Position numbers and translations under genes: made by a program
Source: Escherichia coli
GTDB taxonomy: Bacteria; Pseudomonadota; Gammaproteobacteria; Enterobacterales; Enterobacteriaceae
DNA length: 64,000 bases
NCBI RefSeq assembly: GCF_001677475.2
Contig: NZ_CP015229.1
Direction: 5' to 3' (one strand)
Notes under the pieces: generated by a model
What the model was told of the DNA's origin: nothing
Database searches by the model: none
Seen by the model: only the letters and a program-made list of their open reading frames with translations
In this document: one piece after another, positions 1 through 64,000 of the stretch
How the letters are laid out: each line of letters starts with the position of its first letter
Position numbering within the stretch: the first letter of the stretch is position 1

Positions 1-22485: not shown

Positions 22486-23898
22486 TTATTCTATTGCCCG
22501 ATACACGGCCTCGCCAATTTGCTTCAGTGCTACGCGATAGGTTTCGCTGAGCGGCAAAGCGCAGTTGATACGCAGACAATTACGGTATTTACCGGAAGCC
22601 GAGAAAATCGAGCCTGCCGCCACCTGGATTTTCATGCGGTACAGCTGCCGCGCGACGCAGACCATATCGACCTGTTCAGGCAATTCGATCCACAGTAAAA
22701 ATCCGCCTTTCGGGCGCGTAATACAGATTTCGCAGGGAAAATATTCCCGTATCCAGCAGGTATAAAGCGCCAGATTGCGCTGATAAGTCTGCCGCATCCG
22801 CCGGATATGGCGATGATAGTGACCTTCCAGCACAAACGTTGCCGCCGCCATTTGCGTGGACGGCACATTAAAGCTGCTGATGGCGTATTTCATATGCATC
22901 AGTTTATCGTGATAACGCCCCGGTGCGACCCAACCCACGCGCAGGCCTGGAGCAATACTTTTACTGAACGAGCTGCACAACAGCACTCGCCCGTCGATAT
23001 CCCATGAATGAATGGTCCGCGGGCGCGGATACTCCGTTGCCAGTTCGCCGTAGACATCATCTTCAAAAATCACAATATCATGACGCTGAGCGAGAGAGAG
23101 AACGGCCCGTTTGCGCGCGTCCGGCATAATAAATCCCAGCGGATTATTACAGTTTGGCACCAGAATGATGCCTTTAATCGACCACTGTTCCAGCGCCAGT
23201 TCCAGCGCTTCAACGCTGATGCCTGTTTCTGGATCGGTTGGGATTTCAATCACTTTCACGCCCATGCCACGCAGCATCTGCATCGAACCGTAATAACAGG
23301 GGGATTCGACCGCGACAATATCGCCCGGTTTACACACTGCCATTAACGCCAGCGACATCGAGTTATGGCAGCCGCTGGTGATAATGATGTCATCGGCGGT
23401 GACCACCGAGCCGCTGTCGAGCATCAGGCGGGCAATCTGCTCTCGCAATACCCGCTGACCGGCTAACAAGTCATAACCGAGAACGGTTTGCAGATTATGC
23501 TGCACCACCCGGCTTAGCTCCCGCCACAGCGGTTTCAGGCTGGGCGTTTCGACATCCGGCGTGCTTTTGCTTAACGGAACAATGGAACTGTCGCTATGCG
23601 CCACCAGCATATCCAGCACCTGATCCCACTGGGTAATTTCCACCGGGCGCTGCACCGGACGCGTCATCGGCGGTACAGGCGGCTGGGCTTTACGTTGTGC
23701 GACAAAATAACCCGAACGCGGCTGCGGAGTGATGAGCTTCATCGTTTCCAGCGTCTGGTACGCCTGCTGCACGGTGCTGATGCTGACGCCGTGCTCCTGG
23801 CTTAAGCTGCGCACCGACGGCAATTTCTCCCCGTGACGATACAGCCCCTGCTCAATCCGCTCGGCAAGTAGAGTCGCCAGATGTTGATAACGCGTCAT
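22486..23898 (-). CDS. yjiR: MocR-family regulator (GntR HTH fused to aminotransferase-like domain) YjiR
   Basis: 470-aa ORF; N-terminal HTH (LPSVRSLSQEHGVSISTVQQAYQTLE) plus PLP-aminotransferase-like body. Confidence 0.85.
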   Translation of the reverse strand: MTRYQHLATLLAERIEQGLYRHGEKLPSVRSLSQEHGVSISTVQQAYQTLETMKLITPQPRSGYFVAQRKAQPPVPPMTRPVQRPVEITQWDQVLDMLVAHSDSSIVPLSKSTPDVETPSLKPLWRELSRVVQHNLQTVLGYDLLAGQRVLREQIARLMLDSGSVVTADDIIITSGCHNSMSLALMAVCKPGDIVAVESPCYYGSMQMLRGMGVKVIEIPTDPETGISVEALELALEQWSIKGIILVPNCNNPLGFIMPDARKRAVLSLAQRHDIVIFEDDVYGELATEYPRPRTIHSWDIDGRVLLCSSFSKSIAPGLRVGWVAPGRYHDKLMHMKYAISSFNVPSTQMAAATFVLEGHYHRHIRRMRQTYQRNLALYTCWIREYFPCEICITRPKGGFLLWIELPEQVDMVCVARQLYRMKIQVAAGSIFSASGKYRNCLRINCALPLSETYRVALKQIGEAVYRAIE

Positions 23899-24074
23899 GC
23901 TGTATTCCTTATTTGGACCATACAGAGAGAAAAACCGGTACAGATGAGGCTAAAAAACCGGATGCAGATGCTGTTTTAACCTGTCTGTATGTTAAATAAA
24001 ACTAATATTTGCATCTGTATTGTGAACTGCCAGAAGGCGGATGATTAAGCCTCTGAAAGATGAGGAGGCAGCAG

Positions 24075-24239
24075 ATGGAATTTCACGAAAACAAAGCTAA
24101 AGCACCGTTTATTGGACTTGTGCAACTCTGGCAGGTGATGAGGCGTTGGCGGCGGCAAATGCAGACCCGACGAGTGTTACAGCAGATGAGTGATGAGCGG
24201 TTGAGGGATATTGGGTTACGCAGGGAGGATGTGGAGTGA
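24075..24239 (+). CDS. yjiS: DUF1127 small protein YjiS
   Basis: Manual translation MEFHENKAKAPFIGLVQLWQVMRRWRRQMQTRRVLQQMSDERLRDIGLRREDVE (54 aa); GAGGAGG SD 6 nt upstream. Below the track's length cutoff. Confidence 0.75.
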   Translation: MEFHENKAKAPFIGLVQLWQVMRRWRRQMQTRRVLQQMSDERLRDIGLRREDVE

Positions 24240-24335
24240 TGGGGCTGTTCGTCGCGGATAAACAGGATTTCTATATAACCTTCACAAGGAAGTGTTTATT
24301 ATTGTGAAATCATCGCTTCACGGAAAGACGTCAGA

Positions 24336-26429
24336 ATGAAAGCAACAGAAGCCCGTTTACTCGATTTTTTAAAACGTTCGCAGCAGTTTGTTATTCCCAT
24401 TTATCAACGCACCTATTCATGGACAGAGCAACAATGTCGGCAACTTTGGGACGACATCATTCGTGCCGGAAAGCGTGACGATATATCCGCGCATTTTATC
24501 GGTTCGGTTGTTTATATAGAGCAGGGGTTGTATCAGGTTTCCGGTATTTCTCCGTTGCTGGTCATTGATGGTCAACAGCGGCTGACGACCGCAATGTTGC
24601 TGATTGAGGCTTTATCGCGCCATCTTGGCGAAGAAGAAGTTTTTGATGGCTTTTCGGCAATGAAATTGCGTAATTATTATTTACTCAATCCTTATGAGTC
24701 CGGTGAGAAAGGATTTAAATTACTGCTGACCGAGACCGATAAAGACAGTTTGCTGGTGTTAATAAAACAAAGACCAATGCCAGAAAACTATTCCCATCGA
24801 ATAATGGAAAATTTTAGTTTCTTTGATGAGCAAATTACCAAACTCGGTGATGACTTGATCCCCTTATGTCGTGGGTTAGCAAAGCTATTAATTGTCGATG
24901 TGGCGCTTAATCGTGGTCAGGATAATCCGCAACTGATTTTTGAAAGTATGAACTCCACCGGTAAGGCGTTAAGTCAGGCCGATCTGGTGCGCAATTTTAT
25001 TCTGATGGGCCTCGAACCAGAGCATCAAACACGGTTGTATGAAGATCACTGGCGTCCAATGGAAATCGCTTTTGGTCAGCAAGGTTACAGCGAATATTTT
25101 GACAGTTTTATGCGTCATTATCTGACGGTAAAAACGGGGGAGATCCCTCGGACAGATGAAGTCTATGAGGCATTTAAACTACATGCCCGCAGCCAGAGTG
25201 TTGCTGAAAAAGGCGTAGATCGGCTGGTTGAAGATATACACATCTACGCGGAGTATTACTGTGCAATGGCATTGGGTAAGGAAAGTGACAAATCGCTTGC
25301 CACGGCTTTTCAGGATTTGCGCGAGTTAAAGGTCGATGTGGCGTATCCTTTCTTACTGGCGCTTTATCATGACTATAAAAATGGCGTTTTGTCTCACGAA
25401 GATTTCCTGAGCATAATTCGTTTAATTGAATCTTATGTTTTCCGCCGTGCAGTGTGTGCAATTCCGACGAATTCTTTGAACAAGACGTTTGCCACTTTTT
25501 ATAAGATCATTAATAAAGAAAATTATCTGGAAAGCATTCAGGTGCATTTTATGAACCTGCCTTCGTATCGTCGTTTCCCCAACGATGATGAATTTAAACG
25601 GGAATTAAAAGTTCGCGATCTCTATAACTTCCGCAGTCGCAGCTACTGGTTACGACGACTAGAAAACGATAAACGCAGAGAGCGCGTGGAAGAGTTTACG
25701 ATTGAGCACATTATGCCGCAGAACGAAAACCTGTCGGCTAAATGGCGCGAAGAGCTGGGAAGCGACTGGCAGCGTATTCATAAAGAATTGTTGCATACGT
25801 TGGGGAATCTCACTTTAACGCGCTATAACTCCCGCTACAGTGACAGACCTTTCGCGGAAAAACGCGATATTGAAGACGGCTTTAAGCATAGCCCGCTCTA
25901 TTTGAATATCGGTCTTGGGCAGTGCGAAAAATGGGATGAAGCCGCCATTCGCGCCCGAGCCGATCGTCTGGCCGATCTCGCGGTTCAGGTCTGGCAAGCG
26001 CCTTCTCTTCCTGAAGAGGTATTAGCTGTTTATCGGGGTCAGCCGGAGAACAAAACCAGTTACAGCCTGAGTGATTATCCTTTCCTTGCTGATGGTTCGC
26101 ATAGCCGGGTGTTATTCGATCATCTTCGCGATGAAGTTATGCGCCTGGACGCAGGGATCACACAGGAAGTTTTAAAGCTGTATATTGCGTTTAAAGCGGA
26201 AACGAATTTTGTTGATGTTGTGCCGCAAAAAAGCCGACTGCGATTGTCGCTTAATATGCAGTTTCATGAACTGGTCGATCCGAAAGGTATTGCCAAAGAT
26301 GTGACAAATGTTGGGCGCTGGGGCAATGGTGATGTGGAAATTGGTTTCAGCGACCTCGCACAACTTCCTTACATTATGGGATTAATTCGTCAGGCATTTG
26401 AAAAACAGATGGAGAGTGCGTTGGTATAA
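24336..26429 (+). CDS. GmrSD-family (DUF262 + DUF1524/His-Me finger) putative type IV modification-dependent restriction endonuclease
   Basis: 697-aa ORF; N-terminal DUF262 signature (PIYQRTYSW...LLVIDGQQRLTT), C-terminal DUF1524-like region (FTIEHIMPQN...LGNLTLTRYN). Confidence 0.7.
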   Translation: MKATEARLLDFLKRSQQFVIPIYQRTYSWTEQQCRQLWDDIIRAGKRDDISAHFIGSVVYIEQGLYQVSGISPLLVIDGQQRLTTAMLLIEALSRHLGEEEVFDGFSAMKLRNYYLLNPYESGEKGFKLLLTETDKDSLLVLIKQRPMPENYSHRIMENFSFFDEQITKLGDDLIPLCRGLAKLLIVDVALNRGQDNPQLIFESMNSTGKALSQADLVRNFILMGLEPEHQTRLYEDHWRPMEIAFGQQGYSEYFDSFMRHYLTVKTGEIPRTDEVYEAFKLHARSQSVAEKGVDRLVEDIHIYAEYYCAMALGKESDKSLATAFQDLRELKVDVAYPFLLALYHDYKNGVLSHEDFLSIIRLIESYVFRRAVCAIPTNSLNKTFATFYKIINKENYLESIQVHFMNLPSYRRFPNDDEFKRELKVRDLYNFRSRSYWLRRLENDKRRERVEEFTIEHIMPQNENLSAKWREELGSDWQRIHKELLHTLGNLTLTRYNSRYSDRPFAEKRDIEDGFKHSPLYLNIGLGQCEKWDEAAIRARADRLADLAVQVWQAPSLPEEVLAVYRGQPENKTSYSLSDYPFLADGSHSRVLFDHLRDEVMRLDAGITQEVLKLYIAFKAETNFVDVVPQKSRLRLSLNMQFHELVDPKGIAKDVTNVGRWGNGDVEIGFSDLAQLPYIMGLIRQAFEKQMESALV

Positions 26430-26475
26430 CGTGGCGAATAATACCCGGTAGCACTGGCGCTACCGGGTCAATCTA

Positions 26476-26817
26476 TCAGGCGACTTTCTGTTTACCGGCA
26501 ATCACCCCAATAAATTCCTGCACCTGCTTTTGTTTACGTGCCGACAGCTTGCACACCTGGCGCAGTGACTGCATCAGTTCGCTCTCTTCGGGGGCGGGTG
26601 GTTGGGTGGTGAGGATAATACAGCCTTCCATCACTTTGACATCTACCGCCGTGCCAGTGGCAAAACCGGCGGCTTCCAGCCACTGACCTTTCAGGGTGAT
26701 GGCGGGAATGCGGCTGTAATCCGGGTAGCGACTCGCATAACTCACGGTTAATTGACGGTTATTTGCTGGGGAGACTTCTGCTTCGAACGGTTGTGCAATA
26801 GAATGCGTGTCAGTCAT
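26476..26817 (-). CDS. symE: SOS-induced toxin-like protein SymE
   Basis: Translation from ATG 26817, [34 protein letters not shown]... (113 aa), recognised as SymE; the track ORF extends upstream to 26874. Confidence 0.85.
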
Positions 26818-26885
26818 GATTACTATTCCTTTGAAATAGGGATTGTGATTAGCGGTGCGGGTGTGTTGGCGCACATCCGCACCGC
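26800..26885 (+). ncRNA. symR: Probable SymR antisense sRNA (approximate placement)
   Basis: Placed by homology logic only: SymR is described as antisense to the symE 5' end. A 9-bp perfect hairpin (gcggtgcgg/ccgcaccgc, about 26852-26884) lies at the expected 3' end. Ends not determined. Confidence 0.3.
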
Positions 26886-26894
26886 GCTAAATAC

Positions 26895-26910
26895 CTGTAT
26901 ATATCATCAG
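26895..26910. promoter_or_regulatory. LexA-box-like palindrome upstream of symE
   Basis: CTGTATATATCATCAG, against the CTGT-N8-ACAG consensus with one mismatch; about 80 nt upstream of the symE ATG. Confidence 0.55.
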
Positions 26911-26991
26911 TAAATATGGGGAAAGTCCAGCTAAAAATTAATGAAAATAAGATGAAAATTAGCGTACAATATAATTTTTGGTGATGTGAAT

Positions 26992-27013
26992 AAAGCGGCT
27001 ATTTAGCCGCTTT
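26992..27013. terminator. Hairpin with flanking T-runs downstream of hsdS (possible bidirectional terminator)
   Basis: aaagcggct-attt-agccgcttt perfect stem, flanked by T-rich runs on both strands. Confidence 0.55.
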
Positions 27014-27037
27014 ATTGGTTTTATGAGGGCGAGGAAA

Positions 27038-28798
27038 TTAGTTTATCGCCGCGTCAGTGAGTGCGTCTGCAAGGTGCAGTTGGGTTTGCTGGGCGGATTG
27101 GATATGATTCTTTAATTCTTCACATAGTTTATAAAAAATATGTAGTTTACTCATTATTTTTTTTGCTTCTGAGCTAGGAGGAATAGCAACAGGACAACCT
27201 CTGAGCTGGGTTTTATTAATAGAGGCTAAATTAGTGGTTTGCTTACTTGCGTTAGCAAAATATTGTCTTGAGAATGGGCTATTCATATATGTTTCTAACC
27301 AATATGGATCAACATCTTGCCCTATATTTCGTCCTTTGAATACATGGTTTTGATTTGCTATATACCAGTCATGACACCATACTGTAGTTCTCCCGACTGT
27401 ATCCCAGTCGCCGCCTTCTGTGATCAATAAATCTCCCTTGACTACTTGATATTTTTCTTTTTCCTCAATAGGGATTTCAATCTGTTTAATTTCCGTAAGA
27501 TCAAGATATCCGCGTTGGACGTTTGCCACACGTAAATAAGGAACTTTTACCAAAGTTCTATTTGATAAATTTCTTCCTTTAGTGATACCACTTTGAATAT
27601 CAATAATATCTTCAAATAAACACCACTCCCACCCTTCCGGCAGTTCAAATGGTTTTTCCTCATCGCTAATTGGCGGCAACGGTTTTTGTTTTTTTATTTT
27701 TCCTTTTTTCACCAGTTGAGCTTTTTCCTGCGCAATTCGTTTGAGCAGTTCAGAGGCAGGTTCGTCATTCGGATCCTGCGGCACAAGTTTACCCATTACG
27801 GCCAGTTGCAGAATGGTCTGTTTTAATGCATCCACGCTGGCTTCGGTGGTAAATAGTGTGTCGAAATGCTCGCTAATACGCGCCCAGTTTTCAGCCAGTT
27901 CCTCGGCGTTTTGGCTGTCTGTAAGCGTTCCCAACAGGGTTTCAACCAGTTGCTGATGTGCGTCCAGACTGGCCAAGGATTGCTGTTCCAGTTGGTCGCA
28001 AAGGGACATGAGCTCCTGTACTTTGGATACAATACGTATTTGTTCTTGGTAAGGTGGTAAAATAACAGGGATCTCTTTTAACTTAGACGCTTTTATTCCT
28101 GTTGCGGTCATGCCTGTAGATTTGTCACTTAGTTGTGACTGGAAGGGGATCGCCAGGATTTGAATAAGCATAAAAGGGCTTATCTCTGGAGTATGCCATT
28201 GAAAACAGATAGAACGTTGAGCAAGAGCGAACTTTCCGTCTAAATCAATAATCGCTGCATTCCCCAGTGGTGCTTCAGTCGTGAATAAAATATCACCACA
28301 TTTAGGAAAGCCTCTTGTCATCCATGATATGTAATCTTCTTCAGATATGAACTCTTCTGGATTGAGATCAATATAGCCCTTTCTGATATTTTTTGCTGTT
28401 ATAAGCCTTATACCATTTTCTTTTTTATGTGGTGTTTTTCCTCGGTAATCGATGAATTTAGCTAAATTACCAAGTCTTATCCATGACCACTTTTCGGGGG
28501 TATCGATATAATATTCATTTCCATGGATATTAGTGCTTGCTGTGGTTTTCATACCATTATTGCGCGCTAATTCTTTTTTCCGTTCTTCATTACGCTTCAG
28601 CAGCTCCGACGCTGGTTCATCATTCGGATCCTGCGGCACTAGTTTACCGCGCACCGCCAGTTCCAGAATCAGCTCACGCAATTTCTTAATGCCATACAAA
28701 TCAATTTTACCGGAACTGCCGCGCCCGGCGGTGGAACGGGTTTGCAACGCCGAGGTCCAGGTTGCCATATGATCAACGATCAGCTTTTCCACACTCAT
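27038..28798 (-). CDS. hsdS: Type I restriction-modification specificity subunit HsdS
   Basis: 586-aa ORF with two target-recognition domains and a duplicated conserved spacer (LVPQDPNDEPASELLKR at both about aa 45 and about aa 335); ATG overlaps the hsdM stop (ATGA). Confidence 0.85.
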   Translation of the reverse strand: MSVEKLIVDHMATWTSALQTRSTAGRGSSGKIDLYGIKKLRELILELAVRGKLVPQDPNDEPASELLKRNEERKKELARNNGMKTTASTNIHGNEYYIDTPEKWSWIRLGNLAKFIDYRGKTPHKKENGIRLITAKNIRKGYIDLNPEEFISEEDYISWMTRGFPKCGDILFTTEAPLGNAAIIDLDGKFALAQRSICFQWHTPEISPFMLIQILAIPFQSQLSDKSTGMTATGIKASKLKEIPVILPPYQEQIRIVSKVQELMSLCDQLEQQSLASLDAHQQLVETLLGTLTDSQNAEELAENWARISEHFDTLFTTEASVDALKQTILQLAVMGKLVPQDPNDEPASELLKRIAQEKAQLVKKGKIKKQKPLPPISDEEKPFELPEGWEWCLFEDIIDIQSGITKGRNLSNRTLVKVPYLRVANVQRGYLDLTEIKQIEIPIEEKEKYQVVKGDLLITEGGDWDTVGRTTVWCHDWYIANQNHVFKGRNIGQDVDPYWLETYMNSPFSRQYFANASKQTTNLASINKTQLRGCPVAIPPSSEAKKIMSKLHIFYKLCEELKNHIQSAQQTQLHLADALTDAAIN

Positions 28799-30267
28799 CA
28801 GTTAACCTCCTTGCCAGACAGCGCAGCGCCAAGAATATCGCGCAGTTGATTACGCAGCGTCTGGATCTCCGCCTGCTGTTTTGCATACTGCGCTAACAAT
28901 TCATCTGGATCATGGCTGACGGTTTCCGCCTGATGTGGGTTTTTAATATCCAGATTGAAGTTACGCGCAATCACGTCATCAATGCTGACTTTCCACGCCT
29001 GCTCATTCTCGACGCGGCTGGCAAAACCATCGGCCTCGTTACCCCACCAGTCGATCTCCGCCTGAAACTCTTCAAACTTCATCGGCTTGGTTTTGCTGTA
29101 ATTTTTCACGCCCGCCGGATACGGATGCTCATAGAACCAAATCTCTTTGGTTGGCTGACCTTTGGTAAAGAACAACAGGTTGGTTTTAATGCCGGTATAG
29201 GGGTTAAACACACCATTTGGTAAACGCACGATGGTATGCAGGTTGCACTCTTCGGTAAGTAGCTTTTTGATTTTGGTTTTAACACCTTCGCCAAATAGCG
29301 TGCCATCCGGCAATACCACCGCCGCGCGACCGTTTTTCGCCAGTACTTCCACAATCAGTTGCAGGAACAGATCCGCCGTTTCGCGGGTTTGCATCTCTGC
29401 CGGAAAGTTCTTCTCAATACCGTCTTCTTCCGTGCCACCAAACGGCGGGTTGGTAACAATGACATCCAGTTGTTCATCCCAGGAGGAAAGCGGTTTGTTC
29501 AGGGTGTTGTCGTGACGAATTTGTACCGGTACTTCAATGCCGTGCAGCAGCATATTGGTGGTCGCCAGCAGGTGCGGAAGCTGTTTTTTCTCAACACCGT
29601 GGATCTGTTGTTGCAGCGTCTGATGATCGGCGACGCTCTTCACGTATTTGTTCTTTACATGATCGAACGCGCAGGCAAGAAAACCGCCCGTACCGCAGGC
29701 CGGGTCCATAATGGATTCGCCGAGTTTCGGATCAACGCGATCCACCATAAAGCGAGTGACGGCGCGTGGAGTATAGAATTCGCCCGCATTGCCCGCAGAT
29801 TGCAGATCTTTAAGGATCTGTTCGTAAATATCACCAAACAGATGGCGTTCGCTGGCGCTGGTAAAGTCAATTTCGTTCAGCTTGTTGATCACCTGACGCA
29901 GTAGCGTACCGTTTTTCATATAGTTATAGGCATCGCTGAACGCCTGCTTCACCACGTAGCCGCGTGGGTTTTTATCGATAGGCGCAGTGAGGTTTTTCAA
30001 CGCCGGGAACAGATCATCATTAACGAATTCCAGCAGGGAATCACCGGTAATGCCCTGAGCGTTTGCGGCCCAACTGCGCCATAAATAACGCTGTGGGATC
30101 GGATATTGATAGTTATCCTGCTCCAGTTCCAGCGCCTCTTCCTGGGCATCGAAGATTTTCAAAAACAGCAGCCAGGAGAGCTGACCGAGACGCTGCGCAT
30201 CGCCGTCCACACCGGCATCTTTGCGCATAATATCTTGTAATGATTTGATTACTGAACTGATAGACAT
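28798..30267 (-). CDS. hsdM: Type I restriction-modification N6-adenine methyltransferase HsdM
   Basis: N6-Mtase motifs (DPACGTGGFL; NPPFGG); start placed at ATG 30267 (MSISSVIK...), since the more upstream ATGs lie in or next to the hairpin that follows hsdR. Confidence 0.85.
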   Translation of the reverse strand: MSISSVIKSLQDIMRKDAGVDGDAQRLGQLSWLLFLKIFDAQEEALELEQDNYQYPIPQRYLWRSWAANAQGITGDSLLEFVNDDLFPALKNLTAPIDKNPRGYVVKQAFSDAYNYMKNGTLLRQVINKLNEIDFTSASERHLFGDIYEQILKDLQSAGNAGEFYTPRAVTRFMVDRVDPKLGESIMDPACGTGGFLACAFDHVKNKYVKSVADHQTLQQQIHGVEKKQLPHLLATTNMLLHGIEVPVQIRHDNTLNKPLSSWDEQLDVIVTNPPFGGTEEDGIEKNFPAEMQTRETADLFLQLIVEVLAKNGRAAVVLPDGTLFGEGVKTKIKKLLTEECNLHTIVRLPNGVFNPYTGIKTNLLFFTKGQPTKEIWFYEHPYPAGVKNYSKTKPMKFEEFQAEIDWWGNEADGFASRVENEQAWKVSIDDVIARNFNLDIKNPHQAETVSHDPDELLAQYAKQQAEIQTLRNQLRDILGAALSGKEVN

Positions 30268-30289
30268 GTTGTATTCCATGAAAAACAAG

Positions 30290-30320
30290 GCCTTCTGCAA
30301 CATGATGGTTGCAGAAGGCG
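30290..30320 (-). terminator. Hairpin plus T-run between hsdR and hsdM (terminator/attenuator candidate)
   Basis: gccttctgcaac-atgatg-gttgcagaaggc perfect 12-bp stem; on the minus strand it is followed by TTGTTTTTC immediately before the hsdM start. Confidence 0.5.
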
Positions 30321-30333
30321 CAAAAGAGAGTTG

Positions 30334-32766
30334 TTAAGCAGAGCGGGGCGGTAATTGGTAGATTTCGTTTTCCAGCTCGCTGAGCGCCTGATTATACCCG
30401 TTACGGTCGCCAAATCCGGTTTTAATAATCTCCGGTAAGGTGCCCATGCTGTCGAATGGTTTAAGTTTCAGCACCTGAATACTTTCGATCTCCTGTACGC
30501 CCGCATCGGCGTATTTATCCAGCAGATTATCGAGCACGGCTTGCGCTGCTTCAGAGTATTTTGTGAAGTAGTTCCGCTTGCGCACGTTCTCGGCGCGCTC
30601 TTTGCGGGTTAACGGCGGCTGACCATACACTACGTGGCAAAGCATGTCGAACGGGTCGAGATCTTTACCGACTTCTTCTGCCAGCACTTCCCAGATGATC
30701 CCCTGTTGCTCCAGCTCGTGAATGATCGCTTCTTTGCGATCGGCGTCCTGCCACTTGCGGGTAAAGTCATCCAGCGAGGCATATTCTTTGAGCAGTGTTT
30801 TACGGGTGTAATCTTTAAAGGATTCGGTAACCAGTTTTCCGTCGGCATCGTAATACTGAACGCGCTGTGCAATAACGCCCACCGCCACGCCATTGACGTG
30901 AAACTTGCGGATTTTCTTCTCGTCTTCTTCCGGAAGTGGGCCAACATCATCGGTATCGGTAACCTGGTATGGCGGCGCAGGCGGTTCATCAACGCCTGTC
31001 ACCTGCTCTTCGTCATGTTCGCTGATTTCTTCGAGTTTCTCTTCAAAATCAGATTCTGGATCGGCGATATCCTCTGGTGTGGTATCCATGACTTTTTCGG
31101 GAATGCCATCGAAACGCTCATCGGCAAACAGTTCGGTGGCTTTTTTAAAGTCGAGGATGGTAAACCAGAGTTTGCCGTAACGTTCGTCGATGCGTGTACC
31201 ACGACCGATAATCTGCTTGAATTTGGTCATCGACTGGATGTTCTGATCCAGTACTACCAGTTTGCAGGTTTTAGCATCCACACCGGTGGTCATCAGCTCT
31301 GAAGTGGTCGCGATAACCGGGTACGGTTTTTTCGGGTTGATGAAGTTATCCAACTGAGCTTTGCCAATTTCATCATCACCGGTAATTTTCATGACGTATT
31401 TGTCGTTCTTTTTCACCTGCTCCGGGTTGAGATTAACCAGGGCGCGGCGCATACGTTCTGCATGATCGATGTCGTTACAGAAGACGATGGTTTTATCCAT
31501 CGGGTTGGTGCGCTTGAGGTAGTCGGTAATGGTTCTGGCAACCAGTTCTGTGCGTTCGTCGATTACCATTGTGCGATCGAAATCTTTCTGGTTATAGATA
31601 CGATCGTCGATCACTTCGCCGTTTAAGTCAGTTTGCCCTTTGGTTGGGCGCCAGCCTTGCAGATCAACATCAATATCAACACGGACAACTTTATAAGGGG
31701 CGAGGAAGCCGTCTTCGATCCCTTCTTTTAGCGAGTAGACGTAAACCGGATCGCCGAAGTAATCCGTGCTGGAGACTTCATGGGTCTCTTTTGGCGTGGC
31801 GGTTAAGCCAATTTGGGTGGCGGAGCTGAAATAATCAAGGATCTCTCGCCAGGCGCTGTCTTCGGATGCGCTGCCGCGATGGCATTCGTCGATCACGATC
31901 AGATCGAAGAAATCTGGTGCGACTTGTTTAAACGCTTTTTGGTCTTCCTCCGGGCCAGTTATAGCCTGATAGAGTGCGAGGTGTATTTCATAAGCGGGAT
32001 CAATGGTGCGCCCGCTGACTTTGGTCATTGCCGTACCAAATGGCTGGAAATCATTATTTTTGGTTTGGTCGACCAGAATGTTGCGATCGGCAAGGAACAG
32101 AATGCGTTTTTTATTTTTTGATTTCCACAGGCGCCAGATGATCTGGAATGCGGTATAGGTTTTCCCTGTTCCGGTCGCCATTACCAGCAGAACACGGTTT
32201 TGCCCGTTGGAGACGGCTTCTATGGTTTTGTTGATTGCCTGAAGCTGGTAATAACGTGGCGATTTACCGCTGCCATCGTCGTAATAGTCCTGAGTAATCA
32301 CCGGAAGCTGAGCTTGTGTGTATCCTTTCCAGAGGCAGAATTTTTGCCAGAGTTCAGCGGGGGAGGGGAAGTCATCCAGCGTTATTTGCTTTTCAAGGCA
32401 TTCACCTTCGGCTGCGGTAGCATCGCGGAAGATAAAGCCATCACCGTTGGTGGCAAAAACAAAAGGAACGTCCAGCAGGCGCGCGTATTCAATGCCCTGT
32501 TGCATCCCTTTGCCAATTTCATGTTTGTTGGCTTTTGCTTCAATCACGGCTAAGGGAATGCCTGGTTTGTGATACAGCACGATGTCAGCAGATTTTACCG
32601 TTCTGCGTGCCGCAACTTTACCACGTACGATGACTTTACCGTCCCGGAGTTTGACCTCCTGTCTGATTTGCGTTGTGTTGTCCCAGCCTGCATTGAGAAT
32701 GGCTGGCATAACGCATTTGGTAATGATGTCTGCTTCCGTCAGGTTACTTAGGTTCAGTTCCGCCAT
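30334..32766 (-). CDS. hsdR: Type I restriction enzyme endonuclease/helicase subunit HsdR, short form (type IB/EcoAI-like)
   Basis: 810-aa ORF; PD-(D/E)XK N-terminus, SF2 helicase motifs (MATGTGKT; DECHR). The 810-aa length is well below the roughly 1170 aa I recall for EcoKI HsdR and matches what I recall for type IB. Confidence 0.85.
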
Positions 32767-32906
32767 GGGGTGTTCTCATCTAAATGCGATGCGCAAATTC
32801 TACACAGAAAAATAGATGAATTCATCTGTTCAAAGAGTATTATCAGCGTTAAGTCACTGTTTTAAAGGTATTCTTGAGTTTCATCAATAGTAGGATAAGG
32901 ATTCAT

Positions 32907-33875
32907 ATGGAGAATGTTCGGTTCTTGCAAGGAGTGAAACAATATTTTTGTACTAAGGCATTAGATGTCATTCTGCTAATTTATCTACTCCTTGGTTTTA
33001 TACTTCTCCCTTATAAATATCTGTGGAAAGATATTATTTTATCTCTGTGCTTTGTTGGTATTCTTCTTTATGCATTAGTGGAAGAAAATCGCATTACAGA
33101 ATATATGGGGTATTTTGTCAAGTTCAGTAATAAAAACAGTTTGAATAGTTGTGCTGCCTGGTGTTCACTTATTGCATGGTTTATATTTTTGTTTTTTGTG
33201 CTTTCAATTAATATTTTTCCAGTCAGTGTCTCTGTATACGTTTTTAGTGCTTTTTCAGTATTTGTTTTTCTGGGAGGTGTTTTTATTATATTAGAGTTGG
33301 AATTTAAAAATAATAAAAAATTAATGATTATTAGGTCTATGACTTTAGCTGTCATACCAATTATATATTTATTCTCAAGTAGTTTTTCTTCCAGTTTATT
33401 TTTAAGTTTGAGTAATCTAAATATCACACTATCACCATGGGTTGAGTATTTCTGGAAAGGGATGGCTTTTTTGTTTCTTTTCTTCATGTTAATGCAACTT
33501 ATTATCTATTTTACTTTTTTAACTCTGTGGGCTAAATTAAGTGTGTACAGGTTGTTTATACTTGCCGGAGCATTTATAGCATCTACTATTTTAGTGGTTT
33601 TTGCTTCAAAAAACGTAGAGAGTATTTCGTACTACGTTTTAAAAAGTACTATAGATTTTGAATGGCGCAGTCAGGTTAAATGTGGACAGTTGAATATTTC
33701 ACATCCGGATGAAAGGTATTTCGGGTTTAATACCGATAAATATACTGTATTTTATTCCAATAGAGAGGGTAAATGGGGGTTCAATGAGTTGAAATGTAAG
33801 AAAGGTTCTGACAGGAGAGATGCATATTCCATTGAGAATGTCTCAGAATATAACGTGCCAGGATGGCTGAAATAA
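32907..33875 (+). CDS. Uncharacterized AT-rich polytopic membrane protein (about 6-7 TM) with about 85-aa soluble C-terminal domain; sits where K-12 has mrr
   Basis: Track ORF 32874..33875 starts at TTG; preferred start ATG 32907 with AAGGA SD 5 nt upstream. Strongly hydrophobic N-terminal 240 aa, hydrophilic C-terminus; visibly AT-rich; no recognisable catalytic motif. Confidence 0.6.
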   Translation: MENVRFLQGVKQYFCTKALDVILLIYLLLGFILLPYKYLWKDIILSLCFVGILLYALVEENRITEYMGYFVKFSNKNSLNSCAAWCSLIAWFIFLFFVLSINIFPVSVSVYVFSAFSVFVFLGGVFIILELEFKNNKKLMIIRSMTLAVIPIIYLFSSSFSSSLFLSLSNLNITLSPWVEYFWKGMAFLFLFFMLMQLIIYFTFLTLWAKLSVYRLFILAGAFIASTILVVFASKNVESISYYVLKSTIDFEWRSQVKCGQLNISHPDERYFGFNTDKYTVFYSNREGKWGFNELKCKKGSDRRDAYSIENVSEYNVPGWLK

Positions 33876-33914
33876 GTTATCTTTATAATTAAATCGTAAA
33901 GGTTCTGGACATAA

Positions 33915-34106
33915 ATGAGCATGGTTAAACATAAACGGGGCACACTCTACACACTTGATGTGCAGCAAGAAGCTGAACTCAAGGCTTTGGTTAATAAATC
34001 CGACGATTATATTGATTACAGCGATATTCCTGCGTCTGGTAGCGATGCATGGGCTGACGCCAAACGCAGCAATTTTTTGCCAAATCCAGGTATTCACGCG
34101 CAATAA
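33915..34106 (+). CDS. Small BrnA/DUF4415-like protein (possibly truncated antitoxin-like remnant)
   Basis: 63-aa ORF 40 nt after the membrane-protein stop; motif IDYSDIPASGSDAWADAKR resembles the DUF4415/BrnA signature; no ribbon-helix-helix tail and no BrnT-like partner seen. Confidence 0.4.
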   Translation: MSMVKHKRGTLYTLDVQQEAELKALVNKSDDYIDYSDIPASGSDAWADAKRSNFLPNPGIHAQ

Positions 34107-34185
34107 AACTTAGCGGAGGGGAGCTCGTCGTTCTGCTTCCCCCTCACTGCTAAATGGGGCATTGAACTGCTTTACACTCAACCTT

Positions 34186-35148
34186 TCACGCAGACTTCCT
34201 CAACCCCGCAAACGCCGCCCGAATCTCATCCTCCGGCAGCTGAATCCCGATAAACACCATCGTGCTATGCGGTTTTTCATCGCCCCACGGGCGGTCCCAG
34301 TCGGCGCTGTAGAGGCGCTGGACGCCCTGGAACAGCAGGCGGTTAGGTTCGCCGTCAATCCATAGCATCCCTTTGTAACGCAGCAGTTTATCCGCCGACT
34401 CCAGCAGCAGGTTTTCCATCACCCGGGAAACTTCGCTGATATCTACCGGGTAATCCAGTTCCACCACAATCGACGAAATATCGTTTTGTTTATCCGCGAT
34501 AAAGTGAAAACGTGGCTTGGTGCTGACGACGTTCTCTTCCAGCATAAAACCGTTGGTGTTGAACAGCAGGCCCAGGTCGATGTCGCCGTGGGTGACGGTG
34601 TAGACCGGTGCGCGGGCGTTGATGCGCGCCAGGCGTTCACGCAGTTTCTCTGCTTCGCCTGCGACGTCGGTTTTAGTCAGCAGAATACGGTCGGCGTAGC
34701 CAACCTGGGACTGGGCGATGGTGAACTGGTTCATCTGCTCATCGGCATGTACCGCATCCACCAGCGCAATCACGCCGTCCAGCAGGTAGCGCTGGCATAA
34801 AATCTCATGGGAGAAAAAGGTCTGAATAATCGGGCCGGGATCGGCCATGCCGGTGCATTCAATGACCAGACGGTCGAACTGAATATTGCCCTTGTCGAGA
34901 TTATCCAGCAGGTCGAGTAGCGCGTCTTCCAGCTCGTTGGAGCGCGAACAGCAGATGCAGCCGTTGGTCAGCGTTTTGATCTGCGTGGCGCGGTCGCCAA
35001 TCAGTTGATCATCAACGGAGACTTCGCCGAATTCGTTTTCAATCACGGCAATCTTGTAGCCGTGTTGTTCGTTAAGAATATGGCGCAACAGGGTGGTTTT
35101 GCCCGCGCCTAAAAAACCGGTGAGTAGGGTAACTGCAATCGGGTTCAT
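34186..35148 (-). CDS. yjiA: CobW/P47K-family GTPase YjiA
   Basis: Translation from ATG 35148, MNPIAVTLLTGFLGAGKTTLLRHILNEQHGYKIAVIENEFGE... (P-loop GTPase). Confidence 0.9.
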   Translation of the reverse strand: MNPIAVTLLTGFLGAGKTTLLRHILNEQHGYKIAVIENEFGEVSVDDQLIGDRATQIKTLTNGCICCSRSNELEDALLDLLDNLDKGNIQFDRLVIECTGMADPGPIIQTFFSHEILCQRYLLDGVIALVDAVHADEQMNQFTIAQSQVGYADRILLTKTDVAGEAEKLRERLARINARAPVYTVTHGDIDLGLLFNTNGFMLEENVVSTKPRFHFIADKQNDISSIVVELDYPVDISEVSRVMENLLLESADKLLRYKGMLWIDGEPNRLLFQGVQRLYSADWDRPWGDEKPHSTMVFIGIQLPEDEIRAAFAGLRKSA

Positions 35149-35158
35149 GCTCTCTCCA

Positions 35159-35362
35159 TTAACAACAGCGCATACCGCCTTTACCATCGCCGCCGTAGCG
35201 CGCGTTCTGGCGTTCGCGGAAGAATTCTTCATAGCTCATGTACGGCTTGTCGGGATGGTTGGTCTTCATATGCTCGACGTAGTTGTCGTAGTCTGGAATG
35301 CCAATCAACATCTTCGCCGCCTGGCCGAGATATTTTTTTGCCTGTCCTAAGTTACCAAACAT
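35159..35362 (-). CDS. yjiX: DUF466 small protein YjiX (BtsT-associated)
   Basis: 67-aa product [67 protein letters not shown]; the track ORF is longer only because it reads through the upstream REP. Confidence 0.85.
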
Positions 35363-35410
35363 TTTGCCTTCCAGATATGCGTAAAGCCCGGAAGGTCCGG
35401 GCTGGGGATT

Positions 35411-35488
35411 TGCCGGATGCGGCGTACACGCCTTATCCGGCCTACGATAGACACTTTGTAGGCCGGATACGCGCAGCGCATCCGGCAA
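35411..35488. repeat. REP element pair between btsT and yjiX
   Basis: gccggatgcggcgtacacgccttatccggcctac ... gtaggccggatacgcgcagcgcatccggca. Confidence 0.75.
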
Positions 35489-35492
35489 CCGG

Positions 35493-37643
35493 TTAGTGGT
35501 GCGAAGAGATCTTCACGCCGCCTTCCGGGATTGGAACGTACGGCGTTTCTTTGTCAGTACGTTTGTCGCTGTTACGCACCTTCAGCCAGGTTTTGAAACC
35601 GTAGAAGATGATGCTGTACACCACAATCAGGAACAGAATACTCAGGCCTGCGTTGGTGTAGTTGTTCACAACGATGTGGTTCATGTTGGCAATCTGCTGC
35701 GCCGTCAGGTCAGTACCGTTAGCAATCTTCTCTTTGTACTGGCTTGCCATGTAGAAGAAGCCTTCCATCTGCGGGTTGGTGCTGAACAGTTTCAGACCCA
35801 GCGCCCAGGTGGTGCAGATAAGCAGCCATACCGCCGGAACAACAGTTACCCAGATGTATTGGGTGCGCTTCATCTTAATCAGCACAACGGTGCCCAGAAC
35901 CAGCGCTACGGCTGCCAGCATCTGGTTGGAGATACCGAACAGCGGCCACAGGCTCTTAACGCCGCCCAGCGGATCGACCACGCCCTGATACAGCAGGTAG
36001 CCCCACAGACCCACACAGCCCGCTGTACCGATGATACCGGCAACCAGAGAGTCGGTTTTTTTCAGGAACGGGATGAAGTTACCCAGCAGGTCTTGCAGCA
36101 TAAAGCGGCCAGAACGGGTACCGGCATCCAGCGCGGTCAGGATGAACAGGGCTTCGAACAGGATACCGAAGTGATACCAGAAGCCCATGTCAGCCATCGG
36201 CAGCACTTTGTGGAATACATGAGCGATACCTACCGCCAGCGTCGGCGCACCACCTGCACGGTTCAGGACAGAAGGCTCACCAATGTCTTTCGCGGTTTGC
36301 AGGATCTGCTCTGGCGAAATCACGAAGCCCCAGGAGCTGACAGTCGCCGCCGCGTGTGCGGTAACGTCTTTCAGCTGCGCCATGATGATTGGCGCGTTCT
36401 CGCCACCCATTTCATGCAGGTTAGGCATGGTGATGCCGAGGCCAGCAGGCGGGGTGTTCATCGCGAAGTAAAGACCCGGTTCGATGATGGACGCAGCAAC
36501 CAGCGCCATAATCGCCACGAAGGACTCCATCAGCATTGCGCCGTAGCCGATGAAACGCGCATCGGTTTCGTTAGCCAGCAGTTTCGGCGTCGTACCGGAA
36601 GAGATCAGCGCGTGGAAGCCAGATACCGCACCACAGGCGATGGTGATGAACAGGAACGGGAACAGAGCGCCTTTCCACAGCGGGCCAGTACCATCAATGT
36701 ACTGAGTCATCGCAGGCATTTTCAGTTCCGGGTTCAGCACCACGATACCCAGCGCCAGGCCGACGATAACGCCGATTTTCAGGAAGGTTGCCAGATAGTC
36801 GCGCGGTGCGAGGATCAGCCACACCGGCAGCAGTGCGGAAACAAACGCATAGCCAATCAGCGCGAAGGTAATGGTGGTGTCTTTAAAGGTCAGTGCCGGA
36901 CCCCAGTACGGATCGTGAGCAATCACGCCACCGAAGTAGATAGAGGCAACCAGCAGCACGATACCAATGACAGAGACTTCACCTACACGCCCCGGACGAA
37001 TAAAGCGCATGTAGATACCCATAAACAGCGCAATCGGTACGGTTGAGCAAACGGTGAAGACACCCCACGGACTTTCGGCCAGGGCTTTAACCACAATCAG
37101 CGCCAGGACGGCAAGGATGATGATCATGATTAAGAAACAGCCAAACAGCGCGATAGTCCCCGGTACTGGTCCCATCTCTTCTTTGATCATCTCACCGAGA
37201 GATGCGCCGTTACGGCGAGAGGAGATAAACAGCACCATAAAGTCCTGTACCGCACCGGCCAGCACTACCCCCGCCAGCAGCCACAGCGTGCCAGGCAGGT
37301 AGCCCATCTGCGCGGCGAGCACCGGACCAACCAGCGGACCGGCACCGGCGATAGCGGCGAAGTGGTGACCAAACAACACGTAACGGTTGGTCGGAACGTA
37401 GTTCAGACCGTCGTTGTTAATAACCGCAGGCGTCGCGCGCGTGGGGTCGAGTTTCATCACCTTCTGGGCGATGTACAGACTGTAGTAGCGATACGCCACC
37501 AGATACACCGACACAGAGGCGACCACGATCCACAGGGCGCTGACGTGCTCCCCCCGACGTAATGCAACTACCGCGAGGCAGAATGCACCGATGATTCCGA
37601 GAATCACCCAGGGTATGTGCTTGAATAGTTTTTTCGTATCCAT
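35493..37643 (-). CDS. btsT: Pyruvate/H+ symporter BtsT (CstA family)
   Basis: Translation from ATG 37643, [43 protein letters not shown]...; large CstA-type polytopic transporter. Confidence 0.9.
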
Positions 37644-37922
37644 AGTAAAACCTGGCATTTTACTCGTCGTCTTTTGGCTTACAGGTGCGACAGCTGCATT
37701 TGTTCACCTCTGTCACTTACTGTTGTAAGCTCCCGGGGATTCACTCACTTGCTGCCTTCCTGCAAACCAAAATCCATTGAGTAATTTGTTAATCATAGGC
37801 CGAAGCCGTTCTAGGTTTGCGTTGCGTTTGAGGAGGTAAATTGACCGCTATCCTGCAGTGATGTTGCCAGAGTTACGCGCGCGTAAAGTAAGGTAAATAA
37901 CTGAGTGGTTATTTTAGGGACG

Positions 37923-37950
37923 TAAGCGGTCAGGAATGGCGGTGAGCGGT
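37923..37950 (-). promoter_or_regulatory. BtsR (YehT/LytTR) direct-repeat operator in the btsT promoter
   Basis: On the btsT strand: ACCGCTCA-N12-ACCGCTTA, two perfect matches to the ACC(G/A)CT(C/T)A repeat reported for YehT binding; about 280 nt upstream of the btsT ATG. Confidence 0.6.
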
Positions 37951-38002
37951 TGGGCAAGAATTATTCATCGGGTGGATATGTGATTGAGATCACAATAAAA
38001 AT

Positions 38003-38030
38003 GCCCCTTCGACGAATACGTGAAGGGGCT
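38003..38030 (-). terminator. Intrinsic terminator after hpaC
   Basis: gccccttc-loop-gaaggggc hairpin, followed on the minus strand by ATTTTTATT. Confidence 0.7.
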
Positions 38031-38035
38031 GGAGC

Positions 38036-38548
38036 TTAAATCGCAGCTTCCATTTCCAGCATCACCGGATGGAAACGGCGTTTAAAGTAGATAAGTCCGT
38101 GACCTTCTGCACTGAGGATGATGTTTTTAATCTCCACCAGATACACCAGATGTGTGCCAATTGCCTGCACATCGCGGATCTCACCTTCAAGACTGGCCAG
38201 CGAACCTTTCAGCACCGGCTGCGCCAGCGGACCTTTTTGCCAGCATGAGAGGCTAAAACGCTCTTCCATCGCCATGCCTGTCATGCCCGCGAAGTGGCGT
38301 GCCATCAGTTCCTGCTCATGGTTGAGGACGTTGACGCACAACTTGCCGTTGCCCTGAAAAACCGGGTTCATCGCACTGTTGGCGTTAATGCACACCATCA
38401 GCGACGGTGGTGTATCCGTGACCGAGCAGACAGCCGTTGCCGTAATCCCGCATTGTCCGGCGTCGCCCTCGGTGGTGATAATATTTACCGCTGCCGACAG
38501 GCTGGCCATCGCGTCACGAAAGCGCAGGCGTTGTTCATCTAATTGCAT
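38036..38548 (-). CDS. hpaC: 4-hydroxyphenylacetate 3-monooxygenase, flavin reductase component
   Basis: 170-aa product MQLDEQRLRFRDAMASLSAAVNIITTEG... from ATG 38548 with GGAGG SD. Confidence 0.9.
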   Translation of the reverse strand: MQLDEQRLRFRDAMASLSAAVNIITTEGDAGQCGITATAVCSVTDTPPSLMVCINANSAMNPVFQGNGKLCVNVLNHEQELMARHFAGMTGMAMEERFSLSCWQKGPLAQPVLKGSLASLEGEIRDVQAIGTHLVYLVEIKNIILSAEGHGLIYFKRRFHPVMLEMEAAI

Positions 38549-38565
38549 CTTAACCTCCTGCTGCA

Positions 38566-40128
38566 TTATTTCAGCAGCTTATCCAGCATGTTGATATCGT
38601 CGTTGTTGTGCAGGTGCGGCACAGTCCAGCCGTTCTGGTCGTATTCCGACAGGCAGCGATCAACCATCGCCATCATCTTGTCCATATTGCCGGAGCTTTG
38701 TGCCTGGCGCAGACATTGCAGGCGAATCTCATCCTGGCTACCGGAGTAGTTGATTTCATACAGTTCGTGACGACCACCAAATTCGCTGCCAATGGCATCC
38801 CACATCAGTTTGAGGATCTTGATGCGCTGGACGTGATCCATACCATTCGAACCGCGCACATACTTCGCCAGATACTGGTCGATCTGCGGATTGTTCAGGT
38901 CACGGGCACTGGAAGGGAGATAGATCAGGCCACTGGTAACGTTGCGTTCGATAATGTTTTTGATCTTCGCGTAGGCCATTGGTGCCAGTACGCGATAGGT
39001 TTGCAGTGCGGCATGATCCGGTAAATAAGCCCCGTTGACCCACGGCGTCGCTTCAGAACACATCGAGTCACTCAATGCCCAGAAGGTGTTGCGCCACGCC
39101 ACCACTTCACCGAGATCGGCCTGCACACCACGGAACTCCAGGGTGCCGGTACATTCGAGTGATTTTTTCAGCAGTGCCGTAATGAAGTCTAATTTCACTG
39201 CCAGGCGCACACAGGCTTGCAGCGGATACATACGGGCAAAACCACCTTCCATTGTCCAGCGACGGCAGCGATCGAAATCGCGGTAGATCAGTACGTTTTC
39301 CCATGGGATCAGCACGTTATCCATCACCAGAATCGCATCGTTCTCATCAAAGCGGCTGGAGAGCGGGTAGTCGTACGGCGAGCCGGTAGCACCCGCGACC
39401 ATCTCATAAGAGGCGCGGGAGATTAATTTCACGCCATCGGCATCCATTGGCGCAACGAACATCAGTGCGAAGTCCGGGTTTTCGCCCATCACTTGTGCCG
39501 AGCCGAAGCCAATCATGTTGTAGTGAGTCAGCGCCGAGTTGGTGGCAACCACTTTCGCACCGCTGACGATAATCCCGGCGTCAGTCTCTTTTTCCAGCTT
39601 GATGTAAACGTCTTTCACTTTATCGGTCGGCAAATGACGATCGATCGGTGGGTTAACAATCGCGTGGTTAAAGTAGAGGCCAGTTTCCTGAATACGGGTG
39701 TACCAGTTACGGGCGTTCTGCTCGAACTGACCGTAAAAGCCCGGATTCGCGCCCAGTGCGCAACCGAAAGCAGCTTTGTAGTCTGGGGTACGGCCCATCC
39801 AGCCATAGCTCAGGCGTGACCACTCAGCGATGGCGTCGCGTTGCTGGCGCAGGTCGTCGGCACTTTTCGCCACGCGGAAGAATTTATGGGTATAGCCGCC
39901 GCTGCCGGTGTCGGTGTTCCAACACAGAGAGTCCTGCATCTCCGGTTTGTGTAGCGCGTCGTACAGTTGGGCAACAGACGCTGCCGCATTACGAAATGCC
40001 GGATGAGTGGTGACGTCTTTCACTCGCTCGCCGTAGATATAGATCTCGCGACCATCCTGCAGGCTTTTCAGATACTCTTCCCCGGTGAACGGACGTTGGG
40101 TACTGGCGCGGAAATCTTCTGGTTTCAT
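38566..40128 (-). CDS. hpaB: 4-hydroxyphenylacetate 3-monooxygenase, oxygenase component
   Basis: 520-aa ORF recognised as HpaB (MKPEDFRASTQRPFTGEEYLKSLQDGREIYIYGERVKDVTTHPAFRNAA...). Confidence 0.9.
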   Translation of the reverse strand: MKPEDFRASTQRPFTGEEYLKSLQDGREIYIYGERVKDVTTHPAFRNAAASVAQLYDALHKPEMQDSLCWNTDTGSGGYTHKFFRVAKSADDLRQQRDAIAEWSRLSYGWMGRTPDYKAAFGCALGANPGFYGQFEQNARNWYTRIQETGLYFNHAIVNPPIDRHLPTDKVKDVYIKLEKETDAGIIVSGAKVVATNSALTHYNMIGFGSAQVMGENPDFALMFVAPMDADGVKLISRASYEMVAGATGSPYDYPLSSRFDENDAILVMDNVLIPWENVLIYRDFDRCRRWTMEGGFARMYPLQACVRLAVKLDFITALLKKSLECTGTLEFRGVQADLGEVVAWRNTFWALSDSMCSEATPWVNGAYLPDHAALQTYRVLAPMAYAKIKNIIERNVTSGLIYLPSSARDLNNPQIDQYLAKYVRGSNGMDHVQRIKILKLMWDAIGSEFGGRHELYEINYSGSQDEIRLQCLRQAQSSGNMDKMMAMVDRCLSEYDQNGWTVPHLHNNDDINMLDKLLK

Positions 40129-40378
40129 GTCGACCTCTACAGTATTAATCGGAATACGATTGTTAATTTTGTGTGTTGTTTTTGTTATTCAATTGAAGCT
40201 TGCAGAGGCGATTACGGGAAGACACTTTTGGGACAATGGCTGGTACTTTTCAGGTCGGGTACGGTTTTGTGATCGAGGTCGCTTTTAGCAATTTTTGACG
40301 TTACTAAATCCCCTTGCTCCAGGCGGAGAAAGGGGAATAGCAGGTGGTGCCTGGTTTCCCGTTAAGGCTAAGGGATTT

Positions 40379-41269
40379 TCACGTCACAGGTACTTTTTTG
40401 GCACGATAAGCACTGGGCGAGCAACCGACTAAGCGATTAAAAAAGCGGGCAAAATAAGCCGGATCTTTAAAACCGAGTTGCCAGGCAATATTGTTCACGG
40501 CGTTATCAGAAAACAGCAGCAGCCGCTTGGCTTCTCGCAGCTGCCTGTCGAAAATCAACCGTTTTGGCGGACGGTTGGCAAAGCGGCGGCAGATGTCGGT
40601 GAGGCGTGATTCGGTGATATGCAGTTCGTTAGCGTAATCCGGTACTGTCCAGTGCTGATGAAAATGGCTTTCAATCAGCATATTAAAACGCTGGAACAGT
40701 TTTAATTCTCCGCGCATTCCGCTGGCGGCATGGTCGTCGAGTTTTGCGTTACGCAGCAGTAGGGTGAACACTGCCTGTGCCAGTAACGTCAGGGTGTGTT
40801 CCCGTCCAGGCAGTTGTTCCACCGATTCCCGCTCTATCAGTTGCCAATAGTGTTCCAGCGCCGCCAGTTCGTCGGGTTTATCTGCCAGTGACAGGCAAAT
40901 CCCCGGGAGGCCGAAGGTTTCCCGAGTGCCCGGATAAAGAACTTCCAGCAGGGGCCAGATCAGATCTTCCCGTACCGTCAATACATGACCGTCGGCGTCA
41001 GACTCCGTAATAAACGCATGAGGTACTGACGGCGGCGTCAGGACAAACAGGGGCGCTTCCACCGAGTAACGATGATCGTCAAGCTGTAGCTCAATCTGTC
41101 CGCTATTGAGGAAATGCATCTGAAAGTACTGTTCGTGGCGATGTGGCAGCATATGGCGGCCAAAAAATGCCGCCATGCGGGCGAACGACTGATAATGCAC
41201 ATCGTCCGTGCCCAGGCTTTCATCGTACTCTTTGCTGATATCAATATTGGCAATCTGAGGGTCACACAT
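40379..41269 (-). CDS. hpaA: AraC-family activator of hpaBC
   Basis: 296-aa ORF, C-terminal AraC HTH; position between hpaX and hpaB. Confidence 0.85.
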   Translation of the reverse strand: MCDPQIANIDISKEYDESLGTDDVHYQSFARMAAFFGRHMLPHRHEQYFQMHFLNSGQIELQLDDHRYSVEAPLFVLTPPSVPHAFITESDADGHVLTVREDLIWPLLEVLYPGTRETFGLPGICLSLADKPDELAALEHYWQLIERESVEQLPGREHTLTLLAQAVFTLLLRNAKLDDHAASGMRGELKLFQRFNMLIESHFHQHWTVPDYANELHITESRLTDICRRFANRPPKRLIFDRQLREAKRLLLFSDNAVNNIAWQLGFKDPAYFARFFNRLVGCSPSAYRAKKVPVT

Positions 41270-41278
41270 CGTCGTTCC

Positions 41279-42655
41279 TTACGGGGTCGCTCGCGGACGG
41301 GAGGACTGCATTGGAATCGCCCAGATAATCCCCGCACCAATCACCAGCAGCGCGGCAACAAACCACAATCCACTGTTAAAGCTGCCGGTCAGATCTTTCA
41401 ACCAGCCGATCATAAACGGACTTAACGCTGAACCAATGTTGCCAGTGGCGTTGATCACCGCAATACCGATCGCTCGTGCCCGCAGGCTGATGGATTGATC
41501 CGGTGTTGTCCAGAAAATCGCCATTGCGCTGAATGATCCGGTCGAAGCCATAATGATCCCCAGCATCTGGATCATGTTGTGATCAGTTGCCGAAGCCAGT
41601 AACCAACCAGCGGCAGCGAACAAATAAGGAAGGGCGGTGTGATGCCTTCGTTCCTGGCGGCGATCTGAGTGACGGCTCCAGTAGATCATCCCGAGAATGG
41701 TACAAATCTGCGGTACGGCGGCCAGCAGGCCGATGGTGATATTACTGCTGCCCTGATTAAAACTTTGCAGGATCTGCGGTGTCCAGATGCTGATCGCACT
41801 AAGTGTGTTGGTCAGGCAGAAATACGCCAGGGTATACATCATCACCACCGGAGTGAAGATCTCCCGCCACATACTGCGTTGTTGCATGGCGTGGTGGCTG
41901 ATGGCTCCCTCTGGCTGAACCAGCTTCAGACGATCGTTATCCATCATCTCTTGCAGGCATTTTTTGTCTTCTTTCGTCAGCCACTTAGCTTTGTCCGGTG
42001 AGTCATCAAGCCAGAACCACACCATGACGCCGAGTAATACCGACGGGAAGCCTTCCAGCAAAAACAGCCACTGCCAGCCTTTTAATGCCATTACACCATC
42101 CAGCGACAAAATGTAGCCGGAAACGATCGAGCCCAACGCTGTCGTTACCGGCATTGCTACCATAAACAAGGCGTTGGCACGGGCGCGGAAGTAGGCCGGA
42201 AACCAGAAGGTTAAATAGAGCAGAATGCCAGGCAGAAAGCCGGCTTCGGTAATGCCAACCAGTATACGCAGTACGTATAAGCTGGTGGGGCCAGTGGCAA
42301 ACATGGTAGCAGTAGAGGCGATGCCCCAAAGCACCATGATGGTGGCGATCCAGCGCCGCGCACCGACAATACTCAGCATAATGTTGCTGGGAATGCCGAA
42401 GATGACATAAGCGGCATAGAACAGGGTGGTAGCTAGGCCAAACATGGTGGCGCTCAGACCGAGATCGCGTCCCATCGTTAGTCCGGCAAAGCCGATGTTG
42501 ATGCGATCAAGGAACGAGAAGATAAACAGCACGAACAGAAAGACGATCAGGCGGCGAAATAGCTTCTTAATAACCGCCTGTTGTCCGGCAGTCAGCGCTT
42601 TATGCTGATTCGCCGGATCGATACTCTCCGGTATGGCAGGTGAGGTGTCGCTCAT
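41279..42655 (-). CDS. hpaX: 4-hydroxyphenylacetate permease (MFS)
   Basis: Translation from ATG 42655, MSDTSPAIPESIDPANQHKALTAGQQAVIKK...; 12-TM MFS. Confidence 0.85.
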   Translation of the reverse strand: MSDTSPAIPESIDPANQHKALTAGQQAVIKKLFRRLIVFLFVLFIFSFLDRINIGFAGLTMGRDLGLSATMFGLATTLFYAAYVIFGIPSNIMLSIVGARRWIATIMVLWGIASTATMFATGPTSLYVLRILVGITEAGFLPGILLYLTFWFPAYFRARANALFMVAMPVTTALGSIVSGYILSLDGVMALKGWQWLFLLEGFPSVLLGVMVWFWLDDSPDKAKWLTKEDKKCLQEMMDNDRLKLVQPEGAISHHAMQQRSMWREIFTPVVMMYTLAYFCLTNTLSAISIWTPQILQSFNQGSSNITIGLLAAVPQICTILGMIYWSRHSDRRQERRHHTALPYLFAAAGWLLASATDHNMIQMLGIIMASTGSFSAMAIFWTTPDQSISLRARAIGIAVINATGNIGSALSPFMIGWLKDLTGSFNSGLWFVAALLVIGAGIIWAIPMQSSRPRATP

Positions 42656-42699
42656 TTTTCTTCCTCTAATGGGATTTTTGTAGGGTACGACAAGGTTTA

Positions 42700-42829
<130 letters not shown>

Positions 42830-43618
42830 TTAATACACGCCGGGCTTCACGGCGGTGGCCTGCGCACCAAACCGTGCTGCCAGCGCTTCGGCGGCGCGGG
42901 CGAGCAGGGTGGTGTCAACGCCGACGGCGACAAACAGCGCGCCCAGTTCCAGATAGCGTTTTGCCAGTTGCTCATTGGCGATCAGGATCCCCGGTGCTTT
43001 GCCCGCTTCGCGGATCTGCACGATCGCCTGCTCAATAGCGGCCTGTACTTCCGGGTGCTGCGGATTACCGGCATAACCCATATCGGCGCTCAGATCCGCC
43101 GGGCCGATAAACACGCCGTCTACTCCTTCCACGTCCAGAATCTGCGGTAAGTTCTTCATTGCCTCACGCGTTTCGATCTGCACCAGCACGCACATTTGAT
43201 CGTTGGCTTTTTGTAGGTAATCAGGAATACGATTCCAGCGCGAGGCGCGGGCCAGCGCACTGCCCACACCGCGAATACCGGCGGGGGGATAACGGGTGGC
43301 GCGTACCGCTTCACGGGCTTCGTCGGCGTTTTGTACCATCGGCACCAGTAAGGTTTGTGTGCCGACGTCCAGCAGTTGTTTGATTTGCACCGGATCGTTC
43401 CACGACGGACGCACTACCGGCTGGCTGGGGTAGGGCGCAATCGCCTGTAGCTGGGTGAGCACGGTTTGCACGTTATTCGGCGCGTGCTCACCGTCGATCA
43501 ACAACCAGTCGAATCCTGCTCCGGCCAGTAACTCTGCGCTGTAGCTGCTACTCAGCCCCAGCCATAATCCGATCTGCGGGCGGCCTGCTTTCAGCGCCGC
43601 TTTAAAACTGTTTTCCAT
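42830..43618 (-). CDS. hpaI: 2,4-dihydroxyhept-2-ene-1,7-dioate aldolase
   Basis: Translation from ATG 43618, [48 protein letters not shown]... Confidence 0.9.
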
Positions 43619-43628
43619 CGTTCTCTCC

Positions 43629-44432
43629 TTAAACAAAGCGGCAGCTAATGGAACCCATGTTGCCGTAATCGACGTGGAAGGTGTCCCCCTTACGCGCCGG
43701 AACCGGGCGGGTGAACGAACCGCCGAGAATGATTTGCCCGGCTTCCAGTTGCACGTCATACGGTGCGAGTTTGTTCGCCAGCCAGGCCACGCCGTTTGCC
43801 GGATGATTCAGCACACCAGCGGCGACGCCGGTTTCTTCAATCACGCCATTGCGATACATCAGGGCGGAGATCCAACGTAGATCCAACTCATCGGGCTTAA
43901 TGGGACGACCTCCGAGAATCACCCCGGCATTGGCGGCGTTATCGGAAATGGTGTCGAATACTTTGCGCGGGCGCTGGGTTTCCGGATCGATGTTGTGGCA
44001 GCGAGCGTCGATCAGCTCCAGCGCCGGGATCACGTAGTCCGTGGCGTTGTAAACGTCGAACAGCGTGCAGTTTGGCCCACGCAGCGGTTTTGCCAGCACA
44101 AAAGCCAGCTCCACTTCAATGCGCGGCACGATGAAGCGATCGGTCGGGATATCGCTGCCATCGTGGAAGAACATGTCATCCAGCAGGGCACCGTAATCCG
44201 GTTCGCTGATTTGTGAGCTGGCCTGCATCGCTTTCGAGGTCAGGCCGATTTTGTGGCCTTTCAGCGTGCGGCCTTCGGCAATTTTCAGGCGTACCCATTC
44301 GCGCTGTACGGCGTAGGCGTCTTCGATGGTGATCTCCGGGTAATCCAGCGAGATCGCGCGGATCTGTTCGCGCTGTTTTTCTGCCTGATCCAGACGCTGG
44401 GCGATCAGTGTGTAGGTGTGTTTGTCGAACAT
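43629..44432 (-). CDS. hpaH: 2-oxo-hept-4-ene-1,7-dioate hydratase
   Basis: Translation from ATG 44432, [43 protein letters not shown]... Confidence 0.9.
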
Positions 44433-44439
44433 AGCGATA

Positions 44440-44500
44440 TCCTGTGGCATTGCCGGATGGCGGCTGCGCCTTATCATCCGGCCTGGAAGCTGGTGCAAAT
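44440..44500. repeat. REP-like palindrome between hpaF and hpaH
   Basis: gccggatggcggctgcgccttatcatccggcc palindrome in the 68-nt gap. Confidence 0.5.
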
Positions 44501-44881
44501 TTATTTAAACAACGCGTGTACGTTGTTCTGTTTGAAATTCAACGTCGGGTGCAGCTCTGCAATCTCAAATGAAAGCGCCAGGTAACGGCTCTCCATCAGT
44601 GAGGCGAAGTGCGTTTTAATCAGATCAAACAGCATTTCGCCCACTTCCTGACGGCTTTCCAGACTGCGTCCGCTGCCGATTTTTAGTGTCATATGCACAA
44701 AGGCGTAATCGTGCTTGCCATCAGCCATTTGCCAGGTATCGATCCAGTGCGCCCGGCTACGTATTCCCCCAAGCGGAAAAATCCCCGTCGCCGCCAGTGC
44801 AGTGTTAACACTGGCAAACAGCTCAGGTAAGCGGGCTTCTTGACGAATATTTTCAGTACATTCCACGATAAAGTGCGGCAT
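44501..44881 (-). CDS. hpaF: 5-carboxymethyl-2-hydroxymuconate isomerase
   Basis: 126-aa [29 protein letters not shown]... (CHM isomerase). Confidence 0.9.
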
Positions 44882-44890
44882 GGTGGTTCC

Positions 44891-45742
44891 TTACGCGGGC
44901 AGCGGGAAAACAGCGTTAACCTGACCGGTGCCAGAGCTTGGGAACAGCTCGGTGATAAACTCCACCTTGCCGTCGTATTTATCCCAGCCGAGCATCCCCA
45001 GCAGCATCACCGTGTCGTGCATATTGCCTTCGCCGTAGCAGTAGTCGGCGTACTCCGGCAGCATATTGCAGAACTCTTTGAACTGGCCTTCGCGCCACAG
45101 CTTCACCACGCGCTCGTCCATCTGGCGGTCGAACTCGCGGGTGTAGCTGTTCATCCCTTCTTCTGCACGCTGATCGTCAATAAAGCGGTGCGATAACGAA
45201 CCGCTGGCAAGGACCGCCACGGTACCGTCGTACTGTTCGATCGCTTTCAGAATCGCTTCGCCCAGCTTGCGGCTGTCGGCAAAATCGTGAACCGTGCAGA
45301 AAGCCGAAATGGAAACCACTTTGAAGTGCTTGTCTTCATTCATGTAGCGCATTGGCACCAGCGTGCCGTATTCCAGTTTCAGGCTGGGAATGTTGTGCGC
45401 TTTCGCCCGCACGCCGAGCTTTAAGGCTTCATCGGCAATTAGCTGCCCCAACTCCGGGTTGCCCTCGTAGTTGTAGGTCATGTCACGAATAAAATGCGGC
45501 AGCTCGTTACTGGTGTAGACGCCTTCAAAATGGTCTGCACAGTTGATGTGATAAGCACTGTTGACCAGCCAGTGGGTATCGAAAACGATAATGGTATCGA
45601 CGCCCATTTCCCGGCAACGCTTGCTGATCTCTTTATGCCCGTCGATCGCGCCCTGGCGGCAACCGTGGTTTTTCCCTGGCAGTTCAGAGAGATACATCGA
45701 CGGTACGTGCGTGATCTTGGCGGCTAACGCTAACTTACCCAT
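44891..45742 (-). CDS. hpaD: 3,4-dihydroxyphenylacetate (homoprotocatechuate) 2,3-dioxygenase
   Basis: 283-aa ORF recognised as HpaD (extradiol dioxygenase). Confidence 0.9.
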   Translation of the reverse strand: MGKLALAAKITHVPSMYLSELPGKNHGCRQGAIDGHKEISKRCREMGVDTIIVFDTHWLVNSAYHINCADHFEGVYTSNELPHFIRDMTYNYEGNPELGQLIADEALKLGVRAKAHNIPSLKLEYGTLVPMRYMNEDKHFKVVSISAFCTVHDFADSRKLGEAILKAIEQYDGTVAVLASGSLSHRFIDDQRAEEGMNSYTREFDRQMDERVVKLWREGQFKEFCNMLPEYADYCYGEGNMHDTVMLLGMLGWDKYDGKVEFITELFPSSGTGQVNAVFPLPA

Positions 45743-45743
45743 A

Positions 45744-47210
45744 TCAGACTCCCCATTTCGGAATTGGATGGTCGCCCATGGAAATGCAGACGTTCTTCAT
45801 TTCCGCGAACACTTCGAAGCTGTACTCACCGCCTTCACGCCCGGTGCCGGAGGCTTTTACGCCGCCAAACGGCTGGCGCAGGTCGCGCACGTTCTGGGTG
45901 TTGACGAACACCATGCCTGCTTCAATGCCACGCGCCAGGCGTAACACTTTGCTGACATCCTGTGTCCAGATGTACGACGCGAGGCCGTACTCCACGTCGT
46001 TTGCCAGGCGCAGACCTGCGGCTTCGTCTTTAAACGGCAGCAGGCAGGCGACCGGCCCGAAAATCTCTTCCTGGGCGACGCGCATACGGTTATCAACGTC
46101 TGCCAGCACCGTTGGGCGCAGGAAGTTACCGCCTTTCAGGTGCGCAGGCAGGTCGGACGGTTTATCCGGACCGCCCGCCAGCAGGGTTGCGCCTTCTTCA
46201 ATGCCGAGACGGATATAGCCGGAGACTTTTTCCCAGTGTTGCTGGCTGATAAGCGCCCCAACCTGGGTATTCGGATCGTTCGGATCGCCCACGCGCAGAC
46301 GGTTGGCGCGTTCGGCAAAGCGTTTAACGAATTCTGGATAGATGCTCTGTTGAATAAAGATGCGCGAACCGGCGGTGCAGCGTTCGCCGTTGATTGAGAA
46401 GATGGTGAACAGGGCGGCGTCCAGCGCGCGCTCAATATCGGCATCTTCAAAAATCAGCACCGGCGATTTTCCGCCCAGTTCCATGGAGTATTTTTTCAGC
46501 CCGGCGTTTTTCATGATGTTGCGCCCGGTGGCGGTACCGCCGGTGAACGACACGGCACGCACGTCATGATGACGGACCAGCGCATCGCCTGCGGTTGCGC
46601 CGTAGCCCTGTACCACGTTCAGCACGCCCGCCGGAATACCGGCTTCCAGCGCCAGCTCACCCAGGCGGTCAGCGGTCAGCGGGGAGAGTTCTGACATTTT
46701 CAGTACCGCGGTATTGCCCAGCGCCAGACACGGCGCGACTTTCCAGGTGGCGGTCATAAACGGCACGTTCCACGGCGACACCAGTGCACAAACGCCTACC
46801 GGCTGCACCAGCGTGTAGTTGAGCATCTTGTCGTCGACCGGATAAGTCTTGCCGTTCATCTGCTGGCAGACTTCCGCGAAAAATTCAAAGTTGTGGGAAG
46901 CGCGTGGGATCAACACATTTTTGGTCTGATGGATTGGCAGGCCCGTGTCAGCGGTTTCCATCGCGGCGATCTCAGGCACGTTCTGGTCGATCAGATCGCC
47001 CAGACGGCGCATCAGGCGCGCACGCTCTTTCATCGGCAGATTGGCCCATTTCGGGAACGCCTCTTTCGCTGCCGCTACCGCCTGATTGATCTCCGCTTCA
47101 CCGCCGGAGGCCACATCCGCCAGCACCTCACCGGTTGCTGGATTGGTGGTCTGGAAATAGTCGTTACCTGCAACATTTTTGCCGTTGATCCAATGATTTA
47201 CTTTTTTCAT
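45744..47210 (-). CDS. hpaE: 5-carboxymethyl-2-hydroxymuconate semialdehyde dehydrogenase
   Basis: 488-aa aldehyde dehydrogenase; ATG overlaps the hpaG stop (ATGA). Confidence 0.9.
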   Translation of the reverse strand: MKKVNHWINGKNVAGNDYFQTTNPATGEVLADVASGGEAEINQAVAAAKEAFPKWANLPMKERARLMRRLGDLIDQNVPEIAAMETADTGLPIHQTKNVLIPRASHNFEFFAEVCQQMNGKTYPVDDKMLNYTLVQPVGVCALVSPWNVPFMTATWKVAPCLALGNTAVLKMSELSPLTADRLGELALEAGIPAGVLNVVQGYGATAGDALVRHHDVRAVSFTGGTATGRNIMKNAGLKKYSMELGGKSPVLIFEDADIERALDAALFTIFSINGERCTAGSRIFIQQSIYPEFVKRFAERANRLRVGDPNDPNTQVGALISQQHWEKVSGYIRLGIEEGATLLAGGPDKPSDLPAHLKGGNFLRPTVLADVDNRMRVAQEEIFGPVACLLPFKDEAAGLRLANDVEYGLASYIWTQDVSKVLRLARGIEAGMVFVNTQNVRDLRQPFGGVKASGTGREGGEYSFEVFAEMKNVCISMGDHPIPKWGV

Positions 47211-48496
47211 TTCGCTGTATCCTCACTCACAATTCGGTTCACCAGGTGGCCCACGCCTTCTACTTCCACCACTACTTCATCGCCAGGCACCACGTCAGAT
47301 AAGCCTTTTGGTGTGCCGGTGGCGATCATGTCGCCCGGATTCAGGGTCATAAATTCGCTTAAGTAGGCGATCAGGAAGGGCACGCTGAAGATCAGATCGG
47401 CGGTGGTGCCTTGCTGGCGTAACTCGCCGTTGACGAAGGTGCGAAGGGTCAGATTATGCGGGTCCGGGATCGCCTCTTTCGGCACGATGGTTGAAAGCAT
47501 CGGCGTCAGTCCGTCGCGGCTTTTTACCCGCAGGTTAGGGCGGTAGTAGTTTTCCAGATAGTCGCGAATGGCGTAGTCGTTACACACGGTGTAGCCCGCG
47601 ACATAATCCATGGCATCGGCTTCACTGACGTTACGCGCCTGCTTGCCAATAACTACCACCAGCTCCGCTTCGTAGTGCATGTATTCAATCTTGTTCGGGC
47701 GCACGGAGGTCTGGTTATCGCCAGTGAGGGTATTCGACGCTTTCAGGAACACCAGCGGCTCTTCCGGTGGCTTAAATTCCAGTTCGCTGGCGTGGTCGGC
47801 GTAGTTCAGGCCGAGGGCAAACAGCGTACCGTGCGGGTGTGGCAGCGTTGGGAAGCTCTTGCGCGTGGTCACTTCACGTTCGTCCACTACCGGATTTTCC
47901 AGCGGCGGGAAACCTTCTGCGAGAACACGAACGCGATCGCCTGGCTGTATTTCCACGCGCGCCTGTGGCGTGCCGAGCAGAATGGCATCGCCTGGATTCA
48001 GCGTGGCAAATTCGCTCAGGGCGCTCAGCAGCTGTGCGGCGTTACGTTGTAAATCGGCGGTGTTCCAGTGATCGGCAGGACGCCCGTTGATCTCGGTATA
48101 GATGGTCAGATTATCGACATTGCTGAGAGCCACGGTTTCGCCAATGGGGCAGAATCCATCACGACATTTTGCTTTGATTGCCGGGCGGTAAAAGCTCTCT
48201 TCCGGCAGGCTGACGTCGTTAGCCAGCGCATATCCGGCGATGTACTCTGCCGCATCTTCTTCACGTACTTTCGTCGCCGTTTTCCCCACAATCAGCGCAA
48301 CAGTCGCACCGCTCAGTACCTTTTCACCCTGTGGAAAGGGAATCGGTTCACCGCAACCAATCACCGTATTGCGCGGTTTAATAAACCAGACCGCAGTTTT
48401 AGGCGGGGCTTTGTAGGGGGATTTCTGGAACGCTTCCTGCCATGCATCAAGTTGGCTGCGATGGTTCAACGCTACGGCGAAGATAGTGCCTTTCAT
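47207..48496 (-). CDS. hpaG: Bifunctional OPET decarboxylase / HHDD isomerase
   Basis: Translation from ATG 48496 with GAGGAG SD, MKGTIFAVALNHRSQLDAWQEAFQ...; two FAH-like halves. Confidence 0.9.
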   Translation of the reverse strand: MKGTIFAVALNHRSQLDAWQEAFQKSPYKAPPKTAVWFIKPRNTVIGCGEPIPFPQGEKVLSGATVALIVGKTATKVREEDAAEYIAGYALANDVSLPEESFYRPAIKAKCRDGFCPIGETVALSNVDNLTIYTEINGRPADHWNTADLQRNAAQLLSALSEFATLNPGDAILLGTPQARVEIQPGDRVRVLAEGFPPLENPVVDEREVTTRKSFPTLPHPHGTLFALGLNYADHASELEFKPPEEPLVFLKASNTLTGDNQTSVRPNKIEYMHYEAELVVVIGKQARNVSEADAMDYVAGYTVCNDYAIRDYLENYYRPNLRVKSRDGLTPMLSTIVPKEAIPDPHNLTLRTFVNGELRQQGTTADLIFSVPFLIAYLSEFMTLNPGDMIATGTPKGLSDVVPGDEVVVEVEGVGHLVNRIVSEDTAK

Positions 48497-48767
48497 TACC
48501 ACTCCTCGGATTCGATCATCTTAATCATTAATATATTAATGATTACTTTTATTCCCGATTGCGTAGTTTGGCAAAAGTAAGTGATGTAAATGTGATCTAA
48601 TTAACAAACTATTTACATTTAAAGATAATAAAATATTAAATATCAGCAAGTTAACAAAACATGCTCAATTTTGATAAAATGAAGAATTGCAGGGGCAGCG
48701 CAGTCCCGGTAACGTGATGATTAACTGTTTCTATATTAATGATTTTGAATTTTTCAGGGGAAAGATA

Positions 48768-49214
48768 ATGCACGACTCTCTAACCATTGCGTTGCTCCAG
48801 GCGCGAGAAGCGGCGATGAGTTATTTTCGCCCAATCGTTAAACGGCATAATTTGACTGAGCAACAGTGGCGCATCGTGCGTATTCTGGCGGAAAGCCCAT
48901 CAATGGATTTTCACGATCTGGCGTATCGCGCCTGCATTTTGCGCCCAAGCCTGACCGGGATCCTCACGCGGATGGAACGCGACGGTTTAGTGTTGCGATT
49001 AAAGCCGATCAATGATCAGCGGAAGCTCTATATCTCGCTGACCAAAGAGGGGCAGGCGCTGTATAACCGCGCTCAGACACAGATTGAAGAAGCCTATCGG
49101 CAGATTGAAGCTCAGTTTACTGCTGAGAAAATGCAACAGTTAACCCATCTGTTAGAGGAATTTATTGCTCTGGGTAATTCCCGACAAGAAGACATCCCGG
49201 GCGATAATGAATAA
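48768..49214 (+). CDS. hpaR: MarR-family repressor of the hpa meta-cleavage operon
   Basis: Translation from ATG 48768, MHDSLTIALLQAREAAMSYFRPIVKRHNLTEQQWRIVRILAE...; divergent from hpaG. Confidence 0.85.
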   Translation: MHDSLTIALLQAREAAMSYFRPIVKRHNLTEQQWRIVRILAESPSMDFHDLAYRACILRPSLTGILTRMERDGLVLRLKPINDQRKLYISLTKEGQALYNRAQTQIEEAYRQIEAQFTAEKMQQLTHLLEEFIALGNSRQEDIPGDNE

Positions 49215-49275
49215 CTTTTTAGTATCTGATAACCAGCGTCTGGTTTTTCCATGGATGGCGGGTTACACCTTTTCA

Positions 49276-49302
49276 TAAAGTTTTTGCTTTCCAGGCCGAA
49301 AA
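49276..49302 (+). promoter_or_regulatory. Sigma-28 (FliA) class-3 flagellar promoter for tsr
   Basis: TAAA-N15-GCCGAAAA, against the TAAA-N15-GCCGATAA consensus with one mismatch; about 30 nt upstream of the tsr ATG. Confidence 0.65.
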
Positions 49303-49332
49303 TCTTGCATCGGTCCACAGGAAAGAGAAACC

Positions 49333-50997
49333 ATGTTAAAACGTATCAAAATTGTGACCAGCTTACTGCTGGTTTTGGCCGTTTTTGGCCTTTTACAACT
49401 GACATCAGGCGGTCTGTTCTTTAATGCCTTAAAGAATGACAAAGAAAATTTCACTGTTTTACAAACCATTCGCCAGCAGCAATCCACGCTGAATGGCAGC
49501 TGGGTCGCGTTGTTGCAGACGCGTAACACCCTCAACCGCGCGGGTATCCGCTACATGATGGATCAGAATAATATTGGTAGCGGTTCAACCGTTGCTGAGC
49601 TGATGCAGAGTGCCAGTACTTCGCTGAAACAGGCGGAAAAAAACTGGGCGGATTACGAAGCGTTGCCGCGTGACCCGCGTCAGAGCACCGCCGCAGCGGC
49701 AGAGATCAAACGTAATTACGATATTTATCACAATGCGCTGGCGGAGCTGATCCAACTATTAGGTGCAGGCAAAATCAACGAGTTCTTTGATCAGCCGACT
49801 CAGGGATATCAGGACGGTTTCGAGAAGCAGTATGTGGCTTACATGGAGCAAAACGATCGGCTCTATGATATTGCCGTCAGCGATAACAATGCCTCCTACA
49901 GCCAGGCGATGTGGATTCTGGTGGGCGTGATGGTCGTCGTACTGGCGGTCATCTTCGCCGTCTGGTTCGGTATTAAAGCCTCGTTGGTAGCGCCAATGAA
50001 TCGCCTGATTGACAGCATTCGTCATATTGCAGGCGGCGATCTGGTGAAACCGATTGAGGTGGATGGCTCTAATGAGATGGGGCAACTGGCAGAGAGTTTG
50101 CGCCATATGCAGGGAGAGCTGATGCGTACCGTCGGTGATGTGCGCAACGGGGCCAATGCCATCTATAGCGGTGCCAGCGAAATAGCTACCGGCAATAACG
50201 ATCTCTCTTCGCGCACCGAGCAACAGGCCGCTTCGCTGGAAGAGACGGCAGCCAGCATGGAGCAACTGACCGCAACGGTGAAGCAGAACGCCGAAAATGC
50301 GCGCCAGGCCAGCCACCTGGCGTTAAGTGCTTCCGAAACGGCGCAACGCGGTGGCAAAGTGGTGGATAACGTGGTGCAGACTATGCGCGATATCTCCACC
50401 AGTTCGCAGAAAATCGCCGATATTATCAGCGTAATTGACGGCATTGCCTTCCAGACCAATATTCTGGCTTTGAACGCGGCGGTTGAGGCTGCGCGTGCTG
50501 GTGAGCAAGGACGCGGTTTTGCGGTGGTCGCGGGAGAAGTGCGTAATTTAGCCCAGCGTAGCGCTCAGGCGGCTCGTGAAATTAAAAGCCTGATTGAAGA
50601 CTCGGTGGGGAAAGTAGATGTTGGCTCTACGCTGGTCGAAAGCGCTGGGGAAACAATGGCGGAGATTGTCAGCGCCGTGACCCGCGTGACGGACATTATG
50701 GGCGAAATTGCTTCTGCTTCTGATGAGCAGAGCCGTGGTATCGATCAGGTTGGCTTAGCGGTTGCTGAGATGGACCGGGTAACTCAACAGAACGCCGCGC
50801 TGGTGGAAGAATCTGCCGCCGCCGCCGCCGCGCTGGAAGAGCAGGCCAGTCGCCTGACCGAAGCAGTGGCAGTGTTCCGGATTCAGCAACAGCAGCAACA
50901 GCATCGTGAAACATCGGCTGTGGTAAAAACCGTGACGCCAGCTACGCCGCGTAAAATGGCCGTGGCAGATAGCGAGGAGAACTGGGAAACATTTTAA
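49333..50997 (+). CDS. tsr: Methyl-accepting chemotaxis protein I (serine chemoreceptor)
   Basis: 554-aa ORF recognised as Tsr; HAMP and signalling domains, C-terminal NWETF pentapeptide. Confidence 0.95.
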
Positions 50998-51010
50998 TCG
51001 TCATAAAAAT

Positions 51011-51036
51011 GCCCGATAAGCAAAATGTTATCGGGC
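51011..51036. terminator. Hairpin terminator in the convergent tsr/lgoT gap
   Basis: gcccgataa-loop-ttatcgggc; on the minus strand it is followed by ATTTTTAT. Confidence 0.65.
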
Positions 51037-51045
51037 ATAGGGAGA

Positions 51046-52407
51046 TTAATCTTTCCGTGGGTCGTTGATCGGCTGACGAACCAGGAAGATGTACGCCAGT
51101 GCCCCCGCTGCGGTGACGCAACCGCAGATGATTAGTGCCAGACGGAATGAGTGGGTGGTATCAACAATAAAACCAGTAATGATCGGCGCGAAAGAGGCGC
51201 AGATGAAGCTGGCAAAGTTCTGGATACTGCCCACCGACGCAGTCATGCGAGAAGCAACTGCGACGTGGATCAATCCCCAGCAGGATGTTCCTGCAAAGTG
51301 AATACAGAACAGTGCCATACCAATCAGCAGAACCGCTGTCATAGATGTTGTCGCTTGCGGTACGACCAGCGTAAAGGCGGCAGAACAGAACATCCCGGCA
51401 ATAATGCAGATCTTACGGCTTTTAATCGGAGCCATTCCCCCTTTGACCAGCCAGTCAGTAACGTAACCGTTGACCAGCATCCCGGCAGCCCCAAACAGGA
51501 AAGGGATAGCCGCCATCAACCCTGTGCTTTTTAAATCCAGGTTATAGGCTGTTTGCAGGTAACCAGGAAGCCAGGCCAGGTACAGCCACGCAGTGTAGTT
51601 GATGCCACTGAATCCGAGCATCATTCCCCACATTGTGCGGTTACGGAACAGGCTGCGCCATTCGGCAAAACTGAGCGGATCTCGGCGGGCATTGACACTA
51701 CCAGCATTGAGGTAAGCTTGTTCAACGGCAGTCAGTTCTACGTGCTCGCGGTTGCGATAGAGCATATACCAGCCAATGGCGAGAAAAATCCCCAGCACAC
51801 CAATGGTAATAAACATCCCACGCCAGCCCATCACCAGCATCATCGCCGCCAGAATCGGTGGGCTTACGGCAACGCCAATGGTAGAAGCTGCGTTGAAGAA
51901 GCCCATCGGGCGTCCGCGCTCTTTGATGTTGAACCAGTCATTAATGACTTTTACACCACATGGGTTCATCGGCGCTTCACCAATTCCCATACCGATACGC
52001 ACCAACACGAACTGCGTAAAGCTGTGCACCATGCCAGACATTGCCTGGAACAGTGACCAGAAGAACATCCCAAGTCCCAGCATCAGGCGCGGGCCTTTAC
52101 GATCCAATAGTGGGCCGCAAGGAAGTTGCGCAATCCCGTAAGCGAGTGAAAACACGGAGAGCAAAGCGCCGATTTCGGTGGCACTTAATCCCAATTCTTC
52201 ACGAATCGTTAAATTTGCTACCGACAGCGAACTGCGGTCGAGATAATTGATTACCGCCGCAAAAAATAATAACAACATGGCGGTGGTTTGAATGCGTTTA
52301 ATTCGGGTACTGCGTTGAACTAATCCATCTGGTGGCACGGGAATATCTGCCGACGAAGATGGAGTAAATGAAGAACGCGGATCGAGGGTGATATTTTCTT
52401 TTTCCAC
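51046..52407 (-). CDS. lgoT: L-galactonate:H+ symporter (MFS)
   Basis: 453-aa ORF recognised as LgoT (YjiZ); start codon is GTG. Confidence 0.85.
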   Translation of the reverse strand: MEKENITLDPRSSFTPSSSADIPVPPDGLVQRSTRIKRIQTTAMLLLFFAAVINYLDRSSLSVANLTIREELGLSATEIGALLSVFSLAYGIAQLPCGPLLDRKGPRLMLGLGMFFWSLFQAMSGMVHSFTQFVLVRIGMGIGEAPMNPCGVKVINDWFNIKERGRPMGFFNAASTIGVAVSPPILAAMMLVMGWRGMFITIGVLGIFLAIGWYMLYRNREHVELTAVEQAYLNAGSVNARRDPLSFAEWRSLFRNRTMWGMMLGFSGINYTAWLYLAWLPGYLQTAYNLDLKSTGLMAAIPFLFGAAGMLVNGYVTDWLVKGGMAPIKSRKICIIAGMFCSAAFTLVVPQATTSMTAVLLIGMALFCIHFAGTSCWGLIHVAVASRMTASVGSIQNFASFICASFAPIITGFIVDTTHSFRLALIICGCVTAAGALAYIFLVRQPINDPRKD

Positions 52408-52621
52408 GCCGGACTCCTGTATTTATAATTTTAATTGTTTACGTAATTGTGCATTACGCAAGGTTGACATTAACGGCAGGTTAAAGTTTTAGGACTTTAC
52501 TACCGCTCACAAAAACATTTTTAGTCGACTGATTGTGAGCATAGGTAAGCGGGAATTTCCCGGTATTTATCTTTTGATAAAACCGTGCACCCGCTAATAG
52601 TTTGCTGTTTTTAATCCGTAC

Positions 52622-53536
52622 TTAATGAGCATAACGCGTGTTCTCATTAATGGATCGAATCATTGATTGTTTAGCTGAATTCAAATGGTTACGGAGCGCA
52701 AGGGTGGCATCAAGGTCACTGCGGCAAATCAGAGCGCTGAGAATGGTCATATGCTCATCGACGGCAATGATATTGCGCTGTTTAAGATCGCTTTCGTCCC
52801 ATTGATAGTGAAAATGAAAGATGACTGAGATGATCTCAAGCGATTGATCAAAAAAGATATTGTCGGCAGCTGAAAGCAGTAAGGAGTGAAAATCTCTGTC
52901 AAGTTGCGAGAACATGCGAAAGCTATTGCCGATGTTGTCACGCAGTAGCCGATGACGTTCGAGCATGGTTTTCGCCTGCAGCCAGCGGGGATCATGATCA
53001 GGCAGGTTGAGAAAGTGCTGAAGTGAATGTGTTTCGAGCATTTCGCGTAGCTCAAACAGCTGCTCGGCGTAGGATTGATCGAATTGTTTCATGCTCCACT
53101 GGCCGCGCTTTTCGCTTTGAATAAGATTATAACGGCCGAATTTTAAAAGATATTCTCTTACTACAACCGGGCTGACACCCGCGGCCCGAGCCAGTTGCAG
53201 TTCAGAAAAAGTTTCCCCAGGGCGTAACTGACGCTGGTTTATCATCGTGAAAAAAGCCTGCTCAAACACTTTGTTTTGTTCACTCATTGAAGCGGTAGTA
53301 CAGGCGAAACCGTCATCATGGTCAGGTTTACGCGCAATAACATAGTCGTTTCCAACCTGCGTTAAGACGCCGCATTCGCGTAAGTGGCTGAGAATATGAC
53401 GCACTGTAGTGCGGCTGATGTTGTACATTTCCGCCAGCGCACTTTGCGATGGAAGTGGGGAAGGGATATGACCCCGCGCCATATCATCAATGACCTGGTT
53501 AATCACATTGTGGCGTAAATTTTGTGAACGACTCAT
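52622..53536 (-). CDS. lgoR: GntR-type regulator of L-galactonate catabolism
   Basis: 304-aa ORF; N-terminal HTH (LAEMYNISRTTVRHILSHLRE). Confidence 0.85.
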   Translation of the reverse strand: MSRSQNLRHNVINQVIDDMARGHIPSPLPSQSALAEMYNISRTTVRHILSHLRECGVLTQVGNDYVIARKPDHDDGFACTTASMSEQNKVFEQAFFTMINQRQLRPGETFSELQLARAAGVSPVVVREYLLKFGRYNLIQSEKRGQWSMKQFDQSYAEQLFELREMLETHSLQHFLNLPDHDPRWLQAKTMLERHRLLRDNIGNSFRMFSQLDRDFHSLLLSAADNIFFDQSLEIISVIFHFHYQWDESDLKQRNIIAVDEHMTILSALICRSDLDATLALRNHLNSAKQSMIRSINENTRYAH

Positions 53537-53674
53537 ATTTTCCTCCTTGTGAGTCCATTAAAACCCGATTTAAAACATTTTTATGCGTGTGTTTTCACAA
53601 AACAGATTTTCCGTTCCGCTGCCATTTTTCATTTTCATTGATATCTAAGGCAACAAAAAATGGAGAGCCGAATC

Positions 53675-54697
53675 ATGTCTACGATGAATGTTTTAATTTG
53701 CCAGCAGCCGAAAGAATTAGTCTGGAAACAACGCGAGATACCTATTCCGGGTGACAATGAAGCATTAATAAAAATTAAGTCTGTCGGGATTTGCGGTACC
53801 GATATTCATGCCTGGGGTGGAAATCAACCATTTTTTAGTTATCCACGGGTTTTAGGCCATGAAATATGTGGGGAGATTGTTGGGCTGGGTAAAAATATTG
53901 CTGATCTTAAAAATGGTCAGCAAGTTGCTGTGATCCCTTATGTTGCCTGTCAGCAATGCCCGGCGTGTAAAAGCGGTCGTACCAATTGCTGTGAAAAAAT
54001 TTCAGTCATTGGCGTGCATCAGGATGGCGGTTTTAGTGAGTATTTGAGCGTGCCGGTGGCGAACATTTTGCCCGCAGATGGTATTGACCCGCAGGCGGCA
54101 GCATTGATTGAACCTTTCGCTATTAGCGCTCATGCGGTGCGTCGCGCAGCCATTGCTCCCGGCGAGCAGGTGCTGGTGGTCGGGGCGGGGCCAATCGGTC
54201 TGGGCGCGGCGGCAATCGCTAAAGCCGATGGCGCACAGGTGGTGGTGGCGGATACCAGTCCGGCGCGCCGTGAACATGTGGCAACGCGTCTGGAATTACC
54301 TGTACTGGACCCGTCAGCCGAAGATTTTGACGCGCAGCTGCGGGCGCAGTTTGGTGGTTCTCTGGCGCAGAAAGTGATCGACGCGACAGGTAATCAACAT
54401 GCGATGAATAACACCGTGAATCTGATTCGTCACGGCGGCACGGTGGTATTTGTCGGCCTGTTTAAAGGTGAGTTGCAGTTCTCCGATCCGGAATTCCATA
54501 AAAAAGAAACGACGATGATGGGCAGCCGCAACGCCACGCCGGAAGATTTCGCTAAAGTCGGTCGACTGATGGCGGAAGGGAAAATCACTGCCGACATGAT
54601 GTTAACCCATCGCTATCCGTTCGCCACGCTGGCAGAAACCTACGAGCGCGATGTGATTAACAATCGTGAGTTGATTAAGGGTGTAATTACTTTCTGA
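53675..54697 (+). CDS. lgoD: L-galactonate-5-dehydrogenase (Zn-dependent MDR family)
   Basis: Translation from ATG 53675, MSTMNVLICQQPKELVWKQREIPIPGDNEALIKIKSVGICGTDIHAW... Confidence 0.9.
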   Translation: MSTMNVLICQQPKELVWKQREIPIPGDNEALIKIKSVGICGTDIHAWGGNQPFFSYPRVLGHEICGEIVGLGKNIADLKNGQQVAVIPYVACQQCPACKSGRTNCCEKISVIGVHQDGGFSEYLSVPVANILPADGIDPQAAALIEPFAISAHAVRRAAIAPGEQVLVVGAGPIGLGAAAIAKADGAQVVVADTSPARREHVATRLELPVLDPSAEDFDAQLRAQFGGSLAQKVIDATGNQHAMNNTVNLIRHGGTVVFVGLFKGELQFSDPEFHKKETTMMGSRNATPEDFAKVGRLMAEGKITADMMLTHRYPFATLAETYERDVINNRELIKGVITF

Positions 54698-54776
54698 TAA
54701 GGCGAGATTATTAAAGTTGCCATGCAGCGTCCGGGGAAGTGTTGGGCGCTGTTTTTTTCTGTTTCTCAATGATGTT

Positions 54777-54825
54777 TTGTAGGCCGGAGAAGGTGTGTAG
54801 GTCGCACCTTATGCGACCTACACAT
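54777..54825. repeat. REP-like palindrome downstream of lgoD and opgB
   Basis: gtaggccggagaaggtgtgtaggtcgcaccttatgcgacctacac. Confidence 0.6.
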
Positions 54826-54835
54826 CAGTCAGGAA

Positions 54836-64000: not shown

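Follow-up and report, generated by a model that had tools for sequence, protein, structure and literature searches.

Gene content of the immigration control region

The DNA analysed here is a 64-kb stretch from Escherichia coli (referred to as the window), in which a variable segment at 24245-34193 is bounded by the conserved genes yjiR/yjiS and yjiA. The segment carries a GmrSD-type gene, the symE/symR pair, the three hsd genes of a type I system, a gene for a membrane protein and a small ORF (Table 1). All of the genes that a sequence-only reading had named were found in place; the 63-aa ORF was missing from its list. The framework genes, yjiR/yjiS (22486-24239) and yjiA, are 96.6-97.3% identical to K-12, with YjiA reaching 99% identity at the amino acid level. 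Restriction and defence genes stand at one site between yjiS, on the yjiR side, and yjiA, and they differ among strains: GmrSD, type IB hsdSMR and symE/symR here versus mcrBC, type IA hsd and mrr in K-12. Based on these flanks and on the breakpoints relative to K-12, we identify the interval with high confidence as the E. coli immigration control region (ICR; E. coli hotspot 36), as had been proposed from the sequence, holding one common alternative gene set.

Table 1. Genes and other features of the yjiR-yjiA interval, in window coordinates
Feature	Position	Strand	Evidence
yjiR, MocR-like PLP-dependent regulator, left framework gene	22486..23898	-	470-aa ORF; annotated yjiR in matching E. coli genomes
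yjiS (DUF1127), final conserved gene before the variable segment	24075..24239	+	Coordinates transferred from E. coli AH65 (L001)
Single-chain GmrSD-family type IV restriction enzyme with C-terminal DUF5655, 697 aa	24336..26429	+	Pfam
symE, 113 aa	26476..26817	-	NCBIfam SymE, 227 bits (cut-off 132)
symR antisense RNA, overlaps symE 5' end	26812..26888	+	Rfam RF01809, 93.4 bits (gathering score 61), full length 1-77
LexA-box-like site upstream of symE, TACTGATGATATATACAGGT, CTG-N10-CAG core	26893..26912	-	Read from sequence
12-bp-stem hairpin between hsdS 3' end and symE promoter	26989..27016	.	Terminator scan, listed on + strand only
hsdS, type IB specificity subunit, 586 aa, hybrid allele	27038..28798	-	PADLOC Specificity_I PDLC03179, 805 bits, full length
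hsdM, type IB N6-adenine methyltransferase, 489 aa	28798..30267	-	PADLOC MTase_I, 807 bits from residue 13
hsdR, type IB (EcoAI/FtnUII family) restriction/translocase, 810 aa	30334..32766	-	NCBIfam NF046051, 1194 bits (cut-off 550)
Polytopic inner-membrane protein, 322 aa, in the K-12 mrr slot	32907..33875	+	ORF in a 32-35% G+C segment
63-aa ORF	33915..34106	+	Translation; exact protein ANO92268.1 named 'antitoxin' in GenBank
yjiA, CobW-family GTPase, right framework gene	34186..35148	-	NCBIfam PRK11537, 683 bits

Comparison with the K-12 region

The region was aligned by blastn with MG1655 positions 4,570,000-4,595,000 and proved not to be collinear with K-12. Homology stops at 24244 and starts again at 34194. 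The blocks outside these borders cover yjiR/yjiS (22325-24244, 96.6%), yjiA/yjiX (34194-35362, 97.3%) and btsT (35490-37658, 98.0%), while the sole stretch shared with K-12 between them is a 459-bp islet containing symE/symR (26480-26938, 93.9%). The remaining blastn matches, of approximately 100 bp at 70%, fall within hsdM and hsdR only, and K-12 HsdM and HsdR align by tblastn at no more than 28% and 27% amino acid identity, respectively. On the left, K-12 yjiT-yjiV-mcrCB is replaced by the single GmrSD-type gene; on the right, K-12 type IA hsdSMR and mrr are replaced by type IB hsdSMR, the 322-aa membrane protein and the 63-aa ORF. Both search methods agree with the earlier view that every module but symE looked swapped.

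K-12 McrB, McrC, Mrr and YjiT had nothing significant by tblastn across the whole window (best E-values of 0.09 for McrB and 0.54 for Mrr, and no match for McrC), and no match to McrBC or Mrr was found among the PADLOC and NCBIfam models. The sequence-only reading had likewise seen no McrB, McrC or Mrr. The K-12 content that it listed (mcrBC, symE, type IA hsd and mrr) left out yjiT and yjiV of the left cassette.

A complete type IB restriction-modification system

HsdR covers positions 1-768 of the 768 in NF046051, which places it in the EcoAI/FtnUII family, and it scores 1708 bits against PADLOC REase_I and 531 bits against PDB 3h1t. The nuclease triad D61/E76/K78, GTGKT at 199 and the DECH helicase motif at 293 are all intact, and its length, which had been described as short, is normal for type IB. 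HsdM was counted from M13 of a 501-codon ORF, the start used in public annotations; in ORF numbering, its motifs are DPACGTG at 200 and NPPF at 285. The hsdM stop overlaps the hsdS start, and a terminator-like hairpin was found by the terminator scan at 30290-30319, upstream of the 489-aa hsdM start. In HsdS, the repeat LAV.GKLVPQDPNDEPASELLKR occurs at the N-terminus and again at the centre. With HsdR, HsdM (AdoMet and NPPF motifs) and HsdS (two target recognition domains, TRDs, and repeats) all present and intact, the type I system, judged from its sequence, is a complete type IB system of the EcoAI family. The HsdM2S complex would methylate a bipartite target, and HsdR would translocate and cut DNA that does not carry HsdM2S methylation.

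HsdS is a hybrid allele, with a TRD2 that is 100% identical to that of the O157:H7 and AH65 alleles and a TRD1 that is approximately 29% identical. Since TRD1 is this divergent, one half-site of the recognition sequence should not be the same as in those alleles. No complete E. coli genome covers at least 80% of the hsdS gene; an identical HsdS protein (P0121) is present on 36 public contigs.

The GmrSD-type gene

Pfam domains of the 697-aa protein are GmrSD_N (residues 9-222), GmrSD_C (415-547) and DUF5655 (591-690), the first two in keeping with the GmrSD-like DUF262/DUF1524 gene described from the sequence. GmrSD_N (DUF262, a ParB-like NTPase; E 1.5e-34) contains DGQQR at 78-82, and GmrSD_C (DUF1524, a His-Me/HNH nuclease; E 1.5e-26) contains EHIMP at 457-461, which fits (D/E/H)HxxP. 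The best PADLOC model was 'Orf5', and the HEC-06 models matched residues 8-555 with 227 bits only. In the comparison with PDB, the best match was 9jfl (E 4e-13), SspE followed with an E-value of 3e-6, and BrxU was not detected.

DUF5655, a third domain, adds to the earlier description of this protein. It has a predicted YdhG/YjbR/MotA-CTD-like fold and probably binds DNA. The GmrSD subfamily with DUF5655 is highly conserved, keeping 70% identity between distant phyla, and a length of 697 aa is common within the 3852-member cluster to which the protein belongs. The enzyme would be expected to cleave incoming DNA with modified bases. A distinct modified-DNA specificity of this subfamily, conferred by DUF5655, is conceivable but doubtful.

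For BrxU, NTP-stimulated, modification-dependent DNA cleavage has reportedly been shown. Eco94GmrSD cleaves DNA in an NTP-stimulated and modification-dependent manner (for example, hmC and glucosyl-hmC; PMC4437046), and the GmrSD-like HEC-06 defends against phage, for which the DGQQR and EH motifs are required (bioRxiv 10.1101/2024.01.29.577857).

The symE/symR islet

SymE is 93.8% identical in amino acid sequence to K-12 SymE, and the cis-antisense symR lies across the symE start at 26817. The symE product is presumably an SOS-induced toxin-like or nucleoid-associated protein. The LexA-box-like site has three mismatches to the 20-mer LexA consensus, and the window shows no excess of matches at this stringency (22 found versus 14.9 expected); its LexA role is one we presume from established knowledge of K-12 symE. 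The hairpin at 26989-27016 is predicted to be terminator-like on the + strand, that is, downstream of symR.

The pair is the sole part of the ICR core common to this locus and K-12. Kept across ICR variants, symE/symR could serve as an internal homology anchor, in which case the flanking cassettes would be exchangeable independently by homologous recombination. We infer this role from the pattern of homology.

The membrane protein and small ORF in the mrr slot

The 322-aa membrane protein is the sole uncharacterised part of the region. Searches of Pfam, NCBIfam, PADLOC and PHROG gave no match, nor did fold comparison yield anything informative; the AlphaFold model of the protein (pLDDT 85) is a helical bundle with a C-terminal beta domain. 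Its family is a small one from Enterobacterales, with only 29 cluster representatives among 1.84 billion, and has invariant residues that include C259 and C297. Members turn up repeatedly next to hsdR genes of type IB, as well as in islands that are mobile or carry defence genes. A BrnA-type antitoxin identity of the 63-aa ORF found no support: it had no Pfam match even at E <= 10 and no NCBIfam or PADLOC match, no toxin-like ORF adjoins it, and the GenBank label is unsupported.

Alone or together with the 63-aa ORF, the membrane protein could act as a fourth defence module (membrane-acting abortive infection or superinfection exclusion, for instance) that functionally replaces Mrr, the slot of which it occupies. 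A 40%-identical homologue (L005) is also divergent from a type IB hsdR, which is itself 91% identical; a homologue adjoins the integrase of a P4-like satellite beside lptG (hotspot 37) with toxin-antitoxin, TIR and OLD-like cargo; and further homologues were found adjoining dndBCDE and within an ICE. The low G+C of the gene (0.32-0.35), the invariant residues of the family and the confident AlphaFold model also speak for this proposal. Against it, the database searches returned no match and the fold searches nothing informative, only approximately five genomic contexts are informative and one of these consists of ordinary metabolic genes, and neighbourhood association is weak evidence. According to a review, the ICR carries non-defence cargo too (PMC12707154). 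We consider a fourth defence module of this kind unlikely. An equally tentative suggestion is that the protein, perhaps together with the 63-aa ORF, forms a new type of membrane-acting module for phage defence or exclusion, one that accompanies type IB hsdR as well as further defence islands.

Distribution of the cassettes and origin of the segment

Frequencies were determined in 5426 complete E. coli genomes. The whole layout is present in 710 of them, and the segment occupies the yjiS-yjiA site in approximately 13%, at 92-97% identity. The GmrSD cassette (1359 genomes) is commoner than K-12 mcrBC (582), type IB hsdR (945) is as common as K-12 mrr (944), and the membrane module is found in 409. 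These differences in frequency among the GmrSD, type IB hsdR and membrane cassettes fit independent exchange. The identical locus was found in public E. coli assemblies, with 100% identity to a public assembly across 18.8 kb. Although the region does differ from K-12, and in that sense is 'remodelled' as had been noted, it is not unusual, given that the GmrSD cassette outnumbers mcrBC.

In 9,040 Enterobacteriaceae genomes, the ICR contents included type IB in 11%, GmrSD in 12%, McrBC in 6% and Mrr in 22% (PMC12707154), and GmrSD homologues can stand in the ICR instead of McrBC (PMC4437046). PMC2481252, citing Sibley & Raleigh 2004, describes the ICR as a replaceable cassette between yjiS and yjiA, with type IB in O157:H7 and CFT073. 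The ICR here is a chromosomal defence island showing ordinary, already documented strain-to-strain variation; the arrangement is not new, and cassette-like swaps at this site, including those of type IB hsd and GmrSD homologues, have been published.

As an alternative to an allelic cassette exchanged through homologous recombination, the segment might be a mobile element of recent arrival, such as a prophage, integrative element or transposon. Its G+C content is under that of the flanks (0.41-0.47 over the GmrSD gene and hsdS, and lower still over the membrane gene). A gene for a recombination-promoting nuclease of the Rpn family is found close by (21287-22243), and homologues of the membrane protein are carried elsewhere by a P4-like satellite and an ICE. 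However, no integrase, transposase or tRNA gene was found between yjiS and yjiA, and the segment sits at the exact K-12 ICR position with the conserved symE/symR islet inside it. Its frequency and identity across the complete genomes argue for old alleles rather than a recent insertion, and allelic, cassette-like replacement is what PMC2481252 describes at the ICR. A recent insertion is therefore very improbable.

Least probable of all, and largely refuted, is that the locus is a non-functional, decayed remnant with a split GmrSD pseudogene and a truncated HsdR: RefSeq does list a split pseudogene in many strains (in AH65 and MCJCHV-1, the PGAP annotation of the homologous gene consists of a 387-aa CDS and a partial DUF262 pseudogene), this position is taken by two separate CDSs in O157:H7, and HsdR had been called short, but the GmrSD-type ORF here runs for 697 codons uninterrupted, as in another public annotation (L004) and in many proteins of its cluster, HsdR spans the entire EcoAI-family model with all motifs kept, and no nonsense or frameshift mutation was found in any of the four enzymes. 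The split in AH65 is an annotation artefact, since the AH65 sequence translates without a stop or frameshift.

With allelic cassette exchange as the preferred reading, the locus is one more case of a documented process, and the practical gain is mainly its correct annotation, with little beyond. The restriction barriers of the strain would be a type IB system with hybrid specificity and a GmrSD-type enzyme, without McrBC or Mrr, a set that bears on transformation efficiency, cloning-host choice and phage susceptibility.

Comparison with known systems

The GmrSD-type protein resembles Eco94GmrSD, BrxU, SspE and HEC-06 in combining DUF262 with DGQQR and DUF1524 with (D/E/H)HxxP in one polypeptide; unlike them, it has the extra C-terminal DUF5655, and its similarity to solved DUF262 proteins is low. 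EcoAI is the type IB prototype, and the HsdR of the locus passes the EcoAI/FtnUII equivalog model, with the triad, DECH and the HsdS repeat present. The specificity subunit differs from that of EcoAI, and the class was assigned here by sequence; the classical criteria for type IB are subunit complementation, antibody cross-reaction with EcoAI and a 9-bp spacing of methylated adenines in the target (PMC2481252; PMC12707154 Table 1).

The K-12 ICR (yjiT, yjiV, mcrCB, symE/symR, EcoKI type IA hsdSMR and mrr) has the flanking genes and the symE/symR islet in common with this locus, and the logic of its layout is the same: a type IV enzyme, symE, a type I system and then one further gene. The enzyme genes themselves are non-homologous or distant. 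The ICR variants of O157:H7, CFT073 and A0 34/86 (EcoAO83I) occupy the same yjiS-yjiA site. In these variants the order GmrSD, symE, hsdS, hsdM, hsdR is as here and the hsdR DNA is 98.4-98.7% identical to that of the locus; the right-hand slot of O157:H7 holds a second DUF262/HNH pair, in contrast to the membrane protein and 63-aa ORF found here.

Organization of the locus and comparison with K-12

The immigration control region (ICR), the chromosomal defence island between yjiS and yjiA, was mapped using an ORF listing, protein family scans and an Rfam scan of the window. In MG1655, the K-12 reference, the gene order is yjiR, yjiS, yjiT, yjiV (a pseudogene), mcrC, mcrB, symE/symR, hsdS, hsdM, hsdR, mrr and yjiA, with the hsd genes encoding the type IA system EcoKI. 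Homology between the window and K-12 by blastn was confined to four blocks: 22325-24244 (96.6% identity), 26480-26938 covering symE/symR (93.9%), 34194-35362 (97.3%) and 35490-37658 (98.0%), with the variable segment occupying 24245-34193. When the K-12 McrB, McrC, Mrr and YjiT proteins were searched against the whole 64-kb window using tblastn, no significant match was obtained, and the HsdM and HsdR alignments to K-12 showed only 28% and 27% identity, respectively. The sequence-only reading had described a region lacking McrB, McrC and Mrr in which every module except symE was swapped, and the blastn and tblastn results together show that this was correct. The observation is therefore confirmed, and its interpretation is supported with minor corrections.

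Features of the ICR and neighboring parts of the window
Feature	Coordinates	Strand	Support or remark
Inverse-autotransporter adhesin gene, 1746 aa	5796-11036	-	Between kptA and yjiJ
Pentapeptide-repeat protein gene, 657 aa	13602-15575	-	Between yjiK and yjiL
Rpn-family nuclease gene, 318 aa	21287-22243	+	Immediately left of yjiR
yjiR	22486-23898	-	ORF listing/family scans
yjiS	24075-24239	+	
GmrSD-type gene, 697 aa	24336-26429	+	ORF listing/family scans
symE	26476-26817	-	Family scans, curated threshold passed
symR, antisense RNA of symE	26812-26888	+	Rfam, curated threshold passed
hsdS	27038-28798	-	
hsdM	28798-30267	-	
Terminator-like hairpin	30290-30319		After hsdR
hsdR	30334-32766	-	
Membrane-protein gene, 322 aa	32907-33875	+	
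63-aa ORF	33915-34106	+	
yjiA	34186-35148	-	Followed by yjiX and btsT
naRNA4-like match	35385-35442		Rfam, 44.6 bits (gathering score 59.5)
hpa operon	~38036-49200		Between btsT and tsr

The G+C content is approximately 0.53 in the flanks, 0.41-0.47 in the GmrSD-type gene and hsdS, and 0.32-0.35 in the membrane-protein gene. A mobile-element origin of the variable segment was considered and rejected, since the ORF listing and family scans revealed no integrase, transposase or tRNA gene within it. A pattern match to the consensus places a LexA-box-like site upstream of symE. GenBank entries for the window's proteins include ANO92262.1, ANO92267.1 and ANO92268.1.

Several other loci in the window were noted. 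The Rpn-family recombination-promoting nuclease (YhgA-like) falls within the wider ICR as defined in a 2025 review (yjiN-yjiA; PMC12707154). The adhesin is intimin/IatC-like and scored 1135 bits against the NCBIfam IatC N-terminal model, under the cut-off of 2400, while the pentapeptide-repeat protein has weak similarity to the type III effectors PipB2/PipB. The comparison genome AH65 has no gene at the adhesin position, and its annotation contains no pentapeptide-repeat gene between yjiK and yjiL. The hpa (4-hydroxyphenylacetate) catabolic operon is present in AH65 and other strains and missing from K-12 at this site. Between yjiX and btsT, Rfam gave a sub-threshold match to naRNA4, a nucleoid-associated RNA derived from REP sequences; this match is probably just a REP element.

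The type IB hsd system

HsdR had been described as short at 810 aa. However, it matched the NCBIfam EcoAI/FtnUII equivalog over the whole model (1194 bits, cut-off 550), carries the nuclease residues D61/E76/K78 and the GTGKT and DECH motifs, and matched 3h1t, a solved fragment of the Vibrio vulnificus HsdR, with 531 bits; 810 aa is thus the normal type IB length, with no truncation. HsdM contains the DPACGTG and NPPF motifs. Translation of HsdM probably begins at M13 of the ORF, for a product of 489 aa, because public annotations use M13, profile matches begin at residue 13 and the terminator-like hairpin follows hsdR.

HsdS has two copies of the type IB repeat LAV.GKLVPQDPNDEPASELLKR, one N-terminal and one central. 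Compared with the O157:H7 and AH65 alleles, TRD2 (approximately residues 376-560) shows 100% identity and TRD1 (approximately residues 96-275) approximately 29%. The closest relatives of TRD1 are one protein from a metagenome (95%) and one from Erwinia aphidicola (81%). HsdS is a mosaic allele. At a coverage of at least 80%, the window hsdS was absent from all complete RefSeq E. coli genomes; an identical protein is encoded on 36 public contigs.

The GmrSD-DUF5655 gene

RefSeq/PGAP breaks this 697-codon gene into a partial DUF262 pseudogene and a 387-aa CDS (AH65, L001 4936-7029; a homologous locus, L015 1386-3587), and the split recurs in all RefSeq records sampled. A gene truly split in two was rejected: alignment of AH65 with the window and translation gave 697 codons and zero stops in both, and in AH65, the one genome examined for this, the DNA is free of stops and frameshifts. 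The split is therefore an annotation artefact.

The protein has relatives with at least 70% full-length identity in Kiritimatiella, Psychrobacter, Halomonas, Oceanimonas and others (P0003-P0120). Such unusual conservation in distant genera implies either that the gene has spread widely, and probably recently, by horizontal transfer or that it is strongly constrained. GmrSD homologues with additional C-terminal domains were described in 2015, when type I systems were found to be their commonest neighbors (PMC4619093). The GmrSD-like HEC-06 provides anti-phage protection that depends on its DGQQR and EH motifs (bioRxiv 10.1101/2024.01.29.577857).

The membrane protein and the 63-aa ORF

Homologues of the membrane protein were found in several contexts. 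One, 40% identical, is again divergent from a type IB hsdR, whose product is 91% identical to that of the window. Others adjoin the integrase in a P4-like satellite that sits next to lptG (with toxin-antitoxin, TIR and OLD-like cargo), adjoin dndBCDE, or lie inside an integrative conjugative element; in one case the homologue is at a contig end beside ordinary uhp-like genes. These contexts suggest that the membrane protein is accessory or defence-island cargo, and they establish no function for it.

The 63-aa ORF was considered as a BrnA-type antitoxin on the basis of a D-x-x-D-I-P motif and its GenBank name 'antitoxin'. Like the membrane protein, the ORF returned no match in family profile searches, so the GenBank name is unverified and the BrnA-type assignment was dropped as unproven.

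Distribution and relation to known ICR alleles

Frequencies were determined in 5426 complete E. coli genomes at a query coverage of at least 80%. A 13.6-kb query spanning the ICR and flanking genes (22400-36000) was found in 710 (13%), the GmrSD cassette in 1359 (25%), the type IB hsdR in 945 (17%) and the membrane gene with the 63-aa module in 409 (7.5%). The K-12 mcrBC and mrr were present in 582 (11%) and 944 (17%), respectively. The layout seen in the window recurs in strain MCJCHV-1, and the public assembly GCA_031341795.3 matches the window at 100% identity over 18.8 kb. In E. coli PS2Canimalfeces3 (L018 8288-9209), an IS1 copy replaces the whole ICR core from yjiS to yjiA, with only the 3' ~125 bp of the 63-aa ORF remaining; this remnant identifies the locus as an IS1-mediated deletion derived from the window-type arrangement.

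PMC2481252, citing Sibley & Raleigh 2004, presents the ICR as an exchangeable cassette that has yjiS and yjiA at its two ends and carries type IB systems in O157:H7, CFT073 and A0 34/86, and the text on Fig. 8 of PMC4437046 describes GmrSD homologues beside type I systems in ICRs where McrBC is absent. Among 9,040 Enterobacteriaceae genomes, the 2025 review reports type IB systems at this locus (hotspot 36) in 11%, GmrSD in 12%, McrBC in 6% and Mrr in 22%, and names symE/symR, brnAT and rpn as the toxin-antitoxin systems resident there (PMC12707154). Given this published cassette variation, our finding correctly describes an allele that is common and already known, in an island whose hypervariability is likewise known. 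What novelty is left concerns the membrane-protein family and the substrate of the DUF5655-bearing GmrSD subfamily. O157:H7 shares the left cassette and the type IB system with the window, whereas its right-hand slot is occupied by a DUF262/HNH pair.

Follow-up and report, generated by a model that had tools for sequence, protein, structure and literature searches.

Does the gene that lies next to the Type I restriction-modification (R-M) operon of many Escherichia coli strains encode a Type IV restriction enzyme, or a nuclease that follows a different logic? We examined this question in a 64,000-nucleotide stretch of E. coli DNA (contig NZ_CP015229.1 of assembly GCF_001677475.2; hereafter, the window), in which a preliminary description had proposed a GmrSD-family candidate Type IV restriction enzyme of 697 aa. 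This hedged label is a fair one, and the literature uses it for the same locus, the immigration control region (ICR) (PMC4437046; PMC12707154). The gene is therefore already known: ICR copies were listed as putative GmrSD homologues by He et al. 2015 (PMC4437046), hold 12% of ICR loci (EcoSal Plus 2025, PMC12707154), and appear as CLS_001 in PMC12373910. According to the text of the last paper, a CLS_001 representative was synthesised and challenged with T-even phages, and five further systems were active, their identities being given in figure images. The literature text yielded no functional result for the ICR gene, the CLS_001 outcome being confined to those images, and papers on DUF5655, on the locus tags, or on 'Orf5' with DUF262 held nothing informative beyond He et al. 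2015. Two features set the otherwise ordinary window gene apart: a DUF5655 domain that had gone unnoticed, and a relationship to DndI that is closer than the one to the classical Type IV enzymes.

Domain architecture and predicted structure

The gene is an ORF with an ATG start and zero internal stops (Table 1), and its product is identical to GenBank ANO92262.1 and to the protein of locus L003. The preliminary description had named the motifs DGQQR and EHIMPQN, both of which we located, and had suggested a Pfam/HMMER search for DUF262 and DUF1524. That search matched both domains with E-values far beyond chance, over model positions 2-198/199 (PF03235) and 2-137/138 (PF07510). Given two strong HMM matches and catalytic motifs that hold throughout the family, the protein is a member of the GmrSD superfamily, as had been claimed from its architecture. 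The two-domain account was nevertheless incomplete, since it had overlooked a third domain, DUF5655, at the C-terminus. The protein has no model in NCBIfam.

Across 66 aligned family members (34-82% identity), D78, Q80, Q81, R82, P461, and N491 never vary, and conservation reaches at least 90% at G79, E457, H458, Q462, and N498; all of the catalytic residues are present in the window protein. Within EHIMPQN, E457 and H458 form the putative catalytic pair, with N491 and N498 further downstream.

A confident AlphaFold2 model (mean pLDDT 89.5, pTM 0.77) places DUF262, with a ParB-like fold, and DUF1524 on one chain with a long helical linker between them; the inter-domain helices span residues 228 to 406 with pLDDT mostly above 85. 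The nuclease domain has the strand-strand-helix arrangement expected for a His-Me finger (455-458, 492-495, and 498-501). Foldseek matches of the whole model were DndI (6e-17), SspE (3e-14), and BrxU (6e-5), all of them GmrSD-like, with no others. The fold of DUF5655 is YdhG/YjbR-like (helix-five strands-helix), a placement by fold comparison alone, as phmmer with this domain returned zero matches among PDB sequences at E<=10. A profile search of a 5.8-billion-protein set with the same domain yielded, for the most part, C-terminal pieces of this family's own proteins and did not reveal other domain partners.

Table 1. Features of the gene and its neighbours (window coordinates).
Feature	Position	Strand	Basis and remarks
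yjiS (DUF1127, 54 aa)	24075..24239	+	conserved, directly upstream; annotated in orthologous loci
GmrSD-superfamily gene	24336..26429	+	complete ORF, 697 aa + stop; ORF list and translation
DUF262/GmrSD_N (ParB-like NTPase), N-terminal	24360..25001	+	residues 9-222; Pfam PF03235, E 1.5e-34
DGQQR nucleotide-hydrolysis motif	24567..24581	+	residues 78-82; motif position
All-helical linker region	25002..25577	+	residues 223-414; AlphaFold2 secondary structure
DUF1524/GmrSD_C His-Me finger nuclease domain	25578..25976	+	residues 415-547; Pfam PF07510, E 1.5e-26
EHIMPQN nuclease motif	25704..25724	+	residues 457-463; motif position
DUF5655, C-terminal	26106..26405	+	residues 591-690; Pfam PF18899, E 3.4e-13
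10-bp inverted repeat ACCCGGTAGC...GCTACCGGGT	26443..26468	.	between the convergent GmrSD-like gene and symE; read from sequence
symE (SOS-induced toxin)	26476..26817	-	convergent neighbour; annotated in orthologous loci, Pfam SymE_toxin
symR antisense RNA	26812..26888	+	Rfam RF01809, 93.4 bits, E 6e-17
Type I R-M operon, EcoAI/Type IB family	27038..32766	-	ORFs; RefSeq names and Pfam families in orthologous loci
hsdS	27038..28798	-	part of Type I R-M operon
hsdM	28798..30303	-	part of Type I R-M operon
hsdR	30334..32766	-	part of Type I R-M operon

Kinship with characterised DUF262-DUF1524 nucleases

Among solved structures, the best match is DndI of Salmonella enterica Cerro 87 (PDB 9JFL; phmmer 4e-13, profile 1e-38 over residues 6-555), with an identity of only ~19% in the structural alignment. 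Both proteins join a DUF262 domain with DGQQR through a helical linker to a DUF1524 nuclease, but DndI, at 596 aa, lacks the DUF5655 domain of the window protein. DndI is co-transcribed with dndFGH beside dndBCDE, and its self mark is phosphorothioate; it attacks unmodified DNA, and on self DNA the host mark brings about its release (PMC11662687). The second-best PDB match, SspE (6JIV/7DRS), combines a DUF262 NTPase with a DUF1524 nickase, has 771 aa and a different C-terminal region, and requires phosphorothioation by SspABCD for its activation; its sequence similarity to the window protein is significant in the first ~100 residues only. PADLOC gave a comparable picture, with 'Orf5' as the top model (737 bits), which is grouped with phosphorothioate-system models, and only 95 bits for the Type IV model mREase_IV. 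The top ranking of DndI and SspE shows relatedness, not shared function. Because both are governed by host modification and DndI cuts DNA without the mark, architecture alone cannot establish modification-dependent (Type IV) cutting. These nearest characterised relatives are not Type IV enzymes, which counts against a Type IV reading.

A likeness to BrxU and SspE had also been proposed. For SspE it holds by sequence, profile, and fold; for BrxU, it is confined to a weak fold match (14% identity), with no sequence or profile match at E<=1. BrxU and the classical GmrSD enzymes (Eco94GmrSD and CT596 GmrSD) have in common with the window protein the two-domain core, DGQQR, and (D/E)HxxP, and their genes likewise lie within or adjoin a methylation-based defence system. 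They differ in lacking DUF5655; moreover, classical GmrSD genes are prophage-borne, and BrxU carries an RLFDS nucleotide-binding motif and is embedded in a BREX locus, whereas no BREX genes occur in the annotated stretches of the window. The PDB matches included no GmrSD structure, and for classical GmrSD the comparison is that of He et al., who reported 24% identity between an ICR homologue and Eco94GmrSD (PMC4437046).

Two further GmrSD-like systems, TgvAB (Vibrio cholerae VPI-2) and HEC-06, lie inside Type I R-M or Hma clusters and defend alone, whereas the window gene stands beside, and convergent to, an hsd operon. TgvAB needs two proteins in place of a single polypeptide, and HEC-06 has ~560 aa and no DUF5655. 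The HEC-06 models of PADLOC match the window protein at 7e-68 (residues 8-555), and phage defence by HEC-06, a stand-alone relative, is abolished by mutation of DGQQR or EH (bioRxiv 10.1101/2024.01.29.577857).

The closest counterparts are the ICR GmrSD homologues APECO1_2080, UTI89_C5048, and ECP_4674 (PMC4437046), which occupy the same chromosomal site in the same gene order (Rpn-like gene, yjiR/yjiS, GmrSD homologue, symE, hsdS-hsdM-hsdR, yjiA). Two members listed for CLS_001 (PMC12373910), D782_3934 (= P0044) and WP_001531297, share 74 and 76% identity, respectively, with the window protein. Nothing substantive separates the window gene from the ICR homologues, and it is an allele of this known, uncharacterised gene. 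APECO1_2080 is annotated with 733 aa, presumably from an upstream start, and is equated with the window gene by gene order alone.

Locus, spread and intactness

The site is the ICR, with the order yjiR-yjiS-[GmrSD-like gene]-symE/symR-hsdS-hsdM-hsdR-yjiA, and this defence-island setting places yjiR, yjiS, symE, hsdSMR, a membrane protein gene, and yjiA within ~10 kb of the gene. The hsd operon (PADLOC REase_I match, 1704 bits) is a neighbouring system, linked to the gene by position alone; in the window, the GmrSD-like gene is a separate transcription unit convergent to hsdSMR, with symE between them. Co-transcription with yjiS is possible, and the 96-bp gap between the two genes contains no strong promoter-like site. 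Promoter and terminator scans near the gene found nothing above shuffle expectation; the inverted repeat between the gene and symE was missed by the terminator scan, as it lacks a T run. Annotation covered ~1-16500 and ~14000-42000 of the window and showed no dnd, ssp, or BREX genes there, and PADLOC was blank for symE, a 322-aa membrane protein, a 63-aa antitoxin-like ORF, the Rpn-like gene, a pentapeptide protein, and IatD.

The gene occurs in ~25% of complete E. coli genomes at 96-97% nucleotide identity and belongs to the commonest GmrSD cluster in enterobacteria. Relative to the ATCC 8739 allele, the window copy shows 56 synonymous and 10 non-synonymous differences (dN/dS 0.045), which indicates purifying selection. 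In RefSeq, the locus appears as a fragment of a pseudogene followed by a short CDS, from which the E. coli orthologues could be taken for pseudogenes; direct translation refuted this, the ORFs being uninterrupted in six of the nine E. coli RefSeq copies examined, and the split is thus an annotation artefact. The E. albertii copy is intact as well. Three of the nine copies are truly broken, by frameshifts in O157:H7 EC4115 and EH01-18-02 and by a stop at codon 330 in O55:H7 DEC5B, and in an even sample of 51 full-length E. coli matches, ~14 fall short by 1 bp. The preliminary description had regarded a disrupted frame in related strains as the sign of a pseudogene; such disruption does exist, but because the window copy is intact, as are six of nine RefSeq copies, and dN/dS is 0.045, the window gene is not a pseudogene.

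Relatives with all three domains are intact in many phyla and share 60-68% identity across Chloroflexota, Actinomycetota, and an archaeal MAG, unlike the fast-diverging GmrSD variants, driven by phage inhibitors, that PMC12373910 describes, a contrast that speaks against the Type IV reading. Close members of the family number roughly 2,800. From 80 species-representative loci, we compared the 21 three-domain loci that have 5 kb or more of flank on either side with two-domain relatives; a Type I R-M gene lay within 10 kb in 13 of 21 versus 3 of 19 loci, respectively (Fisher p 0.004). Kiritimatiella carries the gene inside the operon (hsdM-hsdS-[gene]-hsdR), with overlaps of 4 bp; in Oceanimonas and Psychrobacter it comes immediately after the hsd genes, and in some Type I-adjoining relatives stop and start codons overlap. 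Further relatives adjoin Type IIG, DISARM, or Wadjet-like genes, and none of the homologue loci inspected contained dnd or ssp genes. An apparent GmrSD-HsdR fusion in locus L024 was rejected, as the frame is an off-frame left open in a GC-rich genome and the real genes overlap by ATGA.

Proposed function and competing explanations

Judged from its sequence, the gene encodes a real GmrSD-superfamily defence nuclease, probably with Type IV specificity. Our preferred reading, to which we assign a probability of roughly 0.55, is that of an intact, selectively maintained, single-polypeptide nuclease acting as a Type IV-style back-up to the adjacent Type IB R-M system. In GmrSD and BrxU, cleavage is NTP-stimulated. 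In the window protein, the ParB-like DUF262 domain would bind and hydrolyse NTP via DGQQR and serve as a switch governing the His-Me finger (E457/H458, N491, and N498), which would nick or cut DNA. The YdhG/YjbR-like DUF5655 domain probably supplies an extra DNA contact or sensing surface. The target would be incoming phage DNA with bases modified to evade the adjacent methylation-protected Type I system, a role for which BrxU beside BREX and TgvAB within a Vibrio Type I cluster offer precedents; that the particular modification cannot be read from the sequence, as stated in the preliminary description, agrees with our view. That frameshifts or nonsense mutations have removed the gene from several E. 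coli lineages counts against the back-up reading.

The kinship with DndI suggests another logic, in which the protein is a second R-M effector that responds to a host 'self' mark, with N6-methyladenine from the neighbouring Type I or another methyltransferase as the most plausible one, and either attacks unmarked DNA or is activated or released by the mark. DndI, which works in this manner, leads the PDB matches by sequence, profile, and fold, with SspE next and BrxU far behind; the three-domain subfamily is often translationally coupled within hsd operons, loci without Type I genes are often near another methyltransferase-based system, and an equivalent of DndI Y25 is present (Y23 in VIPIYQR), though this motif is general to DUF262. 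The window gene, however, is on the strand opposite to hsdSMR with symE intervening, and near-identical alleles occur with differing Type I families and specificity subunits, so a sequence-specific mark is not what is read. In ATCC 8739, an IS3 element truncates hsdM, yet the ORF is intact, which disfavours DndI-like self-toxicity in the absence of the mark. Type I R-M genes are lacking within 10 kb in eight of the 21 well-flanked three-domain loci, and in five of these eight, no methyltransferase system was detected; in addition, the tested relatives embedded in Type I or BREX loci (TgvAB and BrxU) work independently of the host system. We therefore consider this logic unlikely for the window gene. 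A wider version, in which the whole DUF5655-bearing DndI-like branch is no autonomous Type IV enzyme but a widely transferred accessory effector of methylation-based, chiefly Type I, restriction, with adenine methylation or Hsd contact as the self signal, comparable to phosphorothioate for DndI and SspE, and the C-terminal domain as its reader, would explain both the cross-phyla conservation and the frequent translational coupling inside hsd operons, and we regard it as quite unlikely.

The same conservation is easier to reconcile with a generic target than with a phage modification confined to one lineage, and the nuclease might instead be triggered by a phage protein (e.g. an anti-restriction factor), a DNA structure, or replication intermediates, with DUF5655 as the sensor. 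The fold of that domain resembles ligand- or DNA-binding modules of undefined specificity, and the preferred partners of the gene are systems that phages block with Ocr-like proteins. We give such a trigger a low probability, as the characterised DUF262-DUF1524 enzymes GmrSD, BrxU, TgvAB, SspE, and DndI all read the modification state of DNA. The broken copies, the 1-bp-short matches, and the RefSeq annotation would suit a relic that is decaying or inactive and serves no function today; given the intact window ORF with its full set of catalytic residues, the low dN/dS, the artefactual nature of the RefSeq split, and the intact three-domain orthologues in many phyla, we judge this highly improbable.

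Because the gene is so abundant, its target matters for the host range of phage therapy and for the introduction of modified DNA into wild strains. The relationship to DndI, together with the tendency to lie inside Type I R-M operons, makes it a useful test case for whether all non-phosphorothioate DUF262-DUF1524 proteins are Type IV enzymes. Because RefSeq splits intact copies into a pseudogene and a fragment, censuses of defence systems overlook the gene.

Domain architecture and nearest characterised relatives

The preliminary description had read a protein of 697 aa with an N-terminal DUF262 domain carrying DGQQR and a C-terminal DUF1524-like region carrying EHIMPQN. The ORF list and translation bore this out: the frame is the sole long ORF at its position, and Pfam-A profiles matched both domains significantly, with DGQQR at residues 78-82 and EHIMPQN at residues 457-463. 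The two-domain picture was incomplete in one respect, the unreported DUF5655 domain near the C-terminus. No further DGQQR-type motif was found in any frame of the whole window. Among 66 relatives with 34-82% identity, D78, Q80, Q81, R82, P461 and N491 were invariant, and G79, E457, H458, Q462 and N498 were conserved in at least 90%. The protein is a genuine, intact member of the GmrSD superfamily.

Features of the window and domains of the GmrSD-like protein
Feature	Position	Strand	Remarks
iatD (inverse autotransporter)	5796-11036		left part of the window
Low-GC stretch	13602-15575		contains a pentapeptide-repeat protein
yjiS	24075-24239		directly before the GmrSD-like ORF in gene order
GmrSD-like ORF	24336-26429	+	ATG start, 697 codons, zero internal stops
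GmrSD_N (PF03235)	residues 9-222		E 1.5e-34
GmrSD_C (PF07510)	residues 415-547		E 1.5e-26
DUF5655 (PF18899)	residues 591-690		E 3.4e-13
symE	26476-26817	-	convergent with the GmrSD-like gene
symR antisense RNA	26812-26888	+	Rfam RF01809, 93 bits; overlaps the symE 5′ end
hsdS-hsdM-hsdR	27038-32766	-	Type I operon, EcoAI family
Insert between hsdR and yjiA	32874-34106		GC about 0.32
Two tRNA genes	63768-63972		right end of the window

The AlphaFold2 model (pLDDT 89.5, pTM 0.77) begins with a mixed N-terminal domain, followed by a long helical linker (228-406), a nuclease core formed by a strand-strand-helix (455-458, 492-495 and 498-501) and, last of its four parts, a compact C-terminal module. 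When this model was compared with the PDB using Foldseek, only GmrSD-like enzymes rose above noise, with DndI (9JFL, 6e-17) first, SspE (7DRS, 3e-14) second and BrxU (7P9K, 6e-5) third. Sequence searches gave the same order: DndI was matched at 4e-13 with the single sequence, and the family profile matched it at 1e-38 over residues 6-555; SspE was matched at 7e-22, and BrxU was absent at E≤1 from sequence and profile searches against the PDB. In PADLOC, the best model was 'Orf5' (737 bits, full-length over residues 10-553). Because its accession numbers fall among phosphorothioate-system models, we infer that 'Orf5' may be a name for the DndI-type gene. PADLOC models of HEC-06 (bioRxiv 10.1101/2024.01.29.577857) matched at 7e-68, the generic Type IV model reached only 95 bits, and the candidate family PDC-S18 matched the C-terminal domain alone; no NCBIfam model matched the protein.

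The third domain had zero sequence-level matches in the PDB. Its fold matched a YdhG-like protein (9T2W, 9.8), DR2400 (DUF419, 8.8), E. coli YjbR (8.6), a COG5646 protein (7.0), the DNA-binding C-terminal domain of T4 MotA (6.3) and also frataxins, and it would suit a module that binds DNA or a ligand. GmrSD homologues with extra, variable C-terminal domains, DUF4268 among others, were described by Machnicka et al. (2015), who did not name DUF5655. Because some relatives, of about 800-985 aa, carry other C-terminal extensions and others, of about 560 aa, carry none, this module is swappable.

Distribution and integrity in the E. coli immigration control region

The surrounding DNA is the E. 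coli immigration control region (ICR), in the order mdtM, Rpn-family gene, yjiR, yjiS, GmrSD-like ORF, symE/symR, hsdS-hsdM-hsdR, low-GC insert and yjiA. The symE/symR toxin/antitoxin pair, which here separates the GmrSD-like gene from hsdS, lies between mcrBC and hsdS in K-12. The insert beyond hsdR, which may be another variable ICR cassette, encodes a 322-aa multi-pass membrane protein, unmatched in PADLOC, and a 63-aa ORF named 'antitoxin' by RefSeq; strain SK1144 carries a Fic-family protein and a BrnA antitoxin at this site instead.

The protein is identical at every residue to E. coli GenBank entries (e.g. ANO92262.1), and an identical locus is present in a draft E. coli assembly. The gene was matched in 1,480 of 5,426 complete RefSeq E. 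coli genomes, with at least 80% of it held by 1,360, mostly at 96-97% nucleotide identity; none of the 5,426 reached at least 99% identity over the gene. Because the left flank (1-16500) attains only about 98% identity at best in this collection, the source strain has no close representative there.

RefSeq divides the E. coli copies into a pseudogene ('DUF262, missing C-terminus') and a 387-aa 'GmrSD restriction endonuclease domain-containing protein', an annotation that would make the orthologues pseudogenes. Direct translation ruled this out: the copies of ATCC 8739, GPT24-02, E2865, UPEC 26-1, YDC107 and MS8345 (697 codons) and of E. albertii (698 codons) are uninterrupted. All six intact copies checked (L002:6001-8094 of ATCC 8739, L001:10324-12417, L094-L096 and L098) were split in this way, and the 387-aa CDS begins at an internal Met of the uninterrupted 697-codon ORF. 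The RefSeq/PGAP split thus looks like a systematic annotation artefact, which would conceal the gene from censuses.

The preliminary description had raised disrupted frames in related strains as a sign of a pseudogene, and such frames do occur, but beside the intact ones. Three copies are truly inactivated: O157:H7 EC4115 (L005:3001-5093) has lost 1 bp from a GGGGG run at gene nucleotide 801, EH01-18-02 (L099) has a different frameshift, and in O55:H7 DEC5B (L097) codon 330 is a stop. In an even sample of 51 full-length matches, about 14 were 1 bp short. The gene has degenerated in some lineages, a frequent fate of defence genes. The O157:H7 frameshift yields separate DUF262-only and DUF1524-only ORFs, recalling the historical 'GmrS/GmrD' split.

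E. coli SK1144 (L006:6001-8100) carries a second allele or paralogue (699 aa, 76% identical), a type found in about 73 complete genomes at 73% nucleotide identity and located in some E. coli at the other ICR end, adjoining a different, larger Type I system (781-aa HsdM). In ATCC 8739 (L002:10460-12350), an IS3 element has truncated the neighbouring hsdM, hsdR is absent, and next comes a second DUF262 protein (WP_000387532, cluster CLS_005); the GmrSD-like ORF is still intact.

Relatives and Type I linkage across taxa

An exhaustive search returned 19,544 representatives at an E-value threshold of 1e-3 and 2,779 at one of 1e-30. Conservation of the three-domain protein is unusually high. Identity was at least 70% in Halomonas, Psychrobacter, Oceanimonas, Nitrincola and Kiritimatiella, 60-68% in species representatives of Anaerolineales, Pseudonocardia, Mycolicibacterium, Erythrobacter and Polaromonas, and 65% in a Methanococcoides MAG, where the contig's taxon rests on binning as deposited.

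In Kiritimatiella glycovorans (L007:4257-13243), the order is hsdM-hsdS-[homologue]-hsdR with 4-bp overlaps. Five loci from distant taxa (L007, L019, L015, L021 and L024) place the homologue between hsdM/hsdS and hsdR on one strand with ATGA stop/start overlaps, which imply translational coupling with the Type I genes; an apparent fusion frame in L024 was rejected, being an open off-frame of the kind that arises in GC-rich genomes. The homologue overlaps the hsdR end in Oceanimonas, follows hsdMSR and a YgjP-like gene in Psychrobacter and adjoins Wadjet-like genes in Nitrincola.

HsdM, HsdR and HsdS profiles built from the inspected loci were run on 80 species-representative loci. Where at least 5 kb was available on both sides, a Type I R-M gene lay within 10 kb in 13 of 21 three-domain loci and in 3 of 19 two-domain loci (Fisher p = 0.004). 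Overall, 21 of 43 three-domain loci were linked, 12 with a gap of ≤300 bp and six with the homologue embedded in the same orientation. Where Type I genes were missing, some loci had Type IIG enzymes or a DISARM methylase in their place. Nesting of GmrSD-like genes in Type I, Hma and BREX clusters is a general tendency already published.

Predicted action and published record

Mutating DGQQR or (D/E)H residues abolishes the function of BrxU, HEC-06, TgvB, SspE and DndI. Analogy with the characterised relatives suggests an enzyme in which NTP hydrolysis by the DUF262 domain would gate a His-Me finger that would nick or cut DNA, the likely substrate being modified foreign DNA, in a role complementary to the Type I system. 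We favour this Type IV-style reading, at a probability of roughly 0.55, because most stand-alone and R-M-embedded members set the precedent and because it suits a complement to Type I. The estimate is held there because the nearest relatives, DndI and SspE, take host modification as a self signal and because the family is far more conserved than GmrSD variants driven by phage inhibitors.

An effector regulated by a host mark, as the kinship with DndI and SspE might suggest, is nevertheless unlikely: the gene is convergent to the Type I operon, Type I partners differ between copies, and the ATCC 8739 ORF is intact despite a broken hsdM. A trigger unrelated to DNA modification is similarly doubtful, and we consider it quite improbable that the DUF5655-bearing, DndI-like branch, for all its Type I linkage, is an accessory effector of methylation-based restriction and not an autonomous Type IV enzyme. 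Intact ORFs and a dN/dS of 0.045, calculated from the 56 synonymous and 10 non-synonymous changes that separate the window gene from the ATCC 8739 allele, indicate that the gene is functional at the protein level here and in most carriers, and an inert relic is very improbable, the broken copies notwithstanding. The hedged label of the preliminary description, candidate type IV restriction enzyme, is supported.

The finding is a re-identification of an already known GmrSD candidate of modest interest whose function is putative. He et al. 2015 (PMC4437046) listed putative ICR-associated GmrSD homologues of APEC O1, UTI89, 536 and CFT073, with the gene order of the window and 24% identity to Eco94GmrSD, and a review (EcoSal 2025, PMC12707154) places GmrSD in 12% of ICR loci. 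A study of 2025 (PMC12373910) clustered enterobacterial GmrSD proteins and challenged one synthesised representative of each group with T-even phages. The largest of its clusters, CLS_001, counts D782_3934 and WP_001531297 among its members, with 74 and 76% identity, respectively, to the window protein.

Follow-up and report, generated by a model that had tools for sequence, protein, structure and literature searches.

A symE/SymR toxin-antitoxin locus with a LexA box between the GmrSD and hsd restriction genes of an Escherichia coli genome

The region lying between the GmrSD and hsd restriction genes in the 64-kb stretch of Escherichia coli DNA analyzed here (referred to below as the window) is, as judged from sequence comparison, very probably an intact, SOS-controlled copy of the type I toxin-antitoxin locus symE/SymR. 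The system is a known and described one, and the sequence-only reading that preceded this analysis, which had proposed a symE/SymR pair with a LexA-box-like site, identified it correctly; that interpretation is supported by a full-length Rfam match to SymR, by a gene geometry shared with E. coli K-12, and by a LexA box and a symR −10 hexamer that are identical to those of K-12. As a toxic protein restrained at three levels, by LexA, a cis-antisense RNA, and Lon, SymE is a textbook case. The locus matters little beyond its correct annotation, and the window gives no special handle on the role of SymE after DNA damage. The features to which the text refers are listed below in order of position.

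24336..26429, plus strand: GmrSD type IV restriction gene, an intact 697-aa ORF with GmrSD_N, GmrSD_C, and DUF5655
26443..26468, minus strand: probable symE terminator hairpin, a perfect 10-bp inverted repeat (ACCCGGTAGC/GCTACCGGGT) followed by AUUAUU (minus strand)
26476..26817, minus strand: symE coding sequence from the ORF listing, 113 aa plus stop, with the ATG at 26815..26817 and the stop at 26476
26476..26938, no strand: symER cassette, ~463 bp, delimited by breaks in the blastn and K-12 alignments at both ends
26799..26804, plus strand: symR promoter −10 TAGAAT, inside symE codons 5-7 and identical to K-12
26812..26888, plus strand: SymR antisense sRNA, 77 nt, Rfam RF01809, with the same overlap geometry as K-12 symR (b4625)
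26827..26831, minus strand: symE Shine-Dalgarno (SD) sequence AAGGA, 9 nt before the ATG, read from the sequence and placed by its spacing
26852..26885, plus strand: SymR 3′ stem-loop (SymR positions 41-74), 15 bp in the RNA including G·U, from the inverted repeat and the fold
26893..26912, no strand: LexA (SOS) box ACCTGTATATATCATCAGTA, with a CTG-N10-CAG core at 26895..26910, from matrix score and K-12 identity
26921..26930, minus strand: conserved CTGGACTTT(c) block holding the −35-like TGGACT (26924..26929), from cross-genus comparison
27038..32766, minus strand: hsdS-hsdM-hsdR operon, type IB (EcoAI/EcoEI-family), beside symER

The protein encoded by the symE ORF matched the Pfam family SymE_toxin (PF08845) over residues 20-71 with a score of 75.3 bits against a cut-off of 29. 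It was 94% identical to K-12 SymE in an ungapped alignment over 113 of 113 residues, with seven amino acid differences, and in matching E. coli genomes the DNA of this ORF is annotated as symE. The earlier statement that symE is conserved was thus borne out. A longer ORF of 132 aa (26476..26874), opening at an in-frame upstream GTG, was rejected because the ATG of the 113-aa frame has an SD sequence and agrees with K-12 and with all homologues. An SD sequence is also marked in the corresponding region of K-12 symE (Kawano 2007, PMC1891008, Fig. 1 legend). The hairpin at 26443..26468 sits just after the symE stop codon and is the probable symE terminator; the hairpin found at this place in K-12 differs in sequence. 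Neither a second symE nor a second SymR copy was found in the 64-kb window, and a PDB sequence search with SymE returned no match.

On the opposite strand, the Rfam symR model (RF01809) matched over positions 1-77 of 77 (93.4 bits; gathering score 61; E = 2.4e-18), and this was the only non-tRNA Rfam family above gathering in the whole window. SymR and symE overlap by 6 nt (26812..26817), which are the first 6 nt of the coding sequence and are annotated identically in K-12. SymR is fully complementary to the symE 5′ UTR, the SD sequence, the start codon, and these first 6 nt. The geometry is that of a cis-antisense RNA, with the symE SD sequence and ATG inside SymR and the SymR −10 embedded in the symE ORF. 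The predicted fold of the RNA has an energy of −41.4 kcal/mol (z-score −7.3). It had been held that the ends of SymR cannot be set from sequence, a view that proved too cautious, given that Rfam homology and the K-12 geometry together place the RNA at 26812..26888. When the alignment check proposed at that stage was run, SymR aligned exactly here and nowhere else in the window. Exact SymR coordinates are what is gained, the RNA being unannotated by PGAP in two non-K-12 E. coli records inspected. Two further Rfam matches, to IS128 (25.8 bits; gathering score 80) and to the L20 leader (22.4 bits; gathering score 58.7), were weak, overlapped the spacer, and were rejected as chance similarities that arise from its AT-rich sequence and from the hairpin terminating hsdS.

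The sequence-only reading had also placed a perfect 9-bp hairpin over the region in which SymR was expected to be antisense to the symE start. The perfect repeat is real, its arms GCGGTGCGG (26852-26860) and CCGCACCGC (26877-26885) forming the core of the SymR 3′ stem-loop. The proposed coverage of the start codon did not survive, since the hairpin is located 35-68 nt upstream of the symE ATG. The symE SD sequence and AUG are faced by the SymR 5′ stem-loop and not by the 3′ hairpin, with AAGGA standing opposite the apical part of the 5′ stem-loop.

A Rho-independent terminator was sought at the SymR 3′ end. The hairpin is present there, followed by GCUAAAUACC with no U-tract, and the terminator scan found nothing at 26852..26895. 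Further along the plus strand, the first T-rich terminator is a bidirectional hairpin at 26989..27016, which also ends hsdS. Nothing on SymR 3′-end formation was found in the accessible literature. Either trimming as far as the hairpin or a block at the symE promoter/LexA box, when occupied, could produce the end, which abuts the LexA box at a conserved distance of 6-9 nt. As a separate observation, a promoter-like site (26941..26970, plus strand) lies between the SymR 3′ hairpin and the terminator at 26989..27016, within an AT-rich spacer that is absent from K-12.

LexA boxes are 20-bp sites that resemble TACTG(TA)5CAGTA, with a CTG-N10-CAG core. Against a matrix of 18 E. coli boxes from the literature, an uncurated set whose members themselves score 13.5-26.3 bits, the 20-mer at 26893..26912 (ACCTGTATATATCATCAGTA) scored 17.4 bits; this value falls within the range of the training boxes and was the top score in the 64 kb (0.02 expected per random 64 kb). 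The 20-mer is also identical to the K-12 symE/yjiW box, and the proposal of a LexA-box-like site was thereby upheld. The box has 5 mismatches to the perfect consensus, and a search for that consensus allowing up to 3 mismatches gave no match. The site had been described as a CTGT-N8-TCAG palindrome about 80 nt upstream of symE. The motif is present as CTGTATATATCATCAG at 26895..26910, 77 nt from the symE ATG, and its CTG...CAG part is palindromic, whereas CTGT and TCAG are not. Bare CTGT-N8-TCAG has two matches in the window where 1.46 are expected, which is chance level, and CTG-N10-CAG occurs 22 times. The significance of the site derives from its matrix score, its identity to K-12, and the conservation of its position across genera: CTG-N10-CAG was found 6-9 nt past the SymR 3′ end in 21 of 22 scorable related loci. 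The exceptions noted were a Kosakonia site with a degenerate CAA half-site and one contig that ends before the box. A 2024 re-analysis reports a heterology index (HI) of 7.9 and LexA-dependent expression for symE, with weak induction by replication stress in K-12.

These data bear directly on whether the hairpin and CTG-N10-CAG could be chance or generic intergenic features, such as parts of the hsdS terminator, unrelated to SymR or LexA. The 22 occurrences of the bare motif, together with a perfect 9-bp hairpin in ~2% of shuffled 435-nt regions, are what such an explanation has in its favor. It is at odds with the E value of 2.4e-18 for the RNA that contains the hairpin, with the rank of the 20-mer as the best LexA-matrix site in 64 kb, with the conserved positions of both hairpin and LexA motif across genera, and with the hsdS terminator being a separate hairpin at 26989..27016. 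It is effectively refuted and is given next to no credence here.

The second-best LexA-matrix site in the window, TACTGTATTTTATTCCAATA at 33743..33762 (14.8 bits), has CAA and not CAG in one half-site and is probably a chance match. It lies inside an AT-rich 333-aa membrane-like ORF without a Pfam match and ∼150 nt upstream of a 63-aa ORF (33915..34106) that is annotated “antitoxin” in E. coli AH65.

A generic sigma-70 scan missed the promoters of both symR and symE; the symR call is founded on mutational evidence from K-12 and the symE call on cross-genus conservation. In K-12, two silent changes that convert CATTCT to CACTCC (symE sense) abolish SymR and raise SymE protein (Kawano 2007, PMC1891008). 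The TAGAAT of the window corresponds to the hexamer affected by this mutation because CATTCT is the complement of AGAATG. TAGAAT or TACAAT was present at a constant distance upstream of the SymR start in all 23 of 23 loci. On the symE side, CTGGACTTT is nearly invariant across genera, and a 17-nt spacer from TGGACT puts TGATAT (26901..26906) inside the LexA box. Both hexamers are weak matches that the generic scan missed; we infer that they constitute the −35 and −10 of the symE promoter. The candidate symE −10 reads TAAATT, TAGATT, or TAGGTT in the Klebsiella/Raoultella/Enterobacter group and related loci.

A search of species-representative genomes with a degenerate SymR DNA pattern yielded 20 loci. 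The genera represented were Escherichia, Salmonella, Citrobacter, Pseudocitrobacter, Klebsiella, Raoultella, Enterobacter, Kosakonia, Pantoea, and Entomohabitans. Each of the RNAs was antisense to an ATG-initiated SymE-like ORF, of 106-114 aa apart from one truncated to 30 aa (L014). The SymE ORF, the embedded −10, SymR, the LexA box, and the −35-like CTGGACTTT recur together in at least 10 enterobacterial genera. When 23 SymR sequences were aligned, standard pairs made up 93.5% of cells compared with 22-50% with slid partners, and in the 3′ helix 98% of cells were paired and 3 pairs carried changes on both sides; these covariation values are biased, the search pattern having fixed many stem positions, and are supportive rather than independent evidence.

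Several of these loci deserve individual mention. In Pantoea ananatis (L012, 4767..4844) and Pantoea allii (L021, 2420..2498), SymE is 39-40% identical to the window protein, SymR still satisfies the strict pattern, and the LexA-like box has a low score of 6-7 bits. Conservation of the RNA and leader thus greatly exceeds that of the toxin coding sequence. In Pseudocitrobacter vendiensis (L014, ∼2450..2905), symE is broken after 30 codons and SymR, the −10, and a high-scoring LexA box are intact; this is possibly a toxin pseudogene that retains its antitoxin RNA. Two metagenome-assembled genomes labelled “Bacillota bacterium” (L011 and L023) carry GmrSD-symER-hsd DNA that is 94-98% identical to the window, and these are almost certainly Escherichia contigs mis-binned into Bacillota assemblies.

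The way in which the locus would operate can be outlined from K-12, whose elements are all nearly identical to those of the window. LexA bound at 26893..26912, over the putative symE core promoter, would keep symE off until DNA damage leads to LexA cleavage. A stable 77-nt SymR would be made constitutively from the promoter in the first symE codons (−10 at 26799..26804). By pairing over the symE 5′ UTR, SD sequence, and start codon, it would block translation and secondarily lower the level of the mRNA. Degradation of SymE by Lon protease, the third control layer in K-12, would presumably apply here too. With the putative −35 TGGACT and the putative −10 inside the LexA box, the symE mRNA would start at ∼26892-26896, and SymR would therefore cover essentially the whole leader. 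Given its perfect complementarity to that leader, translation of escaped symE transcripts would be blocked. In K-12, symE is repressed by LexA, SymR, and Lon, which degrades SymE; SymR (RyjC) is 77 nt long, has its promoter embedded in the symE ORF, and is stable and ∼10-fold more abundant than symE mRNA (Kawano 2007, PMC1891008). SymR is likewise described in a review as overlapping the symE RBS and start codon and blocking translation.

SymE itself would be an AbrB/MazE-like protein that inhibits growth when over-made, by means of non-specific DNA binding and nucleoid compaction. A passage of a 2024 review (PMC11894785) citing Thompson 2022 describes SymE as being without endoribonuclease activity and as showing sequence-independent DNA binding and extreme nucleoid compaction. 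The RefSeq product name in K-12 is “nucleoid-associated protein SymE,” and PGAP writes “endoribonuclease SymE” in most other genomes, a name that is probably out of date. The PGAP name speaks for an alternative with the same regulation, in which SymE would be an endoribonuclease-type toxin, or would promote cleavage of RNA on the ribosome, and so recycle RNA damaged under SOS conditions, as in the 2007 model. The findings of Thompson 2022, as relayed in that review passage, the renaming of the K-12 product in RefSeq, and the AbrB/MazE-like DNA-binding fold of the SymE domain (Kawano 2007, PMC1891008) all count against the alternative, which we consider unlikely. Published views of what SymE does biochemically conflict, and the DNA-binding model is favored here over the RNase model.

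The limits of the locus were apparent from blastn comparison with 18 loci from other genomes, in which the boundaries fell at 26476-26494 and 26912-26951, most ending at 26937/26938. Because the match to K-12 and to other genera ends abruptly at ∼26476 and ∼26938, symER is viewed as a self-contained cassette reaching from the symE stop codon to just upstream of the −35. DNA of the symE region was present in 2,872 of 5,426 complete E. coli genomes, and in 705 of the 5,426 at least 80% of a 16-kb query with the GmrSD-symE-hsd layout was covered. symE was directly downstream of hsdS in the same orientation, with a type IA or IB system, in 10 of 23 loci examined; other neighbors included an integrase, a non-specific endonuclease, Hcp, a Dcm-type methylase, and Fic. 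The association of symE with restriction-modification systems, transposons, and islands was already noted by Kawano 2007 (PMC1891008). To this the present comparison adds a compact, sharply bounded module whose promoter, LexA, and antisense layout is shared by at least 10 enterobacterial genera; most copies are in defence or mobility islands.

With regard to the neighboring genes, GmrSD is annotated as two fragments or as a pseudogene in the closely matching E. coli MSI001 and AH65. HsdM and HsdR are 99.6-100% identical to those of E. coli AH65, and HsdS (586 aa) is only 74% identical; this divergence of HsdS, on sequence grounds, probably reflects a different recognition specificity.

More speculatively, symER may have a function beyond that of a selfish toxin-antitoxin passenger, with compaction by SymE after damage acting as restriction alleviation. 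The idea stems from the finding of an SOS-controlled cassette immediately 3′ of hsdS in 10 of 23 loci. If it is true, nucleoid compaction would protect repaired, unmethylated chromosomal DNA from the neighboring restriction enzymes. A smaller possibility concerns the SymR 3′ end: LexA or RNA polymerase at the symE promoter, or else trimming to the hairpin, could determine it, and such a mechanism would make the length or read-through of SymR depend on the SOS state. These more novel readings are distinctly improbable in our estimation.

Elsewhere in the window, the best identity found among the 5,426 complete E. coli genomes was 98.1% for 1..20000, 97.2% for 20000..36000, and 98.9% for 35493..37658, and none reached 99%. 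From sequence identity, the window looks like the product of an Escherichia lineage that is poorly represented among these genomes. A 20-kb stretch containing a 1,746-aa ORF (5796..11036, minus strand), for which annotation of the E. coli matches includes the inverse autotransporter IatD, was covered to at least 80% in only 554 of the 5,426 genomes. At its right end the window carries a tandem pair of 84-nt tRNA genes (63768..63851 and 63889..63972, minus strand) that score identically.

The closest known system is symE (b4347, formerly yjiW)/symR (b4625, formerly RyjC) of K-12 (Kawano 2007), with which the locus shares a 113-aa SymE (94% identity), a 77-nt SymR, the 6-nt overlap with the coding sequence, and a place directly downstream of hsdS in the immigration control region. 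The symR −10 and the LexA box show no difference from K-12, and in the SymR 3′ half the one difference is at position 44. The flanks differ, with GmrSD and a type IB (EcoAI-family) hsd operon in the window and mcrBC and a type IA (EcoKI) hsd operon in K-12. Relative to K-12 SymR, the window RNA carries 12 substitutions in positions 7-29, that is, in the 5′ stem-loop and symE SD region, and one at position 44. At position 44 the window has G, which closes the A·C mismatch of the K-12 3′ helix to a G-C pair, and it is because this residue is G and not A that the 9-bp stem of the earlier reading is perfect. The SymR 5′ stem-loop is predicted to be weaker in the window than in K-12 (−10.7 versus −14.3 kcal/mol), and its minimum-energy fold is shifted in register relative to the Rfam consensus. 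Complementarity between SymR and the symE leader is unaffected by the substitutions because both are encoded by one DNA.

Such differences could be taken to mean that the locus has become a silent relic, its sequence kept merely through recent descent, and that one or more of the symE promoter, the SymR promoter, and the protein no longer works. The seven amino acid differences from K-12 SymE, the SD/loop region unlike that of K-12 with its weaker predicted SymR 5′ hairpin, the weak induction of symE by replication stress in K-12, and the truncated symE in one related locus (L014) would fit such a relic. It is contradicted by the full-length ORF and by the identity to K-12 of the −10, the LexA box, the −35-like block, and the SymR 3′ half, and the retention of the same elements across at least 10 genera at 70-95% DNA identity argues for selection. 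A relic is accordingly considered very unlikely.

Among other SOS-controlled systems of E. coli, tisB/IstR-1 and dinQ/AgrB resemble symE/SymR in combining a LexA-repressed toxin with a constitutive small RNA that blocks translation, as described in a review. The toxins of these two systems are small hydrophobic membrane peptides, in contrast to the 113-aa soluble AbrB-fold protein SymE. Their RNAs are divergently encoded and have limited complementarity to their targets, whereas SymR is a true cis-antisense RNA over the RBS. A further difference is that SymR is stable and the toxin, through Lon, is the labile partner.

The protein itself finds its counterpart in the MazE/AbrB antitoxins and transcription factors, with the ∼60-aa core of SymE corresponding to an AbrB/MazE-like swapped-hairpin DNA-binding domain according to profile and threading analyses (Kawano 2007, PMC1891008). 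In contrast to the MazE/AbrB antitoxins, the AbrB-fold protein of symE/SymR is the toxic partner and has no protein partner.

Follow-up and report, generated by a model that had tools for sequence, protein, structure and literature searches.

An apparently functional type IB (EcoAI-family) restriction–modification system in the hsd slot of the Escherichia coli immigration control region

The window, a 64,000-nucleotide stretch of an Escherichia coli contig (NZ_CP015229.1), contains what appears to be a complete and functional type IB (EcoAI-family) restriction–modification (R-M) system. It occupies the hsd slot of the E. coli immigration control region (ICR) and would be allelic to EcoKI of strain K-12; judged from the sequence comparisons given below, the probability of this reading is about 0.93. 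The system is already known: it is an intact, ordinary, textbook EcoAI-family R-M set. Type IB alleles of the ICR have already been catalogued in O157:H7 and CFT073, and the main gain is a correct annotation.

In type I systems, HsdS recognises a bipartite target by means of two target recognition domains (TRDs). The M2S1 complex methylates one adenine per half-site, while R2M2S1 on an unmethylated site translocates DNA at the expense of ATP and cleaves it at a distance. Type IB hsd alleles have been known at the E. coli ICR since EcoA (1985).

Gene Content and Chromosomal Position

Three R-M genes, hsdR, hsdM, and hsdS, are located on the minus strand. They and their immediate surroundings include the following features:

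32839..32866, minus strand: candidate hsdR promoter, TTTAAA-16-GATAAT, 73–100 nt upstream of the hsdR ATG (consensus match only)
30334..32766, minus strand: hsdR, restriction/translocase subunit of the EcoAI family, 810 aa (ORF, profile matches, and motifs)
28798..30267, minus strand: hsdM, N6-adenine methyltransferase subunit, 489 aa, with HsdM_N and N6_Mtase domains (ORF and domains)
27038..28798, minus strand: hsdS, specificity subunit, 586 aa, in the order N-terminal conserved region, TRD1, central conserved region, TRD2, short C-terminal conserved region
26989..27016, no strand assigned: palindromic 12-bp hairpin with A/T-rich flanks, terminator-like, 22 nt past the hsdS stop, between hsdS and symR/symE

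The gene set is flanked by symE on one side and yjiA on the other, which places it in the ICR, and the order symE-hsdS-hsdM-hsdR-...-yjiA is the same as in K-12, O157, and CFT073. The hsdR-hsdM-hsdS order at the serB-linked chromosomal hsd locus is that of type IB systems. A low-GC ORF of 333 aa lies between hsdR and yjiA. The locus was found in 1003 of the 5426 complete E. coli genomes (about a fifth), and the published share of type IB among ICR loci is 11% (EcoSal review, PMC12707154).

PADLOC matched the type I R, M, and S subunits over their full length. All three ORFs are unbroken, and the catalytic motifs are present: the PD-(D/E)xK nuclease motif EAK at residue 76, helicase motif I GTGKT at residue 199, and DECH at residue 293 in HsdR, and DPACGTGGF at residue 188 and NPPF at residue 273 in HsdM. 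It is very unlikely that the locus is a silent or decaying remnant and not an active R-M system. Defence genes next to the locus are frequently disrupted in other strains, with that of GmrSD split in most genomes, and IS elements are present in hsdS of one E. coli genome; against decay stand the intact ORFs with their motifs, the recurrence of the exact R-M proteins on many contigs and in many isolates, and the experimental activity of the near-identical R and M subunits of CFT073 (PMC8287963).

The longest hsdM ORF (28798–30303) would encode 501 aa, while translation from the ATG at 30267, the start that is conserved and that most annotations use, yields 489 aa. The longer start (ATG 30303) was rejected: it sits in the loop of the hairpin described below and is not conserved in relatives. 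The stretch upstream of the ATG at 30267 is divergent in sequence in close relatives and differs by 8 nt in length. At the other end of the gene, the hsdM stop and the hsdS ATG share one base (TGATG), and the hsdS ATG is preceded by an AAGGAGG ribosome-binding site; this 1-nt overlap and strong internal ribosome-binding site would couple the translation of hsdM and hsdS.

Assignment to the Type IB Family

HsdR passes the NCBIfam equivalog model NF046051 of the 'EcoAI/FtnUII family' (restrict_EcoAI) with 1193.8 bits against a cut-off of 550, whereas it fails the EcoKI-type model NF008521 (217 bits, cut-off 729). Its length of about 810 aa is typical of type IB subunits, as is the C-terminal EcoEI_R_C domain (PF08463, E = 6e-37, residues 648–803), and the UniRef name of the exact sequence is 'Type I restriction enzyme EcoAI endonuclease subunit'. 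For HsdR and HsdM, identity to the 810-aa and 489-aa subunits of EcoCFTI, the CFT073 enzyme, is 99.9% and 99.8%; type IB membership and the EcoAI specificity, GAG(N7)GTCA, have been published for this enzyme (PMC8287963). As a rule of thumb, members of one family are more than about 90% identical, and those of different families about 20–35% (PMC2481252).

The outcome of the two models and the near-identity to CFT073 support type IB rather than type IA, as the sequence-only reading had proposed. That proposal leaned on an HsdR well short of the EcoKI subunit, which is indeed 1170 aa in length, and on the unlikeness of HsdM and HsdS to those of EcoKI, which is borne out by their identity of 29% and about 20%. 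For HsdR, the identity to EcoKI is 27%, and with all three values this low, the best matches are not to type IA enzymes. The strictest criterion of the family is that the subunits complement those of EcoAI and that antibodies cross-react with it; with R and M almost identical, both are very likely.

It is hardly conceivable that the system belongs to type IA (EcoKI- or EcoBI-like), IC, ID, or IE, and the comparisons with EcoKI and EcoR124 and the family models refute such an identity. The chromosomal slot and the gene order are those of EcoKI, and TRD2 of HsdS gives a sub-threshold match to the EcoKI-type HsdS model NF007278 (121 bits, cut-off 662). However, the low identity of all three subunits to EcoKI, the result with NF008521, the identity of only 23% between TRD2 and its EcoKI counterpart, and the fact that HsdR and HsdM match a published type IB system at 99.8–99.9% identity all argue against it. 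Only 66 bits were obtained with EcoR124 HsdM, and EcoR124 HsdR gave no match at E below 1e-5. The system lacks the attributes of type IA (HsdR of about 1170 aa, recognition by the EcoKI-type model, high similarity to EcoKI), and it differs from type IC, in which the order is hsdM-hsdS-hsdR, the genes are usually plasmid-borne, and HsdR is about 1030 aa long and resembles that of EcoR124I; here, the order is R-M-S and the location is chromosomal.

Organisation of HsdS and Its Target Recognition Domains

In the conservation profile of HsdS, residues 1–100 and 263–388 are conserved, and residues 101–262 are variable. The layout agrees with the D2-S1-D1-S2 order given for type IB HsdS (review, PMC3874165), and a direct repeat is found close to the positions where that of type IB HsdS starts, near residues 50 and 325 (PMC2481252). 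The elements of the gene are as follows:

28588..28669, minus strand: direct repeat copy 1, 82 nt, residues about 44–70, includes GKLVPQDPNDEPASELLKR (residues 51–69)
28013..28591, minus strand: TRD1 module, residues about 70–262, variable among alleles
27733..27814, minus strand: direct repeat copy 2, residues about 329–355, includes GKLVPQDPNDEPASELLKR (residues 336–354)
27119..27634, minus strand: TRD2, residues about 389–560

The exact repeat is 19 aa in length, and the near-exact match spans 33 aa; at the DNA level, the 82-nt copies are 80% identical and 855 nt apart. The sequence-only reading had described a duplicated conserved spacer of 17 aa, which flanks the two variable domains and is the substrate for specificity swapping. 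The repeat is real, but it is longer than described and does not flank both domains; each copy precedes one variable domain. Specificity swapping does occur, and alleles can be found in which one TRD is 99–100% identical and the other is different. However, this swapping is recombination between alleles in the conserved regions, and recombination from repeat to repeat inside one hsdS gene would delete TRD1 instead.

TRD1 is 18–19% identical to the CFT073/EcoAI-type domain and 99–100% identical to that of a minority E. coli allele group (P0055, P0059–P0070). TRD2 is 24% identical to the CFT073/EcoAI-type domain and 100% identical to that of the O157:H7 allele; at 99–100% identity, it is common to roughly 55 E. 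coli HsdS clusters carrying other TRD1s. The allele under study combines the minority TRD1 module with the O157:H7 TRD2, and the HsdS allele set is a clear illustration of TRD shuffling.

Both TRDs differ from those of CFT073, and therefore the target differs from the GAG(N7)GTCA of EcoAI. The 3′ half-site should be common with the O157:H7 enzyme, and the interval of 9 bp between the methylated adenines that is typical of type IB is predicted from the central conserved spacer region, which is 97% identical to that of CFT073. Since TRD2 is only 23% and TRD1 about 26% identical to the domains of EcoKI, no recognition sequence was derived from the TRDs; a literature search for the O157:H7 type I recognition motif found none. 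A restriction and methylation target different from those of EcoKI and EcoAI affects the efficiency of transformation and conjugation of the strain.

The hsdR–hsdM Hairpin and Transcription of hsdMS

Two elements bear on how hsdMS may be transcribed:

30391..30396, minus strand: perfect TATAAT in Tyr-Asn codons of the hsdR 3′ end, a weak candidate for the hsdMS −10 box
30280..30319, minus strand: intrinsic-terminator-like element with a perfect 12-bp stem (30319–30290) and a 6-nt loop, then CTTGTTTTTC

The gap between hsdR and hsdM, rightly put at 30–65 nt by the sequence-only reading, is 66 nt to the ATG at 30267 and 30 nt to the ATG of the longest ORF. The perfect 12-bp hairpin with a T-run noticed there is present as described, with the stem arms GCCTTCTGCAAC and GTTGCAGAAGGC (7 GC pairs of 12). 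It begins 14 nt past the hsdR stop, and 22 nt lie between the end of its stem and the hsdM ATG (30267). The 86-nt stretch around it has a folding energy of −24.6 kcal/mol (z = −4.2), and none of the 200 shuffles folds as well. The element is a GC-rich stem-loop with a U-run directly behind it, downstream of a gene, as expected of a Rho-independent terminator at the sequence level. A search with Rfam in the 24–36 kb part of the window found symR alone above the threshold and no family at this hairpin.

A hairpin with a T-run ending 22–29 nt before the hsdM ATG is found in all 30 Enterobacterales-type relatives, and a hairpin with a T-run precedes hsdM in 38 of the 58 contiguous loci overall; Erwinia and Aeromonas contigs with HsdS homologues were left out of this junction comparison (contig end; different organisation). 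In the hairpin alignment, 92% of cells are paired, compared with 29–52% in slid controls, and both partners vary in 7 of the 12 pairs. Additional genes lie between hsdR and hsdM in 12 Vibrionaceae loci, and there the hairpin keeps to hsdR, 11–45 nt past its end. Because it is conserved with compensatory changes and stays by hsdR when genes are inserted, the hairpin with its T-run most likely serves as the intrinsic terminator for hsdR transcription. In EcoKI, too, hsdR is reported to be followed by an apparent terminator (PMC12707154). A terminator right before hsdM is awkward, since the need for M and S is no smaller than that for R.

As the sequence-only reading had argued, a separate promoter after the hairpin is excluded by space: there are only 22 nt from the stem to the ATG, and neither a promoter-like site nor a −10-like box is found there. 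A consensus promoter scan found none near hsdM, promoter-like sites being no more frequent than in shuffles; the nearest match on the gene strand is TCGACA-17-TATGGT at 30650–30622. The TATAAT of hsdR precedes the hairpin and is found about 125 nt ahead of the hsdM ATG; it has no −35 box and is conserved in the E. coli/Klebsiella/Citrobacter clade only; about 0.6 such boxes per strand would be expected by chance in a gene of the length of hsdR. Synonymous-site conservation among 25 Enterobacterales loci is 0.65–0.67 in the last 25 hsdR codons, with a gene mean of 0.565 and SD of 0.061. This excess of about 1.5–1.8 SD is below 2 SD, and peaks above 2 SD are found only in codons 1–20, 391–410, and 636–655. 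No published account of a promoter or terminator for hsdMS of type IB came up in a literature search. Since the stem is only 22 nt from the hsdM ATG, the hsdMS transcripts of Enterobacterales would either start upstream of or inside the hairpin and pass it, or stem from the hsdR promoter by read-through.

It is less likely that the hairpin is mainly a 5′-UTR element or attenuator of an hsdMS transcript whose promoter lies inside the hsdR 3′ end, and not simply the hsdR terminator; partial read-through would then set the level of M and S versus R, or the 5′ stem-loop would stabilise the mRNA. The lack of room for a promoter after the hairpin and the TATAAT of the E. coli clade are consistent with this, and so is the constant distance of 20–30 nt that most contiguous loci keep between the stem end and the hsdM ATG. 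Among these are several non-enterobacterial relatives in which the hairpin has the same distance from the hsdM ATG and no T-run, and therefore the element could also act on the hsdM mRNA. The K-12 EcoKI locus likewise has a 9-bp hairpin, downstream of a TATATT box, with its end 22 nt from the hsdM ATG. However, where the genes are separated in Vibrionaceae, the hairpin goes with hsdR, and hsdM has its own TGnTATAAT box 40–44 nt upstream, with no hairpin there. In addition, the TATAAT of hsdR is unconserved outside one clade, the hsdR 3′ end has no clear synonymous-site constraint, and the constant distance follows from a compact layout of a terminator and then a ribosome-binding site.

Transcription of a single hsdR-hsdM-hsdS operon from the hsdR promoter, with the hairpin as a leaky terminator and without a separate hsdMS promoter, is improbable. 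The three co-directional genes, the 66-nt gap, and the absence of a promoter-like site near hsdM would fit such an operon, but M and S would then be scarcer than R, contrary to what the safe establishment of a type I system requires, and the Vibrionaceae relatives have an obvious promoter box before hsdM. Classical EcoA genetics, in which hsdMS was reportedly a unit separate from hsdR, also counts against it. The two promoters described for EcoKI (PMC12707154) speak against it as well.

Termination of the hsdR transcript is the preferred function of the hairpin. A joint proposal, that the conserved hairpin is a tunable attenuator on all hsdMS transcription and that the TRD1/TRD2 pair of HsdS possibly has an uncharacterised target, is doubtful. 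According to it, an ancestral arrangement of terminator, TGnTATAAT promoter, and hsdM, still seen in Vibrionaceae, would have been compressed in the type IB loci of Enterobacterales, and a hairpin 22–29 nt from hsdM would couple expression and set the R:M/S ratio. If this were true, hairpin attenuation would be an undescribed layer of type I R-M control.

Comparison with Known Systems

The type IB prototype EcoAI (E. coli 15T-) and its isospecific twin EcoCFTI have the same gene order, chromosomal slot, 66-nt hsdR-hsdM gap, and HsdS direct repeat as the system described here. Apart from the near-identical HsdR and HsdM, CFT073 is similar in the conserved regions of HsdS (99% in the N-terminal residues 1–69 and 97% in the central region), whereas TRD1 and TRD2 are only 18% and 24% identical and the target is not GAG(N7)GTCA. 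The segment behind repeat copy 1 (residues 70–100) is replaced here, and this cuts the repeat to about 33 aa, compared with about 70 aa in CFT073 and O157. HsdR and HsdM of CFT073 and O157 are 99% identical to those of EcoAO83I, which are in turn 99% and 98% identical to those of EcoAI (PMC2481252).

The type IB system of O157:H7 (EcoO157ORF5947P/EcoKO157ORF5307P) has R and M subunits that are 99.6–99.8% identical, an identical TRD2 (100%), an HsdS C-terminus at 96% identity, and the same flanking genes. It differs in TRD1 (27% identity) and in the cargo between hsdR and yjiA, which is DUF262/HNH in O157:H7 and the low-GC ORF here. The characterised enzymes EcoAO83I, EcoEI, CfrAI, and StySKI belong to the same family by published criteria; the listed identity between TRD2 of O157, which is also that of the present system, and TRD2 of EcoAO83I, which reads ATGC, is only 21% (PMC2481252).

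The type IA system EcoKI of K-12 (PMC3510504) shares the symE-yjiA slot, the hsdR-hsdM-hsdS order, the 1-nt hsdM/hsdS overlap, and a hairpin that stops 22 nt short of hsdM. It differs in the low identity of its subunits, in the length of HsdR, and in the hsdR-hsdM gap, which is 200 nt versus 66 nt here; its HsdS is without the N-terminal conserved region because the domain order is circularly permuted (PMC3874165).

The closest solved structures are those of Vibrio vulnificus YJ016, namely an HsdR fragment (PDB 3H1T, 531 bits) and HsdM (3UFB, 415 bits). These proteins are homologues at roughly 70–85% identity from the same R-M family, whose members are found across Gammaproteobacteria. The Vibrionaceae systems differ in the TGnTATAAT promoter box before hsdM and, often, in extra genes between hsdR and hsdM.

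Gene Organization and Family Assignment

Three co-oriented ORFs occupy positions 27038-32766:

30334-32766, minus strand: hsdR, restriction subunit gene, 810 aa
28798-30303, minus strand: hsdM, methyltransferase gene, longest ORF, 501 aa
27038-28798, minus strand: hsdS, specificity subunit gene, 586 aa

The Pfam domains HSDR_N, ResIII/DEAD, Helicase_C, and EcoEI_R_C were identified in HsdR, HsdM_N and N6_Mtase in HsdM, and two stretches of Methylase_S in HsdS. The catalytic motifs of HsdR (GTGKT, DECH, EAK) and HsdM (DPACGTGGF, NPPF) are intact. The true start of hsdM is the ATG at 30267, which gives a protein of 489 aa, because this start is also annotated in O157:H7, CFT073, and most assemblies and its context, ATGTCnAT, is invariant in 26 Enterobacterales relatives. 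The region upstream of the ATG in these relatives is variable in content and 65-75 nt long (100 nt in one locus). The start at 30303 was rejected, since that ATG sits in the loop of an intergenic hairpin. Measured to the real start, the hsdR-hsdM gap is 66 nt, so the 30-65 nt of the sequence-only reading was roughly right. The hsdM stop codon overlaps the hsdS start codon by one base (TGATG), with AAGGAGG 8 nt upstream; EcoKI, too, is laid out for translational coupling in this way (PMC3510504).

HsdR scores 1193.8 bits against the NCBIfam model NF046051 "EcoAI/FtnUII family type I restriction enzyme subunit R" (cut-off 550) and only 217 against the EcoKI-type model NF008521 (cut-off 729). The exact HsdR sequence is present on at least 1000 contigs in public databases, and its UniRef name is "Type I restriction enzyme EcoAI endonuclease subunit". 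The level of identity with the CFT073 proteins is 99.9% for HsdR and 99.8% for HsdM, whereas that with EcoKI of K-12 is 27% for HsdR, 29% for HsdM, and about 20% for HsdS, and the EcoKI HsdR is 1170 aa long. The CFT073 system is type IB and recognizes GAG(N7)GTCA, the EcoAI target (PMC8287963). The R and M subunits of CFT073 and O157:H7 are tabulated as 99% identical to those of EcoAO83I, which in turn shows 99% and 98% identity with EcoAI and 26-28% with EcoKI (PMC2481252). Among solved structures, the nearest matches are an HsdR fragment (3H1T, 531 bits) and an HsdM (3UFB, 415 bits) of Vibrio vulnificus; the HsdM search gave 140 bits for EcoKI HsdM and 66 bits for EcoR124 HsdM, and in the HsdR search EcoR124 HsdR gave no match at E below 1e-5. 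Model scores, identities, and structure matches therefore establish the system as type IB (EcoAI-like) rather than type IA, as had been proposed from the short HsdR and the dissimilarity of HsdM and HsdS to EcoKI; the best matches are not to type IA enzymes.

HsdS Repeat and Modularity

The duplicated peptide of HsdS, GKLVPQDPNDEPASELLKR, occupies residues 51-69 and 336-354. The duplication noticed earlier is real; its length is 19 aa exact rather than 17 aa, and the match is near-exact across 33 aa. In DNA, the copies are 82 nt long, 80% identical, and 855 nt apart. Residues 37-295 and 322-583, the two protein halves, are 29% identical in alignment (E = 1e-25). The repeat mirrors the D2-S1-D1-S2 domain order of type IB (PMC3874165).

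The modularity of HsdS was analyzed against about 120 homologues. In about 55 clusters, the second target recognition domain (TRD2, residues 389-560) is 99-100% identical and TRD1 17-25%, while in about 10 others the N-terminal region and TRD1 are 99-100% identical and TRD2 16-23%. In these clusters, which share one domain and differ in the other, specificity swapping through recombination in the conserved regions is therefore visible in nature. The two repeat copies, which had been taken for the swapping substrate, do not play this role: a crossover from one copy to the other would remove TRD1, whose module (residues 70-262) starts directly after the first copy.

Identity of HsdS regions with those of CFT073 and O157:H7
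Region: CFT073; O157:H7
N-terminal 1-69: 99%; 99%
70-100: 19%; 19%
TRD1: 18%; 27%
Central region: 97%; 97%
TRD2: 24%; 100%

The target of this HsdS is predicted to differ from that of EcoAI, and the O157:H7 enzyme should have the same 3' half-site as this HsdS. A literature search found no published motif for the O157:H7 type IB enzyme.

The hsdR-hsdM Hairpin and Transcription of hsdMS

The perfect 12-bp hairpin with a T-run reported from the sequence is present at 30319-30290 (GCCTTCTGCAAC ... GTTGCAGAAGGC, 6-nt loop, then CTTGTTTTTC). The stem lies 14 nt from the hsdR stop on one side and 22 nt from the hsdM ATG on the other. The surrounding 86-nt stretch folds at -24.6 kcal/mol (z = -4.2), and none of 200 shuffles folds as well. 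Rfam has no family over it.

For the hairpin survey, 80 loci with a gene for an HsdM relative were collected, each species being represented by a single genome. This R-M-S family spans Gammaproteobacteria (HsdM 76-100% identical in the fetched loci), and the element was found in 38 of 58 contiguous loci. A stable hairpin (-15 to -30 kcal/mol) with a T-run, its end 22-29 nt away from the downstream hsdM ATG, is present in all 30 enterobacterial-type junctions (loci L003-L036 and L039, a few of them recorded under non-enterobacterial titles); the stem has at least four different sequences in this set. In an alignment of 17 sequences, 92% of cells pair, compared with 29-52% in the partner-slid controls, and both sides have changed in 7 of the 12 pairs. 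In 12 Vibrionaceae loci, hsdR and hsdM are 1.1-2.8 kb apart with other genes between them, and a GC hairpin is kept 11-45 nt after hsdR, which argues that the hairpin belongs to hsdR. A perfect extended -10 box, TGnTATAAT, lies 40-44 nt upstream of hsdM in 16 Vibrionaceae loci (among L043-L076); the enterobacterial loci appear to have lost it.

The hsdMS genes may have a promoter inside hsdR, combined with partial read-through of the hairpin. A TATAAT is present in the hsdR codons (30396-30391); it is clade-restricted and unconvincing as an hsdMS promoter, and neither the consensus promoter scan nor the hsdR synonymous-site scan revealed a convincing one. Transcription could also start within the hairpin. 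Between the hairpin and hsdM, no promoter box was found in the Enterobacterales loci, where there seems to be no room for one. Finally, the hsdR promoter could serve hsdMS purely by read-through. It may be general for hsdMS transcripts to pass through a hairpin of this kind, because in K-12 (locus L001, 11072-11094, minus strand) a 9-bp hairpin, located downstream of a TATATT box, also ends 22 nt before the hsdM ATG of EcoKI. This spacing equals that of the type IB locus, despite the proteins being less than 30% identical.

Other Features of the Window

24336-26429, plus strand: GmrSD-family type IV restriction enzyme, intact, 697 aa (GmrSD_N, GmrSD_C, DUF5655)
26812-26888, plus strand: symR, antisense antitoxin RNA to symE (Rfam, 93 bits)
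32874-34106: low-GC (32%) insert between hsdR and yjiA, replacing K-12 mrr
38036-48502, minus strand: hpa (4-hydroxyphenylacetate catabolism) cluster
5796-11036, minus strand: inverse autotransporter, 1746 aa (IAT_beta, many Big_1/Invasin_D3 repeats)
13602-15575, minus strand: pentapeptide-repeat protein, 657 aa, in a low-GC (32-40%) stretch

The GmrSD gene is in the position of K-12 mcrBC. Annotation splits this DNA (96.8% identity) into two ORFs in most complete E. coli genomes, as it does the corresponding genes of O157 and CFT073; the intact copy may thus be one of the functional versions. The insert, found in 512 complete E. coli genomes, has a small ORF annotated "antitoxin" in RefSeq and a 333-aa ORF whose sequence suggests a multi-pass membrane protein and which has no match in Pfam, NCBIfam, or PADLOC; it may be defence-island cargo. 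The hpa cluster encodes HpaB hydroxylase, LigB-type dioxygenase, aldehyde dehydrogenase, FAA hydrolase, HpcH aldolase, an MFS transporter, and an AraC regulator; it separates btsT and tsr, whereas these genes are adjacent in K-12. An naRNA4 match at 35385-35442 on both strands (44.6 bits, below the gathering score of 59.5) falls in the yjiX-like ORF 35159-35488 beside btsT; it could represent a REP-like palindromic element.

Genomic Setting and Comparison with Known Systems

The hsd genes are flanked by symE/symR (26476-26888) and yjiA (34186-35232). The symE toxin gene (minus strand, true product about 113 aa) is directly downstream of hsdS, as in K-12. Among 5426 complete E. coli genomes, 1003 matched the 5.7-kb locus, 885 of these with at least 80% query coverage at 95-99% identity. 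NCBI already lists the identical HsdS protein from E. coli (36 contigs), and the neighbours are alike in all four fetched assemblies encoding it, save for a truncated GmrSD call in one (L003).

Only two points are modestly new: the probable terminator next to hsdR is conserved throughout the family, and no hsdMS promoter was located in the compact enterobacterial version. The locus itself is a textbook, already known hsd allele of type IB in the slot between symE and yjiA, the classical immigration control region. Type IB systems make up 11% of the loci in this region (2025 review, PMC12707154); the same slot holds EcoKI in K-12 and type IB systems in O157:H7 and CFT073.

Follow-up and report, generated by a model that had tools for sequence, protein, structure and literature searches.

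An AT-rich orphan gene for an inner-membrane protein occupies the hsdR-yjiA slot of an Escherichia coli genome and recurs among defence hotspots of Enterobacterales

The slot between hsdR and yjiA in the window (the whole 64,000-nt stretch of E. coli DNA that was analysed) carries a gene, here called X, that travels on its own, as one AT-rich gene, between defence hotspots, namely both ends of the immigration control region (ICR), islands with a tRNA-Leu gene and a P4-type integrase, and neighbourhoods of Zorya, Mrr, SymE and type I restriction-modification (R-M) genes. Because its family recurs in anti-phage defence islands, we infer that X is a reasonable candidate for an anti-phage defence gene. 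The features of the locus are collected in Table 1.

Table 1. Coordinates of X, of its conserved parts and of the surrounding cassette in the window
Feature	Coordinates	Strand	Description
X CDS	32907-33875	+	322 aa from ATG; AT-rich; orphan-family inner-membrane protein
hsdR-X intergenic region	32767-32906	.	Between divergent genes; presumed site of both promoters
Most conserved X loop, codons 167-184	33405-33458	+	SNLxIxxSPWxExxWK, between TM5 and TM6; from alignments
X C-terminal domain, codons 236-322	33612-33872	+	One helix and a six-stranded beta meander
Replaceable ICR cassette	32778-34193	.	X, brnA relic and terminator-like hairpin; from blastn breakpoints
Hairpin and U-tract	34103-34151	-	Just downstream of the yjiA stop; -20.4 kcal/mol, z = -2.05
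63-aa ORF, 5' relic of the brnA antitoxin gene	33915-34106	+	39 nt 3' of X

An earlier, sequence-only reading had described X as a visibly AT-rich gene divergent from hsdR, and both the GC profile and the ORF coordinates bear this out. The GC content is 0.27-0.32 over 32800-33700 and about 0.47-0.58 in the flanks; hsdR, which NCBIfam assigns to the EcoAI family (1194 bits), lies at 30334-32766 on the minus strand and is divergent from X, and yjiA and X are convergent. A Shine-Dalgarno sequence (AAGGA) stands 7 nt 5' of the ATG, an alternative TTG start would extend the frame from 32874, and the RefSeq annotation of E. coli AH65 has an identical 322-aa CDS. X is a genuine stand-alone gene, since it is under purifying selection (dN/dS = 0.18-0.33), has homologues at 30-40% identity with invariant motifs in common, and is mostly full-length (in 409 of the 441 E. 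coli carriers). Truncated copies are found in about 7% of the E. coli carriers, and IS elements interrupt some copies. By our own estimate from the local base composition, a 322-codon open frame would arise by chance with p ~1e-11, and the idea of a chance ORF is ruled out by the purifying selection together with the conservation between genera. The hsdR-X intergenic sequence is similar to that of the Salmonella type IB locus until about 32880 (blastn, 76% identity over 32006-32880). On the plus strand of this intergenic region, a simple scan gave no consensus sigma-70 site, promoter and terminator calls from such scans were not above those in shuffled controls, and Rfam gave no match within 32000-35000.

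In K-12 the gene order is hsdR-mrr-yjiA, with mrr in the place taken here by X, as had been supposed, and in the two other genomes with an EcoAI-type locus that we examined, O157:H7 and LF82, the slot holds a DUF262/HNH nuclease resembling GmrSD. With three alternative occupants seen (mrr, the GmrSD-like nuclease and X), the description of the slot as a defence hotspot stands. Comparison of three loci by blastn shows that homology to the O157/LF82-type locus ends at 32777 and restarts at 34194, and the interval originally singled out as a unit, 32767-34185, turns out to match the replaceable cassette delimited by these breakpoints almost exactly. Among E. coli genomes, the whole cassette was matched in 512 and the region of the brnA relic in 510; EcoAI-type hsdR is found in 975, compared to 441 with X, and about half of such loci are without X. 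The type IV restriction enzymes Mrr and the GmrSD-like nuclease resemble X in that they are encoded in the same slot, in the same orientation divergent from hsdR, by single-gene cassettes swapped at identical breakpoints; they differ in that they are soluble, modification-dependent nucleases, whereas X is a polytopic membrane protein without homology to them. The hairpin at the downstream end of the cassette probably terminates yjiA; it stands where the lost 3' half of brnA was, and was not among the calls of the simple terminator scan. Surveys of E. coli defence islands list the ICR as hotspot 36 and the leuX/lptG site as hotspot 37, the most occupied defence island of the species (PMC12707154; preprint 10.1101/2022.06.09.495481), and report that the ICR also holds non-defence cargo, for example an aldehyde dehydrogenase gene and mdtM (PMC12707154).

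The 63-aa ORF downstream of X is homologous to intact brnA from codon 1 to about codon 54 in both protein and DNA alignments, after which the homology is lost. Against the first ~55 residues of the intact, 100-aa BrnA, the identity is 46-62% over the whole alignment and up to 75% in local BLASTP, and over residues 1-62 there are 27 columns invariant between the ORF and six intact BrnA proteins, with the IDYSDIP motif present. The resemblance to BrnA (DUF4415) that had been noticed by eye is thus real, though the Pfam HMM gives it no score: Pfam, including PF14384, has no match to the ORF even at E<=10, NCBIfam has none, and PADLOC-DB v2.0.0 returns 0 families at E<=1. The likeness to BrnA of the BrnT/BrnA type II toxin-antitoxin (TA) systems (PF14384, formerly DUF4415) covers the N-terminal ~55 residues (MSMVK...AELKAL...IDYSDIPA...W), and also the position and orientation beside yjiA, where loci of Salmonella and Pseudocitrobacter that are without X have an intact brnT-brnA. 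Unlike BrnA, the ORF lacks the C-terminal ~45 residues bearing SVRID...GYQTRLNAILREAM, a segment that is the ribbon-helix-helix (RHH) region and whose codons have been deleted or replaced, and it lacks brnT, of which only ~10-25 nt of the 3' end are left, with X lying upstream instead. Its Shine-Dalgarno region is decayed, its dN/dS is 0.4-0.6, and PGAP names it 'antitoxin'. Beside X in all the loci examined outside E. coli (Salmonella, Pectobacterium, Kosakonia, Chimaeribacter and a Pantoea-type contig), the ORF is absent. Judged by these alignments, the ORF is a brnA pseudogene remnant that is unrelated to X; the locus ancestrally read mrr-brnT-brnA-yjiA, with mrr and brnT later displaced by the X cassette. 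The view of the two ORFs as one module does not survive this comparison, as the smaller is a positional relic of the ancestral brnTA that is missing from X loci outside E. coli.

Searched exhaustively with a HMMER profile, 1.84 billion representatives yielded 41 clusters of the X family, all of ~310-330 aa or fragments, to which a second, word-indexed profile search added solely Kosakonia and Chimaeribacter. The family is confined to Enterobacterales; X occurs in ~8% of the complete genomes of E. coli and is frequent in Salmonella enterica, where one cluster holds 1094 sequences. Between E. coli and Salmonella, X is 41% identical compared to 81-97% for the neighbouring genes, which fits either fast evolution or cassette exchange. 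The sequence-only reading had recognised no motif or family in X, and the searches agree: there is no match in Pfam to X or to any of 25 family members, none to X in NCBIfam or PHROGs, and no real one among PDB sequence profiles, where the single weak hit, to the Pmt3 MIR domain (E=0.042 over 26 residues), is one that we treat as chance. PADLOC-DB v2.0.0 (2023; 5027 models) gave 0 families at E<=1 for X and ten divergent relatives, which places the family outside the systems and candidates modelled in that database. Foldseek with the AlphaFold model against AFDB50 likewise returned only uncharacterised proteins; those from Enterobacterales are true family members, the others are from Pseudomonas and Burkholderia at a TM-score of ~0.5, and no fold relative with known function was among them. 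Both of these checks, which had been proposed at the outset, thus gave nothing characterised and no defence model, and a literature search by accession number found nothing on the family. No housekeeping or known family lays claim to X, and a housekeeping transporter or core membrane protein is ruled out by the patchy distribution and the absence of homology. On these sequence comparisons, the X family is a small, uncharacterised orphan.

Hydropathy and the AlphaFold2 model (pLDDT 86, pTM 0.75) agree on seven predicted transmembrane (TM) helices with a beta domain of ~85 aa C-terminal to them, confirming the polytopic protein with a C-terminal domain that had been read from the translation. 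The K/R count is 12 in the predicted cytoplasmic segments compared to 3 in the short periplasmic loops, and by the positive-inside rule the conserved loop at residues 167-184 (per-region conservation 0.64) is predicted to face the periplasm; the N-terminus would be cytoplasmic and the C-terminal domain is likewise predicted to be periplasmic. This domain has the motifs EW...CG...YFGFNTDKYTVY...WGF.EL.C, in which C259 and C297 are invariant, and probably, on prediction, holds a disulfide. Loop 5 and the C-terminal domain are the best-conserved parts of X, and the cytoplasmic loops, at most 24 residues long, are the least conserved. In the family alignment only F, P, E, W and C occur as invariant residues, with no catalytic-type invariant His/Asp/Arg triad, and Pfam and NCBIfam detect no nuclease or nucleotide-binding motif in X. 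Between two E. coli alleles, 6 of the 31 differences cluster at residues 255-270, in the C-terminal domain.

Outside this locus, X is found mostly in defence or mobile islands. Salmonella has it in the corresponding slot, next to a type IB hsdR, and in Enterobacter asburiae and Atlantibacter it adjoins yjiN, the other anchor of the ICR. In Pectobacterium, Lonsdalea, Enterobacter and metagenomic contigs, the order is tRNA-Leu(CAA)-int-X, adjoining lptFG, with HigBA, TIR, OLD-like and RloB/AAA_21 genes among the neighbours. Kosakonia has int'-X-Mrr-SymE-hsdSMR-ZorA, Pantoea coffeiphila ZorD...X-Fic, and Chimaeribacter a primase island and then X-SymE. In Proteus penneri, type I hsdR and hsdS lie ~2 kb 3' of X, and the truncated X copy of this species adjoins a cluster of low GC content that encodes a GT2 glycosyltransferase and a multi-TM protein, Wzx-like as judged by eye. 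The sole match in the viral collection is an IMG/VR contig on which X follows an integrase, beside a P4-like satellite; the P4 hotspot is known to abut int (PMC9122126). Altogether, the defence neighbours of the family include Zorya, Mrr, SymE, type I R-M, a PT-DNA restriction endonuclease, TIR and OLD, and by simple count ~10 of the 12 distinct contexts are defence or mobile islands. By guilt by association, then, X keeps the company of defence genes, occurring at both ICR anchors, in tRNA-Leu/int islands and next to defence neighbours, and no partner or sensor gene is common to the contexts examined. An exception is one Pantoea clade (P. agglomerans, P. conspicua and Pantoea sp. Eser), together with one metagenomic contig, in which X is flanked by a yecA-like gene and uhpABC and no defence genes lie nearby. 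The sequence-only reading had held that a copy at an unrelated, non-defence locus would speak against a defence role; such a locus does exist in this clade, although most contexts are of the defence or mobile kind. This Pantoea locus and the non-defence cargo of the ICR (PMC12707154) are both observations that sit less easily with defence.

Taking these contexts together with the predicted topology, it is possible, and we advance this tentatively as the best reading, that X is a single-gene factor against phages or mobile DNA that acts at the envelope by means of its predicted periplasmic module. Such a protein would not sense infection from the cytoplasm; instead, the module would meet the incoming phage at the inner membrane, where it would recognise some component of the genome-delivery apparatus or obstruct it, and the outcome would be a block of entry or, less likely, a trigger of membrane permeabilisation. 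The proposed logic, in which a small single-gene inner-membrane protein halts foreign DNA at the envelope with no cytoplasmic sensor, is that of the phage-encoded inner-membrane superinfection-exclusion proteins T4 Imm, P22 SieA and HK97 gp15, and of the conjugative entry-exclusion proteins F TraS and SXT Eex. However, X has no sequence or fold similarity to any of these, and superinfection- and entry-exclusion proteins have 1-4 TM helices compared to 7 TM helices and a beta domain in X, which is moreover cargo of chromosomal islands and satellites. Classical superinfection- and entry-exclusion genes are carried by the element that they exclude. In this respect, we note as a point against an envelope defence that X is not on phages and effectively not on plasmids: tblastn against 50,697 phage genomes found none, the one copy from the viral collection is integrase-adjacent, and X is effectively absent from the plasmid collection, so that it does not qualify as a phage-encoded superinfection-exclusion gene. 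RexB, Kiwa KwaA, Zorya ZorAB and the TM effectors of CBASS and retrons, as well as the Rst hydrolase-3TM and RT-nitrilase-TM systems of P4 hotspots (PMC9122126), are like X integral to the membrane and borne in defence islands or hotspots, but all of these act with partner proteins, whereas X has neither a conserved partner nor a PADLOC model, and the conserved surface of X is predicted to be periplasmic. A little more doubtfully, X may found a new family of single-gene envelope immunity proteins, with a 7-TM bundle and, on its periplasmic side, a beta domain with a novel fold and a disulfide bond that would recognise the machinery of phage genome delivery from the periplasm, carried as a one-gene cassette among the ICR, leuX and integrase-adjacent satellite hotspots of Enterobacterales; such a family would be too small to be caught by defence-island screens that depend on family size.

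The defence-island contexts would also fit with the abortive-infection (Abi) or toxin-like effector that the sequence-only reading had in mind. Such a protein would lie inert in the inner membrane until infection is sensed and would then depolarise or permeabilise the cell, which dies before phage release. Membrane proteins are common among Abi effectors (PMC9122126), and the ~7% of truncated copies and the IS insertions could reflect a cost of carriage. We nevertheless consider this improbable: the analysis gave it no direct backing, conservation lies on the predicted periplasmic face and not in the cytoplasmic loops, which are short and the least conserved part of a protein without a cytoplasmic sensor domain, no context has a conserved sensor partner gene, and X is intact in 93% of carriers. 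Nor does X have an antitoxin beside it: what is left of brnA is a relic, and outside E. coli the X loci lack even that. An accessory envelope protein outside defence, for example an immunity protein to a bacteriocin, CDI toxin or T6SS toxin that acts in the periplasm or on the membrane, or a factor in the modification or polymerisation of surface polysaccharide, that hitch-hikes in variable islands would account for the predicted periplasmic position of the conserved face, and for the strong AT bias and rapid divergence of the gene, both frequent in wzx/wzy and immunity genes. The GT2/Wzx-like cluster near the truncated P. penneri copy points the same way, as do the Pantoea locus and the non-defence ICR cargo (PMC12707154). 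Such a role is still unlikely, though less so than an Abi effector, as Pfam and NCBIfam give no match to glycan-modifying, acyltransferase, Wzy, ligase or immunity families, aromatic residues, Cys and Pro make up most of the invariant positions, among which there is no enzyme-type His/Asp/Arg triad, no toxin gene adjoins X, and a polysaccharide context is seen in 1 of ~12, with that very copy truncated. Surface-glycan enzymes in particular (GT-C, Wzy, WaaL, Oac and GtrC-like) are not indicated, with no profile match in 25 members and 7 rather than at least 10 TM helices.

Two further readings would give X a partner. That X and the 63-aa ORF form a two-gene TA-like module might be argued from their common strand, their spacing of 39 nt, their co-occurrence in E. 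coli (512 and 510 genomes) and the PGAP label. The co-occurrence, however, follows from their inheritance as one cassette, the ORF is the 5' 55% of brnA with the RHH domain gone, the Shine-Dalgarno sequence decayed and brnT deleted, intact brnT-brnA stands at the same spot in Salmonella and Pseudocitrobacter without X, and the ORF, with its dN/dS of 0.4-0.6, is missing from the non-E. coli X loci examined. The module has next to no likelihood left, and in practice we regard it as refuted, the small ORF being a brnA relic. It is also most unlikely, if somewhat less so, that X cooperates with the neighbouring EcoAI-family (type IB) restriction enzyme, perhaps as its partner in the membrane, with a divergent promoter region shared with hsdR. 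In E. coli as in Salmonella, X and a type IB hsdR indeed point away from each other, with the intergenic sequence conserved, and Kosakonia and Proteus have type I hsd genes close to X; but the latter belong to other type I families, about half of the EcoAI-type E. coli loci (975 compared to 441) do without X, and at many X loci there is no type I system in the vicinity.

For the history of this locus, the brnA relic clarifies what the slot once held, and the PGAP name 'antitoxin' is here the annotation of a pseudogene fragment. Should X prove to have no phage phenotype, it would be one further uncharacterised accessory membrane protein. If X is a defence gene, the hsdR-yjiA slot of the ICR exchanges nucleases for a membrane protein, and X would add a periplasm-facing protein of new fold to the short list of single-gene envelope blockers of phages.

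The AT-rich gene and small following ORF that the sequence-only reading had described between hsdR and yjiA, in the slot occupied by mrr in K-12, are present as described. GC content over the first ORF, a 322-aa membrane-protein gene (X), is 0.27–0.32, compared with ~0.5 in both flanks, and a chance origin of an open frame of this length at such a GC content is not credible (~1e-11 by our estimate). RefSeq annotation of E. coli lists X as "hypothetical protein" and the 63-aa ORF as "antitoxin", and yjiA matches the NCBIfam GTPase model (680 bits). As blastn homology to O157:H7 and LF82 breaks at 32777 and returns at 34194, the interval is essentially one replaceable cassette, and across E. coli it holds mrr (K-12), a GmrSD-like gene (O157:H7, LF82), or X. 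The EcoAI-type hsdR occurs in 975 E. coli genomes, with X in ~45% of them; in both non-X EcoAI-type genomes examined (n = 2), a DUF262/HNH (GmrSD-like) gene takes the identical position. In its genomic behavior, X resembles Mrr and GmrSD, which are single-gene cassettes of this slot.

Features of the window, and locations and contexts of X in other genomes
Feature	Location	Strand	Description
GmrSD-type type IV restriction gene	24336-26429	+	Intact, 697 aa; GmrSD_N, GmrSD_C and C-terminal DUF5655; at mcrBC position of the immigration control region (ICR)
SymE-family gene	26476-26874		Beside hsdS
hsdS	27038-28798	-	
AT-rich dip	28150-28600		Inside hsdS; GC 0.35-0.37
hsdR	30334-32766	-	EcoAI/FtnUII family, NCBIfam 1194 bits
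X	32907-33875	+	322-codon ORF; AAGGA ribosome-binding site 5' of start
X residues 255-270	33669-33716		16-residue hairpin of C-terminal domain
63-codon ORF	33915-34106	+	39 nt 3' of X
Terminator-like hairpin	34103-34151	-	GC-rich, then UUUUAUU; just past yjiA stop; -20.4 kcal/mol, z = -2.05
X, Enterobacter asburiae (locus L028)	8001-8948		Divergent from yjiN, the other ICR anchor
X, Atlantibacter subterranea (locus L032)	8001-8915		Divergent from yjiN, the other ICR anchor
X, Pectobacterium, Lonsdalea, two Enterobacter-like genomes, several metagenomic contigs			50 nt 3' of P4-type integrase at tRNA-Leu(CAA), beside lptFG
X, Kosakonia sacchari			int'-X-Mrr-SymE-hsdSMR-ZorA
X, Pantoea coffeiphila			ZorD-?-?-X-Fic
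X, Chimaeribacter			Primase island, then X-SymE
X, Proteus penneri			Truncated; between low-GC glycosyltransferase/flippase-like cluster and type I hsdR + hsdS, near tRNA-Leu
X, IMG/VR contig			Integrase fragment, then X; beside P4-like satellite with psu, repressor, alpha primase
X, one Pantoea clade			Between yecA-like gene and uhpABC; no defence neighbors

The terminator-like hairpin, which is probably the yjiA terminator, is part of the X cassette and does not occur in the K-12 or O157 loci. We also note that IS1-bounded deletions took X and hsdRMS in one E. coli genome (23AR0998, locus L014) and the entire symE-hsd-X block in another (XYEH3314, locus L013), with the distal part of the 63-aa ORF the sole remainder beside yjiA in both. 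Elsewhere in the window, a second AT-rich dip, in hsdS, presumably corresponds to a variable target-recognition domain. The 697-aa GmrSD-type gene has a counterpart that is annotated as split, into a DUF262 pseudogene and a 387-aa piece, in a number of complete E. coli genomes, AH65 among them.

The BrnA-like motif noted in the 63-aa ORF reflects true homology: database searches align the ORF with residues 1 to ~55 of intact BrnA antitoxins (PF14384; 100 aa) from Pseudocitrobacter, Salmonella, Kluyvera, Kosakonia, Klebsiella and others, at up to 75% identity in local BLASTP and at 46–62% over the whole alignment when six intact BrnA are compared. It lacks the conserved C-terminal half, the Pfam BrnA model gives no score at all, and the ORF, as a truncated member that fails three defining features of its family, works like no known system. 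In the comparison loci from Pseudocitrobacter (L024) and Salmonella (L026), an overlapping intact brnT-brnA pair directly adjoins yjiA in the same orientation, with mrr 5' of the pair. In DNA and blastn alignments with these loci, homology begins within the brnT tail, ~10–25 nt 5' of the ATG, crosses a degraded Shine–Dalgarno region, and ends near codon 54, followed by the minus-strand hairpin with its U-tract. These remnant boundaries and the intact loci indicate an ancestral order mrr-brnT-brnA-yjiA, from which the X cassette displaced mrr and brnT along with the 3' half of brnA. The ORF (dN/dS 0.4–0.6) is therefore a relic and not a partner of X, with which it co-travels within E. coli because both lie in one cassette; it was not found beside X in Salmonella or any other non-E. 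coli genus examined. The EcoSal Plus review counts brnAT among the toxin–antitoxin systems of the ICR (PMC12707154).

X itself is present in 441 of 5426 complete E. coli genomes (full-length in 409), as two allele classes with ~98% and ~94% nucleotide identity to the window copy. Its dN/dS of 0.18–0.33, against 0–0.02 for hsdR, shows purifying selection that is much looser than that on hsdR. From 1.84 billion cluster representatives, an exhaustive profile search returned only 41 clusters, all of ~310–330 aa or fragments, and a scan of one genome per species (100,044 species) gave 12 loci, 11 of them in Enterobacterales. The twelfth (L027, JAEWTL010000091.1, "MAG: Bacillota bacterium") carries hsdM, hsdR and X that are 100%, 99.9% and 97% identical to the window, and is virtually certain to be E. 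coli sequence that was misassigned to a Bacillota MAG. The proposed check for a known family found none: neither X nor any of the 25 aligned members matched Pfam, neither X nor ten divergent members matched PADLOC, NCBIfam, PHROGs and PDB sequences gave no match either, and Foldseek of the X model against AFDB50 returned uncharacterized proteins only. X is thus an orphan, a member of no described family.

In agreement with the 6–7 transmembrane helices suggested earlier, the confident AlphaFold2 model (pLDDT 86, pTM 0.75) contains a six-stranded beta meander and a short connecting helix in addition to seven long transmembrane helices. By hydropathy and the positive-inside rule (12 K/R in putative cytoplasmic segments, 3 in the short outside loops), the N-terminus would be cytoplasmic, and both the TM5–TM6 loop (SNLxIxxSPWxExxWK) and the C-terminal domain (EW..CG...YFGFNTDKYTVY...WGF.EL.C), with its invariant C259 and C297 and a putative disulfide, are predicted to be periplasmic. 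Conservation is highest in these two regions (0.64 and 0.60) and lowest in the cytoplasmic loops (0.39–0.46). Residues 255–270, variable across the whole family too, hold 6 of the 31 amino acid differences between the two E. coli alleles (~1.5 expected), and may form a specificity loop.

The defence-hotspot reasoning made from the sequence is strengthened by the contexts of X across genera. In Salmonella enterica, a 41% identical X occupies the corresponding slot next to a type IB hsdR, with the hsdR-X intergenic region conserved and flanking proteins 81–97% identical to those of E. coli. The X genes of Enterobacter asburiae and Atlantibacter subterranea lie at the yjiN end (YjiN 79% identical to that of the window), and X is therefore seen at both ends, such that it fills both anchor-proximal ICR slots, in different genera. 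The tRNA-Leu(CAA)/lptFG site is the counterpart of E. coli hotspot 37, and neighbors there include HigBA, primase, AlpA, and TIR, OLD-like or RloB/AAA_21 genes. The ICR is hotspot 36 and the leuX/lptG site hotspot 37 (PMC12707154; preprint 10.1101/2022.06.09.495481), and the P4 defence hotspot lies between psu and int (PMC9122126); we found no description of X in these three sources. In every context, X stands alone as an AT-rich islet (GC 0.29–0.42, compared with 0.51–0.58 in most host genomes); none of 50,697 phage genomes carries it, and plasmids are effectively free of it. In Kosakonia and Chimaeribacter (L040, L042), a SymE-family toxin gene is at most two genes away from X, and the E. 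coli ICR also has one, beside hsdS. The company of X is thus overwhelmingly defence genes and integrative elements, and the one clear exception, where X does sit at a non-defence locus, is the yecA-like/uhpABC locus of a single Pantoea clade.

Taken together, X is a polytopic membrane protein encoded by a stand-alone gene under selection, for which we consider the chance of any defence role to be roughly even, and the combined proposal of a defence factor acting at the envelope somewhat lower and hence tentative. Action at the envelope would be the most economical mechanism, because X has no cytoplasmic domain, no conserved partner, and a predicted periplasmic conserved surface. At the inner membrane, X could recognize the machinery that delivers the phage genome, or obstruct it, leading to an exclusion-like block; less likely, it could sense envelope perturbation and then permeabilize the membrane. 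The allelic clustering at residues 255–270, together with an E. coli–Salmonella divergence far above that of the flanks, hints at a recognition surface under diversifying pressure. This proposed logic is like that of inner-membrane exclusion proteins, which differ from X in sequence, fold and carrier type.

A role at the envelope outside defence, for example in bacteriocin immunity or in modifying glycans, would fit the Pantoea and Proteus contexts and the known non-defence cargo of the ICR, and we regard it as rather unlikely. An abortive-infection or toxin effector is less probable still, as X has no cytoplasmic sensing element, and a functional link with the type IB enzyme, whose hsdR adjoins X in E. 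coli and Salmonella, seems highly improbable. A two-gene toxin–antitoxin module is effectively refuted, and the module of two ORFs suggested by the sequence-only reading is rejected, the brnA ORF being ruled out as a partner by its truncation, the missing brnT, and its absence beside X in the other genera examined. With its anti-phage function a proposal, X is a solid and easily testable defence candidate, and one of many uncharacterized defence-island genes.

Follow-up and report, generated by a model that had tools for sequence, protein, structure and literature searches.

A probable third BtsR box and a strain-variable ERIC insertion upstream of btsT in Escherichia coli

Introduction

In the 64,000-nucleotide stretch of Escherichia coli DNA analysed here (the window), a direct repeat that resembles the recognition site of the response regulator BtsR (YehT) lies on the strand of btsT, several hundred nucleotides from the start codon. 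A sequence-only reading had described it as a perfect BtsR-type repeat far upstream of the gene and had taken its position to imply a long 5' untranslated region or an additional promoter element. The locus therefore raises two questions: how the repeat relates to the BtsR operator that is already known for this gene, and why it stands at such a distance from the coding sequence.

Kraxenberger and co-workers are said to have described, in 2012, a YehT site made of two directly repeated copies of ACC[G/A]CT[C/T]A with 13 bp between them. As a rule, LytTR regulators recognise a pair of repeats, direct or inverted, each 9-11 nt long, that lie 11-13 nt apart and near a promoter (PMC4847170). The gene, also named yjiY, is in addition under cAMP/CRP control (PMC5431176), and control of btsT by both CRP and CsrA is described in the literature.

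Methods

A BtsT protein scan of species-representative genomes yielded 80 loci. The genera covered are Escherichia, Salmonella, Citrobacter, Klebsiella, Raoultella, Kluyvera, Enterobacter, Kosakonia, Lelliottia, Pluralibacter, Trabulsiella, Pantoea, Erwinia, Mixta and Rahnella. With the window and K-12 added, 79 btsT upstream regions, all from the Enterobacterales, were long enough for analysis.

Results

Three boxes in one control region

The features of the locus are listed in Table 1. RefSeq places the btsT start at the same position in E. coli genomes with 98-99% identity to the window in this region. Upstream of btsT and on the same strand are hpaC, hpaB and hpaA, and the hpaC frame ends at 38036. 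The hpaC terminator, a G+C-rich hairpin (-19.1 kcal/mol, z = -4.7) with a U-run after it, lies immediately next to the CRP site of btsT and marks the border between the hpa operon and the control region of btsT. E. coli has at least three haplotypes here, and the upstream neighbour differs among them: it is hpaC in the window, tsr in K-12 (L001) and a hypothetical gene in O157:H7 (L083). Downstream of box M1, the sequence is nearly identical in these three. This pattern hints at a boundary, of a recombination event or of an island, within the btsT control region.

Table 1. Positions of features in and around the btsT control region, in window coordinates. Positions relative to the promoter are predictions.
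Feature	Position	Strand	Description
btsT (yjiY) coding sequence	35493..37643	minus	716 aa; the regulated gene; RefSeq 'pyruvate/proton symporter BtsT'
ERIC (IRU) element	37661..37784	minus	123-124 nt; 3' end 17 nt before the btsT ATG
Predicted transcription start (A, +/-2 nt)	37854	minus	predicted from the -10-like element
Extended -10-like element, TGgCAACAT	37861..37869	minus	candidate core promoter, from conservation; no good -35
Box M2, ACCACTCA	37902..37909	minus	exact consensus match; predicted -55..-48
Box M1, ACCGCTTA	37923..37930	minus	exact consensus match; predicted -76..-69
Box M0, ACCGCTCA	37943..37950	minus	exact consensus match; predicted -96..-89
CRP-like palindrome, TGTGATCTCAATCACA	37979..37994		both half-sites match the consensus TGTGA-N6-TCACA
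hpaC intrinsic terminator	37995..38029	minus	stem GCCCCTTCACG...CGAAGGGGC, then AUUUUUAUU

At 37950-37923 on the minus strand, which is the btsT strand, the sequence reads ACCGCTCA-CCGCCATTCCTG-ACCGCTTA with a 12-bp spacer, exactly as had been noted. Both copies, M0 and M1, match ACC[G/A]CT[C/T]A, and their assignment to the YehT/BtsR recognition motif holds. The repeat is perfect with respect to this degenerate consensus but not as a pair of identical copies, as M0 has a C and M1 a T at position 7; the two 8-mers are otherwise the same. Both boxes exist, but they are not the whole of the array. A third box, M2, had been overlooked. It is separated from M1 by 13 bp, and the start-to-start distances along the array are 20 and 21 bp. 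Counted from the first base of the btsT ATG (37643), the proximal end of M1 is at 280 nt and the distal end of M0 at 307 nt, in agreement with the earlier placement of the repeat in the btsT control region about 280 nt from the start codon.

The boxes have the dimensions of a LytTR-type operator, with 8 nt each (9 nt with a conserved purine at -1) and spacers of 12 and 13 bp. They lie upstream of the btsT/yjiY orthologue and on its strand, and the last of them ends 35 nt before the -10-like hexamer. Single matches to the consensus occur 12 times in the 64-kb window, against an expectation of 6.15, and three of the 12 are grouped on one strand in the btsT upstream region. At the single-site density, chance would yield ~6e-4 pairs and ~6e-8 triples per window, so the three-box cluster is real and not a product of chance.

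The K-12 oligonucleotide 'yjiY YehT bs' (Behr et al. 2016, PMC4847170) has the sequence CCTTTGCCGCTCAACCGCAAAACTGACCGCTTACATCCCTAAAATAACCACTCAGTTA and contains three box positions, GCCGCTCA-N12-ACCGCTTA-N13-ACCACTCA. The direct repeat with a 13-bp spacer is ACCGCTTA-N13-ACCACTCA, which is found in the window at 37930-37902 and is identical to the K-12 site. The degeneracy of the consensus at position 4 (G/A) and position 7 (C/T) is exactly what ACCGCTTA and ACCACTCA yield when they are combined. From the 13-bp spacer and the composition of the oligonucleotide, it follows that the published pair is M1-M2. The M0-M1 pair, with its 12-bp spacer, has only M1 in common with it. The match to the reported repeat that had been claimed for M0-M1 is thus correct for the motif and incorrect for the pair.

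K-12 and the window share the gene, the motif and identical M1 and M2 boxes, and from M1 through the predicted promoter they are the same except for two substitutions. They differ in the M0 position, which is GCCGCTCA in K-12 (one mismatch, G for A at position 1) and a perfect ACCGCTCA in the window. Their haplotypes also differ in the spacer between M0 and M1 and in the 28 nt between M0 and the CRP site, the upstream gene of K-12 is tsr rather than hpaC, and K-12 lacks the ERIC insertion that is present in the leader of the window. BtsR binding and BtsS/BtsR-dependent, pyruvate-induced transcription have been published for K-12, in which M1-M2 is identical (PMC4847170, PMC5431176, PMC10653868). 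The repeat in the window is part of this already known BtsR (YehT) operator of btsT.

Persistence of the distal box across species

The best-fitting three-box array with a period of 19-22 bp has three or fewer mismatches in total in all 79 upstream regions, a count over related species that are not each independent evidence. M1 is the most frequently perfect box (69 of 79), followed by M2 (58 of 79) and M0 (55 of 79); in a further 23 species M0 has a single mismatch. The period between M0 and M1 is 20 bp in 74 of the 79 regions. For M1 and M2, 54 regions have a period of 20 bp and the other 25 one of 21 bp. Per position, M0 carries 1.63 bits, M1 1.79 and M2 1.66. In the flanks, the value falls to 0.33 over the 28 nt 5' of M0, to 0.49 in the M0-M1 spacer and to 0.62 in the 12 nt that precede M2. 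One Pantoea locus (L073) contains four in-phase boxes.

Within E. coli, the haplotypes of the window, O157:H7 and K-12 have hardly any sequence in common from the CRP site to M1, yet the CRP site and the M0 box stay at the same positions in all three. The M0 of the window and of O157:H7 has no mismatch, and that of K-12 and E. albertii reads GCCGCTCA. M0 thus keeps both its sequence and its phase, across species and across E. coli haplotypes, while its flanks diverge; for this reason it is regarded as a constrained site. It is probably a third BtsR box.

A different explanation is that only the published M1-M2 pair is functional. M0 would then be a relic or a chance look-alike, and the M0-M1 repeat would have no meaning as a unit. 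This agrees with the general organisation of LytTR sites, which are normally pairs, and with the reported two repeats and 13-bp spacer, which the K-12 oligonucleotide fits. The K-12 promoter is moreover fully inducible despite its imperfect M0, GCCGCTCA (PMC5431176, PMC10653868). Since K-12 activates well with an imperfect copy, M0 is not essential. The explanation is not congruent with the conservation of M0, which matches that of M2 (1.63 vs 1.66 bits; 55 vs 58 perfect copies), between flanks that are near random and at a period that is kept in 74 of 79 regions. It also has to accommodate the persistence of M0 in E. coli haplotypes with replaced surroundings and the Pantoea locus with its four boxes in phase. 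A site without function at M0 is, on this evidence, rather unlikely.

The six-base flank immediately upstream of M2, at 37910-37915 (minus strand), is AAAATA in E. coli and CATAYA in many genera, where it reaches up to 1.4 bits. M2 may be longer than the box as defined, or composite.

Promoter, ERIC insertion and distance to the gene

In 65 of the 79 species, a CRP-like site that matches the half-sites at 9 or more of 10 positions is found at a fixed distance of 44 nt upstream of M0. With its perfect half-sites and an offset from M0 that is fixed in most species, the palindrome is a putative CRP site. Its centre is ~132.5 nt upstream of the predicted transcription start. This is unusually far for an activator, and either the start estimate or the mode of CRP action may not be simple.

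The sequence TGnCAnnAT is present 30-32 nt downstream of M2 in 72 of the 79 species, with CAAGAT, CATGAT, CACGAT, CAACAT and others as hexamers. It belongs to a conserved block downstream of M2, aTTTACC..aCTTTACgcgcgcg..tcTGGCAagATc, in which the -10-like part is TctGgCa..At. The combination of an extended -10 and a poor -35 would be typical of an activator-dependent promoter. As the start at 37854 is itself a prediction, the promoter-relative positions of the boxes and of the CRP site are all predictions as well. An experimental btsT start site was found neither in the Cappable-seq and Kim et al. 2012 supplements nor by full-text searches. A consensus scan of 37500-38150 called no sigma-70-like promoter on either strand; the same scan also missed the hpaC terminator. 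Two further candidates were rejected. TTTACC-N16-TAACTC, directly after M2, has a -10 position that is not conserved across genera, and CTGGCA, taken as a -35, has no acceptable -10 at 16-18 nt.

The predicted leader is ~211 nt in the window and ~88 nt in K-12, where the corresponding start would be at ~4591367 (NC_000913.3). In most species, predicted leaders are 56-97 nt; lengths of 210-211 nt are found only in the four ERIC carriers, and one further locus has 156 nt. The long 5' untranslated region that had been proposed is therefore predicted here too, with the ERIC element as part of it.

In an alignment with K-12, the window contains a clean 123-nt block (37661-37783) that K-12 lacks, with near identity on both sides (from M1 into the leader, and from the ribosome-binding site onward). 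The block includes GTGAATCCCCGGGAGCTTACA, which matches the reverse complement of the ERIC1R primer at 20 of 21 positions and is followed by AGTAAGTGAC of ERIC2, with a match to ERIC2 of ~17/22 by eye. ERICs are 127-bp imperfect palindromes, and the block folds into a long imperfect hairpin (-49.4 kcal/mol, z = -6.5). An Rfam search of the region matched no known leader RNA family; it returned a full-length but sub-threshold V_AS5 match at 37663-37784 that coincides with the block. The block is thus identified as an ERIC (IRU) element: a palindrome with the central primer core, present in some strains and absent from others at an otherwise conserved intergenic site. Like known elements of this kind, it has the core GTGAATCCCCnGGAGCTTACA...AGTAAGTGAC, is intergenic but located in a transcribed leader, and is polymorphic among strains. 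Compared with them, the window copy has 123-124 nt and arms somewhat diverged from the primer consensus, and there is nothing unusual about it.

Of 5426 complete E. coli genomes, 2062 (38%) carry the ERIC element at the btsT locus. In virtually the same number (2060), hpaC is the upstream neighbour, and these nearly equal counts point to a single haplotype in which the ERIC element and the upstream hpa operon are tightly linked. The element is likewise found at btsT in Escherichia sp. E1V33 and E. albertii, which carry it; K-12, O157:H7 and Escherichia sp. MOD1-EC7003 do not. The insertion is an ordinary strain polymorphism.

When the ERIC element is excluded, the boxes are at ~-184/-164/-143 from the ATG, equal to their positions in K-12 and within ~60 nt of those in most other genera. 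The distance of ~280 nt is therefore due to the 123-nt insertion in the leader and not to an additional promoter. The description 'far upstream' is misleading for this reason: 123 of the 280 nt are ERIC sequence, and the boxes are otherwise placed as in K-12. The suggested additional promoter element is not borne out either, with a conserved -10-like element 30-32 nt after M2 and no sigma-70-like promoter within the insertion.

It could still be supposed that the boxes lie far upstream of the true promoter and that btsT is driven by a second one, for example on the inserted DNA. The 280-307 nt between boxes and ATG would fit this, and promoter-like sequences are possible within repeat elements. 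The extra length, however, is exactly that of the 123-nt ERIC insertion, and between M0 and the site of the insertion the window agrees with K-12 at 97-100% of positions, the extended -10-like element included. No sigma-70-like promoter was called in the region on either strand, and the same arrangement is found in 38% of E. coli genomes. A second promoter of this kind is very improbable. Transcription of btsT from a sigma-54 promoter, TGGCAA-N5-CTGCA at 37869-37854 (consensus -24/-12 TGGCAC-N5-TTGCA), is scarcely credible and is judged a coincidence, because the correctly spaced GG and GC dinucleotides of the window are a resemblance in the window only, the -12 GC and with it GG-N10-GC being absent from K-12 (TACA), Salmonella, Citrobacter and Klebsiella, while the conserved part TGnCAnnAT reads better as an extended -10 and BtsR, a LytTR regulator, belongs to a family not known to have an AAA+ activator domain.

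Discussion

The arrangement that we consider likely, with good confidence, is a three-box operator with M1-M2 as its core, an extended -10 promoter near 37854 and a leader lengthened by the ERIC element. When pyruvate is sensed, BtsS phosphorylates BtsR (PMC5431176, PMC10653868). BtsR, a LytTR-type regulator, activates btsT through this operator, in which the boxes are in phase, with about two helical turns per box. At the core pair M1-M2 (~-76 to -48), phosphorylated BtsR would recruit RNA polymerase to the weak extended -10 promoter. M0 is one period upstream and on the same helix face; it could hold a third protomer or add cooperative stabilisation, or it could allow an alternative M0-M1 register. 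Such cooperativity would be analogous to the sequential cooperative occupancy described for YpdB. The CRP site 44 nt upstream of M0 would impose catabolite control. The transcript would carry the 88-nt ancestral leader and the ERIC palindrome, the latter placed between the ancestral leader and the ribosome-binding site.

A broader proposal is held only tentatively, and we would not quite put it at even chances. It states that, in most of the sampled Enterobacterales, BtsR acts on three boxes in phase rather than on the two-repeat site described for K-12, and that M0 may tune the threshold, amplitude or pulse shape of pyruvate-induced btsT expression by cooperative binding of a third BtsR molecule. 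If M0 does tune the response, natural E. coli lineages would differ in their pyruvate-induced btsT expression. The ERIC hairpin, which abuts the ribosome-binding site, may be a second, post-transcriptional layer of strain variation. Only a few bases separate the end of the hairpin from the AGG of the ribosome-binding site, and in the predicted fold the ribosome-binding region is largely outside it.

Among other LytTR systems, the closest comparison is the YpdB (PyrR) operator at yhjX, which belongs to the sister system in E. coli. It also consists of direct repeats with a period of ~21 bp upstream of a transporter gene, and it differs in its motif (GGCATTTCAT), its 11-bp spacer and its regulator (PMC4847170). 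Binding of YpdB at yhjX is sequential and cooperative and has been described by an 'AB-BA' model (PMC4847170). The operators of AgrA, ComE, PlnC and VirR likewise contain direct repeats of 9-11 nt that are 11-13 nt apart and upstream of an activator-dependent promoter (PMC4847170). These are described as pairs, whereas three tandem, in-phase boxes are found at btsT. AlgR has three sites at algD, but they are widely dispersed (PMC4064291) and those of btsT are tandem. In the literature searched, no test of a three-site model was found for the BtsR or the YpdB system.

At ~20 bp upstream of site A, the K-12 yhjX oligonucleotide (PMC4847170) reads GTCATTCATT, a third copy of the box in degenerate form. 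The three-box layout may be shared by YpdB/yhjX.

The operator itself is already known, and a conserved third box is a modest refinement of it rather than a new kind of system. A description of the conserved third box and of the fixed CRP-M0 spacing was not found in a search that covered literature other than the text of Kraxenberger et al. 2012. The comparative data argue for three boxes, of which the distal one is weakened in K-12, and this matters for models that describe LytTR binding quantitatively, such as 'AB-BA'. In more than one third of E. coli genomes, a structured ERIC element lies between the btsT promoter and the ribosome-binding site, and reporter constructs and conclusions that are based on K-12 may not transfer directly to these strains.

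Three minor observations concern the leader. In Citrobacter portucalensis (L014), the stretch from M2 to the ATG is 257 nt and contains a ~125-nt insertion, which is a different and more canonical ERIC (…GGGAATCCTCAGGAGCTTACAAAAGTAAGTGACTGGGGTGAGCG…) at practically the same spot as in the window; the related C. braakii (L016) is without it. These positions suggest that the TA-rich sequence ahead of the ribosome-binding site is a hot spot for insertion, or else that the polymorphism is old. An in-frame ATG at 37656-37658 (minus strand), also present in K-12, is five codons 5' of the annotated btsT start (ATGCCAGGTTTTACTATG); an AGG spaced for ribosome binding is found at the annotated, downstream ATG. 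The ancestral part of the leader contains a small hairpin with a UUCG loop, GGCTTCGGCC, at 37798-37807 (minus strand), which is present in 36 of the 79 species. In Salmonella-like loci, this hairpin reads AGCTTCGGCT, with both sides of the stem changed.

Follow-up and report, generated by a model that had tools for sequence, protein, structure and literature searches.

Work of the 1980s and 1990s made known the hpa cluster for catabolism of 4-hydroxyphenylacetate (4-HPA), its enzymes and regulators, and its absence from Escherichia coli K-12. The cluster enables many strains of the species to use 4-HPA for growth, and HpaBC has found wide use as a biocatalyst. In the window analysed here, a 64,000-nt stretch of the chromosome of an E. 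coli strain, we found such a cluster. It is an already known system, described by Prieto, Diaz and Garcia in 1996 for E. coli W, as cited in PMC7180172 and PMC7201708. Growth on 4-HPA is documented for both W and B strains (PMC7201708, PMC7180172). The W cluster, hpaRGEDFHIXABC (ATCC 9637/11105; GenBank Z37980), has the same eleven genes as the window, in the same order and orientation and with the same btsT and tsr flanks.

Gene content of the hpa locus

The hpa block occupies window positions 38036-49214 and comprises eleven intact genes located between btsT (yjiY) and tsr on the chromosome, of which ten, hpaC, B, A, X, I, H, F, D, E and G, lie on the minus strand, and hpaR is divergently oriented on the plus strand. 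Gene identities were assigned by NCBIfam equivalog cut-offs, which all eleven hpa proteins passed (scores below are given against the cut-off of each profile).

35493-37643, minus strand: btsT (yjiY), pyruvate/H+ symporter, left flank (716 aa; annotated btsT in E. coli AR_0019, W and K-12)
38036-38548, minus strand: hpaC, NAD(P)H:flavin reductase component of 4-HPA 3-monooxygenase (NF012030, 385.6 bits vs 315; protein identical to that of W)
38566-40128, minus strand: hpaB, oxygenase component (TIGR02310, 1109.6 bits vs 885.2; protein identical to that of W)
40379-41269, minus strand: hpaA, AraC/XylS-type activator of hpaBC (TIGR02297, 390.3 bits vs 274.65; one aa from W)
41279-42655, minus strand: hpaX, MFS 4-HPA permease (TIGR02332, 892.4 bits vs 615.4)
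42830-43618, minus strand: hpaI, 4-hydroxy-2-oxoheptanedioate aldolase (TIGR02311, 433.8 bits vs 368.8)
43629-44432, minus strand: hpaH, 2-oxo-hept-4-ene-1,7-dioate hydratase (TIGR02312, 465.2 bits vs 351.5)
44501-44881, minus strand: hpaF, 5-carboxymethyl-2-hydroxymuconate isomerase, 'B-type' allele (NF011605, 263.5 bits vs 215)
44891-45742, minus strand: hpaD, homoprotocatechuate 2,3-dioxygenase (TIGR02298, 549.9 bits vs 315.95; protein identical to that of W)
45744-47210, minus strand: hpaE, CHMS dehydrogenase (TIGR02299, 737.3 bits vs 638.35)
47207-48496, minus strand: hpaG, bifunctional OPET decarboxylase/HHDD isomerase (NF011750, 967.5 bits vs 811; 5 aa from W)
48768-49214, plus strand: hpaR, MarR-type repressor of the meta operon (TIGR02337, 201.1 bits vs 121.2; protein identical to that of W)
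49333-50997, plus strand: tsr, serine chemoreceptor, right flank (NF011615, 1223.3 bits vs 947)

These assignments bear out an earlier note on this DNA, which had read an eleven-gene hpaGEDFHI-X-A-BC cluster with a divergent hpaR in the btsT-tsr interval and had bounded it at 38003, where the hairpin of the hpaBC terminator has its base, and at 49214, the hpaR stop codon. Profile scores and identity to W identify HpaB, which also gave a full-length match to PDB 6qyh and 6eb0, and HpaC as the 4-HPA 3-monooxygenase pair. The homoprotocatechuate meta-cleavage operon is complete, its six genes standing in the order G-E-D-F-H-I and all scoring above the equivalog cut-offs. Regulators and permease are likewise present, namely HpaR, encoded divergently from hpaG, HpaA, and HpaX, whose gene lies upstream of hpaA on the same strand with 9 nt between them.

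Leaving hpaF aside, the other ten genes share 96.5-99.2% nucleotide identity with those of W and their products 98.8-100%; HpaB, HpaC, HpaD and HpaR are identical, and the others lie 1-5 residues apart. The nucleotide differences are mostly synonymous, as expected under purifying selection; hpaB, for instance, accumulates 21 of them with no amino acid change. Comparison with the loci of W and of E. coli B REL606, in line with a check proposed in the earlier note, and with that of AR_0019 recovered the same layout, and neither internal stops nor frameshifts were found in the eleven hpa ORFs. A 17.5-kb alignment to E. coli AR_0019 revealed a sole indel, at 44459 in an intergenic REP, and the BtsT proteins of both strains are one amino acid apart. 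Residue 379 of HpaB in the window is Arg, as in BL21(DE3); this BL21-type residue permits use of 3-HPA besides 4-HPA, and REL606, which has Cys379, grows on 4-HPA only (PMC7201708).

Collectively, we judge that the window very probably carries a complete chromosomal E. coli hpa cluster, predicted to be functional, which is not a recent insertion and in place of which other lineages hold a replacement of the ~11.3-kb segment. Growth on 4-HPA and 3-HPA and 4-HPA-inducible expression are predicted from the identity of the proteins to those of W and B strains, with the use of both substrates anticipated because HpaB has Arg379. The pathway itself was worked out in E. coli W, C and B and is transferred to the window by near-identity. 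HpaX would bring in 4-HPA or 3-HPA, effector-bound HpaA would switch on hpaBC, and HpaB, supplied with reduced flavin by HpaC, would hydroxylate the substrate to 3,4-dihydroxyphenylacetate. Repression of hpaGEDFHI by HpaR would then be lifted, HpaD would open the ring, and HpaE, HpaF, HpaG, HpaH and HpaI would yield pyruvate and succinic semialdehyde.

That the cluster has instead decayed in this lineage into a non-functional pseudo-cluster heading for loss could be argued from the 1.2-1.7% by which the lineage departs in this region from all complete genomes, the five substitutions of HpaG with respect to W, and a base change in a candidate HpaR operator (described below). However, the absence of stops and frameshifts, a strong excess of synonymous changes, equivalog scores all well over the cut-offs, and the exact HpaG protein recurring unchanged in public assemblies (47 blocks of the assembly index) render decay hardly credible.

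Control regions and dispersed repeats

The following non-coding elements were mapped in and around the cluster.

37663-37788: ERIC/IRU-type dispersed repeat of 126 nt in the btsT leader (median of 8 places per E. coli genome)
37979-37994: perfect CRP consensus TGTGA-N6-TCACA (no other perfect match in the window; chance expectation 0.07)
38003-38029, minus strand: hpaBC intrinsic terminator, a hairpin (-20 kcal/mol, z = -3.9) with a trailing U-run, AUUUUUAUU
40129-40378, minus strand: hpaA-hpaB intergenic region, 250 bp (6 mismatches and 0 gaps vs W)
42702-42828: hpaX-hpaI BIME of three REPs, two on the plus and one on the minus strand (42702-42734, 42752-42785, 42800-42828)
44451-44484: degenerate REP between hpaH and hpaF (holds the sole indel vs AR_0019)
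48497-48767: hpaG/hpaR divergent control region with two candidate HpaR operators
49276-49302, plus strand: tsr sigma-28 promoter, TAAAGTTT-N11-GCCGAAAA (no other match in the window; chance expectation 0)

The hpaBC terminator, which the earlier note had already called strong on the btsT side, was missed by a simple terminator scan because its stem is bulged, and folding confirmed it. A second hairpin, at 49231-49248 downstream of hpaR, resembled a terminator on visual inspection, but its fold was no better than that of shuffled sequence (z = 0.09) and it was discarded. The internal REP/BIME elements reported in the same note were recovered by reading the sequence by eye and by blastn-short, as three REPs in hpaX-hpaI and a degenerate one in hpaH-hpaF; Rfam naRNA4, a REP-derived RNA, gave a sub-threshold match at 42745-42782, within the hpaX-hpaI BIME. 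This three-REP BIME has the same length in W, whereas the hpaX-hpaI spacer of REL606 measures 123 bp and holds two REPs, as compared with 174 bp in the window. Intergenic control regions align to those of W free of gaps except for the hpaH-hpaF spacer, which is 68 bp long in the window and 110 bp in W; REL606 (67 bp) shares the short form.

In E. coli W, the hpaA-hpaB intergenic region contains the HpaA-activated P_BC promoter; a TTAA-N4-TTAA motif has been described for HpaR sites (both PMC7180172). One candidate HpaR operator of the window is a perfect 24-bp palindrome at 48522-48545, with halves TAATCATTAATA and TATTAATGATTA, and a further copy of TATATTAATGATT lies at 48732-48744. W and the window are one base apart in the candidate operator, at position 48535, which is A in the window and G in W, REL606 and AR_0019.

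On the btsT side, the 126-nt ERIC belongs to the hpa+ haplotype. It is present in the btsT leader of both W and the window, copies of at least 90% identity occur in 2060 genomes vs 2067 that are hpa+, and the leader element is absent from K-12, Pseudocitrobacter and Klebsiella. The core of this repeat matches the ERIC1R/ERIC2 primer sequences. An Rfam V_AS5 match on the btsT leader (E = 0.19; 24.8 bits vs a threshold of 96) was rejected, the segment being the ERIC-type repeat. We also set aside the 161 bp between the ERIC and the cluster, 93% identical to K-12, as a trace of an old haplotype split, given that IHE3034, with an empty site, is 98% identical there.

History of the btsT-tsr site

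The stretch unlike K-12 extends from ~37998 to 49271, slightly past hpaR, and thus covers roughly 11.3 kb. The CRP site is the last element conserved in the K-12 alignment ahead of this variable segment, and K-12 homology restarts at 49272, 4 nt upstream of the tsr sigma-28 promoter. K-12 has a btsT-tsr gap of 377 bp, in agreement with the short interval given in the earlier note. E. coli shows at least three alleles at this site: the whole hpa locus, found in 2067 of 5426 complete genomes (38%); a K-12-type filler, in about half of them; and an O157-type 0.75-kb cassette encoding a 180-aa protein without assigned function, in 6.7%. In E. coli lacking the cluster, the segment bounded by the CRP site on the btsT side and the sigma-28 promoter of tsr would have been replaced by either the short filler or the cassette. 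Neither the window nor 82 fetched loci held a source for the ~130-bp K-12-specific filler, which indicates that the loss involved more than a clean deletion.

The earlier note had further described the cluster as a known strain-variable island, inserted at this site, and not a novel system. Known and variable it is, as the genome counts attest, but neither 'island' nor 'inserted' fits the synteny, divergence and composition of the locus. The block tsr-hpaR-hpaGEDFHIXABC-btsT-yjiX-yjiA recurs in Enterobacter cloacae, E. asburiae, E. sichuanensis, Lelliottia, Pseudocitrobacter and one Citrobacter, and the hpaC-btsT-yjiX-yjiA adjacency also in Klebsiella and Raoultella; synteny holds on both flanks at 8 loci with four non-Escherichia genus labels and on the btsT side at 19 loci. 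In Enterobacter, Lelliottia, Citrobacter and Klebsiella, nucleotide identity to the window is 71-88% for hpa genes and 78-88% for flanking genes. The hpa/hpc clusters of Enterobacter, Klebsiella, Pseudocitrobacter and Salmonella contain the same genes (71-96% nucleotide identity). Both flanks match those of the window in Enterobacter, Lelliottia and Pseudocitrobacter, the last with an additional ~3.4 kb between tsr and hpaR; Salmonella differs in having hpaBC on the opposite side of hpaR.

The occupied btsT-tsr state is most likely ancestral, and the 377-bp K-12 gap derived by later loss, because the block is syntenic in other genera and hpa divergence resembles that of the flanks. Loss in K-12 was proposed earlier in PMC7201708, which cites Diaz et al. 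2001 on this point. A horizontally acquired island that entered a short btsT-tsr intergenic region of an E. coli ancestor would account for the variable presence of hpa among E. coli and for the lack of hpaH in most Escherichia species representatives, and there is evidence of exchange of hpa segments between Escherichia and Pseudocitrobacter. Nevertheless, we regard such an acquisition as very unlikely, given that synteny is two-sided in Enterobacter, Lelliottia, Pseudocitrobacter and one Citrobacter and one-sided in Klebsiella and Raoultella, and that the hpa genes diverge much as the flanks do. Indeed, the usual signs of an island (mobility genes, tRNA or repeat borders, odd composition, a site empty in relatives) were not found: 37644-49332 contains no mobility ORFs; the cluster borders revealed neither an integrase or transposase nor a tRNA or flanking direct repeats; GC content, 0.51-0.59 within the cluster vs 0.53-0.58 in btsT, is similar to that of neighbouring genes; and K-12, in place of the empty target expected under insertion, contains ~130 bp of unrelated filler.

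Ancestral occupancy does not mean strictly vertical descent. In the scanned set of GTDB species representatives, hpaH is carried by a single Escherichia entry, which indicates that most Escherichia species representatives are devoid of the cluster; this scarcity could reflect repeated loss, or regain by homologous recombination via the conserved flanks. In a divergent Escherichia locus (L004), hpa genes are 93-96% identical to the window at the nucleotide level and tsr, lgoT and lgoR 83-88%, and in Pseudocitrobacter vendiensis hpaD and hpaE reach 96%, with btsT, yjiX and yjiA at 85-87%. The identity patterns of L004 and P. vendiensis point to parts of the cluster having moved between species and to a descent that was not purely vertical. 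Recent transfer of the whole cluster from Pseudocitrobacter, considered on account of a 99% identical HpaH protein, was rejected, since overall nucleotide identity is only 84-90%. Judged from these comparisons, transfer involving Pseudocitrobacter does appear to have affected a portion of the meta operon as well as the W-type hpaF.

Two hpaF alleles and their implications

Two hpaF alleles with about 80% nucleotide identity were distinguished; that of the window is the one found in E. coli B, as opposed to the W/C type. Its HpaF is identical in protein sequence to that of REL606 (99.7% nucleotide identity of the genes), a strain that grows on 4-HPA (PMC7201708). It differs from W HpaF at 20 of 126 residues and from PDB 1OTG at close to 20, and retains the N-terminal Pro. 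The W-type hpaF, on the other hand, is 93% identical to the Pseudocitrobacter allele. We lean towards regarding btsT-tsr as an old multi-allelic replacement site at which a ~450-bp patch of hpaF and spacer was probably swapped in about half of the hpa+ strains, W and C included.

The hpa locus offers little discovery value; its value is practical. Data on hpaF/HpcD obtained with W or C concern an allele that differs by ~16% in protein from the one held by about half of hpa+ E. coli, B strains and the window among them. If the swap is true, the characterised CHM isomerase (PDB 1OTG) would be an imported allele, not the native Escherichia one. The locus as a whole would be better described as an ancestral block that K-12-like lineages have lost than as an acquired island.

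Integrity of the hpa cluster and its likeness to the E. coli W system

Between 36000 and 51500, the window is colinear with annotated btsT-hpaC-hpaB-hpaA-hpaX-hpaI-hpaH-hpaF-hpaD-hpaE-hpaG / hpaR-tsr loci such as that of E. coli AR_0019, as revealed by ORF listing and megablast against 5,426 complete E. coli genomes. Mapping of annotated CDS showed that the eleven hpa genes, btsT, tsr and lgoT all run their full length between correct start and stop codons, uninterrupted by any internal stop; across 17.5 kb the single indel lies at 44459, inside an intergenic REP. Every Hpa protein also scored above the curated threshold of the corresponding NCBIfam equivalog model, which bears out the eleven-gene cluster with divergent hpaR that the earlier note had placed between btsT and tsr. 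The limits assigned to it there, 38003 and 49214, correspond respectively to the foot of the hairpin after hpaC, as evidenced by folding, and to the hpaR stop codon. The strong btsT-side terminator and the internal REP/BIME clusters were likewise recovered:

38003-38029, minus strand: hpaBC terminator hairpin after hpaC (-20 kcal/mol, z = -3.9), followed by a U-run
42702-42828: BIME of three REPs between hpaX and hpaI
between hpaH and hpaF: degenerate REP

The hpa intergenic REPs yielded sub-threshold matches to Rfam naRNA4, a REP-derived RNA. A further BIME, a pair of inverted REPs (35385-35487), lengthens the yjiX-btsT spacer to 127 nt, as against 46 nt in AR_0019. The btsT-tsr interval of K-12 is indeed short (377 bp as measured), and the earlier observation is thus confirmed in all particulars.

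E. coli W, in which the cluster was characterised according to PMC7180172 and PMC7201708 (citing Prieto et al. 1996; Galan et al. 2001, 2003), shares its layout and flanks with the window. In the alignment to W, which had been proposed as a check, HpaB, HpaC, HpaD and HpaR were identical, HpaA, X, I, H, E and G differed by 1-5 residues, and the ten genes other than hpaF showed 96.5-99.2% nucleotide identity, with mostly synonymous differences. Apart from the hpaH-hpaF spacer, the intergenic control regions aligned gap-free. The cluster is a correctly identified and already known system, not a novel one. Residue 379 of HpaB is Arg in the window, the BL21(DE3) state that allows growth on 3-HPA and 4-hydroxyphenylacetate (4-HPA); Cys379 in REL606 HpaB restricts growth to 4-HPA (PMC7201708).

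Because of this near-identity to the characterised system, HpaX would take up 4-HPA or 3-HPA, effector-bound HpaA would activate hpaBC, and HpaC would supply reduced flavin to HpaB, whose product would be homoprotocatechuate. The hpaGEDFHI genes would then be freed from HpaR repression, and HpaD, E, F, G, H and I would convert this product to pyruvate and succinic semialdehyde. The hpaG/hpaR divergent region contains a perfect 24-bp palindrome (48522-48545), whose right half-site (TATATTAATGATT) recurs at 48732-48744; both candidate HpaR operators carry TTAA-N4-TTAA, the motif described at HpaR sites (PMC7180172). At position 48535 the window has A, whereas W, REL606 and AR_0019 have G and their palindrome is one base short of perfect; this single substitution perfects the candidate operator adjoining hpaG in the window lineage.

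Borders and alleles of the btsT-tsr interval

On the btsT side, alignable homology with K-12 extends to a perfect CRP consensus site (TGTGATTGAGATCACA, 37979-37994), the sole such site in the window. It resumes at 49272, 4 nt ahead of the following element:

49276-49302: tsr sigma-28 promoter, TAAAGTTT-N11-GCCGAAAA, the sole such match in the window

The variable segment (37998-49271, ~11.3 kb) therefore occupies the exact space between the control elements of the neighbouring btsT and tsr. K-12 instead carries ~130 bp there that align poorly or not at all (positions 5464-5596 of the K-12 locus), and no homologue of this stretch was found in the window or among 82 fetched loci.

The whole hpa locus is present in 2,067 of the 5,426 complete genomes, which sustains the description of the cluster as strain-variable, while the K-12 junction is covered over at least 80% in 3,117. 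The latter count probably includes a third locus type, because strain 117, its example genome, covers 81% of the junction query; we infer ~2,750 genomes for the K-12 type proper. The third allele, found in 363 complete genomes, mostly O157:H7, is an AT-rich cassette of 0.75 kb that contains an ORF of 180 aa (1915-2690 in the strain 117 locus; likewise in O157:H7 genomes). This ORF gave no significant Pfam match and a weak TnsA-like N-terminal one (E = 0.068). Another ~240 genomes fall outside the hpa and K-12-junction counts.

Two stretches (36000-51500 and 52000-64000) were compared with the complete genomes, the best of which is only 98.3-98.8% identical to the window there. At 99.995% over 21.3 kb, the NCBI draft assembly GCA_031341795.3 is a near-perfect match, so the window represents a real lineage absent from complete genomes.

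A 126-nt ERIC/IRU-type repeat (37663-37788) lies in the btsT 5' leader, between promoter region and start codon; alignments showed this segment to be absent from K-12, Pseudocitrobacter and Klebsiella. Its core matches the ERIC1R and ERIC2 primer sequences, and the median E. coli genome contains 8 members of this dispersed family. Members at least 90% identical to it co-occur with the hpa+ haplotype (2,060 genomes, near the hpa+ count of 2,067).

Upstream of yjiA, 24336-33875 is a variable 'immigration control' region, where K-12 has hsdRMS, mcrBC and mrr, and W has penicillin G acylase. The window carries there:

24336-26429: GmrSD-type restriction enzyme
27038-28798, 28798-30303 and 30334-32766: hsdS, hsdM and hsdR of a type I R-M system, EcoEI type
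32874-33875: 333-aa ORF lacking any Pfam match, where GC is 32%

Also, a 1746-aa inverse autotransporter of intimin/invasin type (5796-11036) and a 657-aa pentapeptide-repeat protein (13602-15575) are absent from the corresponding part of W, and the intervening yjiJ-yjiK segment shares only 81% identity with W.

Interspecies exchange and hpaF alleles

With HpaH as query, we searched a single genome for each GTDB species, fetched 10-kb flanks and mapped every window protein onto the 80 resulting loci. Among non-coli Escherichia representatives, hpaH was found in only one, which bears the label E. coli SCPM-O-B-8794 and shares 90.9% identity with the window; its hpa genes reach 93-96%, as against 83-88% for tsr, lgoT and lgoR. 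Similarly, hpaD, hpaE, hpaH, hpaI and hpaG of Pseudocitrobacter vendiensis are 91-96% identical to the window at the nucleotide level, hpaD and hpaE attaining 96%, whereas btsT, yjiX and yjiA show 85-87% and tsr 78%. That hpa genes are closer than their flanks in both genomes shows that segments of the cluster have passed between species via homologous recombination at the conserved site, and the P. vendiensis values indicate a recombinational exchange between Escherichia and Pseudocitrobacter inside the cluster. Both Pseudocitrobacter species have an extra ~3.4 kb between tsr and hpaR (L003, P. vendiensis, 1664-5108; L005, the other species, 1918-5227).

Between the window and W, hpaF is only 80% identical at the nucleotide level, with 20 of 126 residues different. 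The divergent patch is sharply bounded (~44450-44900, hpaF and the hpaH-hpaF spacer) in a cluster otherwise 97-99% identical. Of the 2,071 complete genomes with hpaF, 1,084 have the window/B type and 987 the W/C type. A divergent Escherichia locus (L004) matches the window type at 96%, and the 93% identity of the W type to Pseudocitrobacter hpaF suggests that the W type is a gene-sized import. The CHM isomerase structure PDB 1OTG is that of the W-type product, and the catalytic N-terminal Pro is kept in the window HpaF. Both alleles are functional, because the window HpaF is identical to that of REL606, which grows on 4-HPA (PMC7201708).

Polarity of the hpa locus

The complete tsr-hpaR-hpaGEDFHIXABC-btsT-yjiX-yjiA order was found in Enterobacter cloacae, E. 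asburiae, E. sichuanensis, Enterobacter sp. RIT418, Lelliottia nimipressuralis, Citrobacter sp. 18056 and two Pseudocitrobacter species, and the hpaC-btsT-yjiX-yjiA adjacency in 19 of the 80 loci, Klebsiella and Raoultella included. Divergence from the window is alike for hpa genes (71-88% nucleotide identity) and flanking genes (78-88%) in Enterobacter, Lelliottia, Citrobacter and Klebsiella. At 0.51-0.59, GC within the cluster is in line with btsT, and ORF listing and repeat inspection of the window uncovered neither mobility genes nor border repeats at the cluster. Because of this conserved order, similar divergence, matching GC and lack of mobility genes and border repeats, the occupied btsT-tsr state appears to be ancestral and the K-12 state derived. 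This polarity is qualified by the single hpaH-carrying genome among non-coli Escherichia representatives, with hpa genes closer to the window than its flanks, and by the high identity of P. vendiensis hpaD and hpaE. PMC7201708, citing Diaz et al. 2001, had already suggested loss of the cluster in K-12. The earlier reading of an inserted island is not supported by these features, and the cluster is better described as an ancestral block that K-12-like and O157-like lineages have lost or replaced.

Follow-up and report, generated by a model that had tools for sequence, protein, structure and literature searches.

A 9-bp in-frame repeat at the start of the C-terminal tether of the serine chemoreceptor Tsr varies in copy number among Escherichia coli strains

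The C-terminal linker of bacterial chemoreceptors is described as an unstructured segment of about 30–35 amino acids that bears a pentapeptide, the docking site of CheR and CheB (PMC7390727, PMC8609364). For Tar, disorder of the linker is attributed to the EPR study of Bartelli and Hazelbauer (2011), as that work is cited in PMC8609364. According to the Parkinson laboratory, conservation of the kinase-control domain ends with residue 517 (PMC4692393), and, counted from I517, the Tsr tether comprises 30 residues in K-12, compared with 34 in Tar (PMC10561060). Tether length has measurable consequences in Tar: over tethers of 22–46 residues, the peak of the tethered-CheR distribution shifts linearly by 0.128 ± 0.048 nm per residue (PMC10561060). 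A single Pectobacterium strain has functional linkers of 29–39 residues side by side, and some linkers reach 91 residues (bioRxiv 10.1101/2024.03.07.583918). Textbooks already cover Tsr together with its flexible tether and the NWETF docking peptide, and all of the alleles that we discuss are present in public databases. Our literature search on a Gln-repeat polymorphism in Tsr found no paper describing it.

We analyzed a 64,000-nucleotide stretch of E. coli contig NZ_CP015229.1, referred to below as the window, in which an inspection of the letters and translations without database searches (the sequence-only reading) had pointed out a glutamine run near the end of Tsr. The ORF that contains the run is identified by its predicted product as tsr, encoding the serine chemoreceptor, because four lines of comparison converge on this assignment. 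The protein matched the NCBIfam equivalog PRK15041 (Tsr) with a score of 1223.3 bits (cutoff 947), the alignment covering residues 1–554 of 554, whereas the next-best Tar model, PRK15048, reached 755.8 bits and stayed under its own cutoff of 900. The Pfam domains follow the order TarH (1–176), HAMP (217–263), and MCPsignal (327–484). The C-terminal end is NWETF, an xWxxF pentapeptide. Finally, the gene lies in the E. coli tsr-lgoT context, with lgoT downstream of and convergent with tsr, as it is in K-12; E. coli chromosomes are colinear with the 24 kb around the gene (hpa cluster, tsr, lgoT, lgoR ... opgB), the best identity being 98.3%, and all matching E. coli genomes have the hit annotated as tsr. 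The coordinates are collected in Table 1.

Table 1. Features at and around the glutamine run of Tsr, in window coordinates.
Feature	Position	Strand	Basis and remarks
FAA-hydrolase HpaG-like ORF	47207-48502	-	hpa cluster, upstream of tsr
MarR-type regulator	48687-49214	+	hpa cluster, upstream of tsr
tsr, serine chemoreceptor (methyl-accepting chemotaxis protein I)	49333..50997	+	554 aa plus stop codon; ORF list
C-terminal tether, I517-E549, 33 residues	50881..50979	+	boundaries from the literature; segment not conserved across genera
Six Gln codons, Q518-Q523	50884..50901	+	sequence, translation, alignment numbering
9-bp tandem repeat (CAGCAACAG) x 2.2	50884..50903	+	Tandem Repeats Finder: period 9, 100% matches
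CAT codon, His524	50902..50904	+	CAG (Gln) in nearly all other 7-codon alleles; Arg codon at 50905-50907
NWETF pentapeptide, residues 550-554, CheR/CheB docking site	50980..50994	+	sequence; role from PMC7390727, PMC8609364
Hairpin in the convergent tsr/lgoT gap	51009..51038	.	consensus scan: 11-bp stem then T run

Several features of the surroundings are recorded here for completeness. The hpa (4-hydroxyphenylacetate) cluster lies directly upstream of tsr in the window, where K-12 has btsT. The hairpin, with arms ATGCCCGATAA...TTATCGGGCAT, falls within the 48 nt that separate tsr from lgoT; it is terminator-like, has its T run on the minus strand, and lies outside the repeat. A 72-aa antisense ORF at 50696-50914 falls wholly within tsr, and we judged it to be a by-product of ORF listing. 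No RNA family overlapped the repeat site in an Rfam scan, which elsewhere in the window reported a match to the SymR antitoxin sRNA at 26812-26888 on the plus strand (93 bits versus a gathering score of 61) and two tRNA genes with identical scores on the minus strand, close to the right end of the window (63768-63851 and 63889-63972).

The site reads att CAG CAA CAG CAG CAA CAG CAT cgt gaa aca tcg. Both the DNA and its translation bear out a CAG/CAA-encoded glutamine run in the C-terminal tail, and the peptide quoted by the sequence-only reading is exact. The interval assigned to it, 50860-50900, covers the feature but starts 24 nt early and stops one base short of the end of the last Gln codon. 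The underlying structure is (CAGCAACAG)n followed by one CAG rather than a homopolymer of a single codon. Glutamine makes up 7.6% of the window's Tsr, runs of six or more are expected at about 1e-4, and a Q6 run was reached in only 2 of 20,000 shuffles of the protein; the run therefore exceeds chance. In a scan of the 64-kb window that took in all reading-frame stretches from stop to stop with 150 codons or more, the only homopolymeric runs of five or more amino acids were this Q6 and an A6 lying 50 nt upstream in the same gene.

The A6 run is an observation in its own right. It is encoded by a (GCC)5.7 trinucleotide run at 50815-50832 and corresponds to A495-A500, with methylation site E493 on one side and E502 on the other. 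The run is lengthened to eight alanines in P0124, an E. coli Tsr variant of 556 aa (e.g. EOY4501337.1, 5 contigs). As predicted from its sequence, this two-residue insertion within the methylation helix would put the two methylation sites into a different heptad register relative to each other, and it may matter more than the Gln repeat does.

Comparison of strains revealed a series of alleles that differ by whole repeat units. K-12 MG1655 carries one CAGCAACAG unit plus CAG, i.e. CAG CAA CAG CAG (Q4, 551 aa), which agrees with the statement in the sequence-only reading that the run is shorter in K-12. KSC1031 and USVAST219 carry two units plus CAG (Q7, 554 aa), LF82 three units plus CAG (Q10, 557 aa), and RM14723, which was examined separately from the alignment, four units plus CAG (Q13, 560 aa); the window has two units plus CAT (Q6H, 554 aa). 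In the DNA alignment of the window, K-12, KSC1031, LF82, and USVAST219, the gaps are exactly 9 or 18 nt, and the genomic run lengths are 12, 21, 30, and 39 nt, with whole-unit differences only. An alignment of Tsr C termini across E. coli strains, proposed earlier as a check, thus found K-12 and other strains to differ rather than to share one length. The accompanying suggestion that a homopolymeric codon run could vary in length holds for the variation itself (Q4, Q7, Q10, and Q13 among strains) but not for the unit, as the slipping unit is 9 bp, or three codons. Because the CAA within each unit interrupts the CAG homopolymer, changes come three glutamines at a time.

To obtain frequencies, we searched 5,426 complete E. 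coli genomes with short queries specific to each allele. The 7-codon length was found in 4,053 of them, Q4 in 1,209, Q10 in 59, and Q13 in three, and the four classes cover all but 12 of the 5,336 matching genomes. The Q4 count comes from a 71-nt K-12 query at E <= 1e-20, a threshold that lets through nothing but single pieces of full length; the default E-value was unsuitable for this query, as overlapping pieces were joined on Q7 genomes and 4,532 records seemingly covered the query. A synthetic Q1 allele used as a query found no Q1 among the 5,426 complete genomes, and no allele of Q16 or longer was found there with a Q13 query at E <= 1e-30, under which longer alleles would give 78-nt partial matches. 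Among the matches listed in metagenomes, 120 contigs had runs of 12, 21, or 30 nt in 25, 92, and 3 cases, respectively, and no others. The proportions in these 120 listed contigs agree with the complete-genome counts, and the Q4 share is 21–23% in both samples. Judged from these counts, the seven-codon class to which the window belongs is the species majority, and the window is unusual only in its last codon, CAT.

The position of the repeat relative to the receptor's conserved parts is well defined. The conserved part of the window's Tsr ends at F515-R516-I517, and the run starts at residue 518, directly after the last conserved position; among 120 homologues the sequence is conserved before FRI and diverges freely after it. 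Since the run begins at residue 518 and the tether is counted from I517, the natural tethers are 30, 33, 36, or 39 residues long. Extrapolating the Tar slope to Tsr, one unit would correspond to about 0.38 nm and three units to about 1.15 nm, approximately the spacing of one methylation site. We expect the E. coli length alleles to be functionally near-equivalent, given that functional linkers of 29–39 residues coexist in one strain and that some linkers are as long as 91 residues. The case for strict neutrality is weakened by the measurable effect of tether length in Tar (PMC10561060).

Sequence comparison on either side of the run bears on how the classes arose. Both Q4 and Q7 occur on at least five flank haplotypes, defined as combinations of the upstream SNP and the downstream tail sequence. 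The Tsr proteins of LF82 (Q10) and RM14723 (Q13) are identical outside the run, another Tsr protein with Q4 (P0127) differs from these two by one residue, and K-12 (Q4) and KSC1031 (Q7) differ by two residues. Because the same flank haplotypes carry different lengths, these data point to recurrent replication slippage, a mechanism that we infer from the alleles. The six full tsr alleles compared are 13–34 nt apart pairwise, with no within-clone length change among them. With no more than one to four copies of the 9-bp unit, slippage would be expected to be rare, and part of the incongruence between haplotype and length could stem from very local recombination.

Relatives of E. coli indicate which length came first. 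A 95%-identical Escherichia lineage has CAG CAA GAG CAG CAA CGC CAG (QQEQQRQ) at the same seven positions, a more distant, 87%-identical relative also has QQEQQRQ, Salmonella has QQEQQRA, and Enterobacter-like sequences have QQEQMKA. The cross-genus protein search, for which the last 100 residues were used, returned short partial proteins clustered at 90% identity, which give no within-species frequencies. Since QQEQQRQ or QQEQQRA fills these seven positions in relatives, the seven-codon length is ancestral on this comparison, and the Q4 of K-12 is a derived one-unit deletion. Among the sequences sampled, none outside E. coli proper had a perfect poly-Gln repeat. In a contig (SRR12298922) of a relative 87% identical to the window, tsr at 298-1956 is called as two genes of 330 and 151 aa, as if a frameshift or a stop codon interrupted the gene in this assembly.

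The sequence-only interpretation is thus supported by the alleles with two refinements, namely that the unit is 9 bp and that the K-12 form is a derived minority.

The last codon of the run sets the window apart. Q7-class alleles in the DNA alignment have CAG where the window has CAT, and the exact 80-mer of the window was absent from the 5,426 complete genomes, the best match being 79/80. The exact 554-aa protein is catalogued as an E. coli protein (e.g. ANO92284.1; 36 contigs), and the window shows 100% identity across 4,665 nt with GCA_031341795.3, an E. coli draft assembly. Since the 80-mer is missing from all 5,426 complete genomes, the terminal His is best read as a rare lineage marker, putatively a lineage-specific CAG-to-CAT point substitution. 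The rest of the neighborhood is also distinctive: for positions 40000-64000 no complete RefSeq E. coli genome is nearer than 98.3% across 24 kb, and the window's tsr is the most divergent of the six full alleles, at 27–34 nt from each of the other five. The lineage of the window is apparently missing or excluded from the complete-genome set, and drafts match it at 100% across 4.7 kb. The window's Tsr also has T96, Y178, and V201, compared with I96, H178, and I201 in the cluster members P0123 and P0124; I96 and I201 are at least 90% conserved in an 11-sequence Tsr alignment, and these three substitutions belong to the stretch 49333-49950, encoding the Tsr periplasmic domain and TM2.

Another His-bearing allele, independent of the first and fairly common, invites comparison with that of the window. 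QQQQQHQ (e.g. APEC O2-211) is likewise a 7-codon run broken by a CAG-to-CAT His, but the His occupies the sixth codon rather than the seventh, and the flank haplotype differs, with GCT for the Ala511 codon versus GCA in the window. It is present in at least 247 of the 5,426 complete genomes (e.g. NZ_CP006834.2), compared with none for the allele of the window; by flank, the GCA query found one genome and the GCT query, whose flank was taken from metagenome contigs, found 246. QQQQQHQ was also seen in 10 of the 120 metagenome contigs among the matches listed, and the His-bearing unit CAGCAACAT occurs in 4-, 7-, and 10-codon runs in metagenome contigs among those matches.

Together, these data suggest a simple course of events. 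Slipped-strand mispairing between the 9-bp units would add or drop whole units, by which E. coli lineages would come to carry 4, 7, 10, or 13 glutamines, and the length of the NWETF tether would follow as 30, 33, 36, or 39 residues. The alleles would then persist as an essentially neutral or very weakly selected polymorphism, because the changes are in frame and the tether is length-tolerant and unconstrained in sequence. We consider it probable that this joint explanation is correct, that is, that an in-frame repeat at the start of the tether is varied by slippage in a near-neutral manner and that the window represents the ancestral-length class with a private Gln-to-His change.

Selection might instead maintain the length classes, with the reach of CheR and CheB along the methylation helices tuned so that the kinetics or precision of serine adaptation suit each niche. 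The effect of tether length on the CheR distribution in Tar (0.128 ± 0.048 nm per residue; PMC10561060), the steadiness of Q4 in two independent samples, and the occurrence of Q10 and Q13 on B2-type tsr backgrounds with a TRAP transporter downstream are all in agreement with such tuning. However, different lengths on the same flank haplotypes are what mutation pressure predicts and not what niche sorting predicts, hosts and sources (human, dog, chicken, mouse, soil, and water) are mixed within each length class, and linkers of 29–39 aa all work in other receptors (bioRxiv 10.1101/2024.03.07.583918). On balance, we regard maintenance of the classes by selection as unlikely.

The structural data bear on a different possibility, in which the Gln run extends the C-terminal methylation helix (MH2), and length steps alter packing near E502 and hence signaling bias rather than the reach of the enzymes. 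The chain sequence of the 1QU7 crystal structure spans residues 294–520 and takes in the first three glutamines, and in our judgement the outgroup sequence QQEQQRQRE appears compatible with a helix. In an AlphaFold2 monomer model, for which the input alignment had 11 sequences at 98% identity, the helix continues through residue 526, but the model is too poor to serve as evidence, with a mean pLDDT of 43.7 and values <50 for residues 518–554. Against an extended helix, the chain in the 8C5V array model ends at 516, and the conserved structured domain is placed up to 516/517 with the rest unstructured (PMC4692393, PMC10561060, PMC8609364). Steps of three residues would furthermore break the heptad register, and still every class is common among wild isolates. 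A helical role for the run is very unlikely in our estimation, and the run is better regarded as a presumably disordered part of the tether.

Some assemblies can miscall short repeats, but the view that low complexity of the stretch led to errors of sequencing or assembly, and that these account for the length differences, has next to no chance of being right and is effectively refuted by four discrete in-frame classes across thousands of finished genomes, by the agreement between separate assemblies of the same strain (two for LF82, three for strain 8178), by the reproduction of the class frequencies in metagenome contigs, and by PDB entries, of which the construct 3ZX6 carries Q7 and the K-12-derived entries carry Q4. 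A phase-variable contingency locus was considered and rejected: all alleles are in frame and full length, repeat assemblies agree, and there are only one to four copies.

The preferred reading, a slippage-varied and near-neutral repeat, describes an ordinary allelic variation that is visible in any alignment and is of low interest, carrying little weight for biology at large. Its use is practical. Those who model or engineer chemotaxis should know that the 30-residue Tsr tether of K-12 is a minority form, as most strains, the NCBIfam model, and 3ZX6 have 33 residues; the published rationale for a Tsr tether shorter than that of Tar rests on the K-12 allele, whereas most E. coli have 33 residues versus 34. 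The K-12 tether is a derived minority (about 22%), and 33 residues, near the 34 of Tar, is the species-typical and ancestral length. A bolder reading, which we hold to be unlikely, builds on this: if tether length tunes the reach of CheR and CheB in Tsr as it does in Tar, natural lineages would differ measurably in the kinetics of serine adaptation. If this were true, the argument that the shorter linker of Tsr suits its closer methylation sites (PMC10561060) would fit the K-12 allele only. The 9-bp repeat could also be used as a minor typing marker.

Like the in-frame coding VNTRs of bacteria, the locus is a head-to-tail repeat in which strains differ by whole units, and its unit length, a multiple of three, preserves the reading frame; it differs from them in its very low copy number (1–4) and in showing no sign of rapid on/off switching. 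The Tsr of K-12 (b4355, NP_418775.1) has the same gene and locus, domain order, methylation-helix sequence, FRI517 boundary, and NWETF end, and the DNA of tsr and lgoT is 97.9% identical to the window, but K-12 has one 9-bp unit, Q4, 551 aa, and a 30-residue tether, compared with two units, seven codons, 554 aa, a 33-residue tether, and a His in the last codon in the window. The common 554-aa allele (WP_000919567.1 of KSC1031, the Tsr part of 3ZX6, and the length of PRK15041) agrees with the window in copy number and protein length and differs in the last codon of the run, CAG (Gln) rather than CAT (His). The engineered Tar tethers of 22, 29, 34, and 46 residues (PMC10561060) resemble the Tsr alleles in that they alter how many residues separate NWETF from the helical body, and they offer a quantitative model of a change in tether length. 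They are laboratory constructs with larger changes, whereas the Tsr alleles are natural and 3–9 residues apart. Their series of 30, 33, 36, and 39 residues provides a ready-made allelic ladder for the tethered-particle model of CheR and CheB in Tsr.
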